A program made the translations under genes and the position numbers. A DNA stretch of 64,000 nt from Marsupella aquatica. Lineage: Eukaryota; Plantae; Marchantiophyta. The stretch is from NCBI GenBank assembly GCA_973895155.1, contig OZ316891.1, positions 20,596,169-20,660,168 of the forward strand, written 5' to 3'. The notes beneath the pieces are model-generated. The model ran no database searches. It saw only the letters and a list, made by a program, of their open reading frames with translations, and had not been told where the DNA came from. Position 1 is the stretch's first letter, and each line of letters begins with the position of its first letter. Of this stretch, positions 1 through 64,000 are shown piece after piece.

Positions 1-3000
1 TGTGTAGACCAGCTGGTGTCTTTCTTCTTATGGTTTGCTTCCTCCATGTGTTTCTTTGGTGGTCCTCTTGCACTGCCAGTTCTGATAATAATTAAAAGCC
101 AAAATAGGGACTCATAAGAAACATCAAAATAAGTGATAGGAGAGACATACAGTAGTACATTGAATTGGGTAGGGCGTACTGGTATCCAACTCCTTGATAG
201 TAGGAAGACGTTGGATCTTAGGGGTCAGAACAGCCTGAAAGAATCCAAGCTTTGTTCATCAGATAGCTATGTATACCAAAATTTCTTTATCGAGAATTTT
301 GTGTGGCACCCAGGACTGCAATGTGTCACTTCCTACACTAATGTGTGTCTTAATAAAAAACCCGAGAAGTCTTACAAATTTTAACACATGCTTGTTGAGT
401 TCCTTCCCTCACTGAAGTAGGACACAAAGGTGTTTAAACATGTCCCTTAGGCTCCATTAAAAATACTTAATGACGTGTGTCTATAGAGGGTTCAAGTTTT
501 GAGAATACCTCCTCTTCTAGATCTGGAATGTGTTGAGCATCTATAATGGAAAAGACATATATGTCAGGAGTGAGAAGTAATTAAACTCAACATGTGACAC
601 GATAGTCAAATGTGGGATATTATCTTTGTAACTTTGTGTTATAATTGTTCTAGCTTAGGTAGACTAGCTGTTCAGCCAACTATTGTATTACTTTCACAAT
701 GAAGTAAGTAAGAGCTCCCAAGGAATAAAGGGGGAGATACCATCTTCTTCCAAATGCTTGGACCTATCAGGGATTGTTTGCGCATATGGTCTGCTTTACG
801 TCAATGACAAGCAAAACAAGTCCATCAAAGCTCCAAAAACTACGGTGAAGAATACTATTTCCCCAACTTCAAATATCTCAGAACGTTCAAAAACTTGTTA
901 TTTGTTCAATTGGCTGGTGATGAATCTGATTTTGGAACTCACTCTGTATACATCAAACTTACCCCTGTTGATGGCGCCCAAGAGTGGTCTTGAACGCACC
1001 ATCAAACACCTCTTGTTGAGGATGGTCGTCCCATACTGCCTTAGAGATTGGAGGTGGGGAATCCTACATATCAAAGCTAGAACAAATTTGTCCCTGGCCT
1101 TATACATATGTTGTGAACCAAAACAAATAACCTTTTCTATTAAAAAAATGAATTAAAATTAAACAAAATTGATCAACTTATCCTTCAAAGTAAACATCTT
1201 GCCATGTGCATCATCCTTCTCACCCAATTAATTAGGAGCATCCAGAATGCACTACAATTCCAGCTTTTGAAAGTGTGCCATATAAACTGCAAAAACTAAT
1301 AGCGCGCATAACCTCCATACTCTTATGTTTGTTCAGAATCCTCTCTTTTGCACTAAGTGAGAAAAGCAGGTCACCGGAAAGGTTGATTTAACTGCCAAAG
1401 AGCTCACTCCTCCAGACTCCACTTGGGAGAGGAGACAAAAATTGAAGCTACCAAGGATTCTTTCTTTAATCATACACACCTCTTCAGTAATTTCACTTGA
1501 TACTGCACAACCCTCAATCAACATTGATAATTTATCCCTTTTAGTTTGGCCCCTGTCCTCCATCCTTTGAGCTACTCAATTGGCTCAGTCATACTTCTTC
1601 TCCAAGATTGGGTTTTAGTGTAGCGTTCATGGATATATGCTCCTAAGACTGCTCTTATAATTCTTGGTGGAAGTTAGTTAACAAACTTATTGAAGTTCAT
1701 GCTCAGATGAACCACATTGTTTAACCATGCAACTTGGATGCACCTAGTAGGTTTTGGGACTGTGACTGTCACTCAAGGATAGAAGCTATTTGAGTTGAAA
1801 TAGTAGTTTAAAATGGGCCAGCTGATTGCAATGGTGTATCCGAGTTCTTGGTTGCACATTGTGGTCCGTCTAGGCCTATTTTTTGAGCTTCTTCTTTTGG
1901 GCATCCTTGCTTCCAACCTAATGTTCTCCTGTTAGATAATCCCAGATCTAACTCATCACTAAACTCTATACAACTTTGGTTACTTATCTACTGAACAAAG
2001 TGAAGTCAATAGTGGTGGAAACTTGGTCGTCACTGTATCCCCTGGCTGTATCCCATGGTAGGGTATTTGGGAATAATATGACCACCTTATGGAATATACA
2101 AGGGAAGTACTAGGCTGGGGCATTGCAGAATGTAGCCTGTTGAGGGACGGTTGGGAGACTTTGTTCAGTTTTTCTTACAAACCTTGATGCTCACTTATTT
2201 TGTCCTCCAGCTTTTTAGTGCATTGCCACTAAAGATGTTTGAATTTACAATACTGCCACAGTTTTTGTTGTATTTGCAAAATTCCCACTGTTTCCTTACA
2301 TGGTTCCCCTGGTTACCTTTGGGGACTTGTCATCCATATACAAAACCGTAGCATTTTTACAAATACAAAAAAAATAGTGACAGTAGTGTCTATTAGAACA
2401 TCTTTAGTGGCAAAGACAGACAGTACTTAAAAGTTGTTTTGTCCTCACACTCTCCATTGTGTCATGACCATTGAGGTCGGAAACAAAGTGGCAGTGGACG
2501 TTGGATAGATGCCTTGCCAGCAGAAAGTAATTGCAAAGAGAAAGATTGACATGAGGGCAACAAACAACAAAAAACCAGGGCATGACCAAATAGCTACTGA
2601 ATCACACACAGACTAGATGACATCGTTGCAGTAAAGAACATACCACAGGGATGATCAGATTTGCACATACCCTGCGTGAAAAGTTAATTGTTTTTCTTTT
2701 CAAATTGTAGCACAATTGCATAAATACTATCTCTACATTCCATTTTCTTAAAACAATCATAAATTATCAGTGTTTTACACAAAATGCTTAGAATATTTAT
2801 AGAATAGCCATTGTAATTCTTTTCCTAACTCTCAGAAATGAAAGTGATGCTCCAATGGAGCAAGCCTGTGGACCATGCAACCCCCATGGACTGTGACACA
2901 TTTTACTCCTTCACTCCATGACATCCTTCTTCTTTCCAAAATCTTTTCAACAACAACACTTGACCTCAATAATCTCCCTTTCTATCCAGTGGAAGTGGCT

Positions 3001-3178
3001 CGTCTTGGGCTAGTAAGAAGCGGCTTGGAAAGATCTTTCCAGTCACTCAACTATCTCTAGTTTTCATGAAGAATTGAGATACTTCTGATTTGCCAAGGAT
3101 TGCTCTATCCTGTAATGTCCAAATTTGATGTTTCCTAAAGTTTTGTAGGAGCTCACTTTGACATTTAGTACCCTCCGT

Positions 3179-3456
3179 CCATATCCAATGCAGTACTATT
3201 CCTCACTCCTCAGGCTACTCTTTCAAACACATCAAAGCGCATTCAAAGGAGGAAGGTAAGAAATTAAAATTTCAATAGTTGATTATTTTTGGAACGAACC
3301 TGAATCTCACGCCATTACCATATCCAATGCAGTACTATTCCTCACTCCTCAGGCTACTCTTTCAAACACATCAAAGCGCATTCAAAGGAAGAAGGTAAGG
3401 AGTTAAGATTTCAATAGTTGATTATTTTTTAAACGAACCTGAATCTCACGCCATTA
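3179..3456. repeat. Tandem duplication, 2 x 139 bp
   Basis: ccatatccaatgcagtactattcc...gaatctcacgccatta at 3179-3317 and 3318-3456, with few mismatches. Confidence 0.95.
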
Positions 3457-3466
3457 CCCTAGTAAG

Positions 3467-4071
3467 GTACGACAGTACCGTAAATAAATTTGGTTACCTA
3501 CAGACCGCACACTAATACAGTACAGTATCGTGACCATTCGATCAACGGCCGTGGCCGTGGTAGTAATAGGTGCAACGGCTGTCGACAGCCGCAGACCACA
3601 GGTTCTGACGACCGGCCCACCGGGTACGGTAGGACGATGACCGGCCATACAAGGTACAATACAGGTCCCTCCTCCCGCCTTTCCCTCATTTGGGATTTTG
3701 GGTCTTCTGAGGGACAAGCCTTTGAAAACGAAAACGTTTGAAAAATCCCCCGAATTTAGCAAAGGGTCAAATCCCCCGAATCTAGCAAAGTATCAGTCCA
3801 ACGCTCCAGATACGCCGATCGCGGCCGCGATACCGGTACACGGCTCCAGCGATAAATTATTGTACGATACGTCCGTTTTGCAATTTTGCCTTTTCTTGTC
3901 TTCCTTCTATTGTACGTCCTTTCCACACAAGAACATCTGTCGTCTGCGGCGCATGAGATTTGAATTTAAGTTACTGTACGGTAATATTTGACCGTTTGAG
4001 ACTTTGAGGAGTGGACGGTACGTTTACAGGGTTTACAGACTGTGACACTATTTAGTGTCACAGTACTGTAC
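3467..4071. other. CpG-rich segment with 12 GTAC motifs and a perfect 12-bp palindrome
   Basis: GTAC counted at 3467, 3475, 3520, 3624, 3654, 3836, 3862, 3912, 3976, 4018, 4063 and 4068. Palindrome actgtgacacta-tt-tagtgtcacagt at 4039-4064. Function unknown. Confidence 0.6.
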
Positions 4072-4329
4072 CGGGGTATCGGATCGATTACACTCGTAAG
4101 CCTTGGCGAAATTGGAGGGCTTACAGATTACAGTGCTGCAGACCATTTTACAGTTTTACAATGCCGCGCTGGAGGCTCTGAAAGTGTCAATAATCAAGCG
4201 TTTCGGAATCTGACACGAAAGCATCGGAATGAATGAATGAATGGATCATTGTCTCTATTTTATTTTATCTCGAACGGAAGTCTTGGTCATGAAATGAATG
4301 ATTATTTTCGTGTCAAGCTGTGAGCAACT

Positions 4330-5010
4330 GAGCATGGAAAGTGAGTAAAACGATTCCTGTTGGTACTGACAACTTTGAACGTTTGCGATACAGGGCGATG
4401 GCCAGTTTTGAAGTTATGTGCCTTGAAAATTCCGCATTTAATTTAATGTGCTTGGATTGCTCGGAGAAATTCATTTATTCACTGATTTGTTTGTATTTGG
4501 TCACGAGCATGGAAACTGGAAAGCGAGTTAGTGATTCTTGTTGTTGCTGACAACTTTGACCTTTTGTGATTCAAAGTTGTTTGCCTTAATTGAAAATTCA
4601 GCATTTAATTAATTTAGCTTGGATTGCTCGGAGAGTCATTATTCAGTGATTTGGACGTATTGGATCAGCTGTAGACTGTTTGGTTGCTGTGCGATTGTCC
4701 TCTCCCTCATTTAGATTGTAGATAACTTGATGGATGCCCTCCCTTCGTTCTCGATCTGACAGAGAATGTGTTTATGCTCTACATCAACGGTCGCTTTATC
4801 TCTTTATCCCTACGACCAAACACCATTAAGGGCAATAATGGCCAGTTTTAATTTGTTTGACTTGAGAATTCCGCTGACCAGGGTTTTAATTTAGCTTTCC
4901 CTGGAATGTTCGGAGATTCATATGGATGGAGTGGGTTTGGTTGTATTCGATGTATTGCGATTCGGAGATTCATGTGGATGGAGTGGGTTTGGTTGTATTC
5001 GATGTATGCG
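4330..5010. repeat. Degenerate tandem repeat region (~180-bp diverged units plus a ~52-bp duplication)
   Basis: gagcatggaaa...gacaactttga...gcttggattgctcggaga recurs near 4330 and 4505. ttcggagattcat.tggatggagtgggtttggttgtattcgatgtat is duplicated at 4909 and 4961. Confidence 0.7.
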
Positions 5011-6290
5011 ATCCTCTGACCTCTCACTCATTTGTCAAGCTCATCCTTGTCCTCCTGTCGTTCTCTGTATCTGAAAGAGAATGCATTGATGCGCAAACCA
5101 ACGGTCACTCCAACCCTAAATCTAAAACAACGGGAAGTTGCCGGCCATGCAGCGATTTGTAATTGATTTGGAATTGATTTGTAAGGTTAATTTGGGTTGG
5201 GCTGGGCTGACTTAGCTGAGCAGCTTTTTCCATATATTTGCTATCTTGTCGTCGCCAAATGAATATTGTCCAACAGTTGTCCTTCAACCAGTCAAATGTG
5301 CTTTTGATGGAACAAGTGTAATACACAATGGATGGGTCTTCGAAACGCTCTTCACTTTGTTTAATGTGGAGAAATGGATTTTTTGCGCTTTGTCGCCTTC
5401 ACAGTTGTTCAGCTGCAGACGTTTCTGTACTCGAGAACATGACCCCTACTACTTGACCTGGATACAACAGTGCCGTGATAGACTGTGGGCTCAAACCATC
5501 AGTCTTATACCCGCTCCTTAGTGTATTGATGCATTGTCCTTGGTGTATTAGTGCTCGTGGCTGGCCTCAGCTGAACATCATCTTCACCTCGTGATGGCAA
5601 CATTGTAACTGAGTTTAGGGGTCTAAGATGATTGGGAGCAATGAGGAACGGGTGTGCTTTCCATGAAAGAATGATGATGGAGTCAATGGGATCACAAACA
5701 TTACTTCCGACAAGAACAGCATGCTTTAGTAAAACTCCTCGTCAAACAAACGAGCATTTTCACAAAAGCTCCTAATCCTGGTCTTTCACGCCGTAGATCA
5801 AACCTCTACCATTCAGTAGTAGCTGCTAATTTACCGGCATGCCTTACAATTTCAGCCGTCTATTAATGCATTCAAAAAATTTCAAGAACTCGGCAATAAT
5901 GGCTGGCACCATGTTAGAATAGAATCGATGCTATGAACAGAGACAATTGAATCAAGTAGATTGTCTAGTAAAAATAAACATGAATTCTCGTCCAGACATC
6001 GAATTTGACATATGCAATTTCAATTTGGTCTGCAGTCGACGACACATTCAAGTGCTTAGAAAATTTTCATTCTCGTCGCATGAACACTCCCCAAAAGTTA
6101 TCCTATTCAGTACCAGATCATGAATGCGTGCCCCTCATAGCTTCAACTGTCAGTCGGGCTGCAATATTTTCGAGGAATAATTCACGGACGTCCTCTGAAA
6201 TTTACCCTCTTCATGCTCGTGAAAGACATTTATTTGACGCTCTTCACCACTTCATTGAGGAATGCCCAGAGAGTGTACGACCACCACTTG

Positions 6291-9200
6291 TTAACGTAAT
6301 GCACTAGCTGCATGTAGGTAGTCTGCGTTGTTCAGGATATCAAAAGTTGGGGCAATGTCTGTGGGTACCTGAAATCAGAATACACATTGCCGTGTAAGCT
6401 TATCGACCTGCTGGAGGCTCTACAACAATTCTTGTATCAGATATTGTATGCCAAAAGTTTTCAGAGAGCGGCACCCTCCGCTCAGACGCTTACCTTAACC
6501 TCTTCCAGCCTTTCAAACGCACGTGACAGCTCAGGAGTGAGCTTGACATACTTCTCCAGCAGAGATCCAGCACCGAGCTTGTCTCCTTGCGCCTCGATGG
6601 TGAGAATTTGTCGACTCAAATCCTCAACAACTCCCCTCACCTTTCCAAATAAAAAAACGTCCAGTAAATTGATGAATAAAAAAGAAAAACAGCCAAACAT
6701 TGACAAGGCTGAATTGATTGCTTCCAGATTTCCATTAACGTTAAGGTTGTATTCATGAAATTCATTATCCTAGCTCTGAAGGTCAGTGCACCGGAGATAA
6801 TACCTTTTCAAAATCTACTGCAAATGTGCCATCGTTCTTCAGCACAAACCCTCCCTTTTCCAGCATATAGTTGAACTGTAGCGCCTGTCCTTTCCTGCAC
6901 AAACAAGTTGTCGTTCTCTTAAGTCTTCATACTTTATGTCCAAGAACAACCGTTTCATTCAAATTAAGAAAATAAACCTGGCTATCAGGCATCTTATAAC
7001 AAATTACGATCATTTCTAGAGATCTACAGTAGATTGGGGATGCGAAGCTGTGATTTACCCGTGAGCCTCCTCCAGTCCAAACCGAATGGACCGAAAGCAA
7101 CCAGCAAGGTAGGACACATAAATTGATTTTTCTGAGGTATTGGGAAGAAGACCCTGCATTACAACAGAATCACCTCATGTTCAGCCTACTAGATAAGTCT
7201 CATTTGCATATACTGGATATTCGGACCTCTGCCAGGACTATCTCAGAACCTAATGAGGAGGATGCTTCACTTTCGGATCATTCTGTCTACACTACTTCAG
7301 AACCTATAGTACGACTAAAGTAGTTTTCCCAATTGCATTGGTCTGTGGTTTACTCTGGTATATATCGATAGCACTTGTGACGAGATTCAAGAGTACACTA
7401 GTTCATTTCCTATTAAAGTAATATATTACTTCTATTACCAGGTCCTGTTTTCAATACTGAAGTAGTGTTTAGATATATTCTTGTCCTACTTTATCGAAAA
7501 GGACCTAGATAATGAAGAACTGCCTACACCAATACTTGTACCTTGTCCAAAAGATAATGGAGAGCCCACAGGCCCACAATATCAGCTTTTGCCTCCTCTA
7601 GGGCTGAGTACAATTCTTGCAGTTCCTAGCCACAAGCCAAAACCCTTAGATCTTCAGAATTATACACATAAGGTGCATAAATAAACGAGGTCATTTGAAT
7701 ATGAGATCGACATGTAATTTTTAGTAACTACGGGGCTCATAAATGTAAGTCAAGTGCTGTATCTCAAGAACAATGTAGACAAGCCACTCCTTTTCACCAA
7801 AGAGATGGGCAGTAAAAACCAACCAGTCGGACGGTCGACTCTTTCCCTTGCTTGACCACAATGTTGTGAGGACCGATGCCATGGCAGCACTCGTGACAGA
7901 TGACATGTGTGAAAAAGGAATCAAAAGCAACATATTCTCTTTGCGATTCCTCAACGCATACGAGTGCAATCGGTTGGAGAATTTTTTCGAACCTGCAAAG
8001 AGAGGTTCAGAGTGAAAGACAATCACAAGTTCTGCATAAACAACCAACATTTTGTGTAAAAATTACCCAATCATCCACCTTCATGTGCCTCAAGTTCCCC
8101 GTTATAAGTATTAAAACAAAGCCGAATTTTAAATCTAACTCTCCAAGGGTTAGTAAGACTTCTCACTTTGCTTCAGAAATGTTTTTAAGCATAACCATAG
8201 CACTTCCCCTATCCTTTATGATTCGATCATCATTGGGTAAATTGAATGCCACTGTTTGTACGCCCTTTACATCCTGCATAGATGCGTCCAGTCAAAAATT
8301 AGAATAATAACTCTGCGCAGATACCCAAGTACAGAACGGTTGTCGGTTTGCAGTGAAGAACAGGGGTCAGGATAGTTTTTAAAGAATAGACCGTTACCCC
8401 AGCATTAAAAAGAAGGTTGATGACACGAATTGGAGAAGCAGCAACGCCTTTATTTTTGTATTCAGGCGCAAATGGCAGATTGTCCTCCAGTTCCTGCCTA
8501 GAGCGTGTTAGACGTTACCTCATTGCATTTCTATCCTCAATTTGCAATAAAGCTGACACATCGCAAAGCAATAGGATCAGACATCTGCCGAAAATTGGGT
8601 AGGTTGCAAACCTGTAGACGTTCACTAAAGAGAAGTAGTTTTGAGGTAGCATCGTCATCACGTATGCCGATGTAAGCCTCAAAAGTGGCCTGAAAGATAT
8701 CAACGGCAGTTTATCAGAGATCTTTCAACCAGACAAGCTCTTCATAACCAGGAAAAAAACGAAATTGTAAATGTTTAGGTACGTTCTGGCTATTCAAACC
8801 CTTAGATAAGATAGCAGATAAAGATAACTATACGTTTAGAGTCTATAGAAGGAGTGAACCCTAAAAAACAAAAAAAACGTAGAAGAGACAAAGGACTAAA
8901 AGTGAACTCAGGTTGCCCTTGCAGGTAATTATGCAAGATTCAGTTTGACAAAATGGCTTCTGAACTGAGCATTGAAAATTTGAGGTACATAGATATCTAC
9001 CTTGTATCCAAAGAGTGCGTCTTCATATGTTTCATATGGACCAATTGTTACATCAACAGGAGAATCCTGTTCCATCAAACAAGGTACCAAACTCAGACTC
9101 CGTCCACAATGATCACAACAATGGCAAATCAACCATTTTGAAATGTAGCTTTAAGTGAATTGTATTACAGAGATATATGAGCAACCATCCAAAAAACATG

Positions 9201-12200
9201 GTTCAAATTCTGATATTTAGGAACGGCAATGCATTGCCGGTTTTAAAAAACAATGAATTCAATTGGTAGCCCGGCTATCGTTGGATTACTACGGCTTCAT
9301 CCACAAACATGTCCCCGTTGCTCACGGACCCCTACTACAATGACTTTGATTTGGTATCACCACAGGTAAAATTGTTTAAATATGAGGAGATATGATGAAC
9401 TACGGTCCTCACCAGTTCCATCCATGCAATGTCCGAATCATAATAGTCGTTGGAGAGGAAAGCATCTGCTTTTAATGAGAGCAATCTCTTCAAACTGCCA
9501 AGAAAGGGTTGAACAAAAAACACTTCAAGTGAGTTTTCCAGAAGTGACTTTATGTAAAGAAGACCATTAAAGAATCTTCTCCCTACAACTATCACAGGTA
9601 ATATGAGTCCAGAGTTTCTCGCGACTACACCTGATCTGCTCTCACTATTTTCACCTCTACCTCATCACAAGAAGTAACAATTACGTCGAGTCAGATATAC
9701 CCGTTTATACTTGTTTTTAATGTCTAAAGTTACTCGCGTGGATGATATAAAAAACAGGATGAATGCAAAATTACCTTGGAGTTTCTGCAGCATCCCCAGC
9801 TTTGCGAAGAAGATCGGCAGCCTTCTTCAAAAATCCAGAATACTCAGTAGAATAAGGAACTATCTTCAAGTCCAATAATTTGGCTTGAGCTCGCCGAATG
9901 GTAGTGAAAAACCCACTTGCTGCATCTTGCTCGTCAGAGGTCAGAGTTGATTTCCACCTTTCAAACTCCTGCCCGGAACAAAACACTAGCCGTAAGAGCT
10001 TAACACGTAGCATTCGAGTTAAGACGAGTATCTCCAAGAATAGCTGAACACTATCAGATGTCAAACAAGAGAATTCAAAAAATCATACCAACATGCCACG
10101 GATAAGAACTAGCGTGTTCACTCTAAAAAGTAAATATTACACCTCCTTATCCATGTCTTGAGGATAGAAATTTGCATTGGGAGATTTGCAACTAGGAAAA
10201 GCCAATTTCCATTGCAGACCCTTCCATCCTGATACTGGCTTCACCGCATTTTCAGCTACATGGATTGCAGAATCTGCTGTGGTCAAGTATGCTTCATTTT
10301 CATCGAGACACGACCTTCACAAGGTAAGACAACAAAAGAGTTGGTGATCAACAGCTAAGGGGTCATGGTACACAAGTACAACAAAAGACTAAACTGATCC
10401 AGAAAAGAAGGAAAACAGTTTGGCACAAACAAAAAATGAAGCTCTTCGCCAGTAAGCAAAAGTGTAATTACCAAGTACGCAGGACAAAGTACTCACCAAG
10501 GAGACTTATTTATTAGATAATAATCATATTTCAGCTTGTCCAACTCAGACTTTTTTGCAGAGCTTTGAAGCCAGGATTTCAAGCCCGGATTGGTTGCCCA
10601 TTCCTGCATACAGAGATGACAAGTCGAAACGTTTTATAATGTTACCTGAAAGAAAGTCCAGTCTAGTTCTTTTCCTTGCGGCTGTAAATACGAAGTCCCA
10701 TATAGTTCCTCAGTGGTCAACCACTTCTCAGAGAAAGTTGTGATGGACGCCCTCCGGAGACTTCCTAAAACTGGAAGAAATCCAAGAGCAGGCTTTCACG
10801 ATCTGTCAGTCTTCGAATAATGAACCTGGATGGTCTCCATTTCTCAAATGCTCGGAACACACCTGTATTTTCCAGATCTGTCTATAGACAAAAGCAGCCA
10901 ACAACGACATTTTAAGCAAGCATGGTTACCATCCACATGTTCAACAGAACCTGACCCTCATCCACAGTTCAGTTCACTCATGTGACACAAAAGCATATGC
11001 AACTTAGTCCAAGCATACCTGCTCCAAAAAGATCTGGTCCAGAACTCTTGCAGCTTCAATTGTGTAAGCCAAAGCTAAGGTGTCTCCCTTACTGAGCCCT
11101 GGAATCTGCACACCGAGTAAAACGGTCTGGTATTTGAATTTGAGGTATATGGAGCAAGAGTATGAAAGGAGTCCTTATTTGCTCTAATATGCCGCAACAT
11201 TTGATCCAGTAGGCCCTACCAAGGGAAAACAGAACTACGACCGCCATTTCAGGTAGTATCACGGAAGAGAAATCTTAACCACAACAGCTTCTCCAGACGG
11301 CAACACTGATCAATTCAAGTTACTCCTGCATCCCACTTGAAAACTTGTGCAAGCCATACCTCTCCACTAATAGTGACTGGAGCATAGCGCGCGAGCTGTT
11401 GTTTTATAGAGTCCACTCTAACCTTGGAATTGGCTTCATATCTGTATCAAGTCATAAATTACCGTTAAGAAAGATCGCACAACCTTACTTTACGTACTTC
11501 AATCTTTTTCTGTTGATAACTGACCAGATAAATATACTAACAGAAAGTGCCTCCGAATTTTGCCAAGGCGCTACACAGTTCCACCAGCTCATATAGTCCA
11601 TCATCTGAGCTCCCAGGTTCTCAATCTCTTGCAAGGACAGCCATATACAGCGATGAATCACGAAAAGCTATGGGGGAAGACGTATGACTTGAATATCAAT
11701 CGGGGAAAATTTCTTTGCAGTCAATAACACGACATCCCATTCACAAATCCTCGGACACAAACCTGCGTTCAAGGGCCTTGAAGAGCTGACCATAGTCACC
11801 ATCTACGCGATACTCAACATAAGCAGGATCTTCTTTCTGTAGAATTTCCTTGTATGCTTTCCAACCAATGTACTTCACATTGTCCACCTCCTCTTCCTGA
11901 GCAGATATGCAACGAACCAATAGCGTAAGACCTTGCACCATTTCATGCAGTCTTCCTTTCCTTTCAATTCTCTTCGGCTTTGAATTTGAACGTATACAAG
12001 CTCGAAGCGATGCATCCACCTTCACATTTACATTTGTGAACGTGAGAGTCTACGGAAGCAAACCTGCAGTGTAAATGCCTCCGACGGAATGGGATCCACT
12101 GTTGTCACCAGGTACACGTCACTGTATTCGTTGTTAATGAAAGTGCCATTATTGAGCACACTGCACCGTCACAGACGAAAACATTACGAAGCTGCATACC

Positions 12201-13497
12201 ACACATTTCAAAGGCAGTCGAAGGACACGAAAAAGGAACTTTGAACAGGGATCGAACTCACTCGTTCTGAACATATGTGAAAAGCAGTTCAAATGCCTCT
12301 TCTGGTAGAACTACTCCCAGCTCCTCTTCAAGCTCCCTCCTGTTAGGGTAGACAAGAATCAGGTAAAGTCAGGATTCTAGCTAATCTGAACTAAAACAAC
12401 AAGAAGATCTCGTGTAAAAAATTAAAAACTTAACAAACAACAAGACAACAGATTACTCGCAATGATGATTTCATCTGATACTCAAAGCGACACACTAAAC
12501 CGAATACCTATCATCCAGGCTAAAAATATTGTATTTAACTAGATTCGGCCCAGATGAACACCAATACTGTGGGGGATTTCCTTTCGATTTGTAATTGAAG
12601 ACTCAAAAATGTGTTCATAGCTACCTGGCACTTTCAAGAGAGGTATCACCAGCTGAAACGTGCCCAGACGAGGAGATATCCCACCGTCCGGGCCAGGAGT
12701 CTTTGGTGCGTGCTCGCTGCTGCAGAAGAAGCTGGCCCGTGCTCTCAGCATAGATCCATACATGCACTGCACGATGATAATCTCCATCCTTGTGCACAAG
12801 AGACCTTCAGCCAAAAAAGAAAAGCGAATCCAAGTTTCAGAATTGAGAGTGAGCCGAAGCGGATGAAAATCTCAATTACTTTCTGACAATGGCCGCCACG
12901 GGCATGACATCAAAGAAACACAACGAATAACACTTTACAAGGGCCTCTTACGCCCCTCCCCATGTCAATCTGATCAAATTTACACAATCGAGGTAAACAT
13001 AAAGCAACAGTTTTCCCCTCTTCATACACAGAGATAAGGAAAAACTGCAATTCTGGCACTAATTGGATGTGGCAAATTCGAATGCGTCATATGGCATTTC
13101 CCCGTTGCAGCAAAGATCACCCTGAAAGGGCTTGCGGAGGTGCTGAAGAGAGCGAATGGCAGCACACTTCCAGTCCACAAGTGCCGCTGCTCGTATCATA
13201 ATTCCAAAACGTCCGATTGGAGTCAGAGAACCGCTTCAACGGCATTAATGAGCCAAAACGGAGGTGACAACAGTTCCGGCACTTCGAGGATGAATCCGCG
13301 GAGAAAAAGAAATGCGAGAGAAGGGGAGGAGGAGAATCAATCACGCAGCAGTCAAGCACGCACAGAATACATGAAGCCCGAAATGGAAGAACGGTGAAGG
13401 AGGAGACTAATAATAATATGTCAAGGTCATGCCTGAGCTTCGAGACTCCGGTGTAATGCCCGTCCGCACTGATGACGTCCAATCGCTCCTCGCCCAT
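6291..13497 (-). CDS. NUDT3: Nudix hydrolase 3 / dipeptidyl-peptidase III (M49) fusion protein, about 21 exons
   Basis: Spliced translation MGEERLDV...DGDYHRAVHVWIY, Nudix box GHVSAGDTSLESARRELEEELGV, NFYPQDMDK, DVTIGPYETYED, AFNLPNDDR, zinc motif HECCH (~7880), EEAKAD, RFGLEEAHGKGQ. Last exon VPTDIAP...ALR* with stop at 6291-6293. First intron is GC-AG. Confidence 0.95.
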
Positions 13498-13678
13498 GGT
13501 GATGACACTGCTCGATCTGACCCAATTTCAATTCCCCTAGACTCAGCGTTCTTTCAATTGAACCCTTTCTGCTCGTCCTCAAACTGTGTCAATTCATCTC
13601 ATCTCATCTTTCGCTGTGCGCAATTTCGTTCCAGCCCGAGATTTAGTGGAGGAAGTGAAGTCATATGAAGACACTGTG

Positions 13679-13729
13679 GAATGCGAATGCGAGGAATGCA
13701 AATGCGAGGAATGCGAATGCGAATGCGAA
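13679..13729. repeat. Imperfect (GAATGC)n microsatellite upstream of NUDT3
   Basis: gaatgcgaatgcgaggaatgcaaatgcgaggaatgcgaatgcgaatgcga. Confidence 0.85.
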
Positions 13730-15100
13730 GAAAGGGCTCAGCTTTTTTACTTTCCAATTTTAAGTGGGACAACGAGCCTGATTACCTAGAGACGAAGACA
13801 GAAAAAAATCTTGCAAAACAGAGATATTGTTGTTCATGTTTGTCTCTACCCCTCGGACAGGAACGATGACTGGAGGTGCGTAAGCCGAAGCCGAGGGCGT
13901 CGGGTTCGAATTCTTTTTCACCCTCCCTACTATTTTGTCTTTAATGAGAGTCACTGTTAGTCTTTATTCAATGTCAGTTTTATTGACCTTTGCTCCCATC
14001 CCTTTATTTTGGCCCATCTCTTACTTTTTGGTTTTGTTCTATTGAGAGTTGTCCATCTTTACTTTTTAGTTTTGTTCTATTGAGAGTTAGAGTCTAGAGG
14101 CTGCACTCTCTTTATTAGAACTATTTATTTTTTCTGCAAAGAATGGGGGTTTTACAAGAATTTGGGACACAAAAAATATATTTTTTCACCCGATGCAAAA
14201 CTGAGGTCCATTACAAACACCGAGGCTAAAATGCCTGAGCCAAGCATGTGTCATGTGTGGAGAAAAGAAACACAAGACCCTGAATAAGGGTTGGTCCATC
14301 CCCCTTAAGAGGGCATATTCACATAAGCAAAAAAATGGATACACAAAGGGCCCACTAATGTTAGGTATTTACTCTTAGGTCTAGAGTTGCTATGTTACCT
14401 CTATGAGTGTAACCACAATCAGGTGTTTAGTTTAAGATTAGATGTGCAACTAATACATTCCTTAAGAGAAGTTAGTTAATGAGTGGAATTTAGGCAAGTA
14501 ACGTTGTTCAACTAGGAAATGACTTTGATAAGTAATGAGTTTGTCAAATTGTACCTCCATGTTCATGTAAAGTGAAGTCTAGCCTGGTCTGACATTTGAA
14601 TGGCTACCATTGCATCTCAGACATAGAGATTTTTACAGGCAGGCCTATGAGCGATCTAGTATCTCTGGTTTTGATTATAAAGATTAATCCAACATTCAGT
14701 GTCCACACTTTGTGCTCCCAAAAGTTTCTGAGCAGCTACCTCCAACAATCACTCACCCAACTTTGACAATGAGTATCAGGTTGATTGTTTGAGTTCTAGG
14801 AAAACTGCTTGGCAAGATCTTTATGATGAGTCTAGTGTAGTCAAATTTCACTGAGAATTGACAGACCTACAAATCTTCTAAAGAATGATGTCTCTAGTTT
14901 TCTTGTGACATTTCACTAGTCGGAGTCATATGTAATATGTGAGTGCAAAAGAGGGTTTTGCAGATATCCATCCGGGTTGCTAAAGTATGACAGACTATCC
15001 CAACATTTTCACAATCATGGAGGTCTATCTAGGCATCAATTTTCTAAAAATGCACAACTTAGTGAAAAAATTCAAAAGTTTATCAGGTAAAATGTGAACT

Positions 15101-15176
15101 AGCTAGCTTTGGTTAGCTGGCCAGGGGATGAACCTAAACCAGAGAAATCCCAGGTTCAATCCCCCCTCCACGCGCA
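15101..15176 (+). mobile_element. Possible tRNA-derived SINE head, interrupted downstream by the copia insertion
   Basis: A-box-like tagctttggttagc (15104) and B-box-like ggttcaatccc (15153-15163) at tRNA-like spacing. No convincing cloverleaf. Confidence 0.35.
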
Positions 15177-15282
15177 AGGGGTGTGGAGGGTATGTGTGTG
15201 TATGTGTGAGTGCGGTAAACTGGTGGGAATCCTGGTTTCTCCTTAGCCCCAGGCTAGTTTGCTTTAGGGCTGACCCTGGTTC

Positions 15283-15320
15283 TGTTGAGCATAGACGACA
15301 TTCGTAACGGCAAGCCCATG
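15283..15320 (-). repeat. Inverted copy of the last 38 bp (U5) of the copia LTR, forming a terminal inverted repeat
   Basis: tgttgagcatagacgacattcgtaacggcaagcccatg is the reverse complement of 30807-30844 with 1 mismatch. Confidence 0.95.
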
Positions 15321-15329
15321 CTATCAGAG

Positions 15330-15341
15330 TGGTATCAGAGC
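15330..15341 (+). promoter_or_regulatory. Ectopic tRNA-iMet primer binding site (copy 1)
   Basis: (ag)TGGTATCAGAGC directly abutting the break in gag. Confidence 0.9.
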
Positions 15342-15775
15342 TGCTTGATGATGTGCGGCTTGAGATATAGCATCACTGCGTTGACAACAATCACCTGCTC
15401 CTGTCTCCACTGTCTCACAGAAATCTCCTCCTCTCCATCATACTGCTCTCGCGATGAAAGCAGATGAGCTAAGCCCATGGCCCAAAGGACACCCTTCACT
15501 TGCTTCTCCCACAGCAAGTAATCAGTACGGCCATCGTACTTCTCCACCTCAAAGTTCACTCGGACTCCAAATCTAGCCATCTCCCTCTTCTTCCCCACTA
15601 CCAACAACTCTGGTAGTAGTACAGCTTCCTCCACTGCACGCCGCACCGGTGATCTTACCGGTGTCACTAGTTCCTCCTCAAACGGTAGCAGCTCTTCCTC
15701 AGACTCTCTGTCTGACCGTCGCGATCCTGAAGCTCCATCGACGCCAATTCTTCCAGTATCCTCCGAGTCACTCAT
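15342..15775 (-). pseudogene. Copia gag, N-terminal piece
   Basis: MSDSED...NFEVEKYDGRTDYLLWEKQVKGVL...MLYLKPHIIKQL, a typical copia gag start, cut off at the PBS copy. Confidence 0.85.
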
Positions 15776-17526
15776 ATGAAACAATCACGAAAAAATGTTT
15801 TTTTTCAAAACTTCTCATAAAACTCAAAAATCAACACCGCCGCGTACCCCACGAAGCTAGGAGTCCAATACTGAAAGCCGAAATCAAAATCAAAATTTGA
15901 CGGAAAAGTTATTCAAATTTTGGTCGGGGTGGGTAAAACCTTGGGAAACTCCCCCGTTTTGACCACCTCGGAGAATAACCAAAATACCCAATACAACCCG
16001 TCGTCGGAATCGCAATGCGATTGGTGCGCCGCGTTGCCAACTTCAATGGCTACGTCCTTGTCGAAAAAGAACCAAAAAAGTTATCGTTCGGCGGACAGAA
16101 TCTTTGTTGGACGGCCGAAAAACAGCTCTTTGTTTTTTGGGAATATTCACGCATAGTCTGACAGGTCTCATAGGGGGCTGTTCCCCCTGTCGGAGCGGTT
16201 AAAACAGAGGGCGGCAGGTCCTGGCACCAAGTAAAACAAGAGGAAGCGAAGAGGAGGAAAAAGAGCCAAAAACAGGCCCTAAAGGGATGCAAAGCGCTTT
16301 AAATCCAAAAAATACGAGTATAAAAAGGCGGGCCAGGGGGTGTACAGGGCGTCGAGGTGGGGGCCGGGAGTAAAATACGTCTGCGTACGCAGCCAGAGAC
16401 GGGGTCCCGGGAGCGTACCGTCACCATGCGCTGTGGAGGGGCACCGACAGAAGGCAGGCGCGAGGTGGGAGAACCGGGGGCACAAGGCGAAGGCAGGGCC
16501 GGCCGACGGAGGGAGTCCCCCGGCTTATGCAGGCAGGTGGAGCGCGAGGCGGTCGGCTGGCAGCCGGGCGCAAAACGGTGTTAAGGGGGGGGGGCGAGGG
16601 CATGGCCTGGGTGACCGACGAGCGGGGAGGGTATGGTCGGGGCGCGCGCCGGTCGGCACTGCGGACCCCGCCGTTATAAATGGGGTGCGGGGAGGGGGGG
16701 AGGGATACAAACACAAGGGGGGTGCGGGGGTGTGTATACACACGAATATAACCCTTTAAACCCCCCTATAAAGGCAAAAAAACTCCCCCGGGATAAGTGA
16801 AAGAAAAACTCACCTAAAAAGCCGTTGTTTGATCCAAAGAAAGTGAACGCCGCCGATGGTAAATATTTCCGAATTTCACCGGCACAATCTGCAGCTCCAG
16901 CAGAGTAAACAATTTCCGTCGCGTTGCCTTCACTCCGCGTCAAGTGCCAATCCCGGGTGTCACACCATTCTAGGTAGTGTTAGAGTATATCGTACTATCT
17001 AGATCCATATGTTTGGTATATGTGCTATATGAGCCGATAAGGTTCTGTCAGGTTTGTGTGAGAGGGTACTTCTCACTTGTGAGGCATTGAAAGGTCATCT
17101 TTCAATGTTGAGCCTAGGAGAGAGATGAGCTTGAGTGTGGCTATGGTGGCTGGGCGCTTCGCTTGTGTAACGTGGATTCCTTGAGTAGTGCAAGCTAGGT
17201 GCATTGGCTTGACATACGTGTGTGATCGGATCGGTGCGGGATCAATGGGGTATTGTTGACCGGGATCGTTGTGCCGATTGTATTGAGATTACATTGAAAG
17301 ATCAGGAGCTTCAAACTCTGTTGTGTGGACAAAAGCTCAGTCTGAGTTTGTTGTTGACGATTTGCGGTAGATCAAATCGATTGGAGCTGTTGTTTTGATC
17401 TGTGGTACCTCGGATCGTGGAGTGGACCGCTGGTATTTTGATTTGCTCTAATCGGTGTTGAGAAGTTTGTGCCTGATCTGTGCTGCCATTCAACGGACAG
17501 TATGCTGCTGTTCGCGTTTTTGTGAA

Positions 17527-17692
17527 GTAGATCGGGCCTGCATCATCATCGTATGTAGATCTGTTGGGCCGATTTGCTGTTTTCGCAAGGGAAACAGCCA
17601 CAGATGTTGGTAGATCAGGCCTGCATCATCATCGTATGCAAATCTGTTGGGCCGATCTGCTATTTTTGCAAGGAAAATAGCTGCGGATGTTG
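17527..17692. repeat. Tandem duplication, 2 x 83 bp, in the gypsy leader
   Basis: gtagatc.ggcctgcatcatcatcgtatg...gatgttg at 17527 and 17610. Confidence 0.9.
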
Positions 17693-18188
17693 TTGAATCG
17701 CACAACGACACCGCCTGTGTAGCGATTTCCAGAACTTGCACGCCAACCTCTGCGTTTTGTTGAAGAAATAGAACTTTGAATGTTGCTATTTTGGTAGCGG
17801 ATGCGGGCTGCTGCTGATCAGAGCGCGGAGGCACTATCGCCTGCGTGTTTGTGAAGGGGAACGACTCGGGATTGTTGCCCATTTTGCGAGGGCTGGATTG
17901 CGGATTCGCTATGACAGGACAGTGCGTCGACGCGCTGCATTTCTGTGAAGGAAACTCGAGGCCGAAGTGTGGACGTTGTTGAATCTGGAAGTTGGATCCG
18001 GCGTAGCGGGCGTGAAGGGCTCACTTTGTGGCTCATCTCGGCATTTAGAGGCTTCGAGGCAACTCGGGACGAGGGGCGTGAGGGCGAAGCAGGAGCGGGC
18101 GGGCCAGCAAGCCAACTTGCTAGTACGTGAGGAGAATTGCAAGTGCTGTCATTTTGGAGTGGCAGATTTGGTGCATAATGACAAGTGA

Positions 18189-18256
18189 GAGGTCACCCAT
18201 CCCAAAGCTATTCCTCCCCTCATGCGCTTAACTAGCAAGTTCTTATGTGGTGCATT
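18189..18256 (-). promoter_or_regulatory. 5S rRNA-derived internal Pol III promoter core (box A to box C), not a full 5S gene
   Basis: + strand gaggtcacccatcc-N22-cgcttaact-N4-agttct-N5-ggtgcatt matches the reverse complement of plant 5S rRNA (GAGGTCACCCATCC-N22-CGCTTAACT-N4-AGTTCT-N10-GGTGCATT). The 5S ends are absent. Confidence 0.85.
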
Positions 18257-21200
18257 GTACATGCTTCCTTCCACACTTGGTGTCCAAGGAATGAGGCCCT
18301 AGGGGTTTTATGCACTTTTGAATTCATCTAGATACTCTATTTTAGCTAGTTTGCGATGGATTCTTGAATATTTGACGCAGGATTCTTGAGGCCTATTATG
18401 AAGGCCCTATATTGAACTATATGCACATTATTTTCATGTATTTCTGATTGATTGGTGTGGAGAGTTGTGGTAAATCCTCTTCTTGTTGTTGGATCCTCTC
18501 CACACATGCTTCCTGTTTATGCGCCATGTTGGTTTGGCGTGGACGCTTGATTCTATAGGAGTGATTCGGGTTTGCAACCGGACATTCTAGTTGTGCTACG
18601 TATTTCTCTCCTGGTGATGTTGGAGTGATGCCCAACACACCATGGTGAGTGCTTGTGTTGTTGACAAGGACAGATTGCCCTTAGGGTTAGCATATAGATT
18701 AGGTTAGATTGGTCACCACGGATTCTTCTGGTGCTGCTGGGTTACCCGATGGACGACGGACCGGTTTCACTTGGAGTGGGGCGCAGTTTTGGCCAACAAC
18801 ATTGGTAGCAGTCAGCAGCACAACTTCAAACAGTGATTCTGACGAGGACTCTGTGAGCAGTTCTCCTTGTCATCAGGTGATTGCACCTTTGTTGTGGGAT
18901 ATGGACAAGATGTACGGGGCTACAAAGGGCCCATGACGATACTCTGGTGCAGTTGGCACAATTGATCTGGATGACTTCATCCAGGAGTTTGATACGTGGT
19001 GCGATATGCAGACATTGCGTAACGCCATGTTGTTTACCCCTTTCATGGCATGGAAAGGATTATTCCAGCATTTGGAGGGGCCACCCATGGATGACTACCA
19101 TGAGTTTTGGAAGGCTCATTTGGTTGAGATTGAGGCATGGAGGCAGCATTGGTCGCCTAATTATGTGTCCATCACCTATTGCACTAGTGCGGCTGCCCAA
19201 CCCATTGCCACAGCTGTTGCTTCTTCTAGCAGCACTAGCCAGAGTGGCACACCATCCACCAGTAGCACTCCAGCAGCATCCATCGCTACTCCTACCGGTG
19301 TGATTGTGACAGGAATTGGAGTTGCGCCAACATTTAACCCTATGGTGGAATTCTTTGAGGTACTGAAGCAGACCTATCAGGGTGTGAGAACTGATAAGTT
19401 GAAGGGTCTCCAGGAGTTCCAGCGTAAGACTGGAGAGAGTCTACGTGAGGCATACACTCGTATGCGCAGATTGATCACTATCACCAAGGGAGTGACAGAG
19501 GCTCAGGCAATCCAGTTTTGGTATGCGATTCTGGACAAAGAATTGCGACGCAGAGTGAGAGATGTCACTCTACTTAGGGATGCAGATCCCACATTAGCAG
19601 TTGTTTTTACCCTTTCTCAGCGCATTCAGCTCAATATGGTGAATGAGAAGGTGGTGATTTCTGGATTTGCCAAGGAAGCACCAAAGGCTGCATCTACATC
19701 CACACCATAACCTACTGCACGGAAGAGCCAGAGGGAGAAGCCTGCTGGACGAGAGTCTACCAGCCAGAGACCTGTGCCCTCTTATGCTGGACAGCAGTCA
19801 AGATGTTGGACCTGTGGTGGGGATCATGCACAGAGATATTGTCCAGATCATAGAGGATCAGGGGGAGCATCAGCGCCTGATCAATGACAGTGTGATCATT
19901 GTGGAGCTCCTGGACACACCAAGGATAGGTGTTTCTCACTCCACCCTGAGTTACGGAGGGGAGGATCCCGTACACATGATCAGGGAAGAGGAGGAGGAGG
20001 TAGAGGTGGTGGACGTGGTCGTGGTCGTGGCATGCCACATGCAGGGAGACAGGAAGGTGACGCTGCCCCTACTATAACCATAAATCCAAATGATGCTAAG
20101 ATTGCTCAATTGGAGCAACAACTAGCTGCCATGGCTAGTTCCCAGGTGAGACCTACTTCTAGTGATGGGGCATCTACATCCTATGGACCTTCCACATCCC
20201 ATGGTCCTTCCACATCTTATGGAGCTGATGGAGACCTTGCCACCATGGGATTCATGTGTGGCACTGCACATATTGATGCATCAGCAGCGTTGACACGTGG
20301 GGCAGCCAAAGCTCTTGAGCCCCGAGGAGCAGTAGTGGAGTTAGATCCATAGAGGGAGGATGCACGTTGGCAGACAAAGCTTCCTCAGTCTTTTACATTG
20401 TCAGAGATAGTTCAGACTGTCTCTATGAACCCGGTTCGGACAAACCCTAATGTGGGTAAGTCGGCAGAATCAGGTAGTGATGCAGTAGGGATGACAGGTA
20501 CCCTGCTGGGGGCGGCTACTGCCATGGTACGCACCCCATTATTTTCAGCGACAGACATGCTGAACTTGGGAGTTGGTCTTGCAAAAGTGTTCAGATTGGC
20601 AGCTATACTCTGTGAGGACACTCCAGTGGTTGCTTCCCATGCAGAAGCAGCTTGCAGTGTTGAAGCAGTGAAATCCATGCCACCTACTACTACTAGTGAG
20701 ACATGGCATGTAGCAACAGCAAGGTTGGTGGATTTACCAGCACGCCCTGCATTTGAGAGGACTAGGTTTAAACCTAGTGTTGTGTCATTGGATAATCGAA
20801 GTGGTATCTTCCGATTAGTTGGGCCTTCTTGGGCAGTATACCAGCCAGAGAGAGTGTTACTGGATACTAGTGCTCAGCCCTTGATGTTGGGTAAGTCTGC
20901 CATACGTGGGTTGGGATTGCATCCAGAGGATTTGGAGGATTGTCCCTTTCCCATTCAGACTTCATTGGGGGGACCTACACCTACACAGCACATTACCAGG
21001 AGACCTCTTGATTTGAGGATTCAGGAAGGTCATACCACAGATAACTCACAAATACAGGCGCGAGCTATTCTGACTAAGGCAGAGTCATATGATGTGTTGG
21101 TGGGATGTACAGTGCTCTACCCCATGGGATTTATTCTTGATTTTTTGGAGGAATCAGTGTCATATAGACCTGATTGGCAGTCAGGAGATGCTTGATTGAG

Positions 21201-21567
21201 CAAATTGCCAATGAGATTTAGTGGACCTATGGGAGGCCCTAAATCCACACCATTGTCTTTGGCAGCATTCAGTGGGCTAATTGTTGGACCTGATGATTTG
21301 ATTGAGGGTAATGTGCATGCAGCAGATGTTCCACCATTGGAGGAGACTCATGAGGAGCACATCATGCAGGGATTCCCTGTTGGCAGTGTTGTGCCACCAG
21401 TGTGGGGCATTGCATAGACCTTGCCACAGGAAGCAGCACGATTGGTACATGATGCATGGCGTCATGCTTTTACACCATAGTCAGGAGCAGAGCAGTCTCT
21501 TGCAGATGGACCGGTGACTCTTTCACCATTGGATACCACTCCTATTGCTTGGCAGTATCCACCGGAG

Positions 21568-22490
21568 GGTATTTGTTTGTTGGATCGTTTTGGTGGGATT
21601 AGCACTAGATTGGCTGTTGTTCTTTAGGCAGGAATTCTTGTGCGTTGTTATTTGTATGTGGAGACAGATGAGACAACACGGAGGATCTCATTGCAACATG
21701 TGGCTATGTTGGTGGATAGATATCCACAGTTGCTGCTAGTGGATGCTGTTCGTGGTTATCAGCATGCACTACCTACTGATATTTCATTACTAGGGGCGGA
21801 TCATCTGCATCGTGTTGGCCCCATTGATTTGGTGATTGCTGGTTGGCCATGTTAGGGCCAATCTAGAGCTGGCATTGGGCATGGACTTCATGATCCACGC
21901 TCAACACTATTTTGGGAGATGTTACGGGTGCTGCGTCATCTCCAGCTACATCAGACACAATCTCCAACATACATTTTGGAGAATGTGCCATTGTTAGGTG
22001 ATGATCGCAGTCGGATTGTTGCCAGTGTTCACCAGGTGAGGTCTTGGATTGGACCTGCTGTGTTATTGGATGCTACACATGTGGGTTCTCGTGCACATCG
22101 TCCACGCTTGTGGTGGACCAATTTGATCCCATGTGAGGTGCTGAAGCGCGCATTTGACAGCATTCCACGCTCACCAGCCTTAGTGGTGGATGATATTTTG
22201 GATCCAGAGCATCGTGCACAGGGTGTGACCCAACCTGATAGACCTCCATTGGCAATGGTCAATCCACTCTTGTAAGCCATTCTGCTTCTTATGCATTCAG
22301 AGCAGGTGGCCCTGGACTTGTGTGGGACACAGCTCTCCAGCAGTTAGTGGAACCTACTGCTGATGAGAGAGAGCGTGCTATGGGATTTTTGACTAGCACC
22401 ACTGCAGTTGCCTCTGTGTTAGAGGGTTTGCGACGCTAGGTTCTTGGTCAAGCAATGGATCTGAATTGTTTAACTTGGATTATCAGCTTG
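21568..22490 (+). pseudogene. C5 cytosine DNA methyltransferase domain within pol (between AP and RT)
   Basis: Motif I LLDRFGGIST (~21580), motif IV GPIDLVIAGWPC*G (PC 21847-21852), motif VI ILENV (ENV 21979), motif VIII RAHRPRLWWTN (22090), motifs IX/X ERERAMGF...RR*VLGQAMD (~22365-22460), in canonical order. Confidence 0.92.
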
Positions 22491-25400
22491 GGAGTAGCTG
22501 AACAGTTGCGGATGCGCTCTGCTGAAATTACTGATTGTCCCTTGGTGAGCTTGCGGTCCACTGAGACAGTATTAACCACAGCTGGGGGCGAGCAGACAGT
22601 CCATGGACCTATGGCAGGATTGGCCAAGGCTGGACAGATTGTTGAGCAGGAAGGGACTGCTCAATCTACTACTAAATAGCAATCATCGACTATCTTTTCT
22701 ACCCTACAAAGATATATTAGGGATTTGGTGGAGAGTTGGGAACCACAGCTTGGCCCTAAGTTGACAGGGGAGGAGAGACGTCGCATGCATCGATTCCTGA
22801 AGAGTTACTGGAATTGTTTTGCATTTAGCATGAAGGATTTGGGGACATTAAAGGGTCCTGGTATTCAGATTGAATTGGCTAGTAATGCGCCAATCTTTCG
22901 TAGGCCATACCGTTACAGTGACATGGAGAGAGCTTTGATTCAAAGCAGAACTCAAGATTTGTTGGAGGCTGGATTGGTGGAGATTTCATATGGGGAGTAT
23001 GCATCTGCCACAGTGATGCCAGCCAAGAAGGATGTGCATGGCAATTACACAGATAGGCGCATGTGTGGTGATTACATACCCATTAATCGCCAGACAAATC
23101 TGATAGATATGCCATGCCCACACTTGAGGAGATATTTGATGCTGTGGGGCATGCAAAGGTTTTCAGTTCATTGGATCTGAGGGCAGGGTATCATCAGCTT
23201 CCAATTAGGCATGCTGACAGGTCCAAGACAACATTCTAGGGGATTAATTCTTATGGCAAAGATCGTTTGTATCAGTGGTTATTCTTACCATTTGGGTTGA
23301 AGAATGCACCAGCTGAGTTCCAGAGAGTCATGGATCGAATCCTTGCAGGTTTGGATTTTGTCAGATGTTATATTGATGATATTTTGGTCTATTCTTCTAC
23401 TATGGAAGAACATCAGCAGCACTTGCAAATTGTGTTGGAGAGATTGAGAGCACATGGGTTGAAGCTCCATCCTAGCAAGTGTAAGTTCTTCCAAGACCAG
23501 ATTGAGTATTTGGGCCACACCATATACCCAGGGGGATTGGGTGTACAGCAGACTAAAGTGGAGGCCATTACACAGATTCCTTGTCCTACTGATGTGAGTT
23601 TGTGCATTCTTGGGATTTGCGAGCTACTACAGGAGGTATGTTAAAGGATTTAGCCAGCTTGCTAAACCTTTGACCATACTCACTAAGTTGGATCATGAAT
23701 GGATTTGGGGTGATGACCAGGAGCATGCCTTTCAGGAGTTGAAGCAAAGGTTGGCATCATCCCCTGTTTTGATAAGACCCATTTCAGGCAGACCATTTTA
23801 GCTACACACTGATTGGAGTGGAGTAGGACTTGGAGCAGTGCTGACTCAAAAGGATGATGAGGGGAATGAGTTTGTTGTGGCTTATGCCAGTAGATCAAAC
23901 AATTCAGCAGAGGCTAAGTATAGCTCTTATGAGGGAGAGTGTTTGGCAGCAGTGTGGGCTGTTGCACATTTTTGTTGCTACTTGTTTGATAACCCTTTCA
24001 CCTTGATCACTGATCATCAGCCTCTTAAGTGGTTAATGGAGTCTGACAAGCTTACAGGGAAGCTTGCACGATGGGCATTGTTGTTACAGGAGTATGATTT
24101 CCAGGTGGTGCATAGGCCTGGAAAAGTGAACTTGGATGCAAATGGATTAAGCCGGAATCCATGTACCAGTCAGCAGGATGAGACTGGAGCCAGATGGCAT
24201 GATGAGTCAGATAAGGAGATGGTGCCAGGATGGCATGCATCTGCCTTTCTTTGTTGGGTGCCAACATATAGTGGATCTGTTGACTCTACCTCATTGGATG
24301 GAGTGGATGAGGAGTCTTTAGATGTGGATGTTGGTGAGGTAACTTTTGGATAGCAAGATATTCACAATGATGTGAGAGTGTTGGAATATCTGCGCAGTGG
24401 TTCTATTGTTGGCAGTGTTGATGCCAAAGAACGTGACAGGGTTCTACATAGAGCCAAGAGGTTTCGATGGGAGGGAAACCATCTTTTGAGAGTACTGCAT
24501 GATGGTAGGGTGTTGGTGGTACCAAAACCATCACAACGAGTACATTTGGTACGACATGCACACGAGGAGTTGGGGCACTTTGGTGTGAAGCGCACTTATA
24601 GCTTGTTGCAGACACAGTATTGGTGGCGTCGTATGCACACTCATGTCCAGCAGTTGATAGCTAAGTGTGTGGTATGTGATAGAGTGAGAGCATCATTTAA
24701 TGCTCCCACTCCCCAGTTGCACCCGTTGCCGATCATGGGTTTGGGATATCGTTGGAGTTTGGATTTTTCTGGTCCATTACCTCTTACCCAACGTCATAAT
24801 CGGTATGTTTTGGTCATGGTGGAGCACTTCTCCAAGTGGATTGAGCTAGTGGCATTGCCAGATAAAGCCAGTGGAGGAGTTGCTGCTACATTTTTGGATC
24901 GTGTACTCAGTCATTTTGGAGCACCAGCTGAGGTGTTGACTGATCAGGGAACTGAGTTCCGTGGAGAGTTTGAGAGTTTGTATGAGTCACAAGCTCTGAT
25001 TGATCATCGTACTACCTCTTGTGATCATCCTAAGGCAAATGGATTAGCCGAGAGAGTTGTGCAAACTGTAAAGAGAGGATTGCGTAAGTATGGCTTGCAG
25101 GTTGGTCATCTGGGAGATTGGGATCTCCAGCTACCTTGGTTAGCTATGGGCTACCGTTTTAGTCGGCAAGCATAACTTGCATCATTTTCACCTTACTTTT
25201 TGCTCTATGGTAGAGAGCCAGATTTGCTAGCAGCTATTCGTCATGATGCTGCACCAGTTGTGAACTTGGATGATCCTGATGTTTGGGTCAAGGTGTGTTC
25301 AGAGAGAGCACGGGTATTTCAGAGAGTGATGCCCATGGCTTTTGACAACGTTGCCATTGCCCAACATCGTGATACTTTGAGGTATGCCACTATTCGTGGA

Positions 25401-25661
25401 GGAGGTTATCGTGCAAGCATTCGATGATTTCATCCTAGTGATTATGTTTATTTGCAGCAGACAACACCCACAACACTTGATGTGACCACAGGCCGGACAA
25501 TCTTACGTGTGCGTGAAGTGTTGCCTTCTGGTGTCCTGATGTTGGAGGGACGCGATGGTATGGTTTGGAAGGATCAAGTGCGCAACTGTGCACCATGTCA
25601 CCTTCCCAACATTGATGGTATAGTAGATCCAAGCTTGGCACATGTTCGTGCTGGCTTGAAA

Positions 25662-25799
25662 TGTATGTTGTGTGGATCTGCTCAGGGAGCAGCTACTATG
25701 TTGATTTGTGATAAGTATTCTAGAGAATGGCACATGTCATGTTTGACACCACCATTGCAGGTGATTCCTAGTGGATCATGGTTGTGTCCTCAGTGTCGG
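25662..25799 (+). other. PHD finger at the integrase C-terminus
   Basis: CMLC-x11-CDK(Y)-x4-HMSC-LTPPLQVIPSGSWLCPQC, a C4HC3 pattern with one Cys apparently mutated (TGT>TAT). Confidence 0.9.
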
Positions 25800-26635
25800 T
25801 GAAGCCGACTAGTTATCATTTGTGTTCTCTTGGCAGATATGGATTGCAGGTAGATGATCGATGAGGCTCACTTGCACCCGGCCTCCTGATCTTCACACCT
25901 AAAAAGGTGTATATCAACCTTGTAGAACTCATGGCTAGCTAGAGTTAGGGGACCTTACTCCCAGCTAGAGGGGCGATTGTGGGTTTTGGACATGTGTGGA
26001 CATGAGTTCCACTTGTATTCCATTCTCTTGTGTTTGTGATATGGCAGTGTGACTATGTTTGGATGTATGTGACAAGCGATGTATGTTGTGTAGCGATGTG
26101 TATGCGCACGACATGGGCTCAAAACAACCGTCTCGCCACGATCAAACCGTTGAGCCGTAGCACTTCGCGTTTCTTCCACCGAGTAGGACGTCACGAAGAG
26201 AAACCCAGTTCAGATGAGAACAAGCTCTATAGCTTGTGAAAAAACCTGAACGCCTCCTTCACTCGTCACGACGCACTCGATAACAACTCGACAACAATTC
26301 AGCTACCGAAATGACCAGCTCGCTTCAAACTTCAACTTAAGCTATAATATGCAATCCCTCCCGCACCGCACGGCTCACACCGTTGAAAAAAACAATCTCT
26401 CGTCTCTCCCCCCAAAAGCCGTCGAACACGAATAAAACCTGAACGACGCAAACTTCAATTCCTCCGCACCACGGATACCAATCAGCGAGTTCTAACCACC
26501 GTTAGAAAGCCCTCTCACTAACTTATTCGCTCAGCCACACATATTTGAGTTTCATGCGACAAAACTCGAAATATACCATCGACAACGAACGCTAGAAAAA
26601 CCTGTCACAAAAAAACCTCGTCACCTCCCAGGCAT

Positions 26636-26647
26636 GCTCTGATACCA
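26636..26647 (-). promoter_or_regulatory. tRNA-iMet PBS (copy 2, the native PBS followed by the copia leader)
   Basis: Minus strand tCAAG-TGGTATCAGAGC-atgcc, followed by leader sequence running toward gag-N. Confidence 0.9.
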
Positions 26648-27305
26648 CTTGATACTACGTTGAGAGCATAACCTTGACATCACAATATGTCATCATCATC
26701 GAGTAAATCTACCTCATGCGAGCTCGATGCCGCGTTAGCAGAGGCAGTAGGGACCTTTACTCGACAATCCCTTTTCATGTGGCCAGGCTTGCCACAATTC
26801 CAACATGCAAGAGGCTTCCTCTCTTGCAATTTCCCTCTGGATTTAGATCTCCCCTATTATGTAGATCTAAACCTGTTCTGCCCATTTGTGCGCTGCGCTG
26901 CTCTTCCCCTATTCACATTGAGCGTAGTGCCAGAAGAAGATGCTGTCTGTGATTGACCCAGCTTTTTCTGAGCATCATCAGACAGTAATGAGCTCATCAC
27001 CTCATTATACGAAATGGACTTCAGATCTCTATACAAGAACACCTATTTCAAGCCCTAATATGATGGCAGTAAGGAGCTTAGCAAAAGCAAGGCCTTATCC
27101 TCATCTTCAACTCATTTTCCCAGGTTTGACAGATCCACCGGTAGACTGTCAAATTCATCCAGGTGATCCTGCATCTTGCTCCCTTCCTTGAGCCTGAGAC
27201 TCATCAAGAGAGACTTCTTGTATAGCCGGTCTAACGCATCTTCCCGGTAGCACTTCTCTCTTAGAGCCTTGAATAGTGACGCGCAATCTACATAATCATC
27301 TAGCT
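26648..27305 (-). pseudogene. Copia gag, C-terminal piece
   Basis: QLDDYVDCASLFKALREK...LRLKEGSKMQDHLDEF...EDEDKALLLLSSL...GRSKSRGK...CWNCGKPGHMKRDC...YALNVVSS. Confidence 0.9.
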
Positions 27306-27317
27306 GCTCTGATACCA
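27306..27317 (-). promoter_or_regulatory. Ectopic tRNA-iMet PBS (copy 3)
   Basis: Minus strand tCAAG-TGGTATCAGAGC-agctagat, between + strand protease and - strand gag-C. Confidence 0.9.
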
Positions 27318-27320
27318 CTT

Positions 27321-30293
27321 GACTGGATTCTAGATAGTGCATGTACTTTTCACATTTGCTCTAGGAGAGATTGTTTCAGTTCTTACACGGTTTCCAACGG
27401 GTCAGTGTTGATGGGAAATGGAATCCCATGTCAAGTTGTTGGACTTGGATCTGTAAGATTTCAGATGTTTGATGGTGCTATGAGAACGTTGAGGAATGTG
27501 AGACATATTCCCAGCATGATGAAAAATCTTATTTCATTTGGAGTTTTAGAAGCAAATGGCCATCAGTGGAGTTCTGCTAACGGTGTCCTTCAGGTTTCAA
27601 TTGGTACTAAAGTTGTATTGAAGGAAAAAAGACATTACAATCTATACGTTTTGGAGGGCAGTGTAGTCTGTGATGAAGTCAATATAACCTTATCTCATGA
27701 AGAGACGGCCCGGCTGTGGAGCCCCTACTCCCTCACATTCTGGACGGTTATACTATGTTACGTTCATAGACAATTACTCAAGATATGTGTGGATATACTT
27801 TCTACACAATAAGTCTGATGTTTTTGCCACTTTTAAGAAGTGGAAAGCCAAGTAGAGAATCAGACTGGTAATAAGGTGAGATATCTTCGATCGGATAACG
27901 GCGGTGAATACATTTCCAGGGAATTTGGAACGTATTGTAAAGAGTAGGGGATTACCCGCCATCTCACAACAAGTTATACTCCTCAGCAGAATGGTGTTTC
28001 TGAGAGACTCAACTAAACACTATTGGACCGCTCGAGGAGTATGTTGAGTCAATCATGCTTACCACATGAGTTTTGGGCTGAAGCTATCAACACTATAGCT
28101 TATTTAGTAAATTTTTCTCCATCCAGTTCTATTGGATTCAAGACGCCATTTGAAATGAGGTACGGGCATCCAGCAGATTACTCACATCTGAGGATTTTTG
28201 GATGTGATGCTTATGTGCTTACACCTTTCCAGCTTCGATCCAAGCTGGAGTCCAAATCGAAGAAGTACATTTTCCTTGGCTATCAGAAAGGTGTGAAGGG
28301 TTATAGGTTATGGGATCCAGTAACCTGTAAACTAATTGTCAATAGAGATGTGTCCTTCAAAGAATCCAGATCATCAAAGGAGGGGGAAATTTCTCAGGAC
28401 TCCCATACTGACAAGGGGAAATCTCCCATCTCGAACCGGGTTGAGGGGGAGATTAGTCATGATGCTGTTCATGACAGGAGAGATGGAGAAGCTCCGGGCT
28501 TGGAGCTGGTTCCTATGATGGAACAAGAGGAGCAGATTGTTGCTGGGGTACCTCAAATTCAACCAGCAGCAGCAGATCAGCCTAAGTCATCTACTAGAAA
28601 AACTTCCAGTTGTTCTACTAGAGCTCCTACCAGGTATGGTCAATGGGCAGACTCATCTAAGCTAGATGATATTGACATTGCATCTGATGATGATGACATG
28701 ACTTTGATCTTGGAAGAAGGAGAGTCTTCTTCGTATAGTGAGGCTTGTGCTTCAGAACATAAGGATGAGTGGAATGCAGCAATGCAGAGGGAATTGCAAT
28801 CTTTGAGTAACAACAAGACATGAGAGCTGGTGGAGCTTCCAAGAGGTCAGCAAGTGGTGGACAGCAAATGAATTTACAAGTTGAAGGACAGTCCTTCAGA
28901 GGGTGGAGATAAGATCTACAAGACAAGGCTTGTTGCCAAGGGATTCACTCAGGAGAAAGGAGTGGATTACAATGAGGTCTTTTCACCGGTGGCTAAGTAT
29001 TCCACAATTCAGATCTTGTGTCAACTTGTTGTGTTTTTTGGTCTGGTGATGGATCAGATGGATGTTGTTACTGCTTTTCTCTATGGCAACTTGGAAGAGT
29101 TGATCTTCATGAGACAGCCACTAGGCTTTATGAAGAAGGGCCAAGAGAACTTAGTTTGCAGATTGCTTAAGTCCTTGTATGGATTGAAGCAGTCTCCCAG
29201 ATAGTGGAACAAGCGGTTTGATGATTTCATGCTTGCTCAAGGTTTTACAAGGATGGTGTATGATCCTTGTGTGTATACGAAATCAGTCAAGAATGATGTG
29301 TTTGGTTTCATCATTCTGGTTATTTATGTGGATGACATGCTGATTGTGGCTAAAGATCAATGTGAGGTTGACAGTCTCAAGGCGAACTTGAGTGTTGAAT
29401 TCAGGATGAAGGATCTTGGTAAGGCCAAGAGGATCTTAGGGATGGAGATTTTTAGGAACTCTGAGACTGGACAGTTGTGCTTGAGTCAAGGCCAGTATGC
29501 GAGGAAAGTACTTGCACGATTCAACATGGAGAACTGTAAGCCAGTGAGTATTCCTTTAGCATCACATTTCAAGTTATCATCGGCTTTCTCTCCTACGGAT
29601 GCTGTGGAGAAAGGTCTGATGGCTAAGATTCCTTATGAGAAGGCAGTAGACAGTCTGATGTATTTGATGACTTGTACTAGGCCTGACTTGGCCCTAGCGA
29701 TGGGCAAGGTTAGCAGATTCATGTCAAATCCAGGGAAGGTACATTGGGAAGTTGTGAAATGGATTCTCAGGTATCTCAAGGGTACACAGGACTATGGATT
29801 ACTATTTGATAACATATCAGATAGAACGTTAGTTGGCTATGTAGATTCTGACTATGAGGGCTATCTGGATAGAAGGAGGTCTACAACTGGGTTTGTATAC
29901 ACTCTTGGAGGAGGATGTATCAGTTAGAAATCTACCTTGCAGAAGTGCATATCTCAGTCTACTACAGAAGCAGAGTATGTTGCAGCAGCAGAAGCAGCAA
30001 AGGAAGCAATTTGGTTGGACAAGTTGATCGTGGAGATGGGTTTAGAGCATGGCAAAATGACTCTAAAGTGTGATAGTCAGAGTGCTCTTCACTTGGCTGC
30101 TAACCAGGTGATGGATAGTAGGGTGAAGCACATTGATATCAGGTACCATTTTATCAGGCAAACAGTGTCTGATAAAACTTTTGAGCTAGTCAAGATTGAT
30201 GGAAAGCTCAATCCCGTTGATGCCTTTACCAAAGTGATTCCTTTGGAGAGTTTCTCAAGACACCGTGCTACTTTGCAGGTTTTGCAGTTGTAG
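27321..30293 (+). pseudogene. Copia pol (PR-INT-RT-RNase H), disrupted
   Basis: [77 protein letters not shown] (~29325), STTEAEY, KHIDIRYHF. The integrase HHCC region appears deleted near 27720. Confidence 0.95.
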
Positions 30294-30500
30294 TGCAAGT
30301 AGAGTTATTTAGCAATGTGTGACTATTTGTATATGGATTACTCATTCCTGTTAGGTTACGGCTTAGTTCTAGTTAACCCTTAGTTAACCCTTGTGGTTTT
30401 TAGGGGGAGACCTGGTTTGGTGATTGTCTAGAACTTCCCGCTGAGGATTCCATATGGTAGCATTTAGTCTAGTCCCCAAGACAAGAGTCAAGGGGGAGTT

Positions 30501-30844
30501 TGTTAGATATTGCTCTAGTCTTGTGACTCATGAGCTAACCACAGTTAGTATAACTTGGGTTAAGACTTAGCTAATGTTAGCGGTTATGCTGGTGTGCATA
30601 TAGCCAGGGCTGATGCCAGACCCTGGTGAAACTTAGGCTCATTGTTACGGAGCTAGTTGAGAGATAGGGAGAGCTTGTGCTGTGGATATTTGGTATGGCC
30701 GGTTGACCTAGAGTGCAGTAAAGTTCTTGTGTGTTCCCGTGGACATAGTCTCATGTGGAGGTGAACCACGTATCTCTCTATGTCGACTATTGTGCGTTTG
30801 ATGGTTCATGAGCTTGCCGTTACGAATGTCGTCTATGCTCAACA
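30501..30844 (+). repeat. Copia 3' LTR (344 bp)
   Basis: TGTTAG...CAACA directly after the PPT, with copia U5-type motif cccgtggacatag...gaaccacgta. Confidence 0.9.
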
Positions 30845-30875
30845 GGTTCACCCCTCTTCCCTCCTGGTCTGGTCC

Positions 30876-30994
30876 TGTAGGATCCCTGGGTATTTTCTCC
30901 CCTTGTGGGCTACCCCAAAGTTTAAAGTCTATTTTGTAGGATCCTGGTATTTTCTCCCCTTGTGGGCTACCCCAAAGTTTAAAGTCTATTTTGT
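30876..30994. repeat. Tandem duplication, ~58 bp x 2
   Basis: tgtaggatcc..ggtattttctccccttgtgggctaccccaaagtttaaagtctatttt repeated. Confidence 0.9.
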
Positions 30995-31678
30995 TTGGAT
31001 GGGTCTATTTTAGGCTTTCAAGGAAGAAAAAAAAGAGAGGAAAAACGGGGGAAAAAAGTTGCATATGGGTTTACTTTCGACTTTCAAAGGAAAAATAAAA
31101 TGTGAACTGGACAAAGAGAGAGTGTGAAGTACAAACGAATCTTTCAAAGAGATCCCCAGAAAATCATTAGTGCCAAAGCCACCAGAAATTGGAATCTGTG
31201 AAATCTCGAGTCCGCATATCCAACAATCTGGGCAGTACGTTGTGTGCTTTCTCGTGCTGATCAGTCCAATCGGCTACTCCATATTACTCAAGAGTCCACC
31301 AGATTTCCAGCAGCTCATCAATCGATCGATCGATTGATCAGGAGTATGTCATTCGACTATCGACGAGCTCATTACTATGAATCAGCTTTTCGCCGGCTGT
31401 CAAGCAATCAGCAGTTTCTCTGCTCTCAATCACTCAAGGACCTCTCAAAATGAAGCATCCCGTGTGTTCAGAAGAGGCAGGTCTACGTACATTAGCTATA
31501 TGCCCAGATATTAATTCTTGGGGGGGGGAGGAACGTGACCGAGAAGGAAACGTGTTCACTGTGTCGGTCGATTAGTTGGGTTTCCATTCAATACCATTCT
31601 CTTTGGCTGGGAGAACCGAAGAAATTCTTGAAGTAGGCTAAAGAAGGGATCTGTCGAAGTGGTGGGGCAAAGAAGGGC

Positions 31679-33808
31679 ATGCTGAGCGGCAGCAGAATTG
31701 GGTTACTGGCGACTGTGGTGTCATGGCGGCAGAAGATCATCATTAGCAGATCCCTCTGTCTGCGTTCTTCGCCTTCGCATTCACAACCACCGTCCCTCTC
31801 CACTTCTCAACCTTTTAATCCTGTTCGCCCCATTTTTAGGGTTGGTTTCAGCTTCAATTCCAGCCATTGCTTCTCGCCGGATCAGTGTTCGTCTTCATCA
31901 TTCAATTCTTCGTCCCTGCAGCAGAGGACGTGGAGAAGCAGGAGAAAATACTCAGTGAACAGCTTGTTAGTCATTTCAGTTCCGAATTTCAGCACCAGGT
32001 CGAAGACGGGTGGTACTTCATACCATGCTGCGCCATCAGCACTGTTCTCGCCTCTATGGTCTTCCTCGGTCATTCTCAGAAGAATTGGAATGGGACATCG
32101 GCAGCGGCAGCGTAGGAACAGGACGACTAGGGCGAGAACCCAGGAACAGAATACCATATCTGTCGAGGCAATCGCCAGCATTGACGATCCAGAGACAGAC
32201 TTGAACCAGAAGAATTCATTGCACGAGGAATTGGAGCGTTATGGAGTTCATGAATCTGATTACAAGCCACAAGAGATGAACGAGCACCAACCATCAAGAG
32301 GAAGCAGCAGCATGCGTAGGAAACGGAAAGCCACTACAGATTTGTCCAACGGCAGCAAACAGCAGCACACTCCTGCGAAGGGAAAATCTGACGTGGTGCA
32401 AGACTGGTGTTGCTATCTTCTCCTCTCTGTGGATTCAAAAAAGACCTATGTGGGTGCCACGTTTGATATCAAACGAAGGTGAGAAAGAAGGCAGTTCAAC
32501 TAAGACATATGGTGCAACGTGATAAGTTGTAGATTTAGTTGCTGGTCCTTGTAATAGTGAAAAGCAAGGAAATCTTTTAGTTTGAATCGGGACAGCATTG
32601 ACGTTATCGTTGTGGTAGAACTCTAGCTTTGAAGCTGATGTTGATGTCGAGTCATAATAGCAGCAAATGTCATTTGAAGCTGGGGAAAGAATTGCTGGAA
32701 CTTGTGAACGAAGAAGCTAGGGAGGAACCTGACTGTCAAAAAGTTTGATGTCAATCACAACAGTAGCAGTTAGGAAGTCAGAAGTGAGTTGAAGGGGATG
32801 TAGAGGACGTTCTAAACTATAAGACTCCGATTTTGAATTTCTTACCAGATGAAGTTCATTGTTTGCAGGCTAAGGCAGCACAACGGAGAGATTTCAGGTG
32901 GTGCTAAATCTGCACGGGCGGGGAGACCTTGGAGACTAGTTTGTACCGTACATGGATTTAACTCACGCAGTGAAGGTCCATTCCCCGTTAAGACTCTCTC
33001 TTCGAATTCTTTCCAGAACTTTTGCCTGAGTGACGCTTTTCAGAAAATGTGCTGGCATGTAATTCATACAGTGGACTCTTTCAACACAAATCAATGCTAC
33101 ATGTAATTCTACCTTCGTCGTGCTCATATATACGGAAGGCACTGCACTGCACCATGTCCAACCGACGTTCTTTAACTGGTCTTCGATCCCTTCCCTTCTG
33201 CCTGGTGTGCTCTTTTTTCATTGGATTTGACTTCGCGTCAACTATCACAGGCACTCTTTAGTAAGGTCTCAAAATCTGATGTTATGATTGAAAATTGTCC
33301 ATTTGAGGATTGCCAGTTAAATTAATCTTGTGGGTCTGTCTCCGGCTGTTTTGCCTAGATCCACACTTCCTATTATCCACAATCTAAGGACTTAGTCGCA
33401 CTCGTGTAACTTGTCTGAGTGTCGAGTCTAAGCAGTTTAGGGGCATTTTCCAATGGACGCGTCTTCACTTTGACTCGACAAAGCACGAAGTTGGGAATTG
33501 TAGGTTTCAGAGTATCTGGGCTCATTTTGTTGGCTAGTCAGGCAACTTCAGATGTTGTTTTTATTCTCGTCGCAGCAAGTGCCATCAGTTTGACGATTAC
33601 GGTCCTAACGATCAGCACTGATGCCTCTACAGCTTGTCAGTTTGAATGGAGATGGAAAGCAACTGCAGCAAAATACAAAATTATCGTACGACGGGACTCG
33701 GAAACTATGGAATCACCTCTGGTCACACGCAGAAGGGCAACTCTGGCCAAGGTTCTTAAAGCGCAAGAAGAGTGGACCTATCTCAACGTTCAGTGGCATG
33801 CTGATTAG
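31679..33808 (+). CDS. SLX1-like GIY-YIG endonuclease, 3 exons (31679-32478, 32869-32975, 33633-33808)
   Basis: WCCYLLLS..KKTYVGAT.DIKRRLRQHNGEISGGAK...GRPW...HGF..RSEACQFEWRWK across GT-AG introns. Long S/R-rich N-terminus, so the start codon is uncertain. Confidence 0.88.
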
Positions 33809-34590
33809 ACTTGTAATGTCTTTCTTAAAGATAATTGGGAAGAGTATGAGGGAGAGAGCTTGAGATATCATGGTTCGACAAACGTTGCCTTTCCAAAGGG
33901 AGAAAATGAATCCCATCTGTCGAATGTGTTAGCCTAAGCACTGGGTCATTTTTAGCGAAAATGAAAGAAAAGGTTGGATTTTCATTTCTGCCAGGTTACT
34001 TCACCCTTCATGTACAACAGTTACTCCGTAGCCAAAATGATGGCTGTGTAAAGTCAGTAGGATTTGTATACTAGATTCATACACATGAGAAATGTTATGT
34101 ATTGGAAATTACCATGCAATCATTCAAACTTATCCGTGGACTGAACTGTATCAAGAGATTACTGGTCAGGGATCCTGATGTCAATGGACCTCTTTCTTTT
34201 CGTCTCTTTATCCATATTTGATTCCTCTAATCATTTGCTTGTTATAGAATGAGGGTGTGACTACTTTCAGCGTTGTGTAAGGTGGCAGTTGGCGATCTCC
34301 GTGCAGTTCAAGATTCTCTCTACTTGAACTCTGTCTGTCTGAAGAACTGGCGCTTGAATAGAAAGCAGGTTGGATGTAGTGTACATGATTCAGGACTTTA
34401 AGCAAACTCTCTTGACTAGGACAGTGATTAGAGTGTTTGGAATTTACCTGAGACTTAGAGTTCTATACATCCGGGAAGATTCCTAAAAGTTTGCCAAGGA
34501 AATCTGGGCACCTGTGCACCTGGACAGATCATAATTATGAGCCCACATTCACCAATAACATAGCTCGTCAACTTCCCACTCGGTCCAACT

Positions 34591-34920
34591 GCCTGGTCAT
34601 CTTACTTATGTATGACAGCACGTTTGGTCAACAACAATTTAAGATCAACAATTTGTGCCTGGTCATCTTACTTATGTATGACAGCACGTTTGCTCAACAA
34701 CAATTTAAGATCAACAATTTGTGCCTGGTCATCTTACTTATGTATGACAGCACGTTTGCTCAACAACAATTTAAGATCAACAATTTGTGCCTGGTCATCT
34801 TACTTATGTATGACAGCACTTTTGCTCAACAACAATCTAAGATCAACAATTTGTGCCTGATCATCTTACTTATGTATCACAGCACTTTTGCTCAACAACA
34901 ATTTAAGATCAACAATTTTG
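34591..34920. repeat. Minisatellite, 5 x 66 bp
   Basis: Unit gcctggtcatcttacttatgtatgacagcacgtttgctcaacaacaatttaagatcaacaatttgt, near-identical copies. Confidence 0.97.
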
Positions 34921-35781
34921 TGCAAGGCACAAGCATTGTGTATGTTTAAATCACAATTGTCCCTATAAAGAGCTACAAGTTACCTATAGCTTTCAGTATA
35001 AGTACACAGGTTCAGGAATGGGCTTGAGATTCACAAACTCTGGTGATGGTGAGTGCTTCACGTTTTATTTTCAAGTGCAAGTGCTCCACCTTTTATGTGA
35101 GAGTACCCCACAAAATTATCAGACTACCCCACAAAATGTTACACAGGTTCAGGAATGGGGTTGAGCTTCACAAAATGTGGTGACTGCCTCACCTTTCATT
35201 TGCAAGTGCTCTACCTTTTATGCGAGACTACCCCACCAAATGGGGTTACTGTTTCACCTTTTATTTGCAAGTGCTTCACCTTCAATGTGAGACTACCCCG
35301 TTCACCACACAGGAATGAGTAGTGAAGTAGTAAATGGGGAGTTTATATAGGCAGGTGTGTGTTAAAGATTTAACAGATCACGTTAATGTGTACATTTTTG
35401 TGCACAGCACTAGCATAGGGTATGCGACGATTTTGTGCCTTGGCATTGGATCTGCTTAACACTTACTATCTACATATTCATAGCTCAACATCACTCAATG
35501 CCAATAACATTCTGCAGGTCTATGATAATATTGTGCAAGGCATTGGGCTTGTTGACCATAAATATTAAGCTTTGATTTGCCATATTCATCTTGTGCTTGA
35601 ATAATTGAGACAGCGTCTTCGAGCTTTGTCGAGGCAATCAATGTAAGTGCTACAATGCTCTAAAGTGGGGACCGGTCTGGCGGATTGTTGCCGCCTTCCA
35701 AAATTGGATTTTCTTGAGGGTGAGCATTTTCCATCTTCGGTACACGTTATGAACTGTTAATTTCCATCTTGAGAGCACGTT

Positions 35782-36495
35782 ATGACACTCTCCACTCAAT
35801 CTCCTTGTGCATTCTTGGAGATTGCTTGCTTCAATGTCCAATCGGTGCTGGTGGCTGACATAGGCGGCGCGGATCGTATCGAATTTTGCGCCAACAGAGC
35901 ATCCGGGGGTGTGACCCCGACTCTGTCGGTCCTGCGGGAAATCAAACTTAAATGCAAGAAACCCCTACATGTCATGATCCGTCCAAGAGGAGGAGATTTT
36001 ATCTATACAGATGCGGAATTTGATCAGATGAAGGATGACATACGCAACATTATGATTCTTGGAGGCATTGCCAGTGGTTTCGTGTTTGGAATTTTGGCCG
36101 CCAACAGCAGCCAGGTCGACCAGAGAAGAAATGCAGAATTGGTAGCTCTCGCACGTCCGCTGCCATGCACGTTTCATCGAGCATTCGATGAGCTGCAAGA
36201 TCTCGGAAAAGCCCTAGAAGACGTCGTTTCTTGCGGGTTCAAAACGATTCTCACTTCTGGTGGAGTATCCGATGCTGTTGCTGGGGCTGCAGTCCTGGGT
36301 AGCTTGGTGTGGAAGGCCAGGGGAAGGATCGCAATTATGCCTGGTGGAGGTGTAAGATCATCGAATCTCCAGCTCCTCATGGGCCAGACAGGAGCCGATT
36401 GGTACCACTCCTCAGCAATTTCAGATTGTGGTGAGGACGCTGATGAGAAGGAAATAAAACGACTCACAGCAGCTTTGAGGGGATTTGCATCTTGA
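35782..36495 (+). CDS. cutC: CutC family copper homeostasis protein (TIM barrel), intronless
   Basis: LEIAC, GADRIEFC, GGVTP, VMIRPRGGDFIY, GFVFGIL, CTFHRAFD, ILTSGG, IMPGGGV, HSSA. Intact 237-aa ORF. Confidence 0.95.
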   Translation: MTLSTQSPCAFLEIACFNVQSVLVADIGGADRIEFCANRASGGVTPTLSVLREIKLKCKKPLHVMIRPRGGDFIYTDAEFDQMKDDIRNIMILGGIASGFVFGILAANSSQVDQRRNAELVALARPLPCTFHRAFDELQDLGKALEDVVSCGFKTILTSGGVSDAVAGAAVLGSLVWKARGRIAIMPGGGVRSSNLQLLMGQTGADWYHSSAISDCGEDADEKEIKRLTAALRGFAS

Positions 36496-38293
36496 AGTTC
36501 AAATTGTAGCCTGAAGGCTCTAGCATATGTAGTGCAATTCAGCAAGGGGTCGAGAAGAGTTGCATCTTGAAGACGGCACTTGTCTCACTTCAACGATCGA
36601 GTGACATCCCTCTCTTTTAATCCCTTGGTGGAAGGTCTACATTAGATCTCCATTTGATGAATTGTTTTGGAAGTCAGTGTAATACCTTCTGATAGATAAT
36701 TTTTGCGCGAGCCTCTGCTTGAGCATTTGTCTGTCAAGCAGGCATGAAGCAGTCTACTGTAGATAATTGTCATCGTGAAATGTTTGAGCTTGGCAAGTTA
36801 TTGAATCCACTCCAGCCTGATGTAACCTGTGGCACGAGTTGCCAAAGCGAGCTTCTGCTGTAGAAGGGATCTCCTCCGAGTATGGTCTTTGCAATTCTTC
36901 CAAATCTGATTGCTGCCGTGTGTGTCTGAGTTGACTGGATATTGCAAAACCCTCCTGGCCATCTTTCCAGTCACATAGTGCTCCACGTTTTAGTGTTCTG
37001 TTGCAAATGTAAGGGTTTGAGGGTTTTGGTTCCAAAACTTGTCATATTGTAATGTGCTTCATGATTAGAACTACAGTATACTTGCATTATTAGATTGCAA
37101 GTGCTGTGCTTGAAGAGAAATCCTCGTCGCCCTCATTGTGTATATCTATCCCTTGCCTTGCAATGTATTCCTGCCAATCCATCTAATAAGGCTTTAATGA
37201 ACGAGCTTGACAACCGTCACCCATCTATTGCGACCAAATGGGCATTCAGCCTACTAGTGGACATGAGAGACACTGTCACTAGACCTAGGAGAAAATCAAA
37301 TACATTCCATATCTTCTATGTGCATTATAAAACTCTATTTCCGCACCTTCAGAAACTCAAGACAAAATTGTACAAACAAGGAGAAGCTCAAGACAAGTGG
37401 TGCAATATGTGGAATGGACAATACAAATGAATCCTCAAAAACATGCCCTCAGATGATTTGAAATGATAGTGAACCTAATGTGTAGCGGAGTTGACAAACT
37501 TAGATCAGTGAGGAGATTTTGAAAAAAGTACTCCTCAAACCTTCTCCCAGAATTGTCTCTTTGCATTTCCTTTGGAAGGTTACTAGTTGTAACCCTCTGG
37601 GGACATGATGGAACCCAATGTAGCGGTGAGTTGACTAATTTGGATCAGTGAGGAGAATTGAAAAACCTGCTCTCCCAAAATTTTCTCTTTGTACATGAAA
37701 ATGACTTTTGAATTCAAAATTATTTCAAAGTACTGGCGTGGGGCTTAAGCTCGGCAGCCCATCCCCTATCAAGGATCATGGACTGTAATCCCTCTAGGGG
37801 AGAGATTACTCTACACTACACACTCCTCCATTTCCATATTACACAAGTTAAGCCCAAACCAGGTAATTGTAACCATAAATTCTCACCCGGTCACGTATTG
37901 ACCCACAGATCTCTGGTTGAGATCATGGGGTAGTGATGTAAACTCAAAGTTGTCTCATTCTTGAAGGTGTCTCATTCTGGTCCACCAGAACTGCTGGTGA
38001 CTCACAGCAAAGCACATCCCGAAGCCCTTCTGGCAGTTTCAACCCCTATTTTTATACTAAGTGGTTCAGTTGAGAAATGACCATTAACCTGCTCTGACAT
38101 TTGGCCACTTAGTACAATTCTATTGTCTGAATTCCATCCCGAATTCCATCAAACACCTCCTTTCTGGTCAGTTGGGTCTTCTCCATGTGGAATCATGTCT
38201 CCAAGTTGTAGAACTTGTTGGAGTCATGTCTCCTAGTTTGGCACTTGGTGAACTCATGTCTCCAAGTTTGGCACTTTTTGCTCTCTTGCAGTG

Positions 38294-38397
38294 TGGGGAT
38301 ACATTTCTGGTCAGTTACTTTCTAACTACAAGTGAACCTAATGTTGGGGATACATTTCTGGTCAGTTACTTTCTAACTACAAGTGAACCTAATGTTG
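38294..38397. repeat. Tandem duplication, 2 x 51 bp
   Basis: tggggatacatttctggtcagttactttctaactacaagtgaacctaatgt repeated. Confidence 0.95.
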
Positions 38398-39252
38398 AGG
38401 GCCCACGTAGACGGTGACAAAGCATGTGAGGAGTCACTGAAAACCAATTACTTGCCAATGGGAAACCTGCAATGGACTTGAATGTACTCACATCTGCTGA
38501 CATATAAGGAGCAGGCACTCTGACTAGTGTCTTTATACACCCTCCTCAGTATTATTGGACATACAGTCTCTTCGGCCCTAGGCCCTAGGCCCTAGCGCTA
38601 ACCTTGATTAACCGTGGCGAACCACGTCGGTTAAGTGGTCGGTTAAGTGCCTTGTCGGTCGGTATAAAGTGAGGTTTCAGAGATCGCCGTTTCAGAAAGA
38701 CTGGAAACTACCGACATCGGGATTCAGTCGACCGGGAAACGCGGCTCCGGAGACCAGTCCTTACAAAGGCCGTTCTCAACGAAGTTCTCCGAACTCACGA
38801 CGTCCCTTACAATTCCATCCGAACCGTCCGTTGAAGCGAAGAAGGGACTGGATCTACTGCTCAACTGAATCTTCGCTTTGAACACGACCTGTAGATCCGT
38901 ATTCCGTTTCGAAAGGAATCCTCTGAAAGGGTGACTCAGCGTACTTAACGGGAAACCGGGGATCACCGGTCTTTCCACGACTCTTTAAGGACATCCCCTC
39001 ACCGGGAACCGGGAAACGCAGGTCGCCAGTTCCTCCCGTGTGGGTACGTACCCGGATCTCAAGTCCGGGTTCCTTCCTTCCTTCTCTCCTTCGGACTCAC
39101 TTCTCTTCTCTTCTCTTCTCTTCTCTCGAGGAATTAACGAAAGGAAGTTCGTGTTCGTCGTCTATTTCTCCAATTTCTCTCCTCCACCTTTACCCTCTTG
39201 TTTTGCCGCTCGCAGATCGTTTGTCGTTGGGAGTAGATCGATCGGGTAGGCC

Positions 39253-42200
39253 ATGGTGGTCTGCAGGTGCCGCAAGGTATGTGTGTCTATCGAAGCGTTT
39301 TCATTGTTGTTTTTTCTTTCGAGCCTGGATTTGTGTTGCGAAATGCTAGACTTGCTTCTGCAAGTTGTGCGGCAGGAGGGGGTCCGACCATGCTTGTCAC
39401 GCTTCCGTAATAGAGGAGAGCGGGATTTGTGATGGATGATGTGTAGGTTCATCTGATCTGATTGACCGAGTTATACGAGTTTGATTTTGCCCAGATCTGC
39501 GTAGGATGCTCCTGTCAGTCGTTGTCTTCTATGGTGCTCGTTGTGTGGCCTGAATGAATGCAGACTCGTTGTGCCCGTGGATCTTCAAGCGTTTGAGTAC
39601 CGTGTCTCGTAGGAGTTTATTGAAGAGTCGGTTGTCGGACGGAAATAACCTGAGTTTCTGTAGGAAATGGTGTTTTCTCTCTCGGAACTTCAAGAGCTGT
39701 AGATCTTATGTATGTTTGCCCTTATATATGGCTGGTGGAACTCTCTGAGTGTTTTGCGATTCCGTCAGAACGGCTCGCGTGCTCCGAAATACTGCCTTAT
39801 GTGCATTGTGAGCTCTTCGGTACCCCATTCACGAAAGTGGGATGGCCAAAATTAGGGCAATAACTTGCTGTCGCTTATATGTCCACATCAGACCTGGCAA
39901 GGTTTCCTGCCATCTTGGGATCGGAGGGACATGTTATTACCTCAAGATTGGGAACTGCCACTAAAATTTGAAATCGTTCTTCGCAATGACTGAAAATAGA
40001 ATTGAGGCTAATGTCGACGAGGATGTCTACTCGTTTCAACCTAAACTCATCGCTTTAGCACACGTTTCGTGGATCGATTTCTCATGCTGAGATTCTTCTC
40101 TCCTACCCGCGTCACTTCCTGAACCGGCAAAGCATGTGTTGCGCTACAAACTTATGGTGATCAGCTCAATTTTAACTACCCCCGGTGATTGTTTGATCTG
40201 GGCTCCCGGAAACAAAGGACCAAGTCTCCCGACATAGATAACGTTCGGGCCGTTTGGTTCTGTACACACTTGCTGGATTGCTGATACAGAAGACGTGAAG
40301 TACAGATTTTGTTTCTCAGTTGGAGGAGAGTGTCTTGTTTGGAAACGTAGGGATTGTAATATGGCTGTACAAGTTGTTTTCTAGACCTGCTAATTATGGA
40401 AACAGCTCCGAACTAAACTGAATGACAAGATTCACCTCAAGTCTAGGTCTAGCTTCCGTCAAAGTTCTTTTCAAAGCCATCAGATACCTCAATATTGAAA
40501 AAGGAACTCAATCTATATTGAACATGCCTCGCCGGAGCTGGGAGTCAACTTTTGCTGCACTAAATTTAGGGAATTCTAAAATTTTGCTCGTCCTAATAGG
40601 TTTGGCCCTTGATGCAAATCTGGATAAATTGTTCTGATCGATCAAATGTCGTAATCTTCTTGCACCTTGATGCATTCTGGGTTCGAAATGTGGAGCTTGT
40701 GCTCTGTGTTTATGAGATCCCAGTTGAAGTGGTTTACTTAGTCAAATGGTTCTTATCAAGGGTTTATCCGAAAAGGCCAAATTTGGCATTCAATAAGTTT
40801 CTTCTACTCAGCCTTGTCTTTTAGCATAAAGATTTTATGACCTTAGTAGGTCATTGTCCATATCTTGCTGTGAAAGGGTTCCCTGGTCTTAGCGTGTATC
40901 GTCAAGGACCTCAGGCGCAAGTTTGAATTACTGATTCGTCAAACGCTATTTTGCAGGCAACAAAACTTTATTGTTTTGTGCACAAGGTTCCTGTCTGCGG
41001 TGAATGCATCTCTTTCCCGGATCATCGTCTATGTGTGGTACGTTCTTGTTCCTTCCTTCTGTGTGTTGGGTAATTTATAAGTTGTTGAAGTGGGAGTCCG
41101 AAAATGGCGTTTTGCAGAATATCCCCCTTCTGCCCTGTCCCTTAGAAAGCACCCCCAGAAATAATTTATTTTAAGAATTTGGATTGGGGCTTTGACGGGA
41201 TCCTTATAGCGGTCCTTCCAGGTACTTAGGAGGGCAGTTTGTTCTCATTAATTACAATTACGGTTTCACATTTTCTGGGGTCCTTGCAGTCCTGACCCGT
41301 TAGTAACAATTAAAAATGTTATTAAACTGCAGAGCTCCAAACTAGAATCACAACTCATCAGTTCCTTTGGTAATCGATGGCAATTATGCTTTGAGAAGGA
41401 AATTATGAAACGGCACTGTAGTCCTTTGCTTGTGACATCTACAGTCGTATGTCTAAAGCAGTGTCTCGCCATTGGGTCAGTTAGGTGTGCTCCACATGTA
41501 AGTATATTGTTTTTGGTGACATGAGCTTTCTGTTTCGAGAGAAATTGTTCTGCTTGAGGCATTTGTACATAAGCGTAAAGTGTCACTATTGATGTGCAGG
41601 TCAAGACGTATTCTGACTGGGTCATAGACGGGGACTATGACTGGCCTCCCAAGTGTGGCCTATGTCAAGAAGTTCTTCAAGAAACAGACGATGTAGCGCG
41701 ACTTGGCTGCTTCCGTAAGTTCTCTCAGAACGTAATTATTATGCTGCGTGACGGATTAATCGTTACTATACGGATCAACTTGGTTACTGGTGTAAGTAGG
41801 TATCTTTATGATAGATGAAGGGCAGGTTCCCGATATGAGTCTTTGGTTGAAGTGGTGCAAGTCATTTGACCTTCAAGAGATCAGCACATGTATTAATTTG
41901 TCGGATGTTGTTGACTCAATAGACATTCTGCACAGTAATTGCCTGGAGAAACAATTGCGCAGCTTCCCTCCTCACACTGCACCTGCTGGATATACTTGCC
42001 CAACATGTTCTACACCTGTGAGTTTCTAACTAATCTCCTTCCAACTGAAGACAAAATCGTACTCATTTGTTCCAGATTCACGTCCTAGAAACAGTGTCTA
42101 TGTCCTTCCAATGAATGAAGTCTCTTTTTTCTGAAATTCGGGGTGCCACTAGTAACACAAAAGAGATTCCGACGAAATGAAGTTTTGATCGCGATGTGCC

Positions 42201-44259
42201 TCGGGACGGTCTCAGAACATCAAATGACAACGCTACAGATTTTTAGTGCTTGTCACATGGACAGTCAATCGATTCTAGGAGCTTGTATGTGATAGGCTTG
42301 TAGGTGTTGTGAAGCTTCACTTGGTCAGGTGTATTTGTGTCTTATCAACACAGAATCAGTTTTGAAAACCCAAGCTCTCAAGAAGAGCGTAGGTCAATGA
42401 ATCAAGATTGCATCTAACTTGTTCATGTGGGTTGGTAATCAGATCTGGCCTCCTAAGTTGGTCAGAGATTCAAACTCAGTGCTGCACACAAAGTTGAAAG
42501 AAATTATTTCTCAGGTTAGGCTCCTAGTGCCTCTCTTCATCTTCACAGCTTGCTGGGTTTGACTGCCGTCGTGTTCTTGTACATGAAGTGGATACATTTT
42601 AGCCTTTGGGTTTGATTTGTGTTTCCTTCTCTAGTTTTTTGTACGTTGTTGGACTGACCATCCACCCTAGATAATCGAAATTGAAACTTTGATATTAGTT
42701 TTTGAAGAACTAGGCGTTCCTACCGTTGAATCAGAGGTTGAGATGGTGGTAATTGCTTTCCCCAAATTGGGAGGTGTTTAAAAAAAACTGAAGGTCTTGA
42801 GCTTGTCATTTATTTTGCCTTGGAACTATGGTATGGTCTCGACTGATGATGAAGAAATGATTGGTTTGTGAAATTTGTGCAGAGTGGGTTGGCCACAACT
42901 TTACTCGGTAGTGACCTTAATGCGCAATCTACACAAAAACCTGCACCTCCGGCTTTCTCATCCTCCCCACTTGTTTCAGCAGGAAGCCAGGGGCATTTAC
43001 CCTCTGCTGAAGAAATATCTCCAACAGCTTCTTCAGTGCCTGGGGCCGTGCTGCTTGAGGCTGATAAGTTAAATGGCGGACATGCTCCTTCGATTGGAGA
43101 AATTACACACTTGCATGAATCAGCATCACATCTGGACGCTGGAACAGCATCCTCGACAGGTGCAGGAAGTAGCAGTTTGGGATCAACACCTGCTACTTCT
43201 CATTTCACCAAAGCTGGACCTCCACCAACTGTAAGTAGGGAGCAAGGTTAACTTTCATGGTCATAAAATTGGTCCCCTTTGTCTTCCCTAGGCTGTGCGA
43301 TACACGTAAGTTTTGGTAGAAAAACTGGTATCTCTACTCTCATTTTAAGTATGAAAAAAGAATGGGGTTATGGATAGGAGTTCTCTTTGGTTTGCATGAC
43401 AAGTAAATAATTTTGTGTCTTGACTTCTCTTTGGATCAAGAAGGTTGTCAATGTCGACTGAAAGGATATAGGTGGTTTGAAGTTCTCAGTGAGAAACTCT
43501 GTTTGTTTTTGCGTGCGCAGTTACAGCTTCAAAATGGGGCTATGGCAAGAAAAAACTCCATACGCATGGATGTCTTGAACCCCTCAGCGTCAGGGTATGA
43601 CGATGACGAGGATGGAAGTCATAGGAAGTACAGTCGGCGGGGTGAGATTTACGTGATCTATCCAAATTGTATTCTTGGAAAATTTGTGTGGTGTAACTCT
43701 AGAAGGGCGGAGTTAAGGAAGAGTACATCGGGAGTACTGACTTGTTGTTTCGAAGAAGAATTCTCGTGAAAACTCTGCCTGCTTTATTCTCTAGTGAATG
43801 TCTAAGTTGTTAGGGGCAAGGAGCTAGTTTGAAGTTCTTAATGGTTGTTTATGTCAATTTGGATTACAGGGCCCTTGCATCATCAAGTCCTGAGATCGTT
43901 GGTACCATTCTGGTCACCAGCCCTTGCTACATTACCAGTGACAACGCCTTCTTACGAAGACAAACATTCTCCTCGTGCAGAGGATTTAATCGATGGCCGA
44001 TCACGCAGAAAGCAGCGGCATGCTGTGACTTTTGATACCAGAAAGTTGCTTCTTTGGTTTGCGATAATGTGAGTAGCTTCTTCACATTTATCTTTTTTGT
44101 CGTTTATGTGACCATATATTCAGATATCTAATTGTTTTAACTTAAGAGCATCTTTGGTGTATGTGTAGATCATGTATGGCGACAGTATTGCTTCTGTACT
44201 ACAGGCTGGCCCAGGACCTCGGCCACTCAGCAGTCTCTACTCAAGTTGAAGAACAATAG
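39253..44259 (+). CDS. ZFPL1: Zinc finger protein-like 1 homolog (B-box-like + RING/PHD-like, C-terminal TM), 9 exons
   Basis: MVVCRCRK|ATKLYCFVHKVPVCGEC..H..CV|VKTYSDWVIDGDYDWPPKC..C..RLGCFH.LH..CL...FPPHTAPAGY.CP.C.P|IWPP...DDEDG..KY.RR...KLLLWFAIISCMATVLLLYYRL. Stop at 44257-44259. Confidence 0.93.
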
Positions 44260-45585
44260 TCAGCTACCGCTTAACCCAGCGGATGCAAATCATAATCGGC
44301 TTTACACTCCTGGTAAGAGTCTGCTTCTTTAAGGAAAATGACAGGAACTGTCTAAATTGTGAGCCAGTTTCTGTTCATAGGCTGCATCCCGGACACCTTG
44401 TTATTAAAATGTCCTCGGCGCACTTATAAACCAATCTCCTTCAAGTTAACGGGTTCACAGGAACTATTCCCACAAGGCGTACTATTGCAAGATAGTGCCG
44501 GGACCTTTTTATTTCTCGAGCTGCATCTATTCAATAGAATAGACGAGGTTTAGAGTTCTCAGGTTGTCCCGGGAGGGCATCTAGCTATATCAGTAGCATC
44601 TTCACTATTGTACCCCCGCCTGGATCTAGTGCTGTACTCGATCTTGAAGATTTGAATCTTTGGGAATATCTCCTGCTTTCGGCTTGGGAGAGAGGTTGAA
44701 GCTTAAATAAACCACTTTTGGATCAGTTTTGGCCCCAAAAAAACTTGTCAGGAAGCCGCTGAGGTCGTAGAAATTGCGACAGTTTCTCTTTGAAACTCTC
44801 CTGGATCATAATTCAGTACGAAAGTGACTGATGATCTGGATGGCGATACTGTCCTTTGGATCAAACAGCTCTTGAACTTTCAGAATGACCTCTTCTTGGT
44901 GAACTACTAAGTCTTATTTAACAAAACCAGCTCGTCTGCTTGGTTGTGTTTATAAGTGAGGGTTTTATTGGACATGAAGATTCACCCCTAGGCGGGAGCC
45001 CCCAAGGGCAAGTGAGTTTCCATCCATTAACGTCTTCTGTTTGGTTCTCCGATAAACAATAAATAGTGAATTCTCTGTATTGATAGTTAAAGCTGGGCAT
45101 TGGGTCCACCCGAGCCTCCTATTGCTACTACAATTCATGAGTTTCTAGATATCGTGCTCCCAAATTTACCATTGTACACGATCACAATTTAAACATTTTT
45201 GGTTTTGACATAGAAGCCATTGTACAATACCAAAAGAAATAAAACGGTAATTGCCTGAGCTGTCCTACAGATATTCTCACATCAAATGCCACTCTATACT
45301 CACAACAAAACAGTTTTATGGTCCAGCAATTTTTGTTTGACTTGTTGAGATGCACGTCAAGAGACTTTCATTGTCGATGAATTGTTTTCTTCCCGGATAT
45401 ATGTCAAACTGCCAAGGAACCAAAAGCGCCCAATGAGACATGATTCCTCATGCAACAAACCCAATCAAGGAGAAAGACTAAAGGACAAAATATCCCAAAG
45501 ACCATGGCAAAAGCCGAAGGCAAGAGGAACCAAAACCACAAAAATATAAACCCTACCTATTGGTAAAAATAAGAGCCTGTATAAC

Positions 45586-46380
45586 TCAGTCAGAATGGAG
45601 TGTCGAGCAAGTGGATCTGACTAGATGCCCTAAATTCAACTGTCTCCTCTCTACTAAGAATAGTGCAAGCCTATGCACTCTGAACAGCAATAGACACTCG
45701 TTGTCTAAAAAAGGCTGTAATAACAGATGTTGGGGGGTATGGTCTTTGCTCGACATAATGAATTGTACAAGAATGCAAGAAATGGCCGAATGTCGGGAGT
45801 AATGGTCCGAAAACCTCCACAGCAAACGGGTAAAAAGGCCCCCTGGATAATGTACCAGATAAGCCTCCTCCTTAAGGCAAGCAGCCCTTGCAGCAGCATC
45901 TGCCTATAGATAAACCACTGATGCCACATTGGCCCCACTAGTAGGGTCAGCAACGACGTATCCCAAAGCGCCCAAACTCCAGCACGAGAGAAGCCCAAAT
46001 CAACACTATGCTTGTCAGGAACCCTTCCTTGGGTGTTAACACATGTCACTGTCCCATCATGACATGGTACCCAGAGTCACACACGATGGCAGCCACCACA
46101 TCTCAATTGTCATCGTGAGTTGCTGTCCACTCACTACCATGACCACACCTGAGGATATGAATGCCCTCCCTATCCAAGGGCGCCCCATAGACACATGTGG
46201 GTTGGCCCAAGAGGCAAGGATGAGGAAGACCAAGTCAGAGACGCATAGTGAAGATGGAAGGCCTCATATGAAAGGGGGCCCACTGGGCTGGCGGATAGCA
46301 ACGCCCCTGAACCAACGCTCAAACTAGATAAGAGATGTGCCTGAATCAAGTCTGAAGGTGCCTTGGAAAGCATGCTAGAA
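45586..46380 (-). mobile_element. 5'-truncated, degenerate non-LTR retrotransposon with restriction-like endonuclease (CRE-like)
   Basis: Across frameshifts: AHLLS..VGSGALLSASP, RL*LGLPHP..CVYG..DREGIHILRC.HG.E...HD..DVVAAI (zinc knuckle), VVADP..AA.AA..KE..Y..PG.FYPFAVEVFG..FL..C (~45807-45835), FRQRVSIAVQ. Confidence 0.75.
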
Positions 46381-47842
46381 AGAGTATGTTAGTGAATGCC
46401 ATATGCAATCACTATTGTACTCAATACAAACTGTCCATAACACCCCCTTTAAAGCAGGGAACACACTCGACACATCTTCTGGCAATAAAGACCAGTCTCG
46501 AGATGTTAACTTAGTGTATATTTTGAGGTAGGACATGTGACACTAGACTAATATAAATACTTCTATTTTATAAAAGTAAGAAAAAACTATAGTTTCTAAT
46601 GTCAATTACCTATTTTACTGTATAAAAATTATATATTCAAGAATATTCTATAAATTTGAGTTTATATTACTTTATTTTCTTGACTTTGCTTTTTACAAAT
46701 TTAGCTAATTTGCATCAGAAATATTTATTTTGGATTGCATGTGATTGCACGTGGCAAACAAATATGGGAGTGGAATACGGAGAAGCCAGTGGGACAAGGG
46801 TGGGAGGAAGGGAACTCGGAAGGGGGATAGGCTTCATAGGGAAATAGTGGAGTAGAAAGGAAGAGGCGAAAGCATCGAAAATAGACAAAACAGAAAAAGG
46901 GATAAGAAAACAAAACCCTGAACATTTAGAAAACAAAACAAAAACAAAGGCTGGATGTCCAAAGTAAAGAAGCTCAACCCGGTATTGGCAAGATCTGAAC
47001 GAAAGGGAAAAGATCACCATGCCGATCCCAGAAGCACCTCAGGCCTCAAGCAAATCTCGGCTCGCCGCCCAAAACAGACCACACGCACCCCAGCCGCAGC
47101 ACCACGCAATGACACAGCAAACTGCAATAGGCGCCGGGCACCTCCAAACCCAATCCGGCTTCAAACCTTAAAATCACTGCCCAACTACACCGGCCCAACG
47201 GCCACTTAACTTCCGGAAGCAGGTCAAACCATCGCCCAGAAGGTCAAATCTAACCCCCCAGGCCCCTAAAGGACTTCACTTACAAATCATTGCTTGAATT
47301 TGATTGTATTCATAAGCTGGTTTCTAATTCACCATACCTCAATAAATGTGAACTGAATTCAACCTTCATCTTTGATATTGTATGCTTAATCTGCATATCA
47401 TATGACAGCAAAATTTTGCACCTTTCATGTGTTACAAACACAGGAATTCCGTGTTCATCACACGCTATTGGCATGTGATGGAACATAAACTCACTCACGC
47501 TCATTTAGAATAGAAGAACACACATTTACTCCCCACTTCTTATATCGAAGCACACATTTATTACCATTTATAATATGTCCTAAACAAACCCTCTCATCCT
47601 TTCTCCAACCACAGCTTTCCTGTCTATGGTAGCCTCACCATAACTGATCAACTAACATAGAGTGACTCAACTTAGTTAGTAAAAGAGATGGATACCCTAT
47701 GTAGGGCGCTAGAGAGCTCTGCTTCCTCCACGGCAAAGATTTGACGATCGGATAGGACGATCGGATAGGACGATCTGGATTGCTTCGTCCAGAAATGCGT
47801 TCATGGGCAGACAAATTTCACCATGTGCATTCCGAGGCACAT

Positions 47843-48003
47843 CTTCATGACAGTAGGCAGCTCTACTTCCCCATTTACCAAATTTCTCACGCTTCACATC
47901 CATGACTTCCATCAAAGGCACAATACTTCATGACAGTAGGCAGCTCTACTTCCCCATTTATTTTACCAAATTTCTCACGTTTCACATCCATGACTTCCAT
48001 CAA
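47843..48003. repeat. Direct duplication of ~75 bp
   Basis: cttcatgacagtaggcagctctacttccccattta...catccatgacttccatcaa twice. Confidence 0.9.
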
Positions 48004-49034
48004 GAAGTGAACGAAAGGAAACTATTTCCCGAACTGGGTTTTGTTTGTGAATTTCTTCTCCGGTTTCAGAGGAGTTTTCTCAACACTCACATCGGAGCAG
48101 AATTGTTGAGCACAAACTACAGATAAGCTGAATTCGAGGTAACGAGGCAATTTCAATGACTCCGACGTCCTTGCACGCGGCTCGATTCAGAAACACTTAG
48201 TCGTCCTCTACGTTGTGAACTCCACTAAAAATTTCGTTGTAGCACTTGAACTTTGGAAATACAAACGATTATGTTGTGAGGAGACATGGACAAGATGATT
48301 TCCGCTTTAAGGAAGCCTTGCAAGGAAACTTTTTCCGATAGTGAACCCAACTGCATACAAAAGCTCTAGCTGATACAAATGTTCAGTTTTTCTAGCAAAC
48401 AAAATGAATTCCATTAAACGACAGTAACTGTGGCCGGCCATAAGATGGAATTGCTCCGGATGCGTCTGATGGTGCTCTCGCACGTCAGTACAGTTGAATA
48501 AAATTTAGAGGTATGATTATGGGATAATCAGTACTTATTAGACATTACTCAGTAGTGAGAGGACGATAGAAGAACGAGATCGGATGGAAGCAATCAAAAG
48601 GAATGGCTCGTTCCCCAAAGACCAAGGAACAGTACAGAAGACAAGGGCACCAAAGGCAGTTGCGAAATCCTTAGTTAGCAGACACGTCCAGAAACCAACG
48701 ATAAAATTTCGTTCTATTGACCAGCGAAACAGACCCACAGATAGCAACTTAGCCAGATGCTTGCAGATGAATCAGGAAAAGTTTACGATACATATTACAC
48801 CTCTTCAAAACTGCAAAAGTTACTCCTTAGAATCTCCTTTCAAGTATCCGCCAGACGTTCTAAAATTGATAATATTTTCACTCGTGAGAGTAATCTGGCG
48901 AAGTAAACTGAAGAAGATTTCATGCCCGGCCTCACAAAATCAGAAACTGCTCTTAACAATGTGAAGAAGCACAGAAATGACCCATGACCCTGGATTCTAC
49001 AACGCCTACCTGACCTAATACTCTCAAAATTGAG

Positions 49035-50091
49035 CTACTGCGCGGATGGCTCCCAGCCTGAGGGTGCAGCAGGGGCGGTTTCCCAACCTGATGGGGCCAC
49101 AGGGGGTGGCACAAAGGCTGGTGGAGCAACAGAAGAAGCGTCCCAACCAGCAGGAGGTGCAGGAGCCACCCACTCAGCTGGCGCACCGGGTGGAGGAATG
49201 ACGGGGGCAGGAGCAGGCGCACCGTCGGCCTCCCACTGTCCAGGATCAGCACCGTCCCATTGTCCAGCATCAGCCGTCAAAGCAGGTGGAGGCACATACT
49301 CTGTTGCGGTGAACTCTGGTGCACCCGTTTCCTCCTCCTCCCTGTCCTTGGTTTCATCAGGCTCACGGTAAAAGAAGAGATCGACCATCACTTCCCATGG
49401 CCTGGTCGGGGTGATTGTTCCGCGCATCTGCAGCACCATCCTTGCCAACAGCCAGAACAACGCTCCTATGCTGTGCTTGCCCTTGTTATTCGCGGGGATA
49501 GCAATGTCGACATGACGCATGGGAGAGTCGGTGTCACAGAAGGCGATGGTGGGAATGTTTCCGAGCGCCGCCTCTCTAATAGGCTGCACGACCAAAATTC
49601 ACCGAATGAGCCCCTCCCTACAATCCAACAAGAAACCCAGACACAAGAGCAGCGAGAAAGAATAACTCTAGACCTAAACCCAAAGACATCGACGAAACCC
49701 ATACACGCACCTGATGATCCGTTCGGGGGTCAGTCAAAATCAACAAGCGGGGTTCGCTGAAAGTGTTCTGCAGCTGATTAGTGAACGTCCCGGGAGTGTG
49801 TCGCCCAGCGATGGCCTGTGCGCCAGTGTACTGCGCGAACTTCAACACCGCCCTCTGCCCGTAAGGCCTCGCGGACTGAACGATGATATCCTGCGGGTTC
49901 TCAATCGCCACAATCACCCTCGCAGCGAGCTGCAGCTTCTCCCACGTCTTGCCGAGGTTGATGATAAAAATCCCGTCCGTTCGGCGGCGCCAAACGTACC
50001 GCTCCATTTGGAAATCGCAATTCTTCGTGCCAAGATGCACGTCTGCCGCAAGCATCATCTGCACATCCTGCTCTCGCTGCGTGAGCACCAT
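49035..50091 (-). CDS. RPSA: 40S ribosomal protein SA (uS2), 2 exons (50091-49711, 49583-49035)
   Basis: [22 protein letters not shown]...[12 protein letters not shown]...[11 protein letters not shown]|[21 protein letters not shown]...VDLFFYREP plus W-repeat tail. One 127-bp GT-AG intron. Confidence 0.97.
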
Positions 50092-50290
50092 CTTGCAAGT
50101 TCGATAGCTGGCTCCCGGTGTCTGCTTCTTGCGTAGGTTGGTTGCAGGCGAATCGATCGATTGATCGACCGTCTGACGAGAGAAAAACGGACGAAGCTCG
50201 AGACGAGAAGAGGAAAAGAAGGCAGCAGATCGCCAATCTGCACAAAAGGCACGAGACGTCGAGAGTGCGAAAGTATGTACAGAGAAGAAG

Positions 50291-50349
50291 AACCCTAAAA
50301 TTCCCACACCCCTAAACTGAAGACTGACGGACGGAACCGGAGCCCTAAA
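50291..50349. promoter_or_regulatory. Telo-box-like motifs upstream of RPSA
   Basis: aaccctaa (50291), accctaaa (50309), gccctaaa (50342). Telo-boxes (AAACCCTA) are typical of plant ribosomal protein promoters. Confidence 0.6.
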
Positions 50350-50443
50350 ATCGGAGACCTGGGTTAGACACGGAACACCTCGGGTTAACCACCACTGTCA
50401 ACCCCTCGTGTAATTTCATAAAGTGATCAAGTATAGTAAAGTC

Positions 50444-50620
50444 CTGTTTGGAGGGCATTCTGGGATATAATGTCCCCAAAACGAGAGATAAAATGGTGTT
50501 TGGAGGGGCTACTGTTGTACTGTTGTTAGTAATGCTGTTTGGAGGGCATTCTGGGATATAATGTCCCCAAAACGAGAGATAAAATGGTGTTTGGAGGGGC
50601 TACTGTTGTTAGTAATGCTG
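50444..50620. repeat. Tandem duplication, ~90 bp x 2
   Basis: ctgtttggagggcattctgggatataatgtccccaaaacgagagataaaatggtgtttggaggggctactgttg repeated. Confidence 0.9.
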
Positions 50621-53369
50621 TTTTGAGGGCTATTATTGTTCGTAATGCTTTGGAAATAGGACCCTACTTACTACACTTATATGCCTGAGAGATTTTTATT
50701 TTCTTCTAATTTTAGAAAAGGTGCAGGTGATCCAGATCTTGATGGGGGCATTATGCTCCCCAAATGCCCTGAAAAATACACAAGGAAAAATCACTAAGGG
50801 CATTAAGTATAGGATAATGGTTGTCTGGGCTGAAAATACTAGCCTATAACCAGAAAATGAGTAAAAATTGATAGGCGGCAATGAGAAGCTTTTCTTAGCA
50901 TTTTGGGAGCACTCTTCAGGCTAGAACCCCCTTGTCCAGACCTCCCTAGTTTATATATAATTATTGTCTAGAAAAAGGTTACTGATCATGAGTTTCCGAG
51001 CAACAGACTATGGGACTAGCAAGTACCTCTAGAAATGGTTACACACTGATGGCCTGTGTTTCGTACAGAAATTACGAGCCATAACTCTCCTGCTAGCCTA
51101 GCCTCGGGAGTTAGGACATTTTAGGCCTGCCAGGACAAGCCTGCTTCTAGGGTTGTCCAATTTCAGGCACAATTTCCAGATCAAAATAGAACAAAGCTAC
51201 ACTTGGGGGGTTGTCTTTGTCAATCCACACTGTACCGTTTCACTAACTAATGAGATTAAGACGTTGAAATATCTTTCCAACTTGTGCTCCTGAGTTCCTG
51301 GTAGTGTGCAAGGTGTCCTGCATGGGCACGGACAGACAATGGCCTCTTTGTTAGTCAATATCACATTGCTCAGGAACTACTAGAACCCCATGATAAGGAA
51401 GAAAATTCAAGAAAGTAAGAAAGAGGGAGGAAGGGGCTAATTTGTCTTCCTGCACTTTGGGTGACAGTGGAGGGTTTAAGAGCATCTTCAAGGTTACAGG
51501 TCTGGTTATTGTACGGAGAGTAGATACCCAGCTTGACAACACCCTTTTCGAGCTTGCTATAAATAGGAGTCATGGTCAGCTGAACTCAGCCCCAACCACT
51601 GAAAGGATTGTTTCCCTGTGCCACTAGAAAGATTAGTCTCAGCAAAGCCAGCCAAAAAGAGGTACCCTTGTTTGTCAATTTTGATATTTATGATTATATA
51701 TAAGTATTTCATATTATCATGACCAGTTTCTGAATTTGAATGCGGACAGACAGAAAATTAGTTTTATAACAATGACAATGGCACCCTCTGTTCCTTGGGC
51801 CACCTGGTAATTGCCCCTGCGGACAGGCAGAATGAAAAAACGAAAGAACTAGATTGTTCTTCTAGAGCCCTCATGAGCAGCTCAAGAATCATCTCCCAAC
51901 CATTGGAGATTGCAATCTTGGGAATCCAGCAATGAACGCACTAAAATGTCAAAACTGCATAGTGCCTCCAGTTCTAGTAACAAAAAGACCCTCAAAATCT
52001 GAAAACATTCCTTTACAGGGGTTGAACATTGAGCTTTAGTTACTAGGTCCTCCTGCGAGTGGGAGTGTCAGGTGGCCCCAACTCCCTAAAGACCCCAATG
52101 ATCCCACTAAAACCACTGTTGTGTAGTCGCCAAAAAACTCATTGAATCAGACTGCAGCAGGGTTTGAACATGCGACCAACTACATCTAAAAGTGCATTTT
52201 CACCATTGACATCAAAGGAGAGCACAGCTCAGTAAAATTTCTGATACAAGACCTGACTGGGTCCACCAGGATCCTTGACAAGAGGTTCATAGAAAGAGGG
52301 CACCATTCAACTGTCTAGGGTGTGTCAACTTTGGAACTGGATTTGATCATCCAGTGCACTGCATGGCCATCCGAAAAATGGACATTGAAAGCCAGCTTAA
52401 GCACCTGGATTTGATCGACAGGTGCCGGGCAAGGTTGGTCCCTTTGTGAATCTGAAATATCCCTCAGATAAATAGTTTTCACAGACAACAGGGACCCCAT
52501 GGCTGCCCACCATGGGGCCCAAAGTTGTAACACCCTTGAAATGGTTTTTCATTAGTGTGTATAGAACATCTCCAGTGAAACCACCTGTCCGAATTTACTA
52601 CAGTAACTCAAGAGAGACACCTTGTGTTAAACCACCTGCCAACATAATAAGAGGGAAGTGTCCAGATGTTTTTCATTAGGAAAGTTGAGGAATATCTCAG
52701 GTTAAACCACTTGTCCACATGTAACACGGGTAATCCAAGGAACACCTCAGGCGGGACCTCAGGATTAAACCACCTACCACATGTGAGGAGGAAAGTATCC
52801 AAATAGAAACTCAAGGATCACCTTGGGTTCATTTACCTGCCGACACACAAAGAGGCAAATGTTCAATATAATGCTTTCCATTAGGAACCTTAACAAACAC
52901 CTACCTCATTGTAGTTGGTTTTATCTCCAACTAGTGGTTTGTCAGTAATTAACCTTGGTAACCCAAATTTGAGAGTGGGGCCAACTTCAACCAAGAAAAA
53001 CCCCTAGTTAGAAAAACCCCTTCAATCCAAACCTAATGCTATTTGGGTTGCATTTCCATGACTGGAGAGTACTTTCACTTTGTCAAGCCCTACAAATGCT
53101 GCCCTATTGTGATCTCTTCTGTTATTGCTTTGGCAAGTAGTGCACCCAGATTCATTCCCACCAAAGAGTCAGAGAAGGAGATGAAATCAGATTGCAAACT
53201 TCACACAACTTACCCACCTACTTCTACAGACCATCCAGCCAGATTTGAGACTTCTTGTGGATATGCTATTGAGGGCAATGCCGAATACATACACCATGGT
53301 TGCAAAGGAAATGTTGCACTCATCAGAGAGGAAACCATCGAGCTCAGAAGCAATATGATCAGAAATGAA

Positions 53370-53500
53370 AACACATTGATTACTGCTCCCCAGATTCCAC
53401 AGAGTCGCCATGCTTCAATGGAGCGCAAATTCAGCAGTTGATACCAAATGTACTGATGCTGGACAAGATTAAAAAAAACTTGAATGCATGATCTTGTGTG
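53370..53500 (+). mobile_element. Possible decayed hAT transposase C-terminal fragment
   Basis: IPQSRHASMERKFSS...RLKK..MHDLV resembles the hAT dimerisation motif (P.SS...ER.FS...RL). Weak. Confidence 0.3.
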
Positions 53501-53645
53501 TTCCAACGCATTCTCTCTTACTCGAGATCTTGGTCACAGTGCAAAATTTTGCTGGACACAATGCAAGATGACAAGATTATGTTTGGTTGTCTTTGAATAG
53601 TGTCTCCATTGATTGGTTTCATTGATTTTGCTTGTGGGCCACATT

Positions 53646-53833
53646 TTTTTCATTTTTTTTCAACAAAGAAAACCGGGACAGGGCCGGAACCCACACAACA
53701 ACCCAGGGGACAAGAGCCACCCCGGGCAGGAAACACCAAAAACACCTAATCAAGCCAATAAATCTGATGCAGTCACCAGGTGAACTCCGAACCCCACTCA
53801 CCATGGGTCTTCACCATCCTCTGTCTACATCTA
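53646..53833 (-). mobile_element. Short retroposed insertion (5'-truncated LINE or SINE) with poly(A) tail and 14-bp TSD
   Basis: T-rich tract at ~53644-53660. Flanks ttgtgggccacatt (53632-53645) and ttgtgggccgcatt (53834-53847). Confidence 0.75.
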
Positions 53834-54780
53834 TTGTGGGCCGCATTATGCTCCAAATAGTGTTATGTACTATTAATATTGCCTTAATGTTCCTGCATGC
53901 ACACACTTCAATGTTAGGCTGTAGTTCACATTGGTACCTTTAATTCAAGCATAATAGCAAAAATTGGGCTACATAAATGATGTTACCAAGACCCTAGTTT
54001 GTACCTAACACTGGTGAGTTTCAATTAAGCATAACAGTAAACAAAATGGGCTACACAAATAATGTTACCAAGACCCAAAGGATAAACAGATAAAACAGGC
54101 AAGGAATTTAGAGGAAGTCTGGAAGAGCTATTATTTTGCACAACATAGGTCATCTGTTGTCAGATTGACTGTGAGGCCCACAAAAACTGAGTCTCTAATA
54201 ACAAGGCGTGTCAAAGCAGGGCCAAAAGTGAATTACGGCAAAGGACATAAAATGTTTTATGGTGAGGACAAAAATCTTACAGGATACCTGTAAAGATGCC
54301 CTGGAAGGAATTAGACATCCAAAAAGTGGTCGTTTTGTAGTTAGCTAGGGTGTCTCAAAGCACATCCATAACAAGTTACGAGTTGCCCATAAGGGTTGAG
54401 TTACAGGAACGGGCATAAAAGTTGCCAGATGCCAAAATAGACCTTTGTAAGAAAGTGTCACGGCCGCTAACAGAACCCGTAACATTAACTCTAAGACCTT
54501 GAATTTGTGTCATCACAACGTAGAGTCATTGCAACATTGCGTCATCTAGGGACAGAAGCAACATGCCAGTAACTGTGTATTATTATAATGCTATTGTGAC
54601 CGCTTGTTGAGGTAATAGGCTTGGGCTTGTTTGATAGGGACGGGCCAAAAGCACTGAGCGGGAGTACCCATAACTCATCCCTTATGGCACAGGTCAATAC
54701 AAATCCCCTTGCAACCATTGGCCCATAAAATCTGGTGATAAAGTATTTCAATGCAAATCCTCCCTCAACGAGGTATTTGC

Positions 54781-55044
54781 TTGATCAACCCCCAAAATGC
54801 AACTTGTTACTTGATTAACCCCCTGAGGTCTATCAATGGTCCAGATCTGAGATCTAAAGATCCATCAACAATCCAGATTGGGGAAAAGCATGGAGGGGGT
54901 TGATCAACCCCCAAAATGCAACCTGTTACTTGATTAACCCCCTGAGGTCTATCAATGGTCCAGATCTGAGATCTAAAGGTACATCAACAATCCAGATTGG
55001 GGAAAAGCATGGAGGGGGTGATTGGGGAAAAGCATGGAGGGGGT
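54781..55044. repeat. Tandem duplication, 2 x 119 bp plus partial copy
   Basis: ttgatcaacccccaaaatgcaac...gattggggaaaagcatggagggggt at 54781 and 54900. Confidence 0.95.
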
Positions 55045-56332
55045 CGATTAAGCAAACTTTTTCAAGAAAGGGGTCTACTAAGCATATCTCTCTCCCTCAA
55101 CCATTGGCCTGTAAAGACACAGGTGTCCCTTAACTTTTCTTTATGGCCCTCCTTTGAGACTCCCTATTATAGCTATAAGATAAATTTGCCCTGTAAGAGA
55201 TCAGGCGTTCAAAAAGTGATCATTTTGTAGCTAATTAATTATAGCCATACGATCTTGATTATCGTAATGCTTTGACAAGCTCTTTTGAAAATGGATGTCC
55301 TTGCGTCAGCCCTAGTTGATCTGTGCATTGCAGGAGTATCATCTTACTTGGTCCACTGACGATTCTTGGCCCTGGTTCCATCTAATCTCTGACCGGTTCG
55401 TCATTGTAGGTCATCTTAAAGTCTCGAGTTAATTAGATCGGAAGAGCCTGACATTCCTCTCCATGGGCACGAAGACCAATCAAGTCTTCAAATATTAATG
55501 CATACTACGATCCATGCATCATCATCCAATTCAGTCTCTAGTTTTGGGACACGAAAGTGAAGCGATAGAGGACAAAAGCTGATAAATAAAAACATCAGTG
55601 CCACGGCAACTACATCCTGTCATATAGCTCAATTTTTCGATTCGACAGCGGATAATTTCAAAGAAAGTGCAGTGTAACCGTCAGTTTCGTCACTGTTTAA
55701 GGAGAATAGTAGCGTTCGGAATTTTCTCAAGATTGAAGTTCTACACCCGTTCACGTGGTCGCTATTTGAAAAAGATTGCAGCAAGTAAATCCCACTTGAA
55801 CTGAGCCACTAGTACTGTCAACTCAGTGACTAATCAAATTACAATTGAATGGATCTCTCTCCAAAAACATTTAAACCGCCTACAAGACCATAATTCCAAC
55901 TCGTGTTTACTTTGTTACTGTTTGAGACGTCTAACATCTCTCTAGTTTGAAGCTGTGCAAACGTATATCTCCCCTGATAAAGGCTCCAAACTAGTACCTA
56001 CGTATCTCACCAGTCTTGTAAGTATCTTACCTAAAAGTTCGTCGAAACAGCTGAAAGATGGTTCATCCTCGTTCCTAAGGATTAACAAAGACTGCAGTCC
56101 TTCTATCTGTCCTTCAACACTGGCTGTGGGTATTAACGTATAAACACTATATTTGAAGAAGGCAGCTACAGGCTATCAACCTAGTGCCATCAAATCATCC
56201 TAGAAATATACAACTTAGTGCTGAATGAAACATAATCAAGGTAAGAATCATGATGACGGTGCGCCCATCCATCCGTCAAAATAGATCCGGCAATTCAGCC
56301 AAATGCATTTGATAGTGTAGAAAATTAAGCTC

Positions 56333-59300
56333 TTATGCAGCAATCCTCAACATCTCAGATGCCACCGCTGCTTCGGTCACCAAAGCCACTGGAAGTCTCC
56401 CTTGCAGGAAGAGAGAAATATTCAGAGGCCTAAGCACCATTCCATCAAATATTAAATTCACTCCTGGAAGTGGTACATCACTACCGTCATCGTCCTCTAC
56501 ATAATCCATCTTTTGCACTGAGGAATCTGGGTTTGCAGGCACCTCCCCTGCCCCTTGTTGGGCCCCCTCAATAATTGGAGGTACTGGTAAGGAGGGTAAC
56601 CTGAATACGTACCACTGTTCCTGTTAGTGAATTTAATAAATGCATCATTTCGATCAATGATAGCATGTGAATCTTGCTGATACAATCAAGTCTCCTACAA
56701 AACAGCTTAGCAAATCTCCTACAACTGGAACAAATAGGGCAAGAGTCGAAGAAAGCTTACGGGAAAACTTTGCCGTCAATTGAAAACCGGACAGTGGCAT
56801 CCGAATCGGATGGACTTAGCGGTGAAGATGTTGGAGAATATATAGGATCAAACATTCCATCAGAAGGATTCCACTTTGAGCTCGCGAGACTGATCAGAAC
56901 AGGTTTGTTGCCAGACTTTGACGGCGCACCTGGATATGCTAGTCTTGAAATTGGGCCATTTGCCTGATAGTCAGATATAAACTCTCGAAGTTTCCGCCGC
57001 AACTTTTGCATAGCTTCTCGATGTTTTGACAGAGTACTACTTTGGAATAGCTCAGACCGAACTGCTCCATCGCAAACCAATTTGCAGAGCATTGTGTCAA
57101 AGAGTGGTAGTCCAAACTCCACACTTTGTGGAATCCACTCCCAATCATTCTCATTTGGCAAGCTCGTCACGGCACCTGTCGCCTTGCGAACTCTAATCAT
57201 GTGGATGTATCCCACTGTATCCAAATTTAATTCGTCAGCTACATCCAGTAAAGAGGTGCTCGGTTGGTACATGTACGAAGCGTCCACTGCCTTCTCAGTT
57301 TCGTCGGATGTGTTGAGTACATTCAGATCACTCAGGGGCAGAGGGGCATTCTTTGTCAACACAGATCCGTTTTCATCAAGAGAGGACATTGGGAAGGGCT
57401 GGACGAGCACAGCCGAGAACTTCAACAGAGAGTTAAGGCAATGCAAGAGAATCCGACCTTCAACCAGAGAGCCATCAAACTTTCCTCCAATGCCACTCAC
57501 TCCAACTCCGTCCCAAGCCCACACTAAAGCCTTAGCACACCCTGCCAGAGGAGGAGGAAGGAGTCTTAGTCTCTGGCCTTTGATGAGAGCAACAGAAACC
57601 GGTCCCGATCCAGATACTGAATACAAAAGGAGCTTCATCCACGGAGTTATGGCAGCCCGACTTGGTGGACCAAAGTGGACAGGCCCAGAACCATCAGCTG
57701 AAACGACTGATGGAGGAGAGAGGAGAGGAATCATGGACACGACCACGTCATAGTCACGTCGCAGAACCCTGTGAATGGTTCCAGGAGATAGACCCTGTAA
57801 GCTCTCCACACGCAACACATCCACACGATACTTGCGTCCCGACTTCTTGTTGCGAGATTTTGTACGCCCAAAAACATCTATGGCAGCTGAAGCGCTCGTG
57901 GATTGCATTGTCTCAGGGCCGATGTCAAAAGGATTAGGTCTCTCATCCTCATCAGCGGGCTTGCTGCTAAGCACTTCAAAGTTGAATAAATCATCATCAG
58001 GTTCCCTAGATTTTCCTTGCAATTCAGTAGAGCTATAATCTAAGTCTACAGGCTTGAAAGTCAGAAGACTGTCAAGGTGAGGTGAACTGCTGAGACCAAT
58101 GGCACTTGGACCAAGCTGAAAATCACCCAGCTCAGTTCCTGACTTCTCTGGCGACTCCAGATCAGGCTCCGCATCTACAGTATCCAAACCTGTTAGACCA
58201 GTTCCTCCAGATCGAAGGCATTCCAAGGCAAGGCGAAGGCTGAAGGCATGATTAGCGAGCTGCTGTAGCTCTCCCTCAAATTTTGTACCCTCAACTTGGC
58301 GCAAGTCTTCGCACATTTCTGCCACATTGGAGTCACCTAGCTTTCCTGCTTCATAGAGTGTCACAGCATGTCCCTTGAGACCTGGACAGAGTACAGGGGA
58401 ATGGGCTTCAGAACATGAAGACAATAACATAACTTTTTCAATTCTGGTACATTATATCGTAGCGTGTTGTATTTATCGAATGACAAAGGCCATGAAATCG
58501 AACACTTGTGAATGAAACTGATGTCAATGTCTAGAGGCATGAGACCCATAAAGCCACAGCACGAGTATTAACAGAGCATGCGCGCAGGATGGTCATTAAA
58601 CCATCAGTTCTCTGTGATGAGGATCTATAAACCCCAAGAAAGCTAGCTTATCAAATTCTGACCCGCAAATTTGAACAAACCACAATATTGAAGGTGCTCT
58701 GAAACTTACCCGGTGACAGCGAGCCCATCATGAGATAGGATGTGAGATTTGCATCAACCATGAGAGCAAATCGTGTGATCCCAGATTGAGATTTTATAAC
58801 ATCGCCATCTGCTTCAGGCATGCCCTCCTGAAATGGACTTGGTGGCAAGGAACTGAGTGATCTGAACCCATCGTCGGCAGCACTGTCCTCACTTAGCGGA
58901 GATCCAGGCACCAGGAAGTCGTTCAGCAACGAAGCAGGGTCCAAAACCTTTTTGGCCCATCCCAGTCGGGAAGCCAATGACACAGCAGCTTCCAACTGGG
59001 ACAAGTCAGCCTGCAGAGTTTGTGCCAGCTCACTAATTGTTGCTTGCTCACTCGATGCAACAAAAACAGCATACAGAAGTCTGTACAATCATACAATCGC
59101 TCCATTAGGGATAAATCCATTGGCAGGAGTGGAACATGTTTTTCTCTCGTGTATCTTGCACATCTGAATTCATGAAAGTCCACGTAGAAAAGAGTCACAC
59201 AGCCAGGCCATGAAGTTAAGGTCAAACAGACATAGCGAAGAGCAAAGTTAAAAACTATTGTCCTATAGGGTCTGAGAAGTCTGCATTAGACTTCAATCAA

Positions 59301-61885
59301 GAATTATGTCACACGAGGCATTCAAAAAGACAAGTGAAACATAAGCAAGTGAGACATACTCTTCAGTGGGATCTTCATAAGACTGGTCGCGGTTAGAAAC
59401 AAAACCATCCAAAGTTGAAACTGCAAATTGGACAGCCCCCAAACCAACCCTGTGGCATCAGTAGCCACAGAAGATCCTGTATTACAACTATGAATGAAAA
59501 AGGAATCGTGGACAACGAAACCGGTGACAAGGAGAAGAACGCTCGGTCCACTATTGAAAACTGTAGACCTTCAAATGTAGTTCATGTTGGCGGTGAGCTT
59601 TTCCTTCCTCAGAGTGAAACGTTTCGGGAGTATTCAGTGAACTTATTCTAATGAAGTCTCTCTGTGGGTGTGCAAAGGGTAGAAACAGAATTCAGAACTT
59701 AATCCAGTCCGGTTTGACTTGTTCGATAAAACCAAATCAGGACGGCCAATGTGAGTGCGAAGATAGTCGGCAGACGAAAAAATCGAAACGAACCTTGAAA
59801 ATGATCATCAGGATAGACGGGAACCTCCAAATATATCAATCCTCGACGATAGAGGCCACGGACGATCTCCAAATCTAGCTCGGCCACTAAGTTGAGTTCT
59901 TCCTTGCCCACTTTATCTATGACTACCATTTCTTCATCTGAGATTTTCTGTTTCAAATTATCGCAATAGCTACATGTTAGCTAAGACGATTGATCAGCAC
60001 ACAGAAGGGCTCCACCGTTTGCTCACAGAAAACAAGTTTTCACAACTTAACCGATAAGCCAAGCTGGCACACTACGTAGTTTTAACACAGCGTTGAACTT
60101 TGTCACTAGCTGCCTGGTACCTACAGCAAAATTCGACGACATCCCAGCTCTAAACGAATGTCTTGGCTATGCTTCATGATAAGCATATGCTGTTGCTCTA
60201 TGCTACACAAGGCCTTCTCTCACAAACATGAAAGAAGTCAAATATGAAGGAGTTCTTGAGACTTACTCTGAACTCTTCCACAGTTACGTTCACAATGCTA
60301 ACTGTCCACCATGGTTCAATCAAAAAGTCCACCGGTGCTTTTGGAAGCATGTCCCTAGCGATAGACTTGTTGAGTTTCCACATTAGCTTCTGCACGTCAT
60401 ATGCTGTGATTAGTAAGTTACAATTTCACTCCACGTACGTTGCATGTAAATACGAAAGCCAAATGGTAGTCATGACAAATTGCCAGGCTGATTAGTAACT
60501 ATATGACAGCCTACTAGAACTAAATGACTGGAATGACTGGAAGTAGTGATATTTGCGACCTGTGGACACCAACTGCATACATATCCTATTGCAAAAGTAC
60601 GCAGAAGTACCTTTGCTCTGCACTTATTCATTATGTCAATGAATTCGTTTCTCCCAATGCCTGTAAGTCGCAGAGCATCCGCAGCACTAAAGTTTGGAAT
60701 GGAGTCATAAGGTCGCTCTGCATGAAACTTCAGGCATCAGGCCCTCATCCTGTTGCTTCTAGATTCAAAGGACAACGGAAAACTACTGGAGTTCGAACAC
60801 CGAGAAAACCACTGGCCTCCAGGGTCTGACTTTGACAAGACAAACAGGTTTGCGGAGTTTAGTTCAAAGGAAAGAAACTCGGCAAACCTGTTCCATTTTT
60901 AGAAGGACTAAAGCCACACAATATATGACTGATTGCAGGTACTGACCATTCTTCATGACTTCGTAGAGCATTTCGCAGTAGTACTGAAAAGGAGATATTC
61001 TCAGAATGCGACAAACATTCTCAGACAAGTGATATGGGAAGAGCTGTCAACATGGCAACAATCCCACGGGTTCCACAACCTTAGATATGAACTGCAATCG
61101 GAGAACGTCTGAAAATTGTCTATATGTCAAGAAGCACAGCAAATAGATCTGAATTAATAAGTCATCTTGGTATCAACCAATTAGTAGGTATTCTGCACGC
61201 ATTGCATTCACTTTACGACGGATTGCATTCAACTACTGCAACTATTTCATCCCACAACAGGATGTATACAAAACTCTGATTTAAAACTCTGAATTAAGAT
61301 TAGAAGGGAGCACGAAGATCTGTTCAACAAAAGATTGACATAAGCGATAAATGGAGATGGATTTGTGAAGAAGGGTAGGGGCCACACCGCAAGATTCTTA
61401 CGTAGGTAGCGCATAAGATCCTCATAGTATTCATTCTCTTTACATGCATTTCTTGCCGCACAATCACTCCATTTGAAGCGCTTTTTGATGCAGTACTCCT
61501 TGACTCTGTTGTACGGCACAAGACGCCAATGATCCATGAACCAACATAAACTCACTTAAATTTTGGTTCAAAATATGACAACGCTTCCTGTATCTCCTGC
61601 CTGGAGGACATGGAATTTGCAGCTCATACAGGAGGTCAAACGGAGGACAAAGGTGACCCACAACACGCAACGGAAAGTATCGAGCAAACTTTGTTGCTGC
61701 AACAGCATTCCAAGAAAATTATCTGCAAAGTAATCGTAAATTTGGATATGCTCACACCTCTTTTGATACTCGTCATTCGAGGTTAGAAACAACTTGAGGC
61801 GTTTAGGAAGCTTCTCCCAAGGAGCTTCTTCTCCAATTGCCTTCACTATCATCTCCTCTTCCACGCTATTCGCCACACGCTTCAT
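56333..61885 (-). CDS. FAM91A1: FAM91A1 homolog, about 10 exons
   Basis: [24 protein letters not shown]|[105 protein letters not shown]...[18 protein letters not shown] introns. Confidence 0.95.
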
Positions 61886-62771
61886 CTTGACTTCCTTGTA
61901 ACAAAATCCTGTTCGGAATTCCCGTGCACTGTCGTACCTGTCCTGTTATTTGACAAGCGACACACACTGAACCTTAGCTACTTTGCTGAATCGTTGACAA
62001 TGACATGCATACAGCAAGCTTTGGGGCCGAACTGAAATTTCATTTTCTTTGAGGTCAAGGCCCAGCTTATGATTCCTGTCAGTTAAACCGTCGGTTTCAC
62101 AGGCGCATTACACACCTCACCGTGTCAAGATGTAGAGAATGCCAGGATTTAGCTCGAGCGGCTGCTTTCTGAGATCATGGTCTACAGATCACTCTTGACG
62201 TACAACATTGCTTCACAAGGGCTTCCACGATGGACATGAACGACGCAACCGACTGTAGGTCCCGCAGTGTTTAACTACTAGACCGGAAAAGACCTTCCCA
62301 GAGAAATTTGAATGATAGACAATCCATCATCCACAGCATTTAAGAGGACACAACGAGAACACATTAATGACGCTCCTTTCATTTCTCCTGTAGCTGGCTA
62401 GTCCAACTGTCCTTCCTCCAGCGCGCTGAAACTCACAGTAGACCCGAGAGCAGATCCTCAGATTCCAAATTTCACTCGTTCTCTCTCAATATGACGGTGC
62501 TGCCACCAGAGGCTTAACCTTAAAAATATTCATTCCATCATTGTCTAAAATTCGGAGAGCGCTTCCACAGAAGGGTCCTGACCTTAAAACCATGAACTCC
62601 ATCATCTTCTCTCAATCTAAGAGCGCTGCCACACGAAGCTTGACCTTAACTACAGTGATTCCATCACTCCCTAAATGTATGAGCGCTACCACAAGAGGCC
62701 TGACCAACATTCATCCCATCATCCTCTCTCAATGTAAAGGGCAACTCTCATTCATTACCTCACTCTCCAAG

Positions 62772-63036
62772 CATTCCTACTGACGAGCCTCCTAGGGATT
62801 AAAATACTCTTACAAGCTTGCGCGTCAGATCATTCATTCACTCACTCATCCATTCATTCCAACAGACGAGCCTCCTAGGGAATAAAAGACTCTTACAAGC
62901 TTGCGCGTTAGATATCACTCTCCTCTCCTCTCCTGTAAGTCATTCATTCACTCACTCATCCATTCAATCCTACTGACGAGCCTCCTAGGAATTAGAACAC
63001 TCTTACAAGCTTGCGCGTCAGATATCACTCTCCTCT
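62772..63036. repeat. Three imperfect 85-110-bp tandem units upstream of FAM91A1
   Basis: gacgagcctcctagg...actcttacaagcttgcgcgt.agat three times, with cattcattcactcactcatccattca spacers. Confidence 0.9.
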
Positions 63037-63586
63037 GCTCACCTCACCTCGTGCGACGTTCTGCTCCTTGAGTCGGGGAAGGAAAGGAAGTGTGAGGGTG
63101 ATGACGATGACGATGACGGACCACGATAATGATGAGACCTTTGATTCGCTCGGAGGCCGGAGGAACGCGCGATCTCAAAAGAAAGATGGCGGATGTTCAG
63201 TCCACCACCACTAATAAGAGGTCATCCATCAGTCGAGCACACCAAAAAGCGCCCGCCCAAACCTACAAAATCGATTTCGGAACAACACTCGCGTTGGATC
63301 TGAACCGGCAAACGACCACCGACAGAATGGCGACCGCCATGCGACACTGATGCAGCAGAAGTGCACAATCGAGCGCAAAAGTCGCCGATCAATCAAGCAG
63401 TCAATCAATCCATCCATCGATCGATCGCTCCTCGCTCGATCGGACATTGAATGTGAATTCACTCGTCGACCAAAACTGCGTTCCATTCAATGCGTAAACC
63501 GGAGAATTGACTCGTGTACAATTCAATTGTCGGTCAATTCCTCATCTTCCATTGTCGCAATAATTGAAGCTCGTATGAAGCTCCAG

Positions 63587-64000
63587 GTTTGCCAAAATGC
63601 TCGGACATGCTTTTGCAACCCGGATGGACTACCACGAAACTTTCTTCGTTGCTCATATGATGCATGTGATGCACAATTTTTCATCTTCCACTCAGGAAAT
63701 TGAAGCTTAAATGGACCTCCATGTTTGCCAAAATGCTCGGATATGCCTTTGCAACCTGGATGAACTATCAGGAAACTTTCTTTTTTGCTCATGTAATGCA
63801 CATGACGGTCAGTTTGCCGAAATGCTCGTATATGCTTTGCAAACCCGGATGGACTACCATGAACCTTCTTGGTTGCTCATATGATGCATGTGATGCACAA
63901 TTTCTCATCTTCCACTCAGGAAATTGAAGCTTAAATGGACCTCCATGTTTGCCAAAATGCTCGGATATGCCTTTACAACCTGGATGAACTATCAGGAAAC
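63587..64000. repeat. Higher-order tandem repeat (alternating ~136- and 89-bp related subunits, period ~224 bp), running off the window
   Basis: gtttgcc.aaatgctcg.a.atgc starts at 63587, 63723, 63812 and 63947. Confidence 0.9.

Follow-up and report, generated by a model that had tools for sequence, protein, structure and literature searches.

A Ty1/copia Insertion with U5 Ends at Both Outer Tips and an Inverted 5′ Third in Marsupella aquatica

Results

The window analyzed in the present study, a 64,000-nucleotide (64-kb) stretch of contig OZ316891.1 of Marsupella aquatica, contains an old, dead Ty1/copia insertion. Both of its outer tips are U5 ends, and the whole is enclosed by a single 5-bp duplication. 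Three consecutive pieces of the element are each flipped in place. We put at roughly 0.55 the probability that this copy originated from a cDNA that was scrambled by template switches at landmarks of reverse transcription and was then joined by integrase, via its two U5 ends, in one reaction. The features are listed in Table 1.

Table 1. Features of the insertion and their positions within the 64-kb window
Feature	Position	Strand	Remarks
Target-site duplication, left copy	15278..15282		GGTTC
Inverted U5 end, last 38 bp of LTR	15283..15320	-	Outer TG... adjoins the duplication
Filler CTATCAG, joint J1	15321..15327		7 bases; partly repeats the neighboring PBS; TATCAGAG twice
Extra AG + PBS, AGTGGTATCAGAGC	15328..15341	+	Last 3 bases (AGC) overlap gag
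gag N-terminal half	15342..15775	-	ATG 15775-15773, to ...HIIKQL; tblastn of P0001 and P0002; ORF
Leader, gag-adjacent part	15776..16200	-	Family-level depth; right border approximate
G-rich low-copy stretch	16201..16957		X2 depth 315; single-copy contig 16452-16691
Nested gypsy-type element	16958..26113	+	Protease-like, C5 DNA methylase fragment, RT, RNase H, integrase, PHD; Pfam, Atlas
Leader, PBS-adjacent part	26114..26635	-	Family-level depth
Element's own PBS + AG	26636..26649	-	Normal context with leader
Joint J3 (TGAT)	26650..26653		gag-pol linker end stands where the 5′ LTR is expected
gag C-terminal half, zinc knuckle, linker	26654..27305	-	DDY... from 27300; gag stop 26680-26682; tblastn; Pfam Retrotran_gag_2, zf-CCHC
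Second extra PBS + AG, joint J2	27306..27319	-	First 3 bases (GCT) overlap gag
pol	27320..30483	+	Pol_BBD/protease, integrase remnant, SH3, RVT_2, RNase H region; Pfam
Polypurine tract region	30484..30500	+	AAGGGGGAG + TT, upstream of LTR
Sole LTR, 344 bp	30501..30844	+	TGTTAG...CTCAACA
Target-site duplication, right copy	30845..30849		GGTTC

Outer tips of the insertion

A preliminary description of this DNA had reported only one full LTR, a left end that matches the final 38 bp of this LTR in reverse complement, and an exact GGTTC on both sides of the whole unit; all three were borne out. Positions 15283-15320 and the reverse complement of 30807-30844 are identical at 37 of 38 bases, with the single mismatch at 15316 (39 nt at 97% in the repeat search; blastn, E = 1.2e-11). 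The only matches in a blastn-short search with word size 7 were the LTR, the 38-bp arm, and hits attributable to chance, none of which exceeded 17 bases; no second LTR piece or U3 remnant was found in the 64-kb window. The element is bounded by one LTR and 38 inverted bp and not by two direct LTRs, while GGTTC on each side is the 5-bp target-site duplication of Ty1/copia. A fixed 5-mer is matched by chance in 1 of 1024 cases. Of the reported 15.6-kb unit, 9.9 kb is foreign nested DNA, a point missed in the preliminary description.

Each tip is exactly a U5 terminus (inward ...CA-3′), and one staggered-cut duplication encloses the two; their first four bases are also those of U3. These four bases of the LTR, TGTT, are the reverse complement of its last four (TGTTAG at the LTR start and TGTTGAG at the inverted end), and the first four bases of the left tip cannot discriminate U3 from U5.

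Read evidence was obtained from contigs of four public runs, including X2, X3, X4, and X5. The left junction between host and element was found to be crossed by a 131-base X2 contig (15179-15309) without differences and at single-copy depth (20.7 vs 20.5 in the flank); this support is weak, with only 27 bases on the element side, below the 31-base rule applied, and X2 may be the source sample. Between 35 and 67 contigs per run stop at 15283 with unrelated sequence upstream (agreement 0.36-0.39), and these varied flanks indicate that 15283 is a true terminus of the copia family. A 27-base probe for the predicted empty site had no match within the 64-kb window, and neither the empty-site joint 15282>30850 nor a fitting loose end was present among the joints and loose ends listed. 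The joint 15207>15283 was present in X4 and X5 at single-copy-like depth. It was not counted as carriage of the insertion by organism A because 15148-15212 is a high-copy repeat and one side of the joint is no more than 22 bases long, and the joint 15249>15283 (X2 and X3; side of 29 bases) was likewise not counted.

Internal order and joints

The element has the domains of Ty1/copia, namely, Retrotran_gag_2, zf-CCHC, Pol_BBD, an rve fragment, SH3_retrovirus, and RVT_2, with integrase before reverse transcriptase. Its right arm is the ordinary 3′ part (pol, purine tract, and LTR) on the plus strand. The pol coding stretch occupies 27321-30300 and is decayed, being interrupted by several stop codons and broken internally at two or more places (27719/20 and 27848/49; loose ends). 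The left arm lies on the minus strand; it corresponds to the 5′ part of this copia family and begins with the outermost 38 bp of U5. The preliminary description overlooked that this 5′ third is inverted as two separate pieces, one from 26649 to 15342 (primer-binding site [PBS], leader, and N-terminal half of gag) and the other from 27305 to 26654 (C-terminal half of gag, zinc knuckle, and linker). The order on the plus strand is inverted U5 (38 bp), filler, AG + PBS, inverted gag N-half with leader, inverted PBS + AG, inverted gag C-half with linker, inverted PBS + AG, pol, and LTR.

Two gag relatives are the proteins P0001 and P0002. On the minus strand, tblastn placed residues 3 to ~80 of P0001 at 15577>15345 and residues ~81-271 at 27302>26755. 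The joints have overlaps of 1-7 bases, and nothing was lost at the gag cut. The exact fit of the two gag halves points to one source molecule. At the gag-pol border, the position of the break is uncertain by ~4 bases.

A 14-base copy of AG plus the tRNA-Met PBS is present at every one of the three joints. The sequence TGGTATCAGAGC has three exact copies in 64 kb, all at joints, against an expected 0.38, and three or more copies occurred in 0 of 100 shuffles. None of the three copies of this PBS 12-mer is beside an LTR in the window copy, and the purine tract is present. The breakpoints coincide with landmarks of reverse transcription: the U5 tip and, three times, the U5/PBS border. The assignment of TGGTATCAGAGC to tRNA-Met and the "ag" spacer are taken from Jatropha copia families as they appear in an excerpt of PMC3852365. 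No tRNA genes were found within the 64-kb window. X2 depth was 21355 in the gag-adjacent leader bin vs 315 in the next bin, where the G-rich stretch 16201..16957 had no Pfam match.

Ordinary copies of the family

Ordinary copies of the family are collinear, as seen in contigs of the four public runs and in the two gag relatives. They have the joint 27300>15341, with the C-terminal half of gag upstream of 15339-15344 in 6-15 contigs per run. The LTR continues past 15320 in 46-68 contigs per run, and the PBS, 2 bases, and the LTR end follow one another (joint 26650>15285); eight X3 contigs continue as LTR after 26651 (loose end). In an HMMER search, pol homology began at ~27321 (ORF residues 13-20) in 135 of 150 relatives, which were mostly fragments. 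No full-length pol relatives were obtained from the protease-ORF search for longer proteins. From its depth of 12,000-80,000 vs 20-30 (X2), the copy number of the family is estimated at roughly a thousand.

Discussion

In the textbook scheme, integration brings together one U3 tip and one U5 tip; the pairing of like tips is known mainly from test tubes. The preliminary description had proposed a substrate with two U5 ends that was rearranged before integration and primed by tRNA at both ends. This proposal is the best-supported reading of the present results. It is favored by a left arm that extends beyond the 38 bp to the whole minus-oriented 5′ part of the family, by a tRNA-Met PBS at all three inner joints, and by outer tips that are both exact LTR termini under one 5-bp duplication. 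However, because TGTT is common to both LTR ends, a rearrangement after integration could give an identical left junction.

The plus strand reads like one tRNA-primed minus-strand DNA that would have extended through no more than 38 bases of strong-stop DNA without then making the usual first jump. This strand may then have copied the genomic RNA in pieces, jumping at each template end with an overlap of 1-7 bases, with one to a few unexplained bases, or with the primer site re-copied. In the final step, its 3′ end would have paired with the 3′ end of a second, ordinary minus strand that had halted at the gag-pol border, and mutual extension would have produced double-stranded DNA whose two tips were both tRNA-primed U5 ends, with no U3 end primed at the purine tract. 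Integrase needs only the terminal bases and may have joined both U5 ends 5 bp apart. The nested gypsy-type element would have been gained afterwards, with C-to-T changes and small deletions accumulating as the copy decayed. If cDNA fragments were instead end-joined within the integration complex, without template switching, the outcome could have been the same. The path through a scrambled cDNA has a cost of ~5 template switches, one of them onto the second minus strand with an overlap of ~1 base. It gives no account of the 7-base filler at J1, which is a point against it, as is the combination of microhomology and short templated filler, which is also a signature of cellular repair synthesis.

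We tentatively consider a more specific version, which is possible but doubtful, in which both genomic RNAs of one virus-like particle were primed by tRNA. The minus strand that did not jump would have walked along nicked RNA pieces, re-copying the primer site at each template end, and would have been fused 3′-to-3′ to the other minus strand, after which the U5/U5 cDNA, lacking any end primed at the purine tract, was integrated normally. If true, this copy would document in nature that U5 tips suffice for a copia integrase in vivo and that an integration substrate can be assembled from minus strands only.

The main alternative, which we consider unlikely, is that an ordinary two-LTR insertion made the GGTTC duplication and that a later local, one-shot chromosomal rearrangement, through replication template switching or polymerase-theta-type end joining, flipped the three pieces, with a loss of 306 bp from the 5′ LTR. 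In this case, the left joint so formed would lie within the TGTT that is common to the LTR start and the inverted LTR end, and TGTT is indeed found in both TGTTAG and TGTTGAG. The overlaps of 1-7 bases, the fillers copied from <1 kb away (before the nested element arrived), and the presence of the 5′ parts, bar most of the 5′ LTR, once and in their original order are all in keeping with such an event. However, cellular repair has no reason to place one break precisely on the LTR tip and three more on the U5/PBS border, and a joint with zero loss or gain at the first base of the element is expected only rarely. Furthermore, three in-place inversions that share breakpoints require one complex event, and no U3 remnant is left.

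It is improbable that two separate copies of the family, a minus copy on the left and a plus copy on the right, came to abut after deletions and that the GGTTC pair is due to chance. The family has about a thousand copies, nested insertions are common in the region, and very many windows were scanned, such that 1-in-1024 matches will arise somewhere. However, two copies would require such a match together with zero host DNA between them and an undamaged outer tip on each. Moreover, the gag halves fit each other exactly at a single cut, with an overlap of 1-7 bases, and the primer-site copies at the joints are left unexplained. We give very little credence to an assembly error at one or more inner joints: the family is very abundant and these joints are known from the assembled sequence alone, but they have filler bases of their own and small overlaps, unlike a plain switch between copies, and exact single-copy contigs are identical to the window at 15179-15309, 16452-16691, 17580-17773, and 17856-18024.

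Three other models were considered and not adopted. A strong-stop hairpin (snap-back) at base 38 predicts CTCAACA after CCCATG, whereas the window has CTATCAG. An attack of integrase at the gag cut would need, for TG...CA ends, an 8-base imperfect repeat and not one of 5. Recombination of a circle with a palindrome at the 7-mer AGCTGCT fits the letters, but needs three unusual molecules and is not preferred.

The following comparisons refer to excerpts of the cited papers. The window copy resembles ordinary plant Ty1/copia elements in having gag, protease, integrase, RT, and RNase H in copia order, and also in its PBS TGGTATCAGAGC with an "ag" spacer, purine tract (AGGGGGAGAtt-like in Jatropha copia families; PMC3852365), TG...CA LTR, and 5-bp duplication. 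It differs from them in its one LTR, inverted-U5 left tip, 5′ third inverted in two pieces, and three PBS. Sabot and Schulman (2007; PMC1950507) described complex LTR retrotransposon insertions through abnormal template switching, which, similar to the reading preferred here, involve a daughter that is rearranged during reverse transcription and inserted as one unit. As excerpted, those insertions fuse two LTR-sharing parents in direct orientation, whereas the window copy is inverted, with one LTR and U5 tips. In place of two internal domains and three direct LTRs within one duplication, it has one set of parts.

Autointegration of copia elements produces deletion and inversion circles in Ty1 and SISYPHUS (PMC7197481, and Garfinkel 2006 as cited therein). 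The likeness is in an inverted portion of the element and in an integrase-type origin of internal rearrangement. However, the circles in that excerpt are dead ends outside the chromosome, whereas the molecule in the window was integrated. In autointegration, an LTR tip is also joined to a target inside the element, with a 5-bp repeat in inverted orientation. The window copy has no such joint: J1, J2, and J3 join primer-site copies and not LTR tips, and the bases repeated at the gag cut are in direct orientation. In vitro, Ty1 integrase can carry out concerted integration when the donors have U5 ends only or U3 ends only, with a preference for U3 (excerpt of PMC8487063). Two like ends are paired there by integrase into a full-site product, as proposed for the window copy; however, the donors were test-tube oligonucleotides, and the present case would be a natural genomic event. 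Rearranged retroviral cDNAs with asymmetric LTRs or inversions are also integrated, and these defects were explained by strand transfers between the two packaged RNAs (PMC9278108). Errors of reverse transcription are still integrated in these defective proviruses, which keep a U3 tip and a U5 tip; U5 at both tips is not described in the excerpt of that paper.

Rather than a new kind of element, the window copy is likely to be a rare trace, left in nature, of an accident during copying. A fossil with U5 tips, one duplication, and primer-site joints shows which faulty cDNA still reaches the chromosome, and its readable junctions may be used to work out the failure modes of reverse transcription. 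Since such copies have only one LTR, annotation and dating based on LTR pairs fail on them. The copy is dead and has no long inverted repeat, and thus no function is expected.

Most of the 9.9-kb foreign block nested in the leader is a gypsy-type element with a putative DNA methyltransferase. The DNA_methylase fragment scored 22.8 bits in Pfam vs a cut-off of 22, and Atlas gave 0.94 for the region, with 30 of 30 matches in PF00145. A single-frame read-through of the methylase region was dropped owing to stop codons, and intact ORFs were used instead. Neither an LTR pair nor, beyond a possible GGG (left CCGGG vs right TGGGC), a target duplication was found for the nested element. Its termini A (16958-17290) and B (25976-26113) behave as split direct repeats, and other copies have the joints 17290>25976 (A>B) and 26113>16958 (B>A). 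The nested element may be comparable to the KnitGypsy-Dnmt3-like elements described from K. nitens (PMC5890265), which have a C5 DNA methylase inside a gypsy-type pol and a DIRS-like repeat structure.

Outer tips and order of the copia parts

The preliminary description reported an exact GGTTC pair, an inverted LTR end at the left border and only one full LTR, and these facts proved correct and well beyond chance. The left tip corresponds to the LTR's terminal 38 bp in reverse complement (37 of 38 positions identical; mismatch at 15316), and the match was recovered by a repeat search (39 nt at 97%) and by blastn within the window (E = 1.2e-11). The LTR starts with TGTTAG, ends with CTCAACA and is preceded by AAGGGGGAG-TT. 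No second LTR piece was found in the 64 kb at word size 7, all other matches being chance ones of 17 bases or fewer. The host flanks on both sides are partly repeated. A high-copy repeat of approximately 65 bp lies at 15148-15212 on the left (depth up to 7,900 in public sequencing run X2), and a 57-bp unit is repeated 2.1 times at 30876-30994, just beyond the insertion.

Domains were located by a Pfam scan of all 148 stop-to-stop ORFs of at least 50 residues in 15000-31000. Two gag proteins from a public collection, P0001 (295 aa, 79% identical) and P0002, served as guides. The gag relatives map as two minus-strand blocks, residues 3 to approximately 80 at 15577>15345 and approximately 81-271 at 27302>26755. 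The cut separates ...HIIKQL from DDY..., which follow each other unbroken in P0001 and P0002.

Features of the copia insertion and its nested gypsy-type element
Feature	Position	Strand	Source or remark
GGTTC, left	15278-15282		
Inverted LTR end	15283-15320		
gag start codon	15775-15773	-	
Gypsy-type element	16958-26113	+	Nested in copia leader
Gypsy-type domain set	20.3-25.8 kb	+	Pfam
Protease-like ORF			In gypsy-type element; Atlas lead 0.90
C5 DNA-methylase fragment			Between protease-like ORF and RT; Pfam 22.8 bits (cut-off 22); Atlas 0.94, 30/30 hits PF00145
RT, RNase H, integrase			In gypsy-type element
PHD finger			After integrase of gypsy-type element
gag stop (TGA)	26680-26682	-	P0001 and P0002 end at same place
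zf-CCHC	26683-26853	-	Pfam
Retrotran_gag_2	27115-27360	-	Pfam
Pol_BBD	27273-27809	+	Pfam
rve fragment	27688-27852	+	Pfam
SH3_retrovirus	28017-28820	+	Pfam
RVT_2	28872-29924	+	Pfam
LTR	30501-30844		
GGTTC, right	30845-30849		

On the plus strand, the left half reads GGTTC, the inverted U5 of 38 bp, CTATCAG, AGTGGTATCAGAGC, the inverted gag N-half, leader, the nested 9.9 kb and leader. The right half continues with GCTCTGATACCACT, TGAT, the inverted linker, zinc knuckle and gag C-half, GCTCTGATACCACT again, pol, the purine tract, the LTR and GGTTC. Three consecutive pieces are flipped in place: the U5 tip, the PBS to mid-gag, and mid-gag to the gag-pol border.

Primer-site copies at the joints

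Three copies of the 12-mer TGGTATCAGAGC are present in the window (15330, plus strand; 26636 and 27306, minus strand) against 0.38 expected by chance, and none of 100 shuffles reached three. According to an excerpt of PMC3852365, this 12-mer is the copia tRNA-Met PBS, often with an 'ag' spacer. The same 14-mer (AG and PBS) is present at every inner joint, namely J1 (near 15321-15341), J2 (27306-27319) and J3 (26650-26653). Of these, 26636-26649 is the PBS proper of the element, set beside the leader as usual; J1 and J2 carry one additional copy each, inverted at J1 and direct at J2 relative to the PBS proper.

No gag base is lost at the cut. The overlap of the two gag halves (AGCTGCT) is 1-7 bases long and varies with the assignment of the 3-base primer-site overlaps (AGC at J1, GCT at J2). 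The own PBS and AG are followed at J3 by 0-2 U5 bases, after which comes the linker end. The gag-pol border break was placed to within about 4 bases. In the linker beside it (26655-26672), TATGCTCTCAAC nearly repeats the U5 end TATGCTCAACA, and the linker closes with GTAGTATC, which agrees with the PBS start GTGGTATC at 7 of 8 positions. Judging from the letters, this likeness could have helped mis-annealing at the gag-pol break.

Ordinary copies of the family

Sampled words of the window region were found at 0.86 and 0.84 in runs X2 and X3 (organism B), and at 0.12-0.21 in X1, X4 and X5 (organism A). Contigs of these runs were aligned to 14500-31500 at 92% or more, with a finer alignment on 15000-15420. 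Depth in X2 was 20-30 in the flanks (single-copy), 12,000-80,000 in the copia parts (15283 to about 16200; about 26114 to 30844) and about 5,000 in the gypsy-type parts, with low-copy stretches at 16201-16767 (315) and 17335-18468 (214-753).

Contigs running past 15320 into the LTR numbered at least 46, 48, 68 and 57 in X2, X3, X4 and X5, respectively, and at least 40, 35, 67 and 54 ended at 15283 with unrelated flanks. The gag C-half precedes 15339-15344 in at least 10 X2 (6+1+3), 15 X4 (7+8) and 8 X5 (7+1) contigs, and in no X3 contig among the matches listed; the join 27300>15341 in other copies is gag C-half to N-half. Other copies also join 26650>15285 with one base between, and in eight X3 contigs the loose end after 26651 reads as an inverted LTR end. 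Therefore, the normal order is PBS, two bases and 5' LTR. Four X1 contigs have a loose end before 26654 that resembles an inverted pol start.

A whole-library HMMER search with ORF 27273-27809 listed 150 relatives. The match starts at query residues 13-20 (about 27321) in 135, at residues 5-9 in seven, at residue 28 or later in eight, and at residues 1-4 in none. P0011, P0005 and other relatives read ...VNVV...W(I/M)LDSG unbroken. Accordingly, the linker end (minus strand, ...ALNVVS) adjoins the pol start (plus strand, DWILDSA) in ordinary elements. Read as ...NVVSDWILDS, the border would put the linker and pol start in one frame. Pol in this family may be expressed by stop read-through at the gag TGA, to go by the sequence; such expression is unusual for copia.

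Origin of the arrangement

Every placeable breakpoint falls on a landmark of reverse transcription, and three joints lie at the U5/PBS border. The outer tip corresponds to the base with which synthesis from the tRNA primer starts. The U5/PBS border is the end of the RNA template once RNase H removes R-U5, and also where plus-strand strong-stop DNA terminates. We favor, at a probability of roughly 55%, a cDNA that was scrambled in reverse transcription and then integrated through two U5 ends.

The plus strand could be read as one minus-polarity strand (U5 tip, PBS to mid-gag, mid-gag to border) that runs backward within pieces and forward between them, the polarity of the copied strand switching to plus at pol. 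The tRNA-primed minus strand would have missed its first jump after 38 bases and hopped between template ends on a genomic RNA with nicks, copying the primer site two more times. Its 3' end may then have paired with a second, ordinary minus strand halted at the gag-pol border. Mutual extension would yield double-stranded DNA whose two tips are both tRNA-primed U5 ends, and integrase would insert this DNA with a 5-bp stagger. We infer that this template-jump path through two minus strands is the most economical account. Excerpts of the respective papers state that two RNAs are packaged and that RT switches templates between them (PMC6894440), that U5-only donors suffice for full-site products of Ty1 integrase in vitro (PMC8487063), and that integrated proviruses with asymmetric LTRs or inversions are ascribed to strand transfers (PMC9278108). 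A simple snap-back of strong-stop DNA was rejected; its predicted letters differ from the 7-base filler CTATCAG at J1.

An ordinary integration followed by rearrangement is unlikely, if the most serious competitor. TGTT opens both the LTR (TGTTAG) and its inverted end (TGTTGAG), and a repair joint within it would yield exactly the observed left junction; small overlaps and short copied fillers are also traces of replication- or polymerase-theta-type repair. However, nothing would direct repair repeatedly to the U5/PBS border and to the tip of the LTR, and a single complex event would be required for three in-place inversions whose breakpoints are shared. Two independent, opposed truncated copies with a chance 5-mer match are very improbable, since the two parts of gag match up at a single cut and the opposed halves have no host DNA between them. 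Misassembly of the inner joints is slightly less probable still, each joint having its own filler and four stretches being covered by exact single-copy contigs.

Under the favored scrambling during reverse transcription, the copy works like the template-switching complex insertions of Sabot and Schulman, but differs in architecture from their description in part of PMC1950507; it is also not the autointegration circle product outlined in an extract of PMC7197481. Genes, PBS, purine tract, LTR tips and duplication place the element in Ty1/copia, and this copy does not have the two direct LTRs of that class. A literature search of main texts found no paper on retrotransposon copies with inverted LTRs and a target site duplication. 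Among the matches listed for concerted integration by integrase, 'two U5 ends' and 'U5-U5' were absent. Neither result proves that such copies are absent from print.

Decay and carriage of the copy

The window and X2 contigs differ at 331 places; at 199 of these, A or T in the window stands against G or C in the contigs, as expected from the decay of an old, methylated copy. Pol is interrupted by several stops and broken internally at two or more places (loose ends at 27719/20 and 27848/49). In the integrase region (27719-27849), family contigs diverge after 27719 and on either side of 27848/27849, and the family sequence past 27719 reads like the HxRLGH motif of gag_pre-integrs. No empty site was present among the matches listed for the public-run contigs. 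Of the left-junction contig, only 27 bases fall within the element, and the source sample is its possible origin. Hints that organism A carries the insertion were too weak to count.

Nested gypsy-type block

The gypsy-type element has no LTR pair by blastn within the window, and no clear target duplication was found around it. In other copies, left terminus A runs straight into right terminus B (17290>25976), and from B the sequence passes through two bases to A (26113>16958); this is the split-direct-repeat pattern. Depth suggests a few hundred copies. Klebsormidium nitens has, according to De Mendoza et al., gypsy-type elements that carry a Dnmt3 domain and show a DIRS-like repeat structure, and the nested element resembles KnitGypsy-Dnmt3 as described in part of that paper (PMC5890265). 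Given this likeness and the A/B joins in other copies, the odd ends are a family trait rather than scrambling at the locus. Between the copia leader and this element, 16201-16957 is low-copy and G-rich with long G runs, and has no Pfam hit. An 83-bp tandem repeat (two copies, 87% alike) lies at 17527-17692, within the 5' low-copy part of the gypsy-type element.

Follow-up and report, generated by a model that had tools for sequence, protein, structure and literature searches.

Organization of the locus

The window (the whole 64-kb stretch of DNA analysed here) contains a copia-type retrotransposon copy whose abnormal structure spans 15283–30844. Its gag gene is cut in two (gag-N and gag-C), flipped and reordered, and a copy of the primer-binding site (PBS) is present at every joint of the scrambled gag region. 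Read on the minus strand, the order is PBS, gag-C, PBS, leader, gag-N, inverted PBS and U5 tail; pol and the sole long terminal repeat (LTR) lie on the plus strand. Open reading frames, translation and Pfam hits agree with this order and orientation, which had been proposed in a preliminary description of this DNA. The features are as follows.

15278–15282, no strand: left copy of the target-site duplication, GGTTC, identical to 30845–30849 and directly abutting the terminal TG
15283–15320, minus: inverted U5 end, the last 38 nt of the LTR, with the left terminus TGTTGAGC... (blastn-short of the LTR against the window)
15319–15329, plus: partial PBS-like copy, TGCTATCAGAG, or alternatively more of the inverted U5 (10 of the first 11 PBS positions match)
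15330–15341, plus: PBS copy 1, of tRNA-iMet type and oriented as pol (exact match to TGGTATCAGAGC)
15342–15776, minus: gag-N, from the ATG at 15776–15774 to ...KPHIIKQ(L) (open reading frame; 79% identity to residues 3–81 of protein P0002)
15777–16954, minus: distal leader, with a low-copy GC-rich stretch at about 16201–16767 (depth profile; joint 16954 to 26116)
16958–26113, plus: nested foreign element G, with a Ty3/gypsy-type pol (Pfam hits; contig joint that skips it)
26116–26635, minus: proximal leader, contiguous with PBS copy 2 (contigs run from leader through PBS into canonical LTR sequence)
26636–26649, minus: PBS copy 2 and AG spacer, normal on the leader side and with the end of gag-C in place of U5 on the other
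26650–27305, minus: gag-C, starting QLDDY..., including a CCHC knuckle, the in-frame gag stop of the family and roughly the first 10 pol codons (translation; Pfam)
27306–27319, minus: PBS copy 3 and AG spacer, between the start of gag-C and the start of protease (exact match to TGGTATCAGAGC)
27320–30293, plus: pol, with protease-like barrel, integrase, reverse transcriptase (RT) and RNase H (Pfam Pol_BBD, SH3_retrovirus and RVT_2)
30490–30498, plus: putative polypurine tract, AAGGGGGAG, assigned because it lies 2 nt ahead of the LTR's TG
30501–30844, plus: sole LTR (3′ LTR), TG...CA, its end set by the joint 26651 to 30842 and its start a probable assignment
30845–30849, no strand: right copy of the target-site duplication, GGTTC (sequence reading)

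The list goes beyond the preliminary description in the 5-bp duplication, the inverted U5 terminus with the absent 5′ LTR, the partial PBS at 15319–15329 and the 9.2-kb foreign element.

The 12-mer TGGTATCAGAGC, which we take to be complementary to tRNA-iMet, occurs in three exact copies (15330–15341 on the plus strand, 26636–26647 and 27306–27317 on the minus strand), and AG precedes each of them in its own orientation, as had been claimed. None of 100 shuffles reached three matches (shuffle mean of 0.38). A 12-nt scan further matched 15319–15330 to the PBS with 2 substitutions; the same letters align to the window's own LTR.

Pfam hits comprise Retrotran_gag_2 in gag-C and Pol_BBD, SH3_retrovirus and RVT_2, in that order, on the plus strand; rve is present in protein P0001. 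The copia-type gag and the pol order of protease, integrase, RT and RNase H with RVT_2 are those of Ty1/copia elements, as are the PBS (here in three copies), the purine run 2 nt before the LTR and the 5-bp GGTTC on both sides. Of the two direct LTRs of that group only one, at 30501–30844, is there. Canonical relatives carry LTR-AG-PBS, so the single-LTR copy is a broken member of its family. The single frame of its pol is interrupted by 10 in-frame stops, and gag-C contains 5 premature stops. The copy is dead: it has since decayed by point mutation and received a nested insertion, and it does nothing now. The insertion, a 9.2-kb Ty3/gypsy-type element (G), interrupts the leader; its Pfam hits are RVT_1, RT_RNaseH, Integrase_H2C2, rve, DNA_methylase and PHD, and its pol carries a C5 DNA-methylase fragment and a PHD finger.

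Canonical organization of the family

Contig evidence was taken from four public runs (X1, X2, X4 and X5) of 15 listed, all as Logan contigs; small-share runs, including air metagenomes, were left out. In the contigs of these four runs, which come from this and related species, the family is highly abundant and its copies normally have the unscrambled order, with a summed word depth of 1e5–1e6 compared with about 50–100 in the flanks of the locus. The canonical order LTR-CA-AG-PBS-leader is seen in 7 contigs that join 26651 to 30842, and loose ends at 26651 continue into the LTR in 70 contigs over the four runs (X1, 11; X4, 14; X2, 35; X5, 10); CA-AG-PBS had been correctly predicted as the normal LTR–PBS junction. 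Contigs of run X2 (3 + 2) join 16954 to 26116, skipping element G.

The two gag pieces are contiguous elsewhere. Five contigs from three of the four runs join 27301 to 15339, with loose ends at 27308 in 2 + 2 contigs, and a natural gag protein (P0002) runs straight through, residues 3–81 aligning to gag-N (79%) and residues 81–143 to gag-C (86% identity). The rejoining of gag-N, ending in ...HIIKQL, with gag-C, beginning QLDDY, was therefore correctly anticipated, and because canonical gag is continuous across this break, nothing was lost there. The second break is different: canonical contigs hold about 13 extra nt between gag-C and protease (X1, 10 contigs; X2, 18; X5, 4), and three exact 10–13-nt motifs from this canonical stretch are absent throughout the window. 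Because these nucleotides are missing here, the suggested rejoining as VVSSDWILDS is wrong, and the quasi-palindrome described at the gag/protease site (TCA-ag-TGA) falls with the reconstruction on which it was built. The idea of near-lossless breaks thus survives for gag and fails at the gag/protease boundary. Protein searches returned 1 and 2 relatives, none of which crosses that boundary, so contig ends are the evidence for the missing ~13 nt.

A junction 23-mer had no matches in JGI metagenome contigs, a collection from which this copia family is itself missing. The 72 loci retrieved from those contigs with the canonical LTR-end/PBS pattern come from other copia families; just 4 of them have a match to the window, in each case within pol and at 64–67% identity. 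An inverted PBS pair in L002/L025 looks like two separate, unrelated elements.

Termini and joints

Identical 5-bp repeats of GGTTC flank 15283–30844, the left one abutting TGTTGAGC... and the right one abutting ...GCTCAACA, so that one target duplication (15278–15282 and 30845–30849) encloses the whole abnormal structure. By chance, 5-bp flanks would match about once in 1,000 cases. The left end is an inverted match to the last 38 nt of the LTR (97.4% identity, E = 1.3e-13; blastn-short, LTR against window), which a gapped alignment lengthens to about 44 nt, and three contigs join 15319 to 30789 on opposite strands. Both termini are therefore U5 ends. Searching the LTR against the 64-kb window returned no second copy and no LTR pair, the inverted 38 nt being the sole other match; in these searches the scrambled copy has no 5′ LTR.

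At every new joint, 2–4 nt fit both partners, as read from the joint sequences against contig ends. Both copies of GCTCTGATACCA-CT-TG end at the same base, 2 nt into U5, and two joints fall at the last base or bases of the 12-nt PBS. All new joints coincide with strong-stop landmarks of reverse transcription; a modified base would halt copying of the tRNA once 12 nt have been read. At the gag break, AGCAGCT (7 nt) stands on both sides, and 3 nt on each side may equally be PBS, so the true overlap lies anywhere between 1 and 7 nt; given these ambiguous bases, the 5-bp duplication GCAGC that had been proposed here cannot be shown. Microhomology and short templated insertions are both present at the joints, and models of reverse transcription and of chromosomal repair predict them equally.

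Origin of the scrambled copy

On balance, we think that the locus is probably a degenerate Ty1/copia insertion in which leader and gag were scrambled before integration by serial template jumps of RT, followed by one integration through two U5 ends. The preliminary description had offered three ideas, on the grounds that the arrangement is hard to explain as simple deletion or inversion, a judgement that holds. Of the three, the anatomy favours template switching involving the tRNA primer and PBS, because the donor sequences at the junctions end with the 12-nt PBS or immediately after the AG spacer, all joints carry microhomology and a single target duplication surrounds the whole structure.

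We infer the following series of events. Two minus strands would have been primed on tRNAs, one proceeding normally from the 3′ end through pol and stopping at the start of protease, and the other extending over only about 38–44 nt of U5. Their growing 3′ ends would then have jumped at template ends, namely the end of the copiable 12 nt of tRNA/PBS and the RNA 5′ end, which lies immediately past the AG spacer, to landing sites sharing a few bases, in the quasi-palindrome AGCAGCT of gag and at the gag/pol boundary. Each jump through the primer region would have left an AG-PBS tag. Copying of each strand by the other to its 5′ end would have produced a duplex terminating in U5 on both sides, which integrase would have inserted once, generating the GGTTC duplication. 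Several points weigh against such a history. At least five non-homologous jumps are required in one particle. The gag heptamer is used twice, as acceptor and as donor, which resembles one reciprocal DNA-level event and is poorly explained by template jumps. An identical internal order could arise if a DNA polymerase switched templates on a copy that had already integrated, and the probability that the GGTTC flanks match by chance (about 1 in 1,000) is not zero. Neither an unoccupied site nor an orthologous locus was seen.

An alternative accommodates that reciprocal use of the heptamer. A two-LTR copy could have inserted normally and been rearranged later in the chromosome, by break repair or by template switching of the microhomology-mediated (MMBIR) or polymerase-theta type, with the nearby 14–17-nt AG-PBS stretch copied as filler at the joints and destruction of the 5′ LTR. 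We regard this as possible but somewhat unlikely. In its favour, the locus retains both sides of each break, short microhomology occurs at every joint and the reciprocal use of the heptamer is compatible with a single break in DNA; plant break repair typically leaves short templated fillers, in either orientation. However, a breakpoint would be needed exactly at the boundary between element and target duplication, together with an inverted LTR piece starting exactly at the last base of the LTR, and it is left unexplained why two donors should stop at one shared base beyond the PBS, and why others stop where the 12-nt PBS ends.

Template jumping before integration can also be cast in a narrower form, which we put forward tentatively and consider unlikely in all its detail. 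The copy would be the fossil of a cDNA made from two minus strands: with both packaged RNAs primed, each strand would have gone on to copy the spacer plus exactly 12 nt of tRNA before priming on opposite strands of the gag quasi-palindrome, and mutual completion would have given a molecule with two U5 ends that integrase accepted.

An assembly artefact, in which repeat copies are chimeric or mis-joined, is very unlikely. The extreme abundance of the family (depth of 1e5–1e6, against about 50–100 in the flanks) invites it, and the contigs could not confirm the window's own joints: among the matches listed, none bridges 27306–27320 or 26636–26655 with 31 nt on both sides. Yet the joints are precise, with microhomology and PBS tags at them, and a single matching target duplication encloses them all; the flanks on either side are single-copy and equal in depth, one X1 flank contig showing 0 differences; and a mis-join would not yield an inverted 38-nt LTR end abutting GGTTC.

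Even less probable is autointegration, a 'suicide' product in which the element's own integrase joins cDNA ends into gag and inverts a segment. An internal segment is indeed inverted, the gag break shows a duplication of as much as 7 nt and, according to PMC7197481, copia particles make inversion circles. Such a product would show a CA-3′ end on an internal target and a duplication of fixed length. Here all joints keep AG and PBS, and no processed LTR CA end lies on a target, so this part of the earlier proposal does not stand beside template switching; the gag overlap is 1–7 nt, of which just 1 nt is unambiguous, and ~13 nt are lost at the other break. Autointegration products are circular, whereas the scrambled copy is linear and was inserted with a target duplication of its own.

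The least probable idea is a scrambled subfamily that still propagates via internal PBS copies: nothing supports it directly beyond three intact PBS copies in an otherwise mutated element, and against it stand the 10 pol stops and 5 premature gag-C stops, the absence of a 5′ LTR, which leaves no promoter or R repeat for normal replication, and the contig matches listed, in which the joints and loose ends at these sites are all canonical, with no second scrambled copy there. Two adjacent elements in opposite orientation were rejected, as two independent sites would have to share one 5-mer and one terminus would still be wrong.

Comparison with known systems

In plants, LTR elements have been described that were fused by template switching before their insertion (Sabot and Schulman 2007, PMC1950507). 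The scrambled copy resembles these complex elements in that a template-switch cDNA would have been inserted as one unit. As described in PMC1950507, they fuse two parent sequences, giving two elements that share an LTR; by contrast, the copy here holds one genome's worth of sequence, with its 5′ third inverted and permuted and a single LTR, rather than a fusion of two parents. It also differs in its PBS tags at joints, its U5 at both ends and its lack of a 5′ LTR.

Deletion and inversion circles made by autointegration are reported for Ty1 and for the Arabidopsis copia element SISYPHUS (PMC7197481, citing Garfinkel 2006). They share with our copy a copia-type cDNA that arose within the particle and has an inverted internal segment, but as described there LTR ends are joined to internal targets in circular dead ends, whereas the joints here are AG-PBS and the product is linear and integrated. 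Among integrated HIV proviruses, inversions (2 of 78) and asymmetric LTRs have been ascribed to switches between two packaged RNAs (PMC9278108). The likeness lies in integrated, defective copies with defects attributed to RT switching, including at the PBS; HIV-1 belongs to a different virus family, and a term search of PMC9278108 returned neither a U5–U5 terminus nor repeated PBS tags.

Three loci of other copia families (L021, L027 and L060) have an extra AG-PBS near the true PBS, in one case preceded by a short U5 tail. These extra copies are direct, within 250 nt and common to three contigs, and unlike in the scrambled copy the coding sequence is neither inverted nor broken.

Implications

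The claim that the family propagates in scrambled form is not supported, given the uniformly canonical contig evidence listed and the stops in pol and gag-C. The copy is probably a fossil of a copying accident; it represents no new kind of element and no new mobile-element strategy. If template jumps before integration explain it, the integrase of a plant copia element is able to insert a cDNA bearing U5 at both ends, and errors of reverse transcription leave legible marks in the genome, in the form of primer tags and stops at template ends. Such copies would evade LTR-pair finders and could not be dated by LTR divergence, so a PBS motif alone can mislead annotation. If, more specifically, two minus strands completed each other, U5–U5 elements with PBS-tagged joints would be a recurrent, unannotated class of insertion in repeat-rich plant genomes, and would serve as a natural indicator of the point on the primer at which plant copia RT stops.

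Structure of the scrambled copy

The primer-binding site (PBS) of the degenerate Ty1/copia insertion at 15283–30844 is the 12-mer TGGTATCAGAGC, of the tRNA-iMet type, with three exact matches in the 64-kb window (15330 on the plus strand; 26636 and 27306 on the minus strand), a count that was reached in 0 of 100 shuffles. AG directly precedes every copy in its own orientation, in agreement with the preliminary description, and ARAGORN detected no tRNA genes in the window. A partial PBS-like fourth string, TGCTATCAGAG (15319–15329), lies immediately ahead of the first PBS and can alternatively be read as the inverted U5 carried on. Six-frame reading and Pfam confirm the minus-strand order described earlier (PBS, gag-C, PBS, leader, gag-N, inverted PBS and U5 tail, with pol on the plus strand).

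Coding parts of the copia insertion, from six-frame reading and Pfam
15342–15776, minus strand: N-terminal part of a copia-type gag (gag-N)
26650–27305, minus strand: C-terminal part of gag (gag-C), with Retrotran_gag_2 and a CCHC knuckle
27320–30293, plus strand: copia pol, with Pol_BBD, SH3_retrovirus and RVT_2

This copy is dead; pol, which occupies a single frame, has 10 in-frame stops, and gag-C has 5 premature stops. The gag itself has an in-frame stop (...DDIL*) near 26680 on the minus strand, about 10 codons ahead of the gag-C break, and two natural gag relatives (P0002 and P0003) terminate at the same point; in this family, pol thus seems to continue from gag in an unchanged frame, past a stop codon. 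Inside the leader, a GC-rich stretch (16201–16767), whose two strands both carry long open frames rich in Arg and Gly, has a contig depth about 100-fold below that of the neighbouring leader, and may be a further inserted fragment.

About 9.2 kb of the span originally described (16958–26113, plus strand) belongs to a foreign element of Ty3/gypsy type that sits inside the copia leader. It contains a C5 DNA-methylase fragment (21856–22275; PF00145, E = 7e-5, just above the cutoff) and a C-terminal PHD finger (25428–25802), is high-copy by summed depth and has no LTR pair within the window. In contigs from other copies, its right end (approximately 25977–26113) is joined to its left end (16958–17290), and left to right; these end-to-end joins agree with the DIRS-like ‘A-coding-B-A-B’ repeat layout reported for Dnmt3-bearing gypsy elements of Klebsormidium (PMC5890265).

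Termini and target duplication

Neither a repeat finder nor self-BLAST found an LTR pair in the window, which holds a single LTR (30501–30844). The sole other LTR match is an inverted piece of 38 nt at 15283–15320 (97.4% identity, E = 1.3e-13), which reaches approximately 44 nt by gapped alignment and opens precisely at the LTR terminal base. GGTTC precedes this piece (15278–15282) and follows the right LTR (30845–30849); a single 5-bp direct duplication thus encloses the scrambled copy, both of whose termini are U5 ends.

The left flank (15100–15277) has a tRNA-like stretch (GGTTCAATCC...) and a GT-rich run, and may be a SINE-like repeat that received the insertion. Two exact 49-nt direct repeats, 57 nt apart (30889–30994), lie approximately 40 nt right of the target duplication, and 34590–34985 is a tandem array of about six copies of a 66-nt unit (95–99% identity).

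Comparison with canonical copies

Canonical structure was taken from Logan contigs of public sequencing runs (X1, X2, X4, X5 and X6) placed on the window. One X1 flank contig has 0 differences from the window, and this run is probably from the same species; X2 and X5 come from a relative, and their flank contigs differ at about 1 position in ten. The family is extremely abundant: across the copia parts of the window, word depth sums to 1e5–1e6, versus approximately 50–100 in the right flank.

In other copies, the usual LTR–PBS joint reads ...CA-AG-PBS-leader. The earlier proposal that CA-AG-PBS is the normal layout is borne out by the opposite-strand joint 26651→30842 (contigs: X1 2, X2 5, X5 0, X6 0) and by loose ends at 26651 that run into the LTR (X1 11, X4 14, X2 35, X5 10). 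The breaks had also been described as near lossless, which holds for the first gag break: the joint 27301→15339, with 7 letters compatible with both sides, recurs in contigs (X1 2, X2 2, X5 0, X6 1), and the 295-aa natural gag protein P0002 matches gag-N with its residues 3–81 and gag-C with residues 81–143. No sequence was lost there, and gag is unbroken at this point in other copies. Loose ends were also found at 27308 (X1 2, X4 2). The gag-C/protease break, however, lacks approximately 13 nt that canonical contigs hold between the two window ends. Contigs have loose ends at 26649 or 26654 (X1 10, X2 18, X5 4), one X5 contig links 26654 to 27320 on opposite strands, and three exact 10–13-nt motifs of the canonical stretch match nowhere in the window. 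The rejoined peptide VVSSDWILDS, and the second quasi-palindrome built on that rejoin at the gag/PR site, are therefore wrong.

Reading the window against canonical contig ends, we found that each novel joint has 2–4 bases compatible with both partners.

Novel joints, with side of the PBS and shared bases
gag-C end to CAAG-PBS: spacer side, 3
protease start to AG-PBS: spacer side, 2
PBS end to gag-C start: leader side, 4
gag-N end to inverted PBS: leader side, 3

Two joints fall on the final bases of the PBS 12-mer, and the two plus-strand copies of GCTCTGATACCA-CT-TG end on one and the same base, 2 nt into U5. The 7-mer AGCAGCT is present at either side of the gag break, but three bases per side are assignable to the PBS; the duplication is therefore bounded only at 1–7 nt, and the 5-bp length suggested for it cannot be claimed.

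Origin of the scrambled copy

Whichever way round it is placed, a normal insertion fails to account for one of the termini. Two independent insertions would have to share a 5-mer fortuitously, at odds of about 1 in 1000. Had the chromosome been rearranged later, a breakpoint would have to coincide precisely with the element boundary, and the inverted LTR piece would have to begin at the very last base.

The simplest account would be a molecule that already had two U5 ends at integration, and we favour, with modest confidence, template jumps before a single integration. The break-off points appear to be those at which reverse transcription naturally lacks further template, and we therefore propose a model of jumps by two minus strands. 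One stop would be the end of the copyable tRNA primer/PBS portion; the other, the RNA 5′ end, which once the first strong stop has been made remains just past the spacer. A stop after 12 nt would presumably reflect a modified base in the initiator tRNA. Both strands would be tRNA-primed, a long one that begins in the LTR, covers pol and reaches the protease start, and a short one of approximately 40 nt. From these stops they would jump repeatedly, in whatever order, to sites with few matching bases, complete each other mutually and integrate once as the completed molecule. The model fits less well with the double use of the gag heptamer AGCAGCT in the scrambled structure.

Post-insertion repair or replicative switching could yield an identical internal order and is in keeping with a gag break that looks reciprocal, but leaves the termini unexplained and seems to us rather unlikely. 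An assembly artefact is improbable given precise, tagged joints within one duplication. Autointegration, an option raised in the preliminary description, is on record for copia particles (PMC7197481); it is contradicted here by joints that lack a processed LTR end and by a linear product, and is slightly less credible still. The least probable suggestion, a scrambled family that propagates, is unsupported, as the copy lacks a 5′ LTR and is full of stops, and only canonical joints occur among the contigs examined. The junction 23-mer had 0 hits in a collection of metagenome contigs from which the family itself is absent.

Template jumps before integration have parallels in two reports: in Triticeae, template switching makes complex elements that are then inserted (PMC1950507), and integrated HIV proviruses have inversions (2/78) and asymmetric LTRs, attributed to switches between two packaged RNAs (PMC9278108).

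Across 72 metagenome loci fetched by the canonical LTR-end/PBS pattern, all from copia families unrelated to the scrambled one, CAAG precedes 75 of 80 PBS 12-mers. Three of these loci (L021:1020–1400, L027 and L060:6940–7320), of one such family, each pack three direct AG-PBS copies into 250 nt or less in a common arrangement: two copies arise from a tandemly duplicated unit, the PBS with approximately 56 nt, and ahead of the third stands a short tail resembling U5. Full-text searches, with thin coverage of subscription journals, found no description of an integrated copia bounded by U5 on both sides and with PBS tags at inverted, permuted joints. The scrambled copia is real and unusual, though a single, dead copy, and is best read as the fossil of a reverse-transcription accident.

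Follow-up and report, generated by a model that had tools for sequence, protein, structure and literature searches.

The 64,000-nt stretch of Marsupella aquatica DNA analysed here (the window, in whose coordinates all positions are given) contains a dead Ty3/gypsy element of 9.2 kb (16958–26113), with a DNA methyltransferase (DNMT) domain between its protease (PR) and reverse transcriptase (RT). The gypsy order Gag, PR, RT, RNase H (RH), integrase (IN) is present, as are other hallmarks of that group (TG...CA termini, a polypurine tract, and a short target duplication). The full order is Gag-PR-DNMT, a stop codon, then RT-RH-IN-PHD. The features mapped are as follows.

16954–16957, + strand: left target-site duplication CGGG, preceding the TGTC terminus and paired with TGGG at 26114–26117, with one C-to-T change
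16958–17300, + strand: 5' terminal repeat A1, beginning TGTC like the A1 of relatives; its end is inferred from their ~340-bp A
18901–22679, + strand: ORF1 (Gag-protease-DNMT), with 10 premature stops and one frameshift, collinear with the full-length proteins P0293, P0272 and P0271
19804–19932, + strand: two Gag zinc knuckles, seen directly in the translation
20773–21195, + strand: aspartic protease (LLDTSAQP, Asp at 20863), placed by alignment to relatives
21565–22505, + strand: DNMT3-like C5 cytosine methyltransferase domain, motifs I–X, broken at 21625, 21853, ~22264 and 22437
22677–22685, + strand: in-frame stop, TAG CAA TCA, in a readthrough-type context; conserved in 37/37 distinct relatives
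22684–22787, + strand: weakly supported stem predicted in the RNA downstream of the stop, with a similar one in Sphagnum-type loci and in L044
22680–25802, + strand: ORF2 (RT-RNase H-integrase-PHD), with five premature stops and two frameshifts, ending in TGA at 25800
25662–25796, + strand: PHD finger (PF00628) at the integrase C-terminus
25967–25976, + strand: polypurine tract, from its sequence and a position matching that in relatives
25978–26113, + strand: 3' terminal repeat B (TG...GACA), matching B of locus L052 (E=3.5e-5); locus alignments stop at 26113–26115
26114–26117, + strand: right target-site duplication TGGG, with one C-to-T change relative to CGGG

ORF2 matches the Pfam models RVT_1 (1e-34), RT_RNaseH (5e-35), Integrase_H2C2 (3e-15), rve (5e-11) and PHD (2e-8). 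The protease of this copy has no Pfam match, while those of relatives match aspartyl-protease models. The best solved matches to the PHD finger are CHD4, KDM5B, PHF21A, ATXR5, KDM5A and UHRF1; the fingers of CHD4, KDM5B, PHF21A, ATXR5 and UHRF1 are readers of unmodified H3K4, and the ADD domain of DNMT3A would offer a parallel. No ordinary identical LTR pair occurs within the 64-kb window. A1 has no second copy there and no sequence match to the A of relatives, and the A2-B2 part present in many relatives is missing. Dating by repeats is impossible because only A1 and one B are retained.

With its stops written as X, the segment 21565–22272 matches PF00145 (E=1.2e-10; 41.8 bits, against a curated cut-off of 22), so that the Pfam search called for in the original prediction bears out its claim of a C5 cytosine methyltransferase between protease and RT. 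The motifs, whose numbers we take to be those of the general C5-methyltransferase scheme, run unpermuted in the order I, IV, VI, VIII, IX, X. Motifs I (FGG, ~21589), IV (WPC, Cys at 21850), VI (ENV, 21979) and VIII (RxR, 22099–22107) share the protease frame in an intronless domain, as first described, and motifs IX (ERERAMGF, 22365) and X (LGQAMD, 22443) lie downstream of a frameshift near 22264, at which ~10 codons have been lost. The copy is indeed dead, with a TAG directly after the catalytic PC (21853) and further premature stops at 21625 and 22437. The attribution of its stops to decay holds for these positions within the DNMT, but not for the TAG at 22677, which is a conserved ORF boundary.

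The resemblance to DNMT3 noted by eye was also recovered. Of 35 solved sequences matched by the M. aquatica domain, DNMT3A, 3C and 3B are the best (best E=7.4e-9). A profile built from the DNMTs of six relatives scores 85 bits with DNMT3A and 48 with the next class (structure 4onj, presumably a DRM), followed by HaeIII (38), DRM2 (36), HhaI (35) and a tRNA methyltransferase (26); motifs I to X are collinear. Judged by score only, DRM, DNMT2 and bacterial enzymes are more distant from the element domain than DNMT3 is. DNMT3A also ranked first for a low-confidence AlphaFold model of the DNMT of relative P0006, with a mean pLDDT of 55 and the TRD region unresolved. The catalytic sequence and the motif order are shared with animal DNMT3A and with the DNMT3 that non-flowering plants encode as a host gene (PMC6453930), but the element domain is embedded in a Gag-PR polyprotein, and a Pfam search of the M. 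aquatica copy and its relatives found no DUF3444, PWWP or ADD alongside it. DUF3444 is the marker domain of host plant DNMT3 (PMC6453930).

With the DNMT piece as query, 26 longer proteins were found at 34–82% identity, including 16 from Marchantia, two from Calypogeia and two from Sphagnum; no vascular plant is named among the 26, which is weak evidence of absence. A profile search gave 454 representatives with the DNMT at E≤1e-30, and in viral contigs there were 38 pattern matches and no relatives. A metagenome scan yielded 69 related loci, mostly from one family matching named Sphagnum proteins. The DNMT is followed by RT in 44 of them, and the others end, are interrupted or are deleted at that point. 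Among distinct copies covering each site, the catalytic Cys is kept in 48/48 and the ENV Asn in 51/51, although these motif counts are biased by the selection of the loci for DNMT motifs, and copies lacking the domain could not appear. In L012/L014 and L065, insertions of ~800 bp break the DNMT-RT linker or the DNMT end, and a second copy resembling the insertion lies further down the same element.

Liverwort, moss, Closterium and Klebsormidium elements all have the DNMT at this position, and with relatives in Marchantia, Calypogeia, Sphagnum, Closterium and Klebsormidium the domain is not an isolated insertion into a family otherwise without it. Such elements were first described as no standard part of the gypsy lineages of land plants; the DNMT element is abundant in bryophytes and groups with KnitGypsy-Dnmt3. 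Many hypothetical PF00145 gene models of Marchantia, Calypogeia and Sphagnum are this element and not host DNMT genes. The hypothetical Marchantia models P0011, P0293, P0294, P0300 and P0301 correspond to its ORF1, several of them on the V chromosome, and may have been miscounted as host DNMT genes.

The domain was originally placed inside pol, in one continuous gag-pol. It was found instead to close the Gag-PR ORF, with the stop at 22677 preceding RT. From the 69 loci, 67 could be aligned to L016, representing 53 distinct copies, of which 37 cover the junction codon, each with a stop there (26 TAG, 11 TAA), while the next in-frame column reaches only 6/16. Seven other columns with 100% stops were set aside, lying beyond a frameshift of the reference locus L016. 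Although the rest of the linker has diverged, the stop can be aligned in four lineages: AAA TAG CAA TCA in M. aquatica, GCA TAG CAA CCC in the Sphagnum type, ACG TAG TAG CCA in L044 and CAA TAG CAA CCA in L059. In all three lineages with RT on the contig it is in frame with RT and 48–60 bases upstream of its WEP start. P0271, the nearest relative, has its last codon directly before 22677, and five Marchantia proteins of 1,278–1,281 aa, complete in their motifs, stop 98 residues past motif X, without RT. Decay as the origin of this stop is ruled out by the conservation in 37/37 copies together with natural proteins that end there.

The sequence around the stop resembles the tobamovirus (TMV) readthrough motif UAG-CAR-YYA (PMC3159437, PMC2754532). 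The match is exact in the M. aquatica copy and L059; 34 of 37 Sphagnum-type copies have CAA-CCC, one base off the motif, and L044 has TAG-CCA. CARYY occurs at 0.9% of positions in the M. aquatica element. As in the tobamovirus type I case, an in-frame UAG followed by CAR-YY would separate an abundant product from the polymerase (PMC3159437, PMC2754532); A at -1 and -2 favours readthrough of that type (PMC3159437), and the short TMV product is ~10 times as abundant as the readthrough product (PMC2754532). The rice gypsy element RIRE2 is also a candidate for readthrough (PMC3159437, PMC2754532). The putative readthrough stop here differs from these systems in following protease and DNMT, not Gag, and in the CAA-CCC of the Sphagnum type. 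From its presence in 37/37 copies and in two further diverged lineages, and from the TMV-like UAG-CAR-YY context, readthrough is considered likely. The predicted stem after the stop is a weak hint only, with z from -0.4 to -2.4 and 3/34 control windows at -2.0 or lower.

It is also conceivable, if unlikely, that an enzyme with the same role is made and that RT-IN is expressed by splicing out the stop, by reinitiation, or from a separate start at a downstream ATG. A candidate donor, GTGAGY, is found in ~37/43 Sphagnum-type copies covering the site and in the M. aquatica copy, and both have a pyrimidine run and AG after the stop, but in both lineages the first AG past the run is out of phase with the donor, and L044 and L059 lack such a donor at that site. 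Some NCBI gene models (P0013, P0025, P0030) fuse DNMT to RT by skipping the linker, but the stretches skipped differ. Reinitiation could make use of the ATG that comes next (+7) in 36/37 Sphagnum-type copies; in the M. aquatica copy, however, there is no in-frame ATG between the stop and the WEP start of RT. Retention of a single in-frame stop with CAR-YY amid linkers that have diverged is as expected under readthrough.

Not all of the lineage depends on the stop, since relatives with PR-DNMT-RT in one ORF exist within the streptophyte group (P0376, P0445, and P0388/P0440 of Closterium). Two other proteins, GAQ93235.1 of Klebsormidium nitens and P0418, end directly after the DNMT; given GAQ93235.1, Klebsormidium may share the ORF break.

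In relatives the direct repeats are split, in the order A1 (~340 bp), internal region, polypurine tract, B1 (~113 bp), two bases, A2, B2. The full B-A-B is found in six loci (L011, L031, L052, L056, L065, L067), three of which (L031, L052, L065) have A1 on the same contig. Four distinct loci have B alone, as in the M. aquatica copy. The short form A-internal-B (L016, L019, L023, L028, and M. aquatica 16958–26113) coexists with A-internal-B-A-B, and in L028 and the M. aquatica copy it has an intact target duplication; it may arise by B1-B2 recombination or by integration of a one-repeat circle. Target-site duplications of 4 bp were found in 5/5 loci checked with both ends, and insertion is therefore by integrase. 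An origin of the layout by random opening of a 2-LTR circle is not favoured, with B found upstream of A1 in 0/15 distinct left ends.

A more divergent relative, P0031, used as query gave 219 proteins. In all 120 matches listed the DNMT follows RNase H, precedes integrase or both, and 80 of these have a complete RT-RH-DNMT-IN-PHD. Named among the matches listed are the chlorophytes Monoraphidium, Haematococcus, Tetradesmus and Enallax and one bacterial MAG label; the latter (P0178, labelled Minisyncoccia bacterium) is an algal-type RT-RH-DNMT-IN-PHD polyprotein and likely mis-binned eukaryotic DNA. Among the matches listed, the PC motif has lost its Pro (reading EC or SC) in 75 of the 100 proteins of this chlorophyte branch in which the motif was found.

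An unrooted FastTree reconstruction of the DNMT (95 rows from 273 full domains, with 20 near-duplicate or gapped bryophyte proteins dropped and 48 RH-DNMT-IN and 25 unclassified rows sampled) separates the PR-DNMT from the RH-DNMT-IN forms with SH-like support of 97. The M. aquatica domain falls among bryophyte proteins within a PR-DNMT group of 25 rows that includes Closterium and GAQ93235.1. An unrooted RT tree of 32 rows has the same split at 99, so the two trees concur. Two domain positions across green plants indicate long retention.

The closest published system is KnitGypsy-Dnmt3 of K. nitens (de Mendoza et al., 2018; PMC5890265), of which GAQ93235.1, with the order Gag-PR-DNMT, appears to be one of the elements described. 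The two share gypsy domains, an intronless and unpermuted DNMT3-like domain, purifying selection, and a repeat layout A-coding-B-A-B, described as DIRS-like for KnitGypsy-Dnmt3 (PMC5890265, legends to Fig. 1e and 4c). The M. aquatica element is placed in this lineage because of its relatives' split direct repeats and the trees, but as a variant and not as KnitGypsy-Dnmt3 itself, because the conserved stop separates DNMT from RT and RNase H. In the text and review file of PMC5890265 the KnitGypsy DNMT shares the Pol ORF with RT and RNase H, whereas the bryophyte domain is at the end of ORF1. The M. aquatica and bryophyte elements also differ in having land-plant hosts, and the M. aquatica element in its PHD finger after the integrase, a domain absent from the text of PMC5890265. 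That text never names Marchantia or Sphagnum.

Other systems are more distant. SymbioDIRS-Dnmt3 of Symbiodinium is also a retroelement with a DNMT3-like domain and split direct repeats, and its domains are the only such ones shown to be active, methylating CG de novo in yeast (PMC5890265), but it is a tyrosine-recombinase DIRS element, in contrast to the DDE integrase and 4-bp target duplications of the M. aquatica element. The EpiLTRs of Cymbomonas and Euglena are LTR elements combining a DNMT with a chromatin reader (bioRxiv 10.64898/2026.05.21.726589); theirs is DNMT4-related and accompanied by DAM and a chromodomain, as against DNMT3-like and PHD here. A literature search by element name returned only PMC5890265 and this preprint, in which 'streptophytes (Gypsy-DNMT3)' are cited. 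The search, which left most subscription papers outside its range, found no publication on land-plant or chlorophyte members of the lineage or on the stop, and the text of the REXdb paper (PMC6317226; Phygy, Selgy, Tat, chromovirus) is without methyltransferase or homeodomain. The kind of element is thus published, as KnitGypsy-Dnmt3; what is new is its occurrence in land plants and chlorophytes with the domain in two positions, as well as the conservation of the stop and the target duplications.

Between the M. aquatica copy and six loci, dN/dS is 0.15–0.22 for DNMT, 0.16–0.21 for RNase H and 0.06–0.12 for RT, with dS near saturation, and saturated against L044 and L059. The DNMT domain is under purifying selection between lineages and does not evolve neutrally at this level; the signal within families is weaker. 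Variants shared among Sphagnum-type copies have N/S of 0.34 in DNMT vs. 0.07–0.10 in RT, RH and IN, from unequal copy sets. With matched sets, dN/dS within the family is 0.7–2.0 in every domain (the reference frames of IN and PHD being broken), and it was discarded as carrying no information on selection. There is no signature of self-methylation by CpG content: o/e is 0.32 in the M. aquatica element and 0.30 in a neighbouring copia element, and with adjacent elements at the same level CpG depletion was dropped as an indicator. C-to-T loss among copies is 20% at CG, 22% at CHG and 6.5% at CHH, as host silencing would give.

The interpretation considered probable is of a dead gypsy element of the KnitGypsy-Dnmt3 lineage with a DNMT3-like enzyme at the end of ORF1, in which the conserved stop is likely read through; surplus enzyme would enter the particle and likely methylate new cDNA. 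There is a good chance that most ribosomes would stop at the UAG, giving Gag-PR-DNMT (~1,280 aa), with a minority reading through to RT-RH-IN-PHD. Coming before a leaky stop with Gag and PR, the enzyme would be made in excess and enter the particle at the level of Gag, i.e. in excess over RT. An enzyme produced in capsid amounts, as the conserved stop suggests, would be expected to act within the particle. There, PR would probably free it, and the cDNA would be methylated before or at integration; as first proposed, we infer that the cDNA or the insertion site could be the substrate. That the PHD finger would steer integrase to chromatin with unmethylated H3K4 is favoured only slightly. A new copy would then arrive pre-marked like host DNA.

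A decidedly unlikely alternative is that the domain is kept for another role, such as nucleic-acid binding or protection in the particle, methylation of genomic copies or competitors, or damping of the element's own activity; self-limiting roles are among those listed for element DNMTs in the Discussion of PMC5890265. CpG loss no greater than in copia would fit this, as would the replaced Pro in 75/100 chlorophyte-branch proteins with the motif among the matches listed, and the KnitGypsy DNMT gave no methylation in yeast, in a test its authors deem inconclusive (PMC5890265). However, the catalytic Cys, ENV and RxR are retained throughout the land-plant branch, and the related SymbioDIRS-Dnmt3 domains do act as de novo CG methyltransferases (PMC5890265). 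That a fragment of a host DNMT3 was captured just once, or that the domain is a passenger decaying neutrally, is highly improbable: the M. aquatica copy is dead and within-family dN/dS is near 1, but the position shared by liverwort, moss, Closterium and Klebsormidium elements, the between-lineage dN/dS of 0.15–0.22, the 454 representatives at E≤1e-30 and the lack of a match to DUF3444, the host plant DNMT3 marker (PMC6453930), all argue against it.

The benefit to a transposon of encoding a cytosine methyltransferase has been an open question since 2018, and neither known carrier, Symbiodinium or Klebsormidium, is easy to study. In the genetic model Marchantia polymorpha, full-length ORF1 proteins that retain all motifs occur naturally, which makes activity, sequence context and the effect on transposition accessible to testing. 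A broader reading is tentative and somewhat doubtful: an ancient green-plant gypsy lineage with split repeats, a DNMT3-like writer and a PHD reader would predate the chlorophyte/streptophyte split; the land-plant writer would be encoded together with Gag, ahead of a leaky stop of the TMV type, so that particles would hold many more methyltransferases than RTs and all new copies would integrate methylated; and part of the bryophyte methylome may be the work of live Marchantia copies.

In the neighbouring copia element (26636–27317, 27273–30290) a gag-like segment runs on the minus strand, against PR-IN-RT on the plus strand, with a tRNA-Met primer site in reverse complement at 26636–26647 and 27306–27317; it looks as if it carries an internal inversion. 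Elsewhere in the window are the start of a GIY-YIG nuclease host gene (31637–32482, +), a host gene for ribosomal protein SA (RPSA; 49035–50136, -) with one short intron, and a FAM91 exon of 563 codons (56757–58451, -) with 50–55% identity to its best matches. In a quick tree of this exon with 27 of the 120 matches listed, none of them a named liverwort or hornwort, it falls outside the groups of mosses, ferns and seed plants; the RPSA, FAM91 and CutC genes mark the host as a land plant. An intronless ORF of the CutC family (35773–36495, +; PF03932, 4.5e-58) resembles fungal CutC by eye and could reflect gene transfer.

Follow-up and report, generated by a model that had tools for sequence, protein, structure and literature searches.

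A PHD finger at the C-terminus of a retrotransposon integrase, encoded downstream of a cytosine methyltransferase in the same element, raises the question of whether a histone reader and a DNA methylation writer act together within one mobile element. Such a locus is found in the liverwort Marsupella aquatica, in a 64,000-nucleotide stretch of contig OZ316891.1 that we refer to as the window. An earlier sequence-only reading had proposed that a C4HC3 PHD finger ends the polyprotein, that such fingers commonly read H3K4 methylation state, much as the PHD-like ADD domain coupled to the catalytic domain of animal DNMT3 binds unmethylated H3K4, and that this pairing of reader and writer could steer integration and methylation to silent chromatin.

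Anatomy of a decayed Ty3/gypsy element

The PHD finger is a real domain. A Pfam search of the frame at 25428-25802 (+) matched PF00628, as had been expected, with a score of 37.1 bits where 24 is the cut-off and an E of 3.1e-9, and PHD proteins made up 60/60 of the best among 77 PDB sequences matching at E ≤ 0.001. The finger shares one frame (23604-25799) with RNase H and the integrase, in which four stops precede the terminal stop, and it is preceded by the integrase C-terminal module. In chromovirus integrases a chromodomain occupies this position. The proposed domain and its placement thus hold, while the intact C4HC3 finger does not, as this copy retains seven of the eight zinc ligands. 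We extracted 127 PHDs from 144 proteins, giving 126 aligned relatives of the window copy; the fourth ligand is Cys in all 126 and Tyr in the window, and the position two before the His ligand is Gly in 121 and Glu in the window. All eight ligands are present in 124/126 relatives. Other copies, found in contigs from four public runs matched to the window, mostly have the family residues at both altered positions. Codon comparison indicates that the PHD of intact relatives is under purifying selection (dN/dS 0.086 between relatives L003 and L004, a single pair over 46 codons, with 0.009 for the integrase core); dN/dS between the window and L003 is saturated.

The finger closes a decayed Ty3/gypsy element of 9.2 kb (16958-26113) with the domain order gag-protease-DNMT-(TAG CAATCA)-RT-RNase H-integrase-PHD (Table 1), in which protease-RT-RNase H-integrase is the Ty3/gypsy order. 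This copy is dead: it has 17 in-frame stops, the terminal one included, and several frameshifts, and its CpG observed/expected ratio (o/e) is 0.32 versus 0.78 in the relatives L001 and L003. The methyltransferase that had been read from the sequence is also present. Our own DNMT3-like profile matched the window at E 4e-64 and 6e-25 across two frames, the closest solved structure is DNMT3A (E 7e-9), and DNMT3A/B/C account for 29 of 30 PDB matches. Its catalytic Cys is found in 240/256 near-complete family domains, with the ENV and RxR motifs similarly conserved.

Table 1. Positions in the window of the gypsy element, its insertion site and the host copia element
Feature	Position	Strand	Evidence or remark
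Left target-site duplication	16954..16957	+	4 bp, one mismatch versus right copy
Terminal repeat A	16958..17291	+	left end, begins TG; joints 26113 to 16958/60 and 17290 to 25976
gag-like region, zinc knuckles	18881..19962	+	tblastn of P0014, P0164; frames
Aspartic protease region	20830..21171	+	start approximate; tblastn of full-length relatives; frames
DNMT3-like C5 cytosine methyltransferase	21565..22500	+	PC, ENV, RxR motifs; stops and frameshift near 22265
In-frame TAG then CAATCA (CAR YYA context)	22677..22685	+	between DNMT and RT; candidate readthrough site
RT and RNase H	22740..24098	+	frameshifts ~23096 and ~23600, plus stops
Integrase	24528..25637	+	H2C2 zinc finger, core, C-terminal module; two stops
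PHD finger, C-terminus of integrase	25662..25802	+	first Cys 25662, stop 25800-25802; 7/8 zinc ligands
Polypurine tract	25963..25976	+	sequence; same place in L003 and L004
Terminal repeat B	25977..26113	+	right end, ends CA; contig joints
Right target-site duplication	26114..26117	+	
Host copia 5' leader and tRNA-iMet primer site	26114..26647	-	leader resumes left of 16957
Host copia gag, C-terminal part	26660..27301	-	inverted versus its pol; PF14223 E 2.5e-13; joint 27301 to 15339
Host copia pol	27318..30293	+	profile matches

The context of the TAG between the methyltransferase and RT occurs at just one of the 17 in-frame stops of the window element (background 21 in 9,156 positions). UAG followed by CAR YYA is the readthrough signal of tobacco mosaic virus, with an efficiency of ~10% (PMC2754532). 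In L003, the gag-protease-DNMT frame closes at a single in-frame TAG-CAATCA at the ORF1/ORF2 border (L003 3489-3497), and the RT-to-PHD frame resumes in phase; the RTs of the window and L003 are only ~67% alike, yet the motif is common to both. The border in L001 has two TAG codons followed by CCAAGG and does not match the exact motif, which is therefore found in two of the three DNA loci that cover the DNMT-RT border. Six ORF1 clusters terminate where ORF1 of L003 does, and relatives including P0014, P0164, P0186 and P0513 run continuously from DNMT into RT with no stop between. These sequences make TAG-CAATCA a likely site of programmed readthrough, one that follows protease and DNMT instead of gag. 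Our literature search found no paper tying CARYYA readthrough to retrotransposons.

A repeat finder, blastn and local alignment found no ordinary LTR pair in the window because the terminal repeats are split. Some run contigs join 26113 to 16958/60 and others join 17290 to 25976; the two ends of the element are therefore different repeats, A and B. At the 3' end of L004, contained on one contig, the polypurine tract is followed by B, a two-base spacer, A, a second B and flank, and the two B copies are identical over 106 bp (L004 2311-2884). The final A-B pair is missing from the window copy, which has only A...B with its target duplication kept; this arrangement may reflect either B-B recombination or integration at the inner junction. 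The CA-nn-TG junction within the A...B-A-B repeats resembles a circle junction. Separately, we noted low read depth at 17335-17900, which includes an 83-bp duplication, and at 16201-16767, within otherwise highly repeated elements; these stretches may be copy-specific leader sequence or small insertions.

Insertion inside another retrotransposon, also part of the earlier reading, was confirmed by an empty site. Run contigs join 16954/5 to 26116/7, with matching loose ends in three runs, and the flank leads into a tRNA-iMet site and copia gag. By this joint the element begins with the TG at 16958, ends with the CA at 26113 and is flanked by a 4-bp duplication, and its insertion site is a copia 5' leader. 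The host copia is itself scrambled by inversions, and tRNA-iMet primer-site sequence occurs at three junctions (15282-15341, 26636-26651 and 27301-27317), one of which is the expected primer site. CpG o/e in the target leader is 1.2-1.5 versus 0.3 in the coding parts. Several host genes also lie in the window, among them CutC, ribosomal uS2 and FAM91 (35773-36495, 49035-50397 and 56757-59088), and weak matches below Pfam cut-offs to GIY-YIG and MrpR-like (tyrosine-recombinase fold) domains occur at 31637-32482 and 34452-34949. The uS2 gene is closest to chains of plant ribosomes, as expected of a green plant, and an atlas search with the FAM91 frame gave hits below 0.9 only.

This single nested insertion says nothing on targeting, since insertions into repeats also survive selection better and nesting cannot separate the two, a caveat likewise raised for CopiaMBD (PMC6673714) and Gypsy-7a_cRei (PMC9940879). 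The nesting had been taken to fit targeting to silent chromatin, and that support falls away. It could also be read as post-insertion selection acting on a PHD that binds H3 without site preference. Such generic tethering would be consistent with the one nested site, with a target that is a CpG-rich leader in a window with several host genes, and with the mere ~3-fold discrimination of K4me3 by UHRF1-type PHDs (PMC3214078). The intergenic bias of Gypsy-7a (PMC9940879) and the chromovirus precedent (PMC6673714) fit some targeting instead, and we regard generic tethering as quite unlikely.

PHD and DNMT3 domains across the green-lineage clade

A protein search with the integrase-PHD region gave 284 relatives, of which we examined the best 120. 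PF00628 was found in 119 of these, a count biased toward PHD by the query, and our custom DNMT3-like profile found DNMT in 76, far above the Pfam calls. Named relatives include Coleochaete, Closterium, Pleodorina, Volvox and Haematococcus, the nearest named protein among the matches listed being from a Coleochaete scutata transcriptome (81% over 323 columns). DNMT occupies one of two positions. In the window, L001, L003, P0014 and P0164 it precedes RT; in others, the named Pleodorina and Haematococcus proteins among them, it sits between RNase H and integrase. A metagenome scan with P0002 gave two loci, one of them usable (L001), and none of 50 candidates on viral contigs belonged to the family. 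Six loci came from a scan of genome contigs; two are elements (L003 and L004) and four are distant bacterial integrases. L003 and L004 are eukaryotic retrotransposon contigs inside a cyanobacterial MAG record, where the protein is labelled bacterial.

Two further searches did not select for the PHD. A DNMT-only search, blind to PHD, was followed through its best 150 of 1,269 proteins, 8 of which were already in the integrase-PHD set. Forty-nine of the 150 run to the end of the integrase C-terminal module and 101 are uninformative; among the 49, PHD is present in 44, absent despite a long tail in 2, and 3 are too short. An RT-only search (120 of 2,296 listed, crowded by multi-RT gene models) supplied 21 in-clade rows chosen by identity and 12 outgroups, which do not amount to a census. 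DNMT is present in 19 of these 21, the other 2 starting too late, and PHD in 11; another 2 are cut. In the remaining 8 the sequence extends to the module but no PHD is matched, although one of them has a degenerate Cys-rich tail and another stops 18 residues on.

We built an IQ-TREE phylogeny of RNase H plus integrase from 77 of 80 selected rows, the 3 omitted ones being outgroups. The 68 in-clade rows group together (100/99), separate from the chromodomain-bearing outgroups, and the DNMT position shifts once on the tree. Two well-supported subgroups have just one of the domains: a PHD-less, DNMT-bearing group that includes Closterium (100/96), and a DNMT-less, PHD-bearing group (100/98) nested among the post-RNase H elements and made up of one partial protein and two long ones that have protease but not DNMT. 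The PHD-less group is nested in a FastTree of RT-RNase H and sister to the rest (90/93) in the IQ-TREE phylogeny; as the two trees conflict, PHD loss is indistinguishable from a gain after DNMT. Reader and writer are thus combined in one element and co-inherited across a large clade, as the 44 of 49 informative proteins show, with the two subgroups as a qualification. Together, these comparisons indicate that the pairing of PHD and DNMT3 is old and usual in a green-lineage clade of chlorophytes and streptophytes, and that neither domain requires the other.

Whether co-inheritance reflects joint action is a separate matter. By analogy with ADD, the PHD would recruit or activate the DNMT3 at H3K4-unmethylated chromatin, so that methylation of a new copy and its flanks would coincide with integration. 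Consistent with this, the domains have been kept together across chlorophytes and streptophytes, DNMT was relocated once to just before the integrase, and one pre-integration complex could carry both. Contact in cis is possible in the post-RNase H arrangement, where 95-410 residues separate DNMT from the integrase that follows it (median 133; 88 proteins). DNMT distances also track those of RT (rho 0.55, permutation maximum 0.23) and integrase (rho 0.50, permutation maximum 0.20) in 81 proteins, but linkage within one element would by itself give such congruence. Against coupling, either domain is dispensable without the other, as the PHD-less and DNMT-less subgroups indicate, and no ADD domain is found in the best 60 of the 77 PDB matches. 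Further, the PHD is part of the integrase and, in 30 proteins with the pre-RT arrangement, follows DNMT at a distance of 1,021-1,282 residues, and in the window element ~1,050 residues and the in-frame TAG-CAATCA, a likely leaky stop found also in L003, separate the two, which makes coupling there unlikely. The DNMT3-ADD analogy therefore does not carry over well, and we hold coupling of this kind to be unlikely.

Other domains accompany some of these proteins. A Tudor-like domain follows the integrase in 84/136 post-RNase H proteins (e.g. P0096, P0340 and P0384), with a weak match to PF21743; P0340 keeps this domain and its PHD is missing. Some post-RNase H relatives have a G-patch between DNMT and integrase. 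Outside the window, a cluster of 39 members contains P0267, a 2,793-residue protein of non-LTR type with RT, PHD, a PCIF1-like domain (PF12237) and RNase H, and the representative of that cluster, P0224, has a degenerate DNMT3-like domain. By its domain matches, this cluster is a second retroelement class uniting PHD with methyltransferase-like domains.

Predicted ligand of the PHD finger

The nearest solved PHDs, among the best PDB matches, are those of CHD4, KDM5B (PHD1), PHF21A/BHC80, ATXR5, KDM5A and UHRF1. The PHDs of ATXR5 and CHD4 are readers of unmodified H3. The other four have been placed in the same reader class, and the roles of ligand residues have been described (PMC4225485, PMC3214078); we transferred these roles to the family by our own mapping onto the alignment. 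In the A1 pocket, the equivalent of KDM5B L325 is hydrophobic in 126/126 relatives and those of P347 and W351 are present in 124/126; the equivalent of D328, the R2-binding Asp after the third Cys, is present in 115/126. The window copy has the L, P and W of the pocket as well as the R2 Asp, and so do 11/11 of its nearest relatives. The PHDs that read H3K4me3 (ING, BPTF and TAF3) have a cage Trp (PMC4225485), and a cage aromatic at the ING2-W238/BPTF-W32 position, two before the His, was found in 0/126 relatives. With no cage Trp and with the H3 A1 and R2 pockets kept, the PHD of live relatives likely binds an unmodified H3 tail with a free N-terminus, with weak K4 selectivity.

Selectivity for K4me0 is doubtful in the subclade of the window because this subclade has largely lost the acids touching unmethylated K4 and T3. 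The acid before the first Cys, which contacts unmethylated K4, is missing from the window copy and present in 2/11 of its subclade versus 67/115 elsewhere, and an acid at the E321 position is present in 0/11 versus 61/115. Mean net charge of the PHD is +2.6 among these 11 nearest relatives versus -3.5 elsewhere, and H3 binding may be weak in this basic subclade. The claim that the finger reads H3K4 state is thus upheld insofar as it resembles readers of unmodified H3 rather than of H3K4me3, and weakened by the loss of the K4me0 acids.

The shift in charge could also mean that the PHD of this subclade is no longer a histone reader and serves instead to bind nucleic acid or some other protein, or to stabilise the integrase. 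Many PHDs are not H3 binders, and the net positive charge and vanished acidic patch of the 11 nearest relatives would suit such a role. However, the A1 pocket and R2 aspartate are kept in every one of them, and the ATXR5 PHD, an unmodified-H3 binder, is likewise without acids in the K4-contacting loop when aligned to the family. We consider a non-histone role improbable.

Proposed function and relation to known elements

We favour, as reasonably probable, a division of labour in live copies in which the integrase PHD tethers to nucleosomes via unmodified H3 and the DNMT acts earlier, and separately, on the element's cDNA. Some ribosomes would pass the TAG, leaving DNMT at Gag level and integrase-PHD lower, and the protease would free the mature proteins. 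The methyltransferase would mark the element's own cDNA in the particle, before integration. The integrase PHD would then grip A1 and R2 of H3 and tether the integration complex to nucleosomes; disfavouring H3K4me3 mildly at most, it would steer insertions away from active promoters without directing them to heterochromatin. If readthrough is real, an excess of DNMT fits cDNA methylation in the particle better than a one-to-one reader-writer module. De novo CG activity of dinoflagellate DIRS enzymes and the idea of cDNA methylation have been reported (PMC5890265), and a PHD-bearing Chlamydomonas gypsy has intergenic insertions at 2.6 times chance, with selection also possible (PMC9940879). A more ambitious proposal is that the clade rebuilt a DNMT3-ADD-like machine from an unmodified-H3 reader on the integrase and its own de novo DNMT. 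The named-chlorophyte branch would carry a DNMT3-integrase-PHD-Tudor chain that methylates insertions and flanks on landing, and in the window branch the leaky stop would set the writer:reader ratio; this we regard as a long shot.

In animal DNMT3A/B, the ADD adjoins and regulates the catalytic domain within one chain. The window element is similar in having a DNMT3-type catalytic domain and a reader likely for unmodified H3, but its reader is a canonical PHD on another enzyme, more than 1,000 residues off, rather than an adjacent ADD. Like chromoviruses, it has a reader on the integrase C-terminus, which probably works in a similar way; unlike them, it has a PHD in place of the chromodomain and belongs to the separate clade of the RNase H-integrase tree. 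As precedent for PHDs in gypsy elements of green algae, the earlier reading had named Chlamydomonas REM1, which reportedly has its PHD in a separate antisense ORF, together with a chromodomain. That precedent is secured by Gypsy-7a_cRei, in which a PHD in Gag-Pol is proposed to limit harmful insertions (PMC9940879; PMC8557442 on other PHD-bearing Chlamydomonas TEs) and for which, in contrast to the window element, the accessible text lists no methyltransferase (PMC9940879). PHDs have been called widespread in TEs (PMC8557442; 10.1101/2021.11.30.470311).

The element is kin to KnitGypsy-Dnmt3, by domain content and by a repeat layout that, for the latter element, comes from a figure legend. Both the window element and the streptophyte Gypsy-DNMT3 elements (PMC5890265, a report repeated in PMC12344493) have Ty3/gypsy domains, an intronless DNMT3-type enzyme in Pol and streptophyte hosts, and the DIRS-like repeats that the legend of Fig. 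4 attributes to KnitGypsy-Dnmt3 (PMC5890265) fit the split terminal repeats seen in the B-A-B end of L004 and the contig joints of the window family. PHD goes unmentioned in the main text and three supplementary texts of that paper, though its Fig. 4c may show one, and its accessible account mentions no readthrough. It treats Gypsy-DNMT3 as an event in the K. nitens lineage, whereas the relatives found here are wider and have two DNMT positions; no protein named as K. nitens was among the matches listed in our relative searches. EpiLTRs (bioRxiv 10.64898/2026.05.21.726589) are also LTR elements that encode a cytosine methyltransferase together with a histone reader, though with a chromodomain, DAM and a DNMT4-sister enzyme rather than a PHD and a DNMT3-type enzyme, and a Pfam search of the window element detected neither DAM nor a chromodomain (no PF00385). 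Our literature search, which covered mostly open-access papers, found no paper on a gypsy element pairing PHD with DNMT3.

Separate publications have thus described a Klebsormidium gypsy with DNMT3, Chlamydomonas elements with PHDs, and EpiLTRs with a chromodomain and DNMT. What is new is that PHD plus DNMT3 appears to be the usual state of a wide clade in which DNMT is mostly under-called by Pfam (76/120 by custom profile among the best of 284), that the DNMT moved once, and that there are natural subgroups without the PHD or without the DNMT. These subgroups allow a comparative test of the roles of methyltransferase and reader in retrotransposons, and, if readthrough after DNMT is real, particles should contain far more methyltransferase than integrase.
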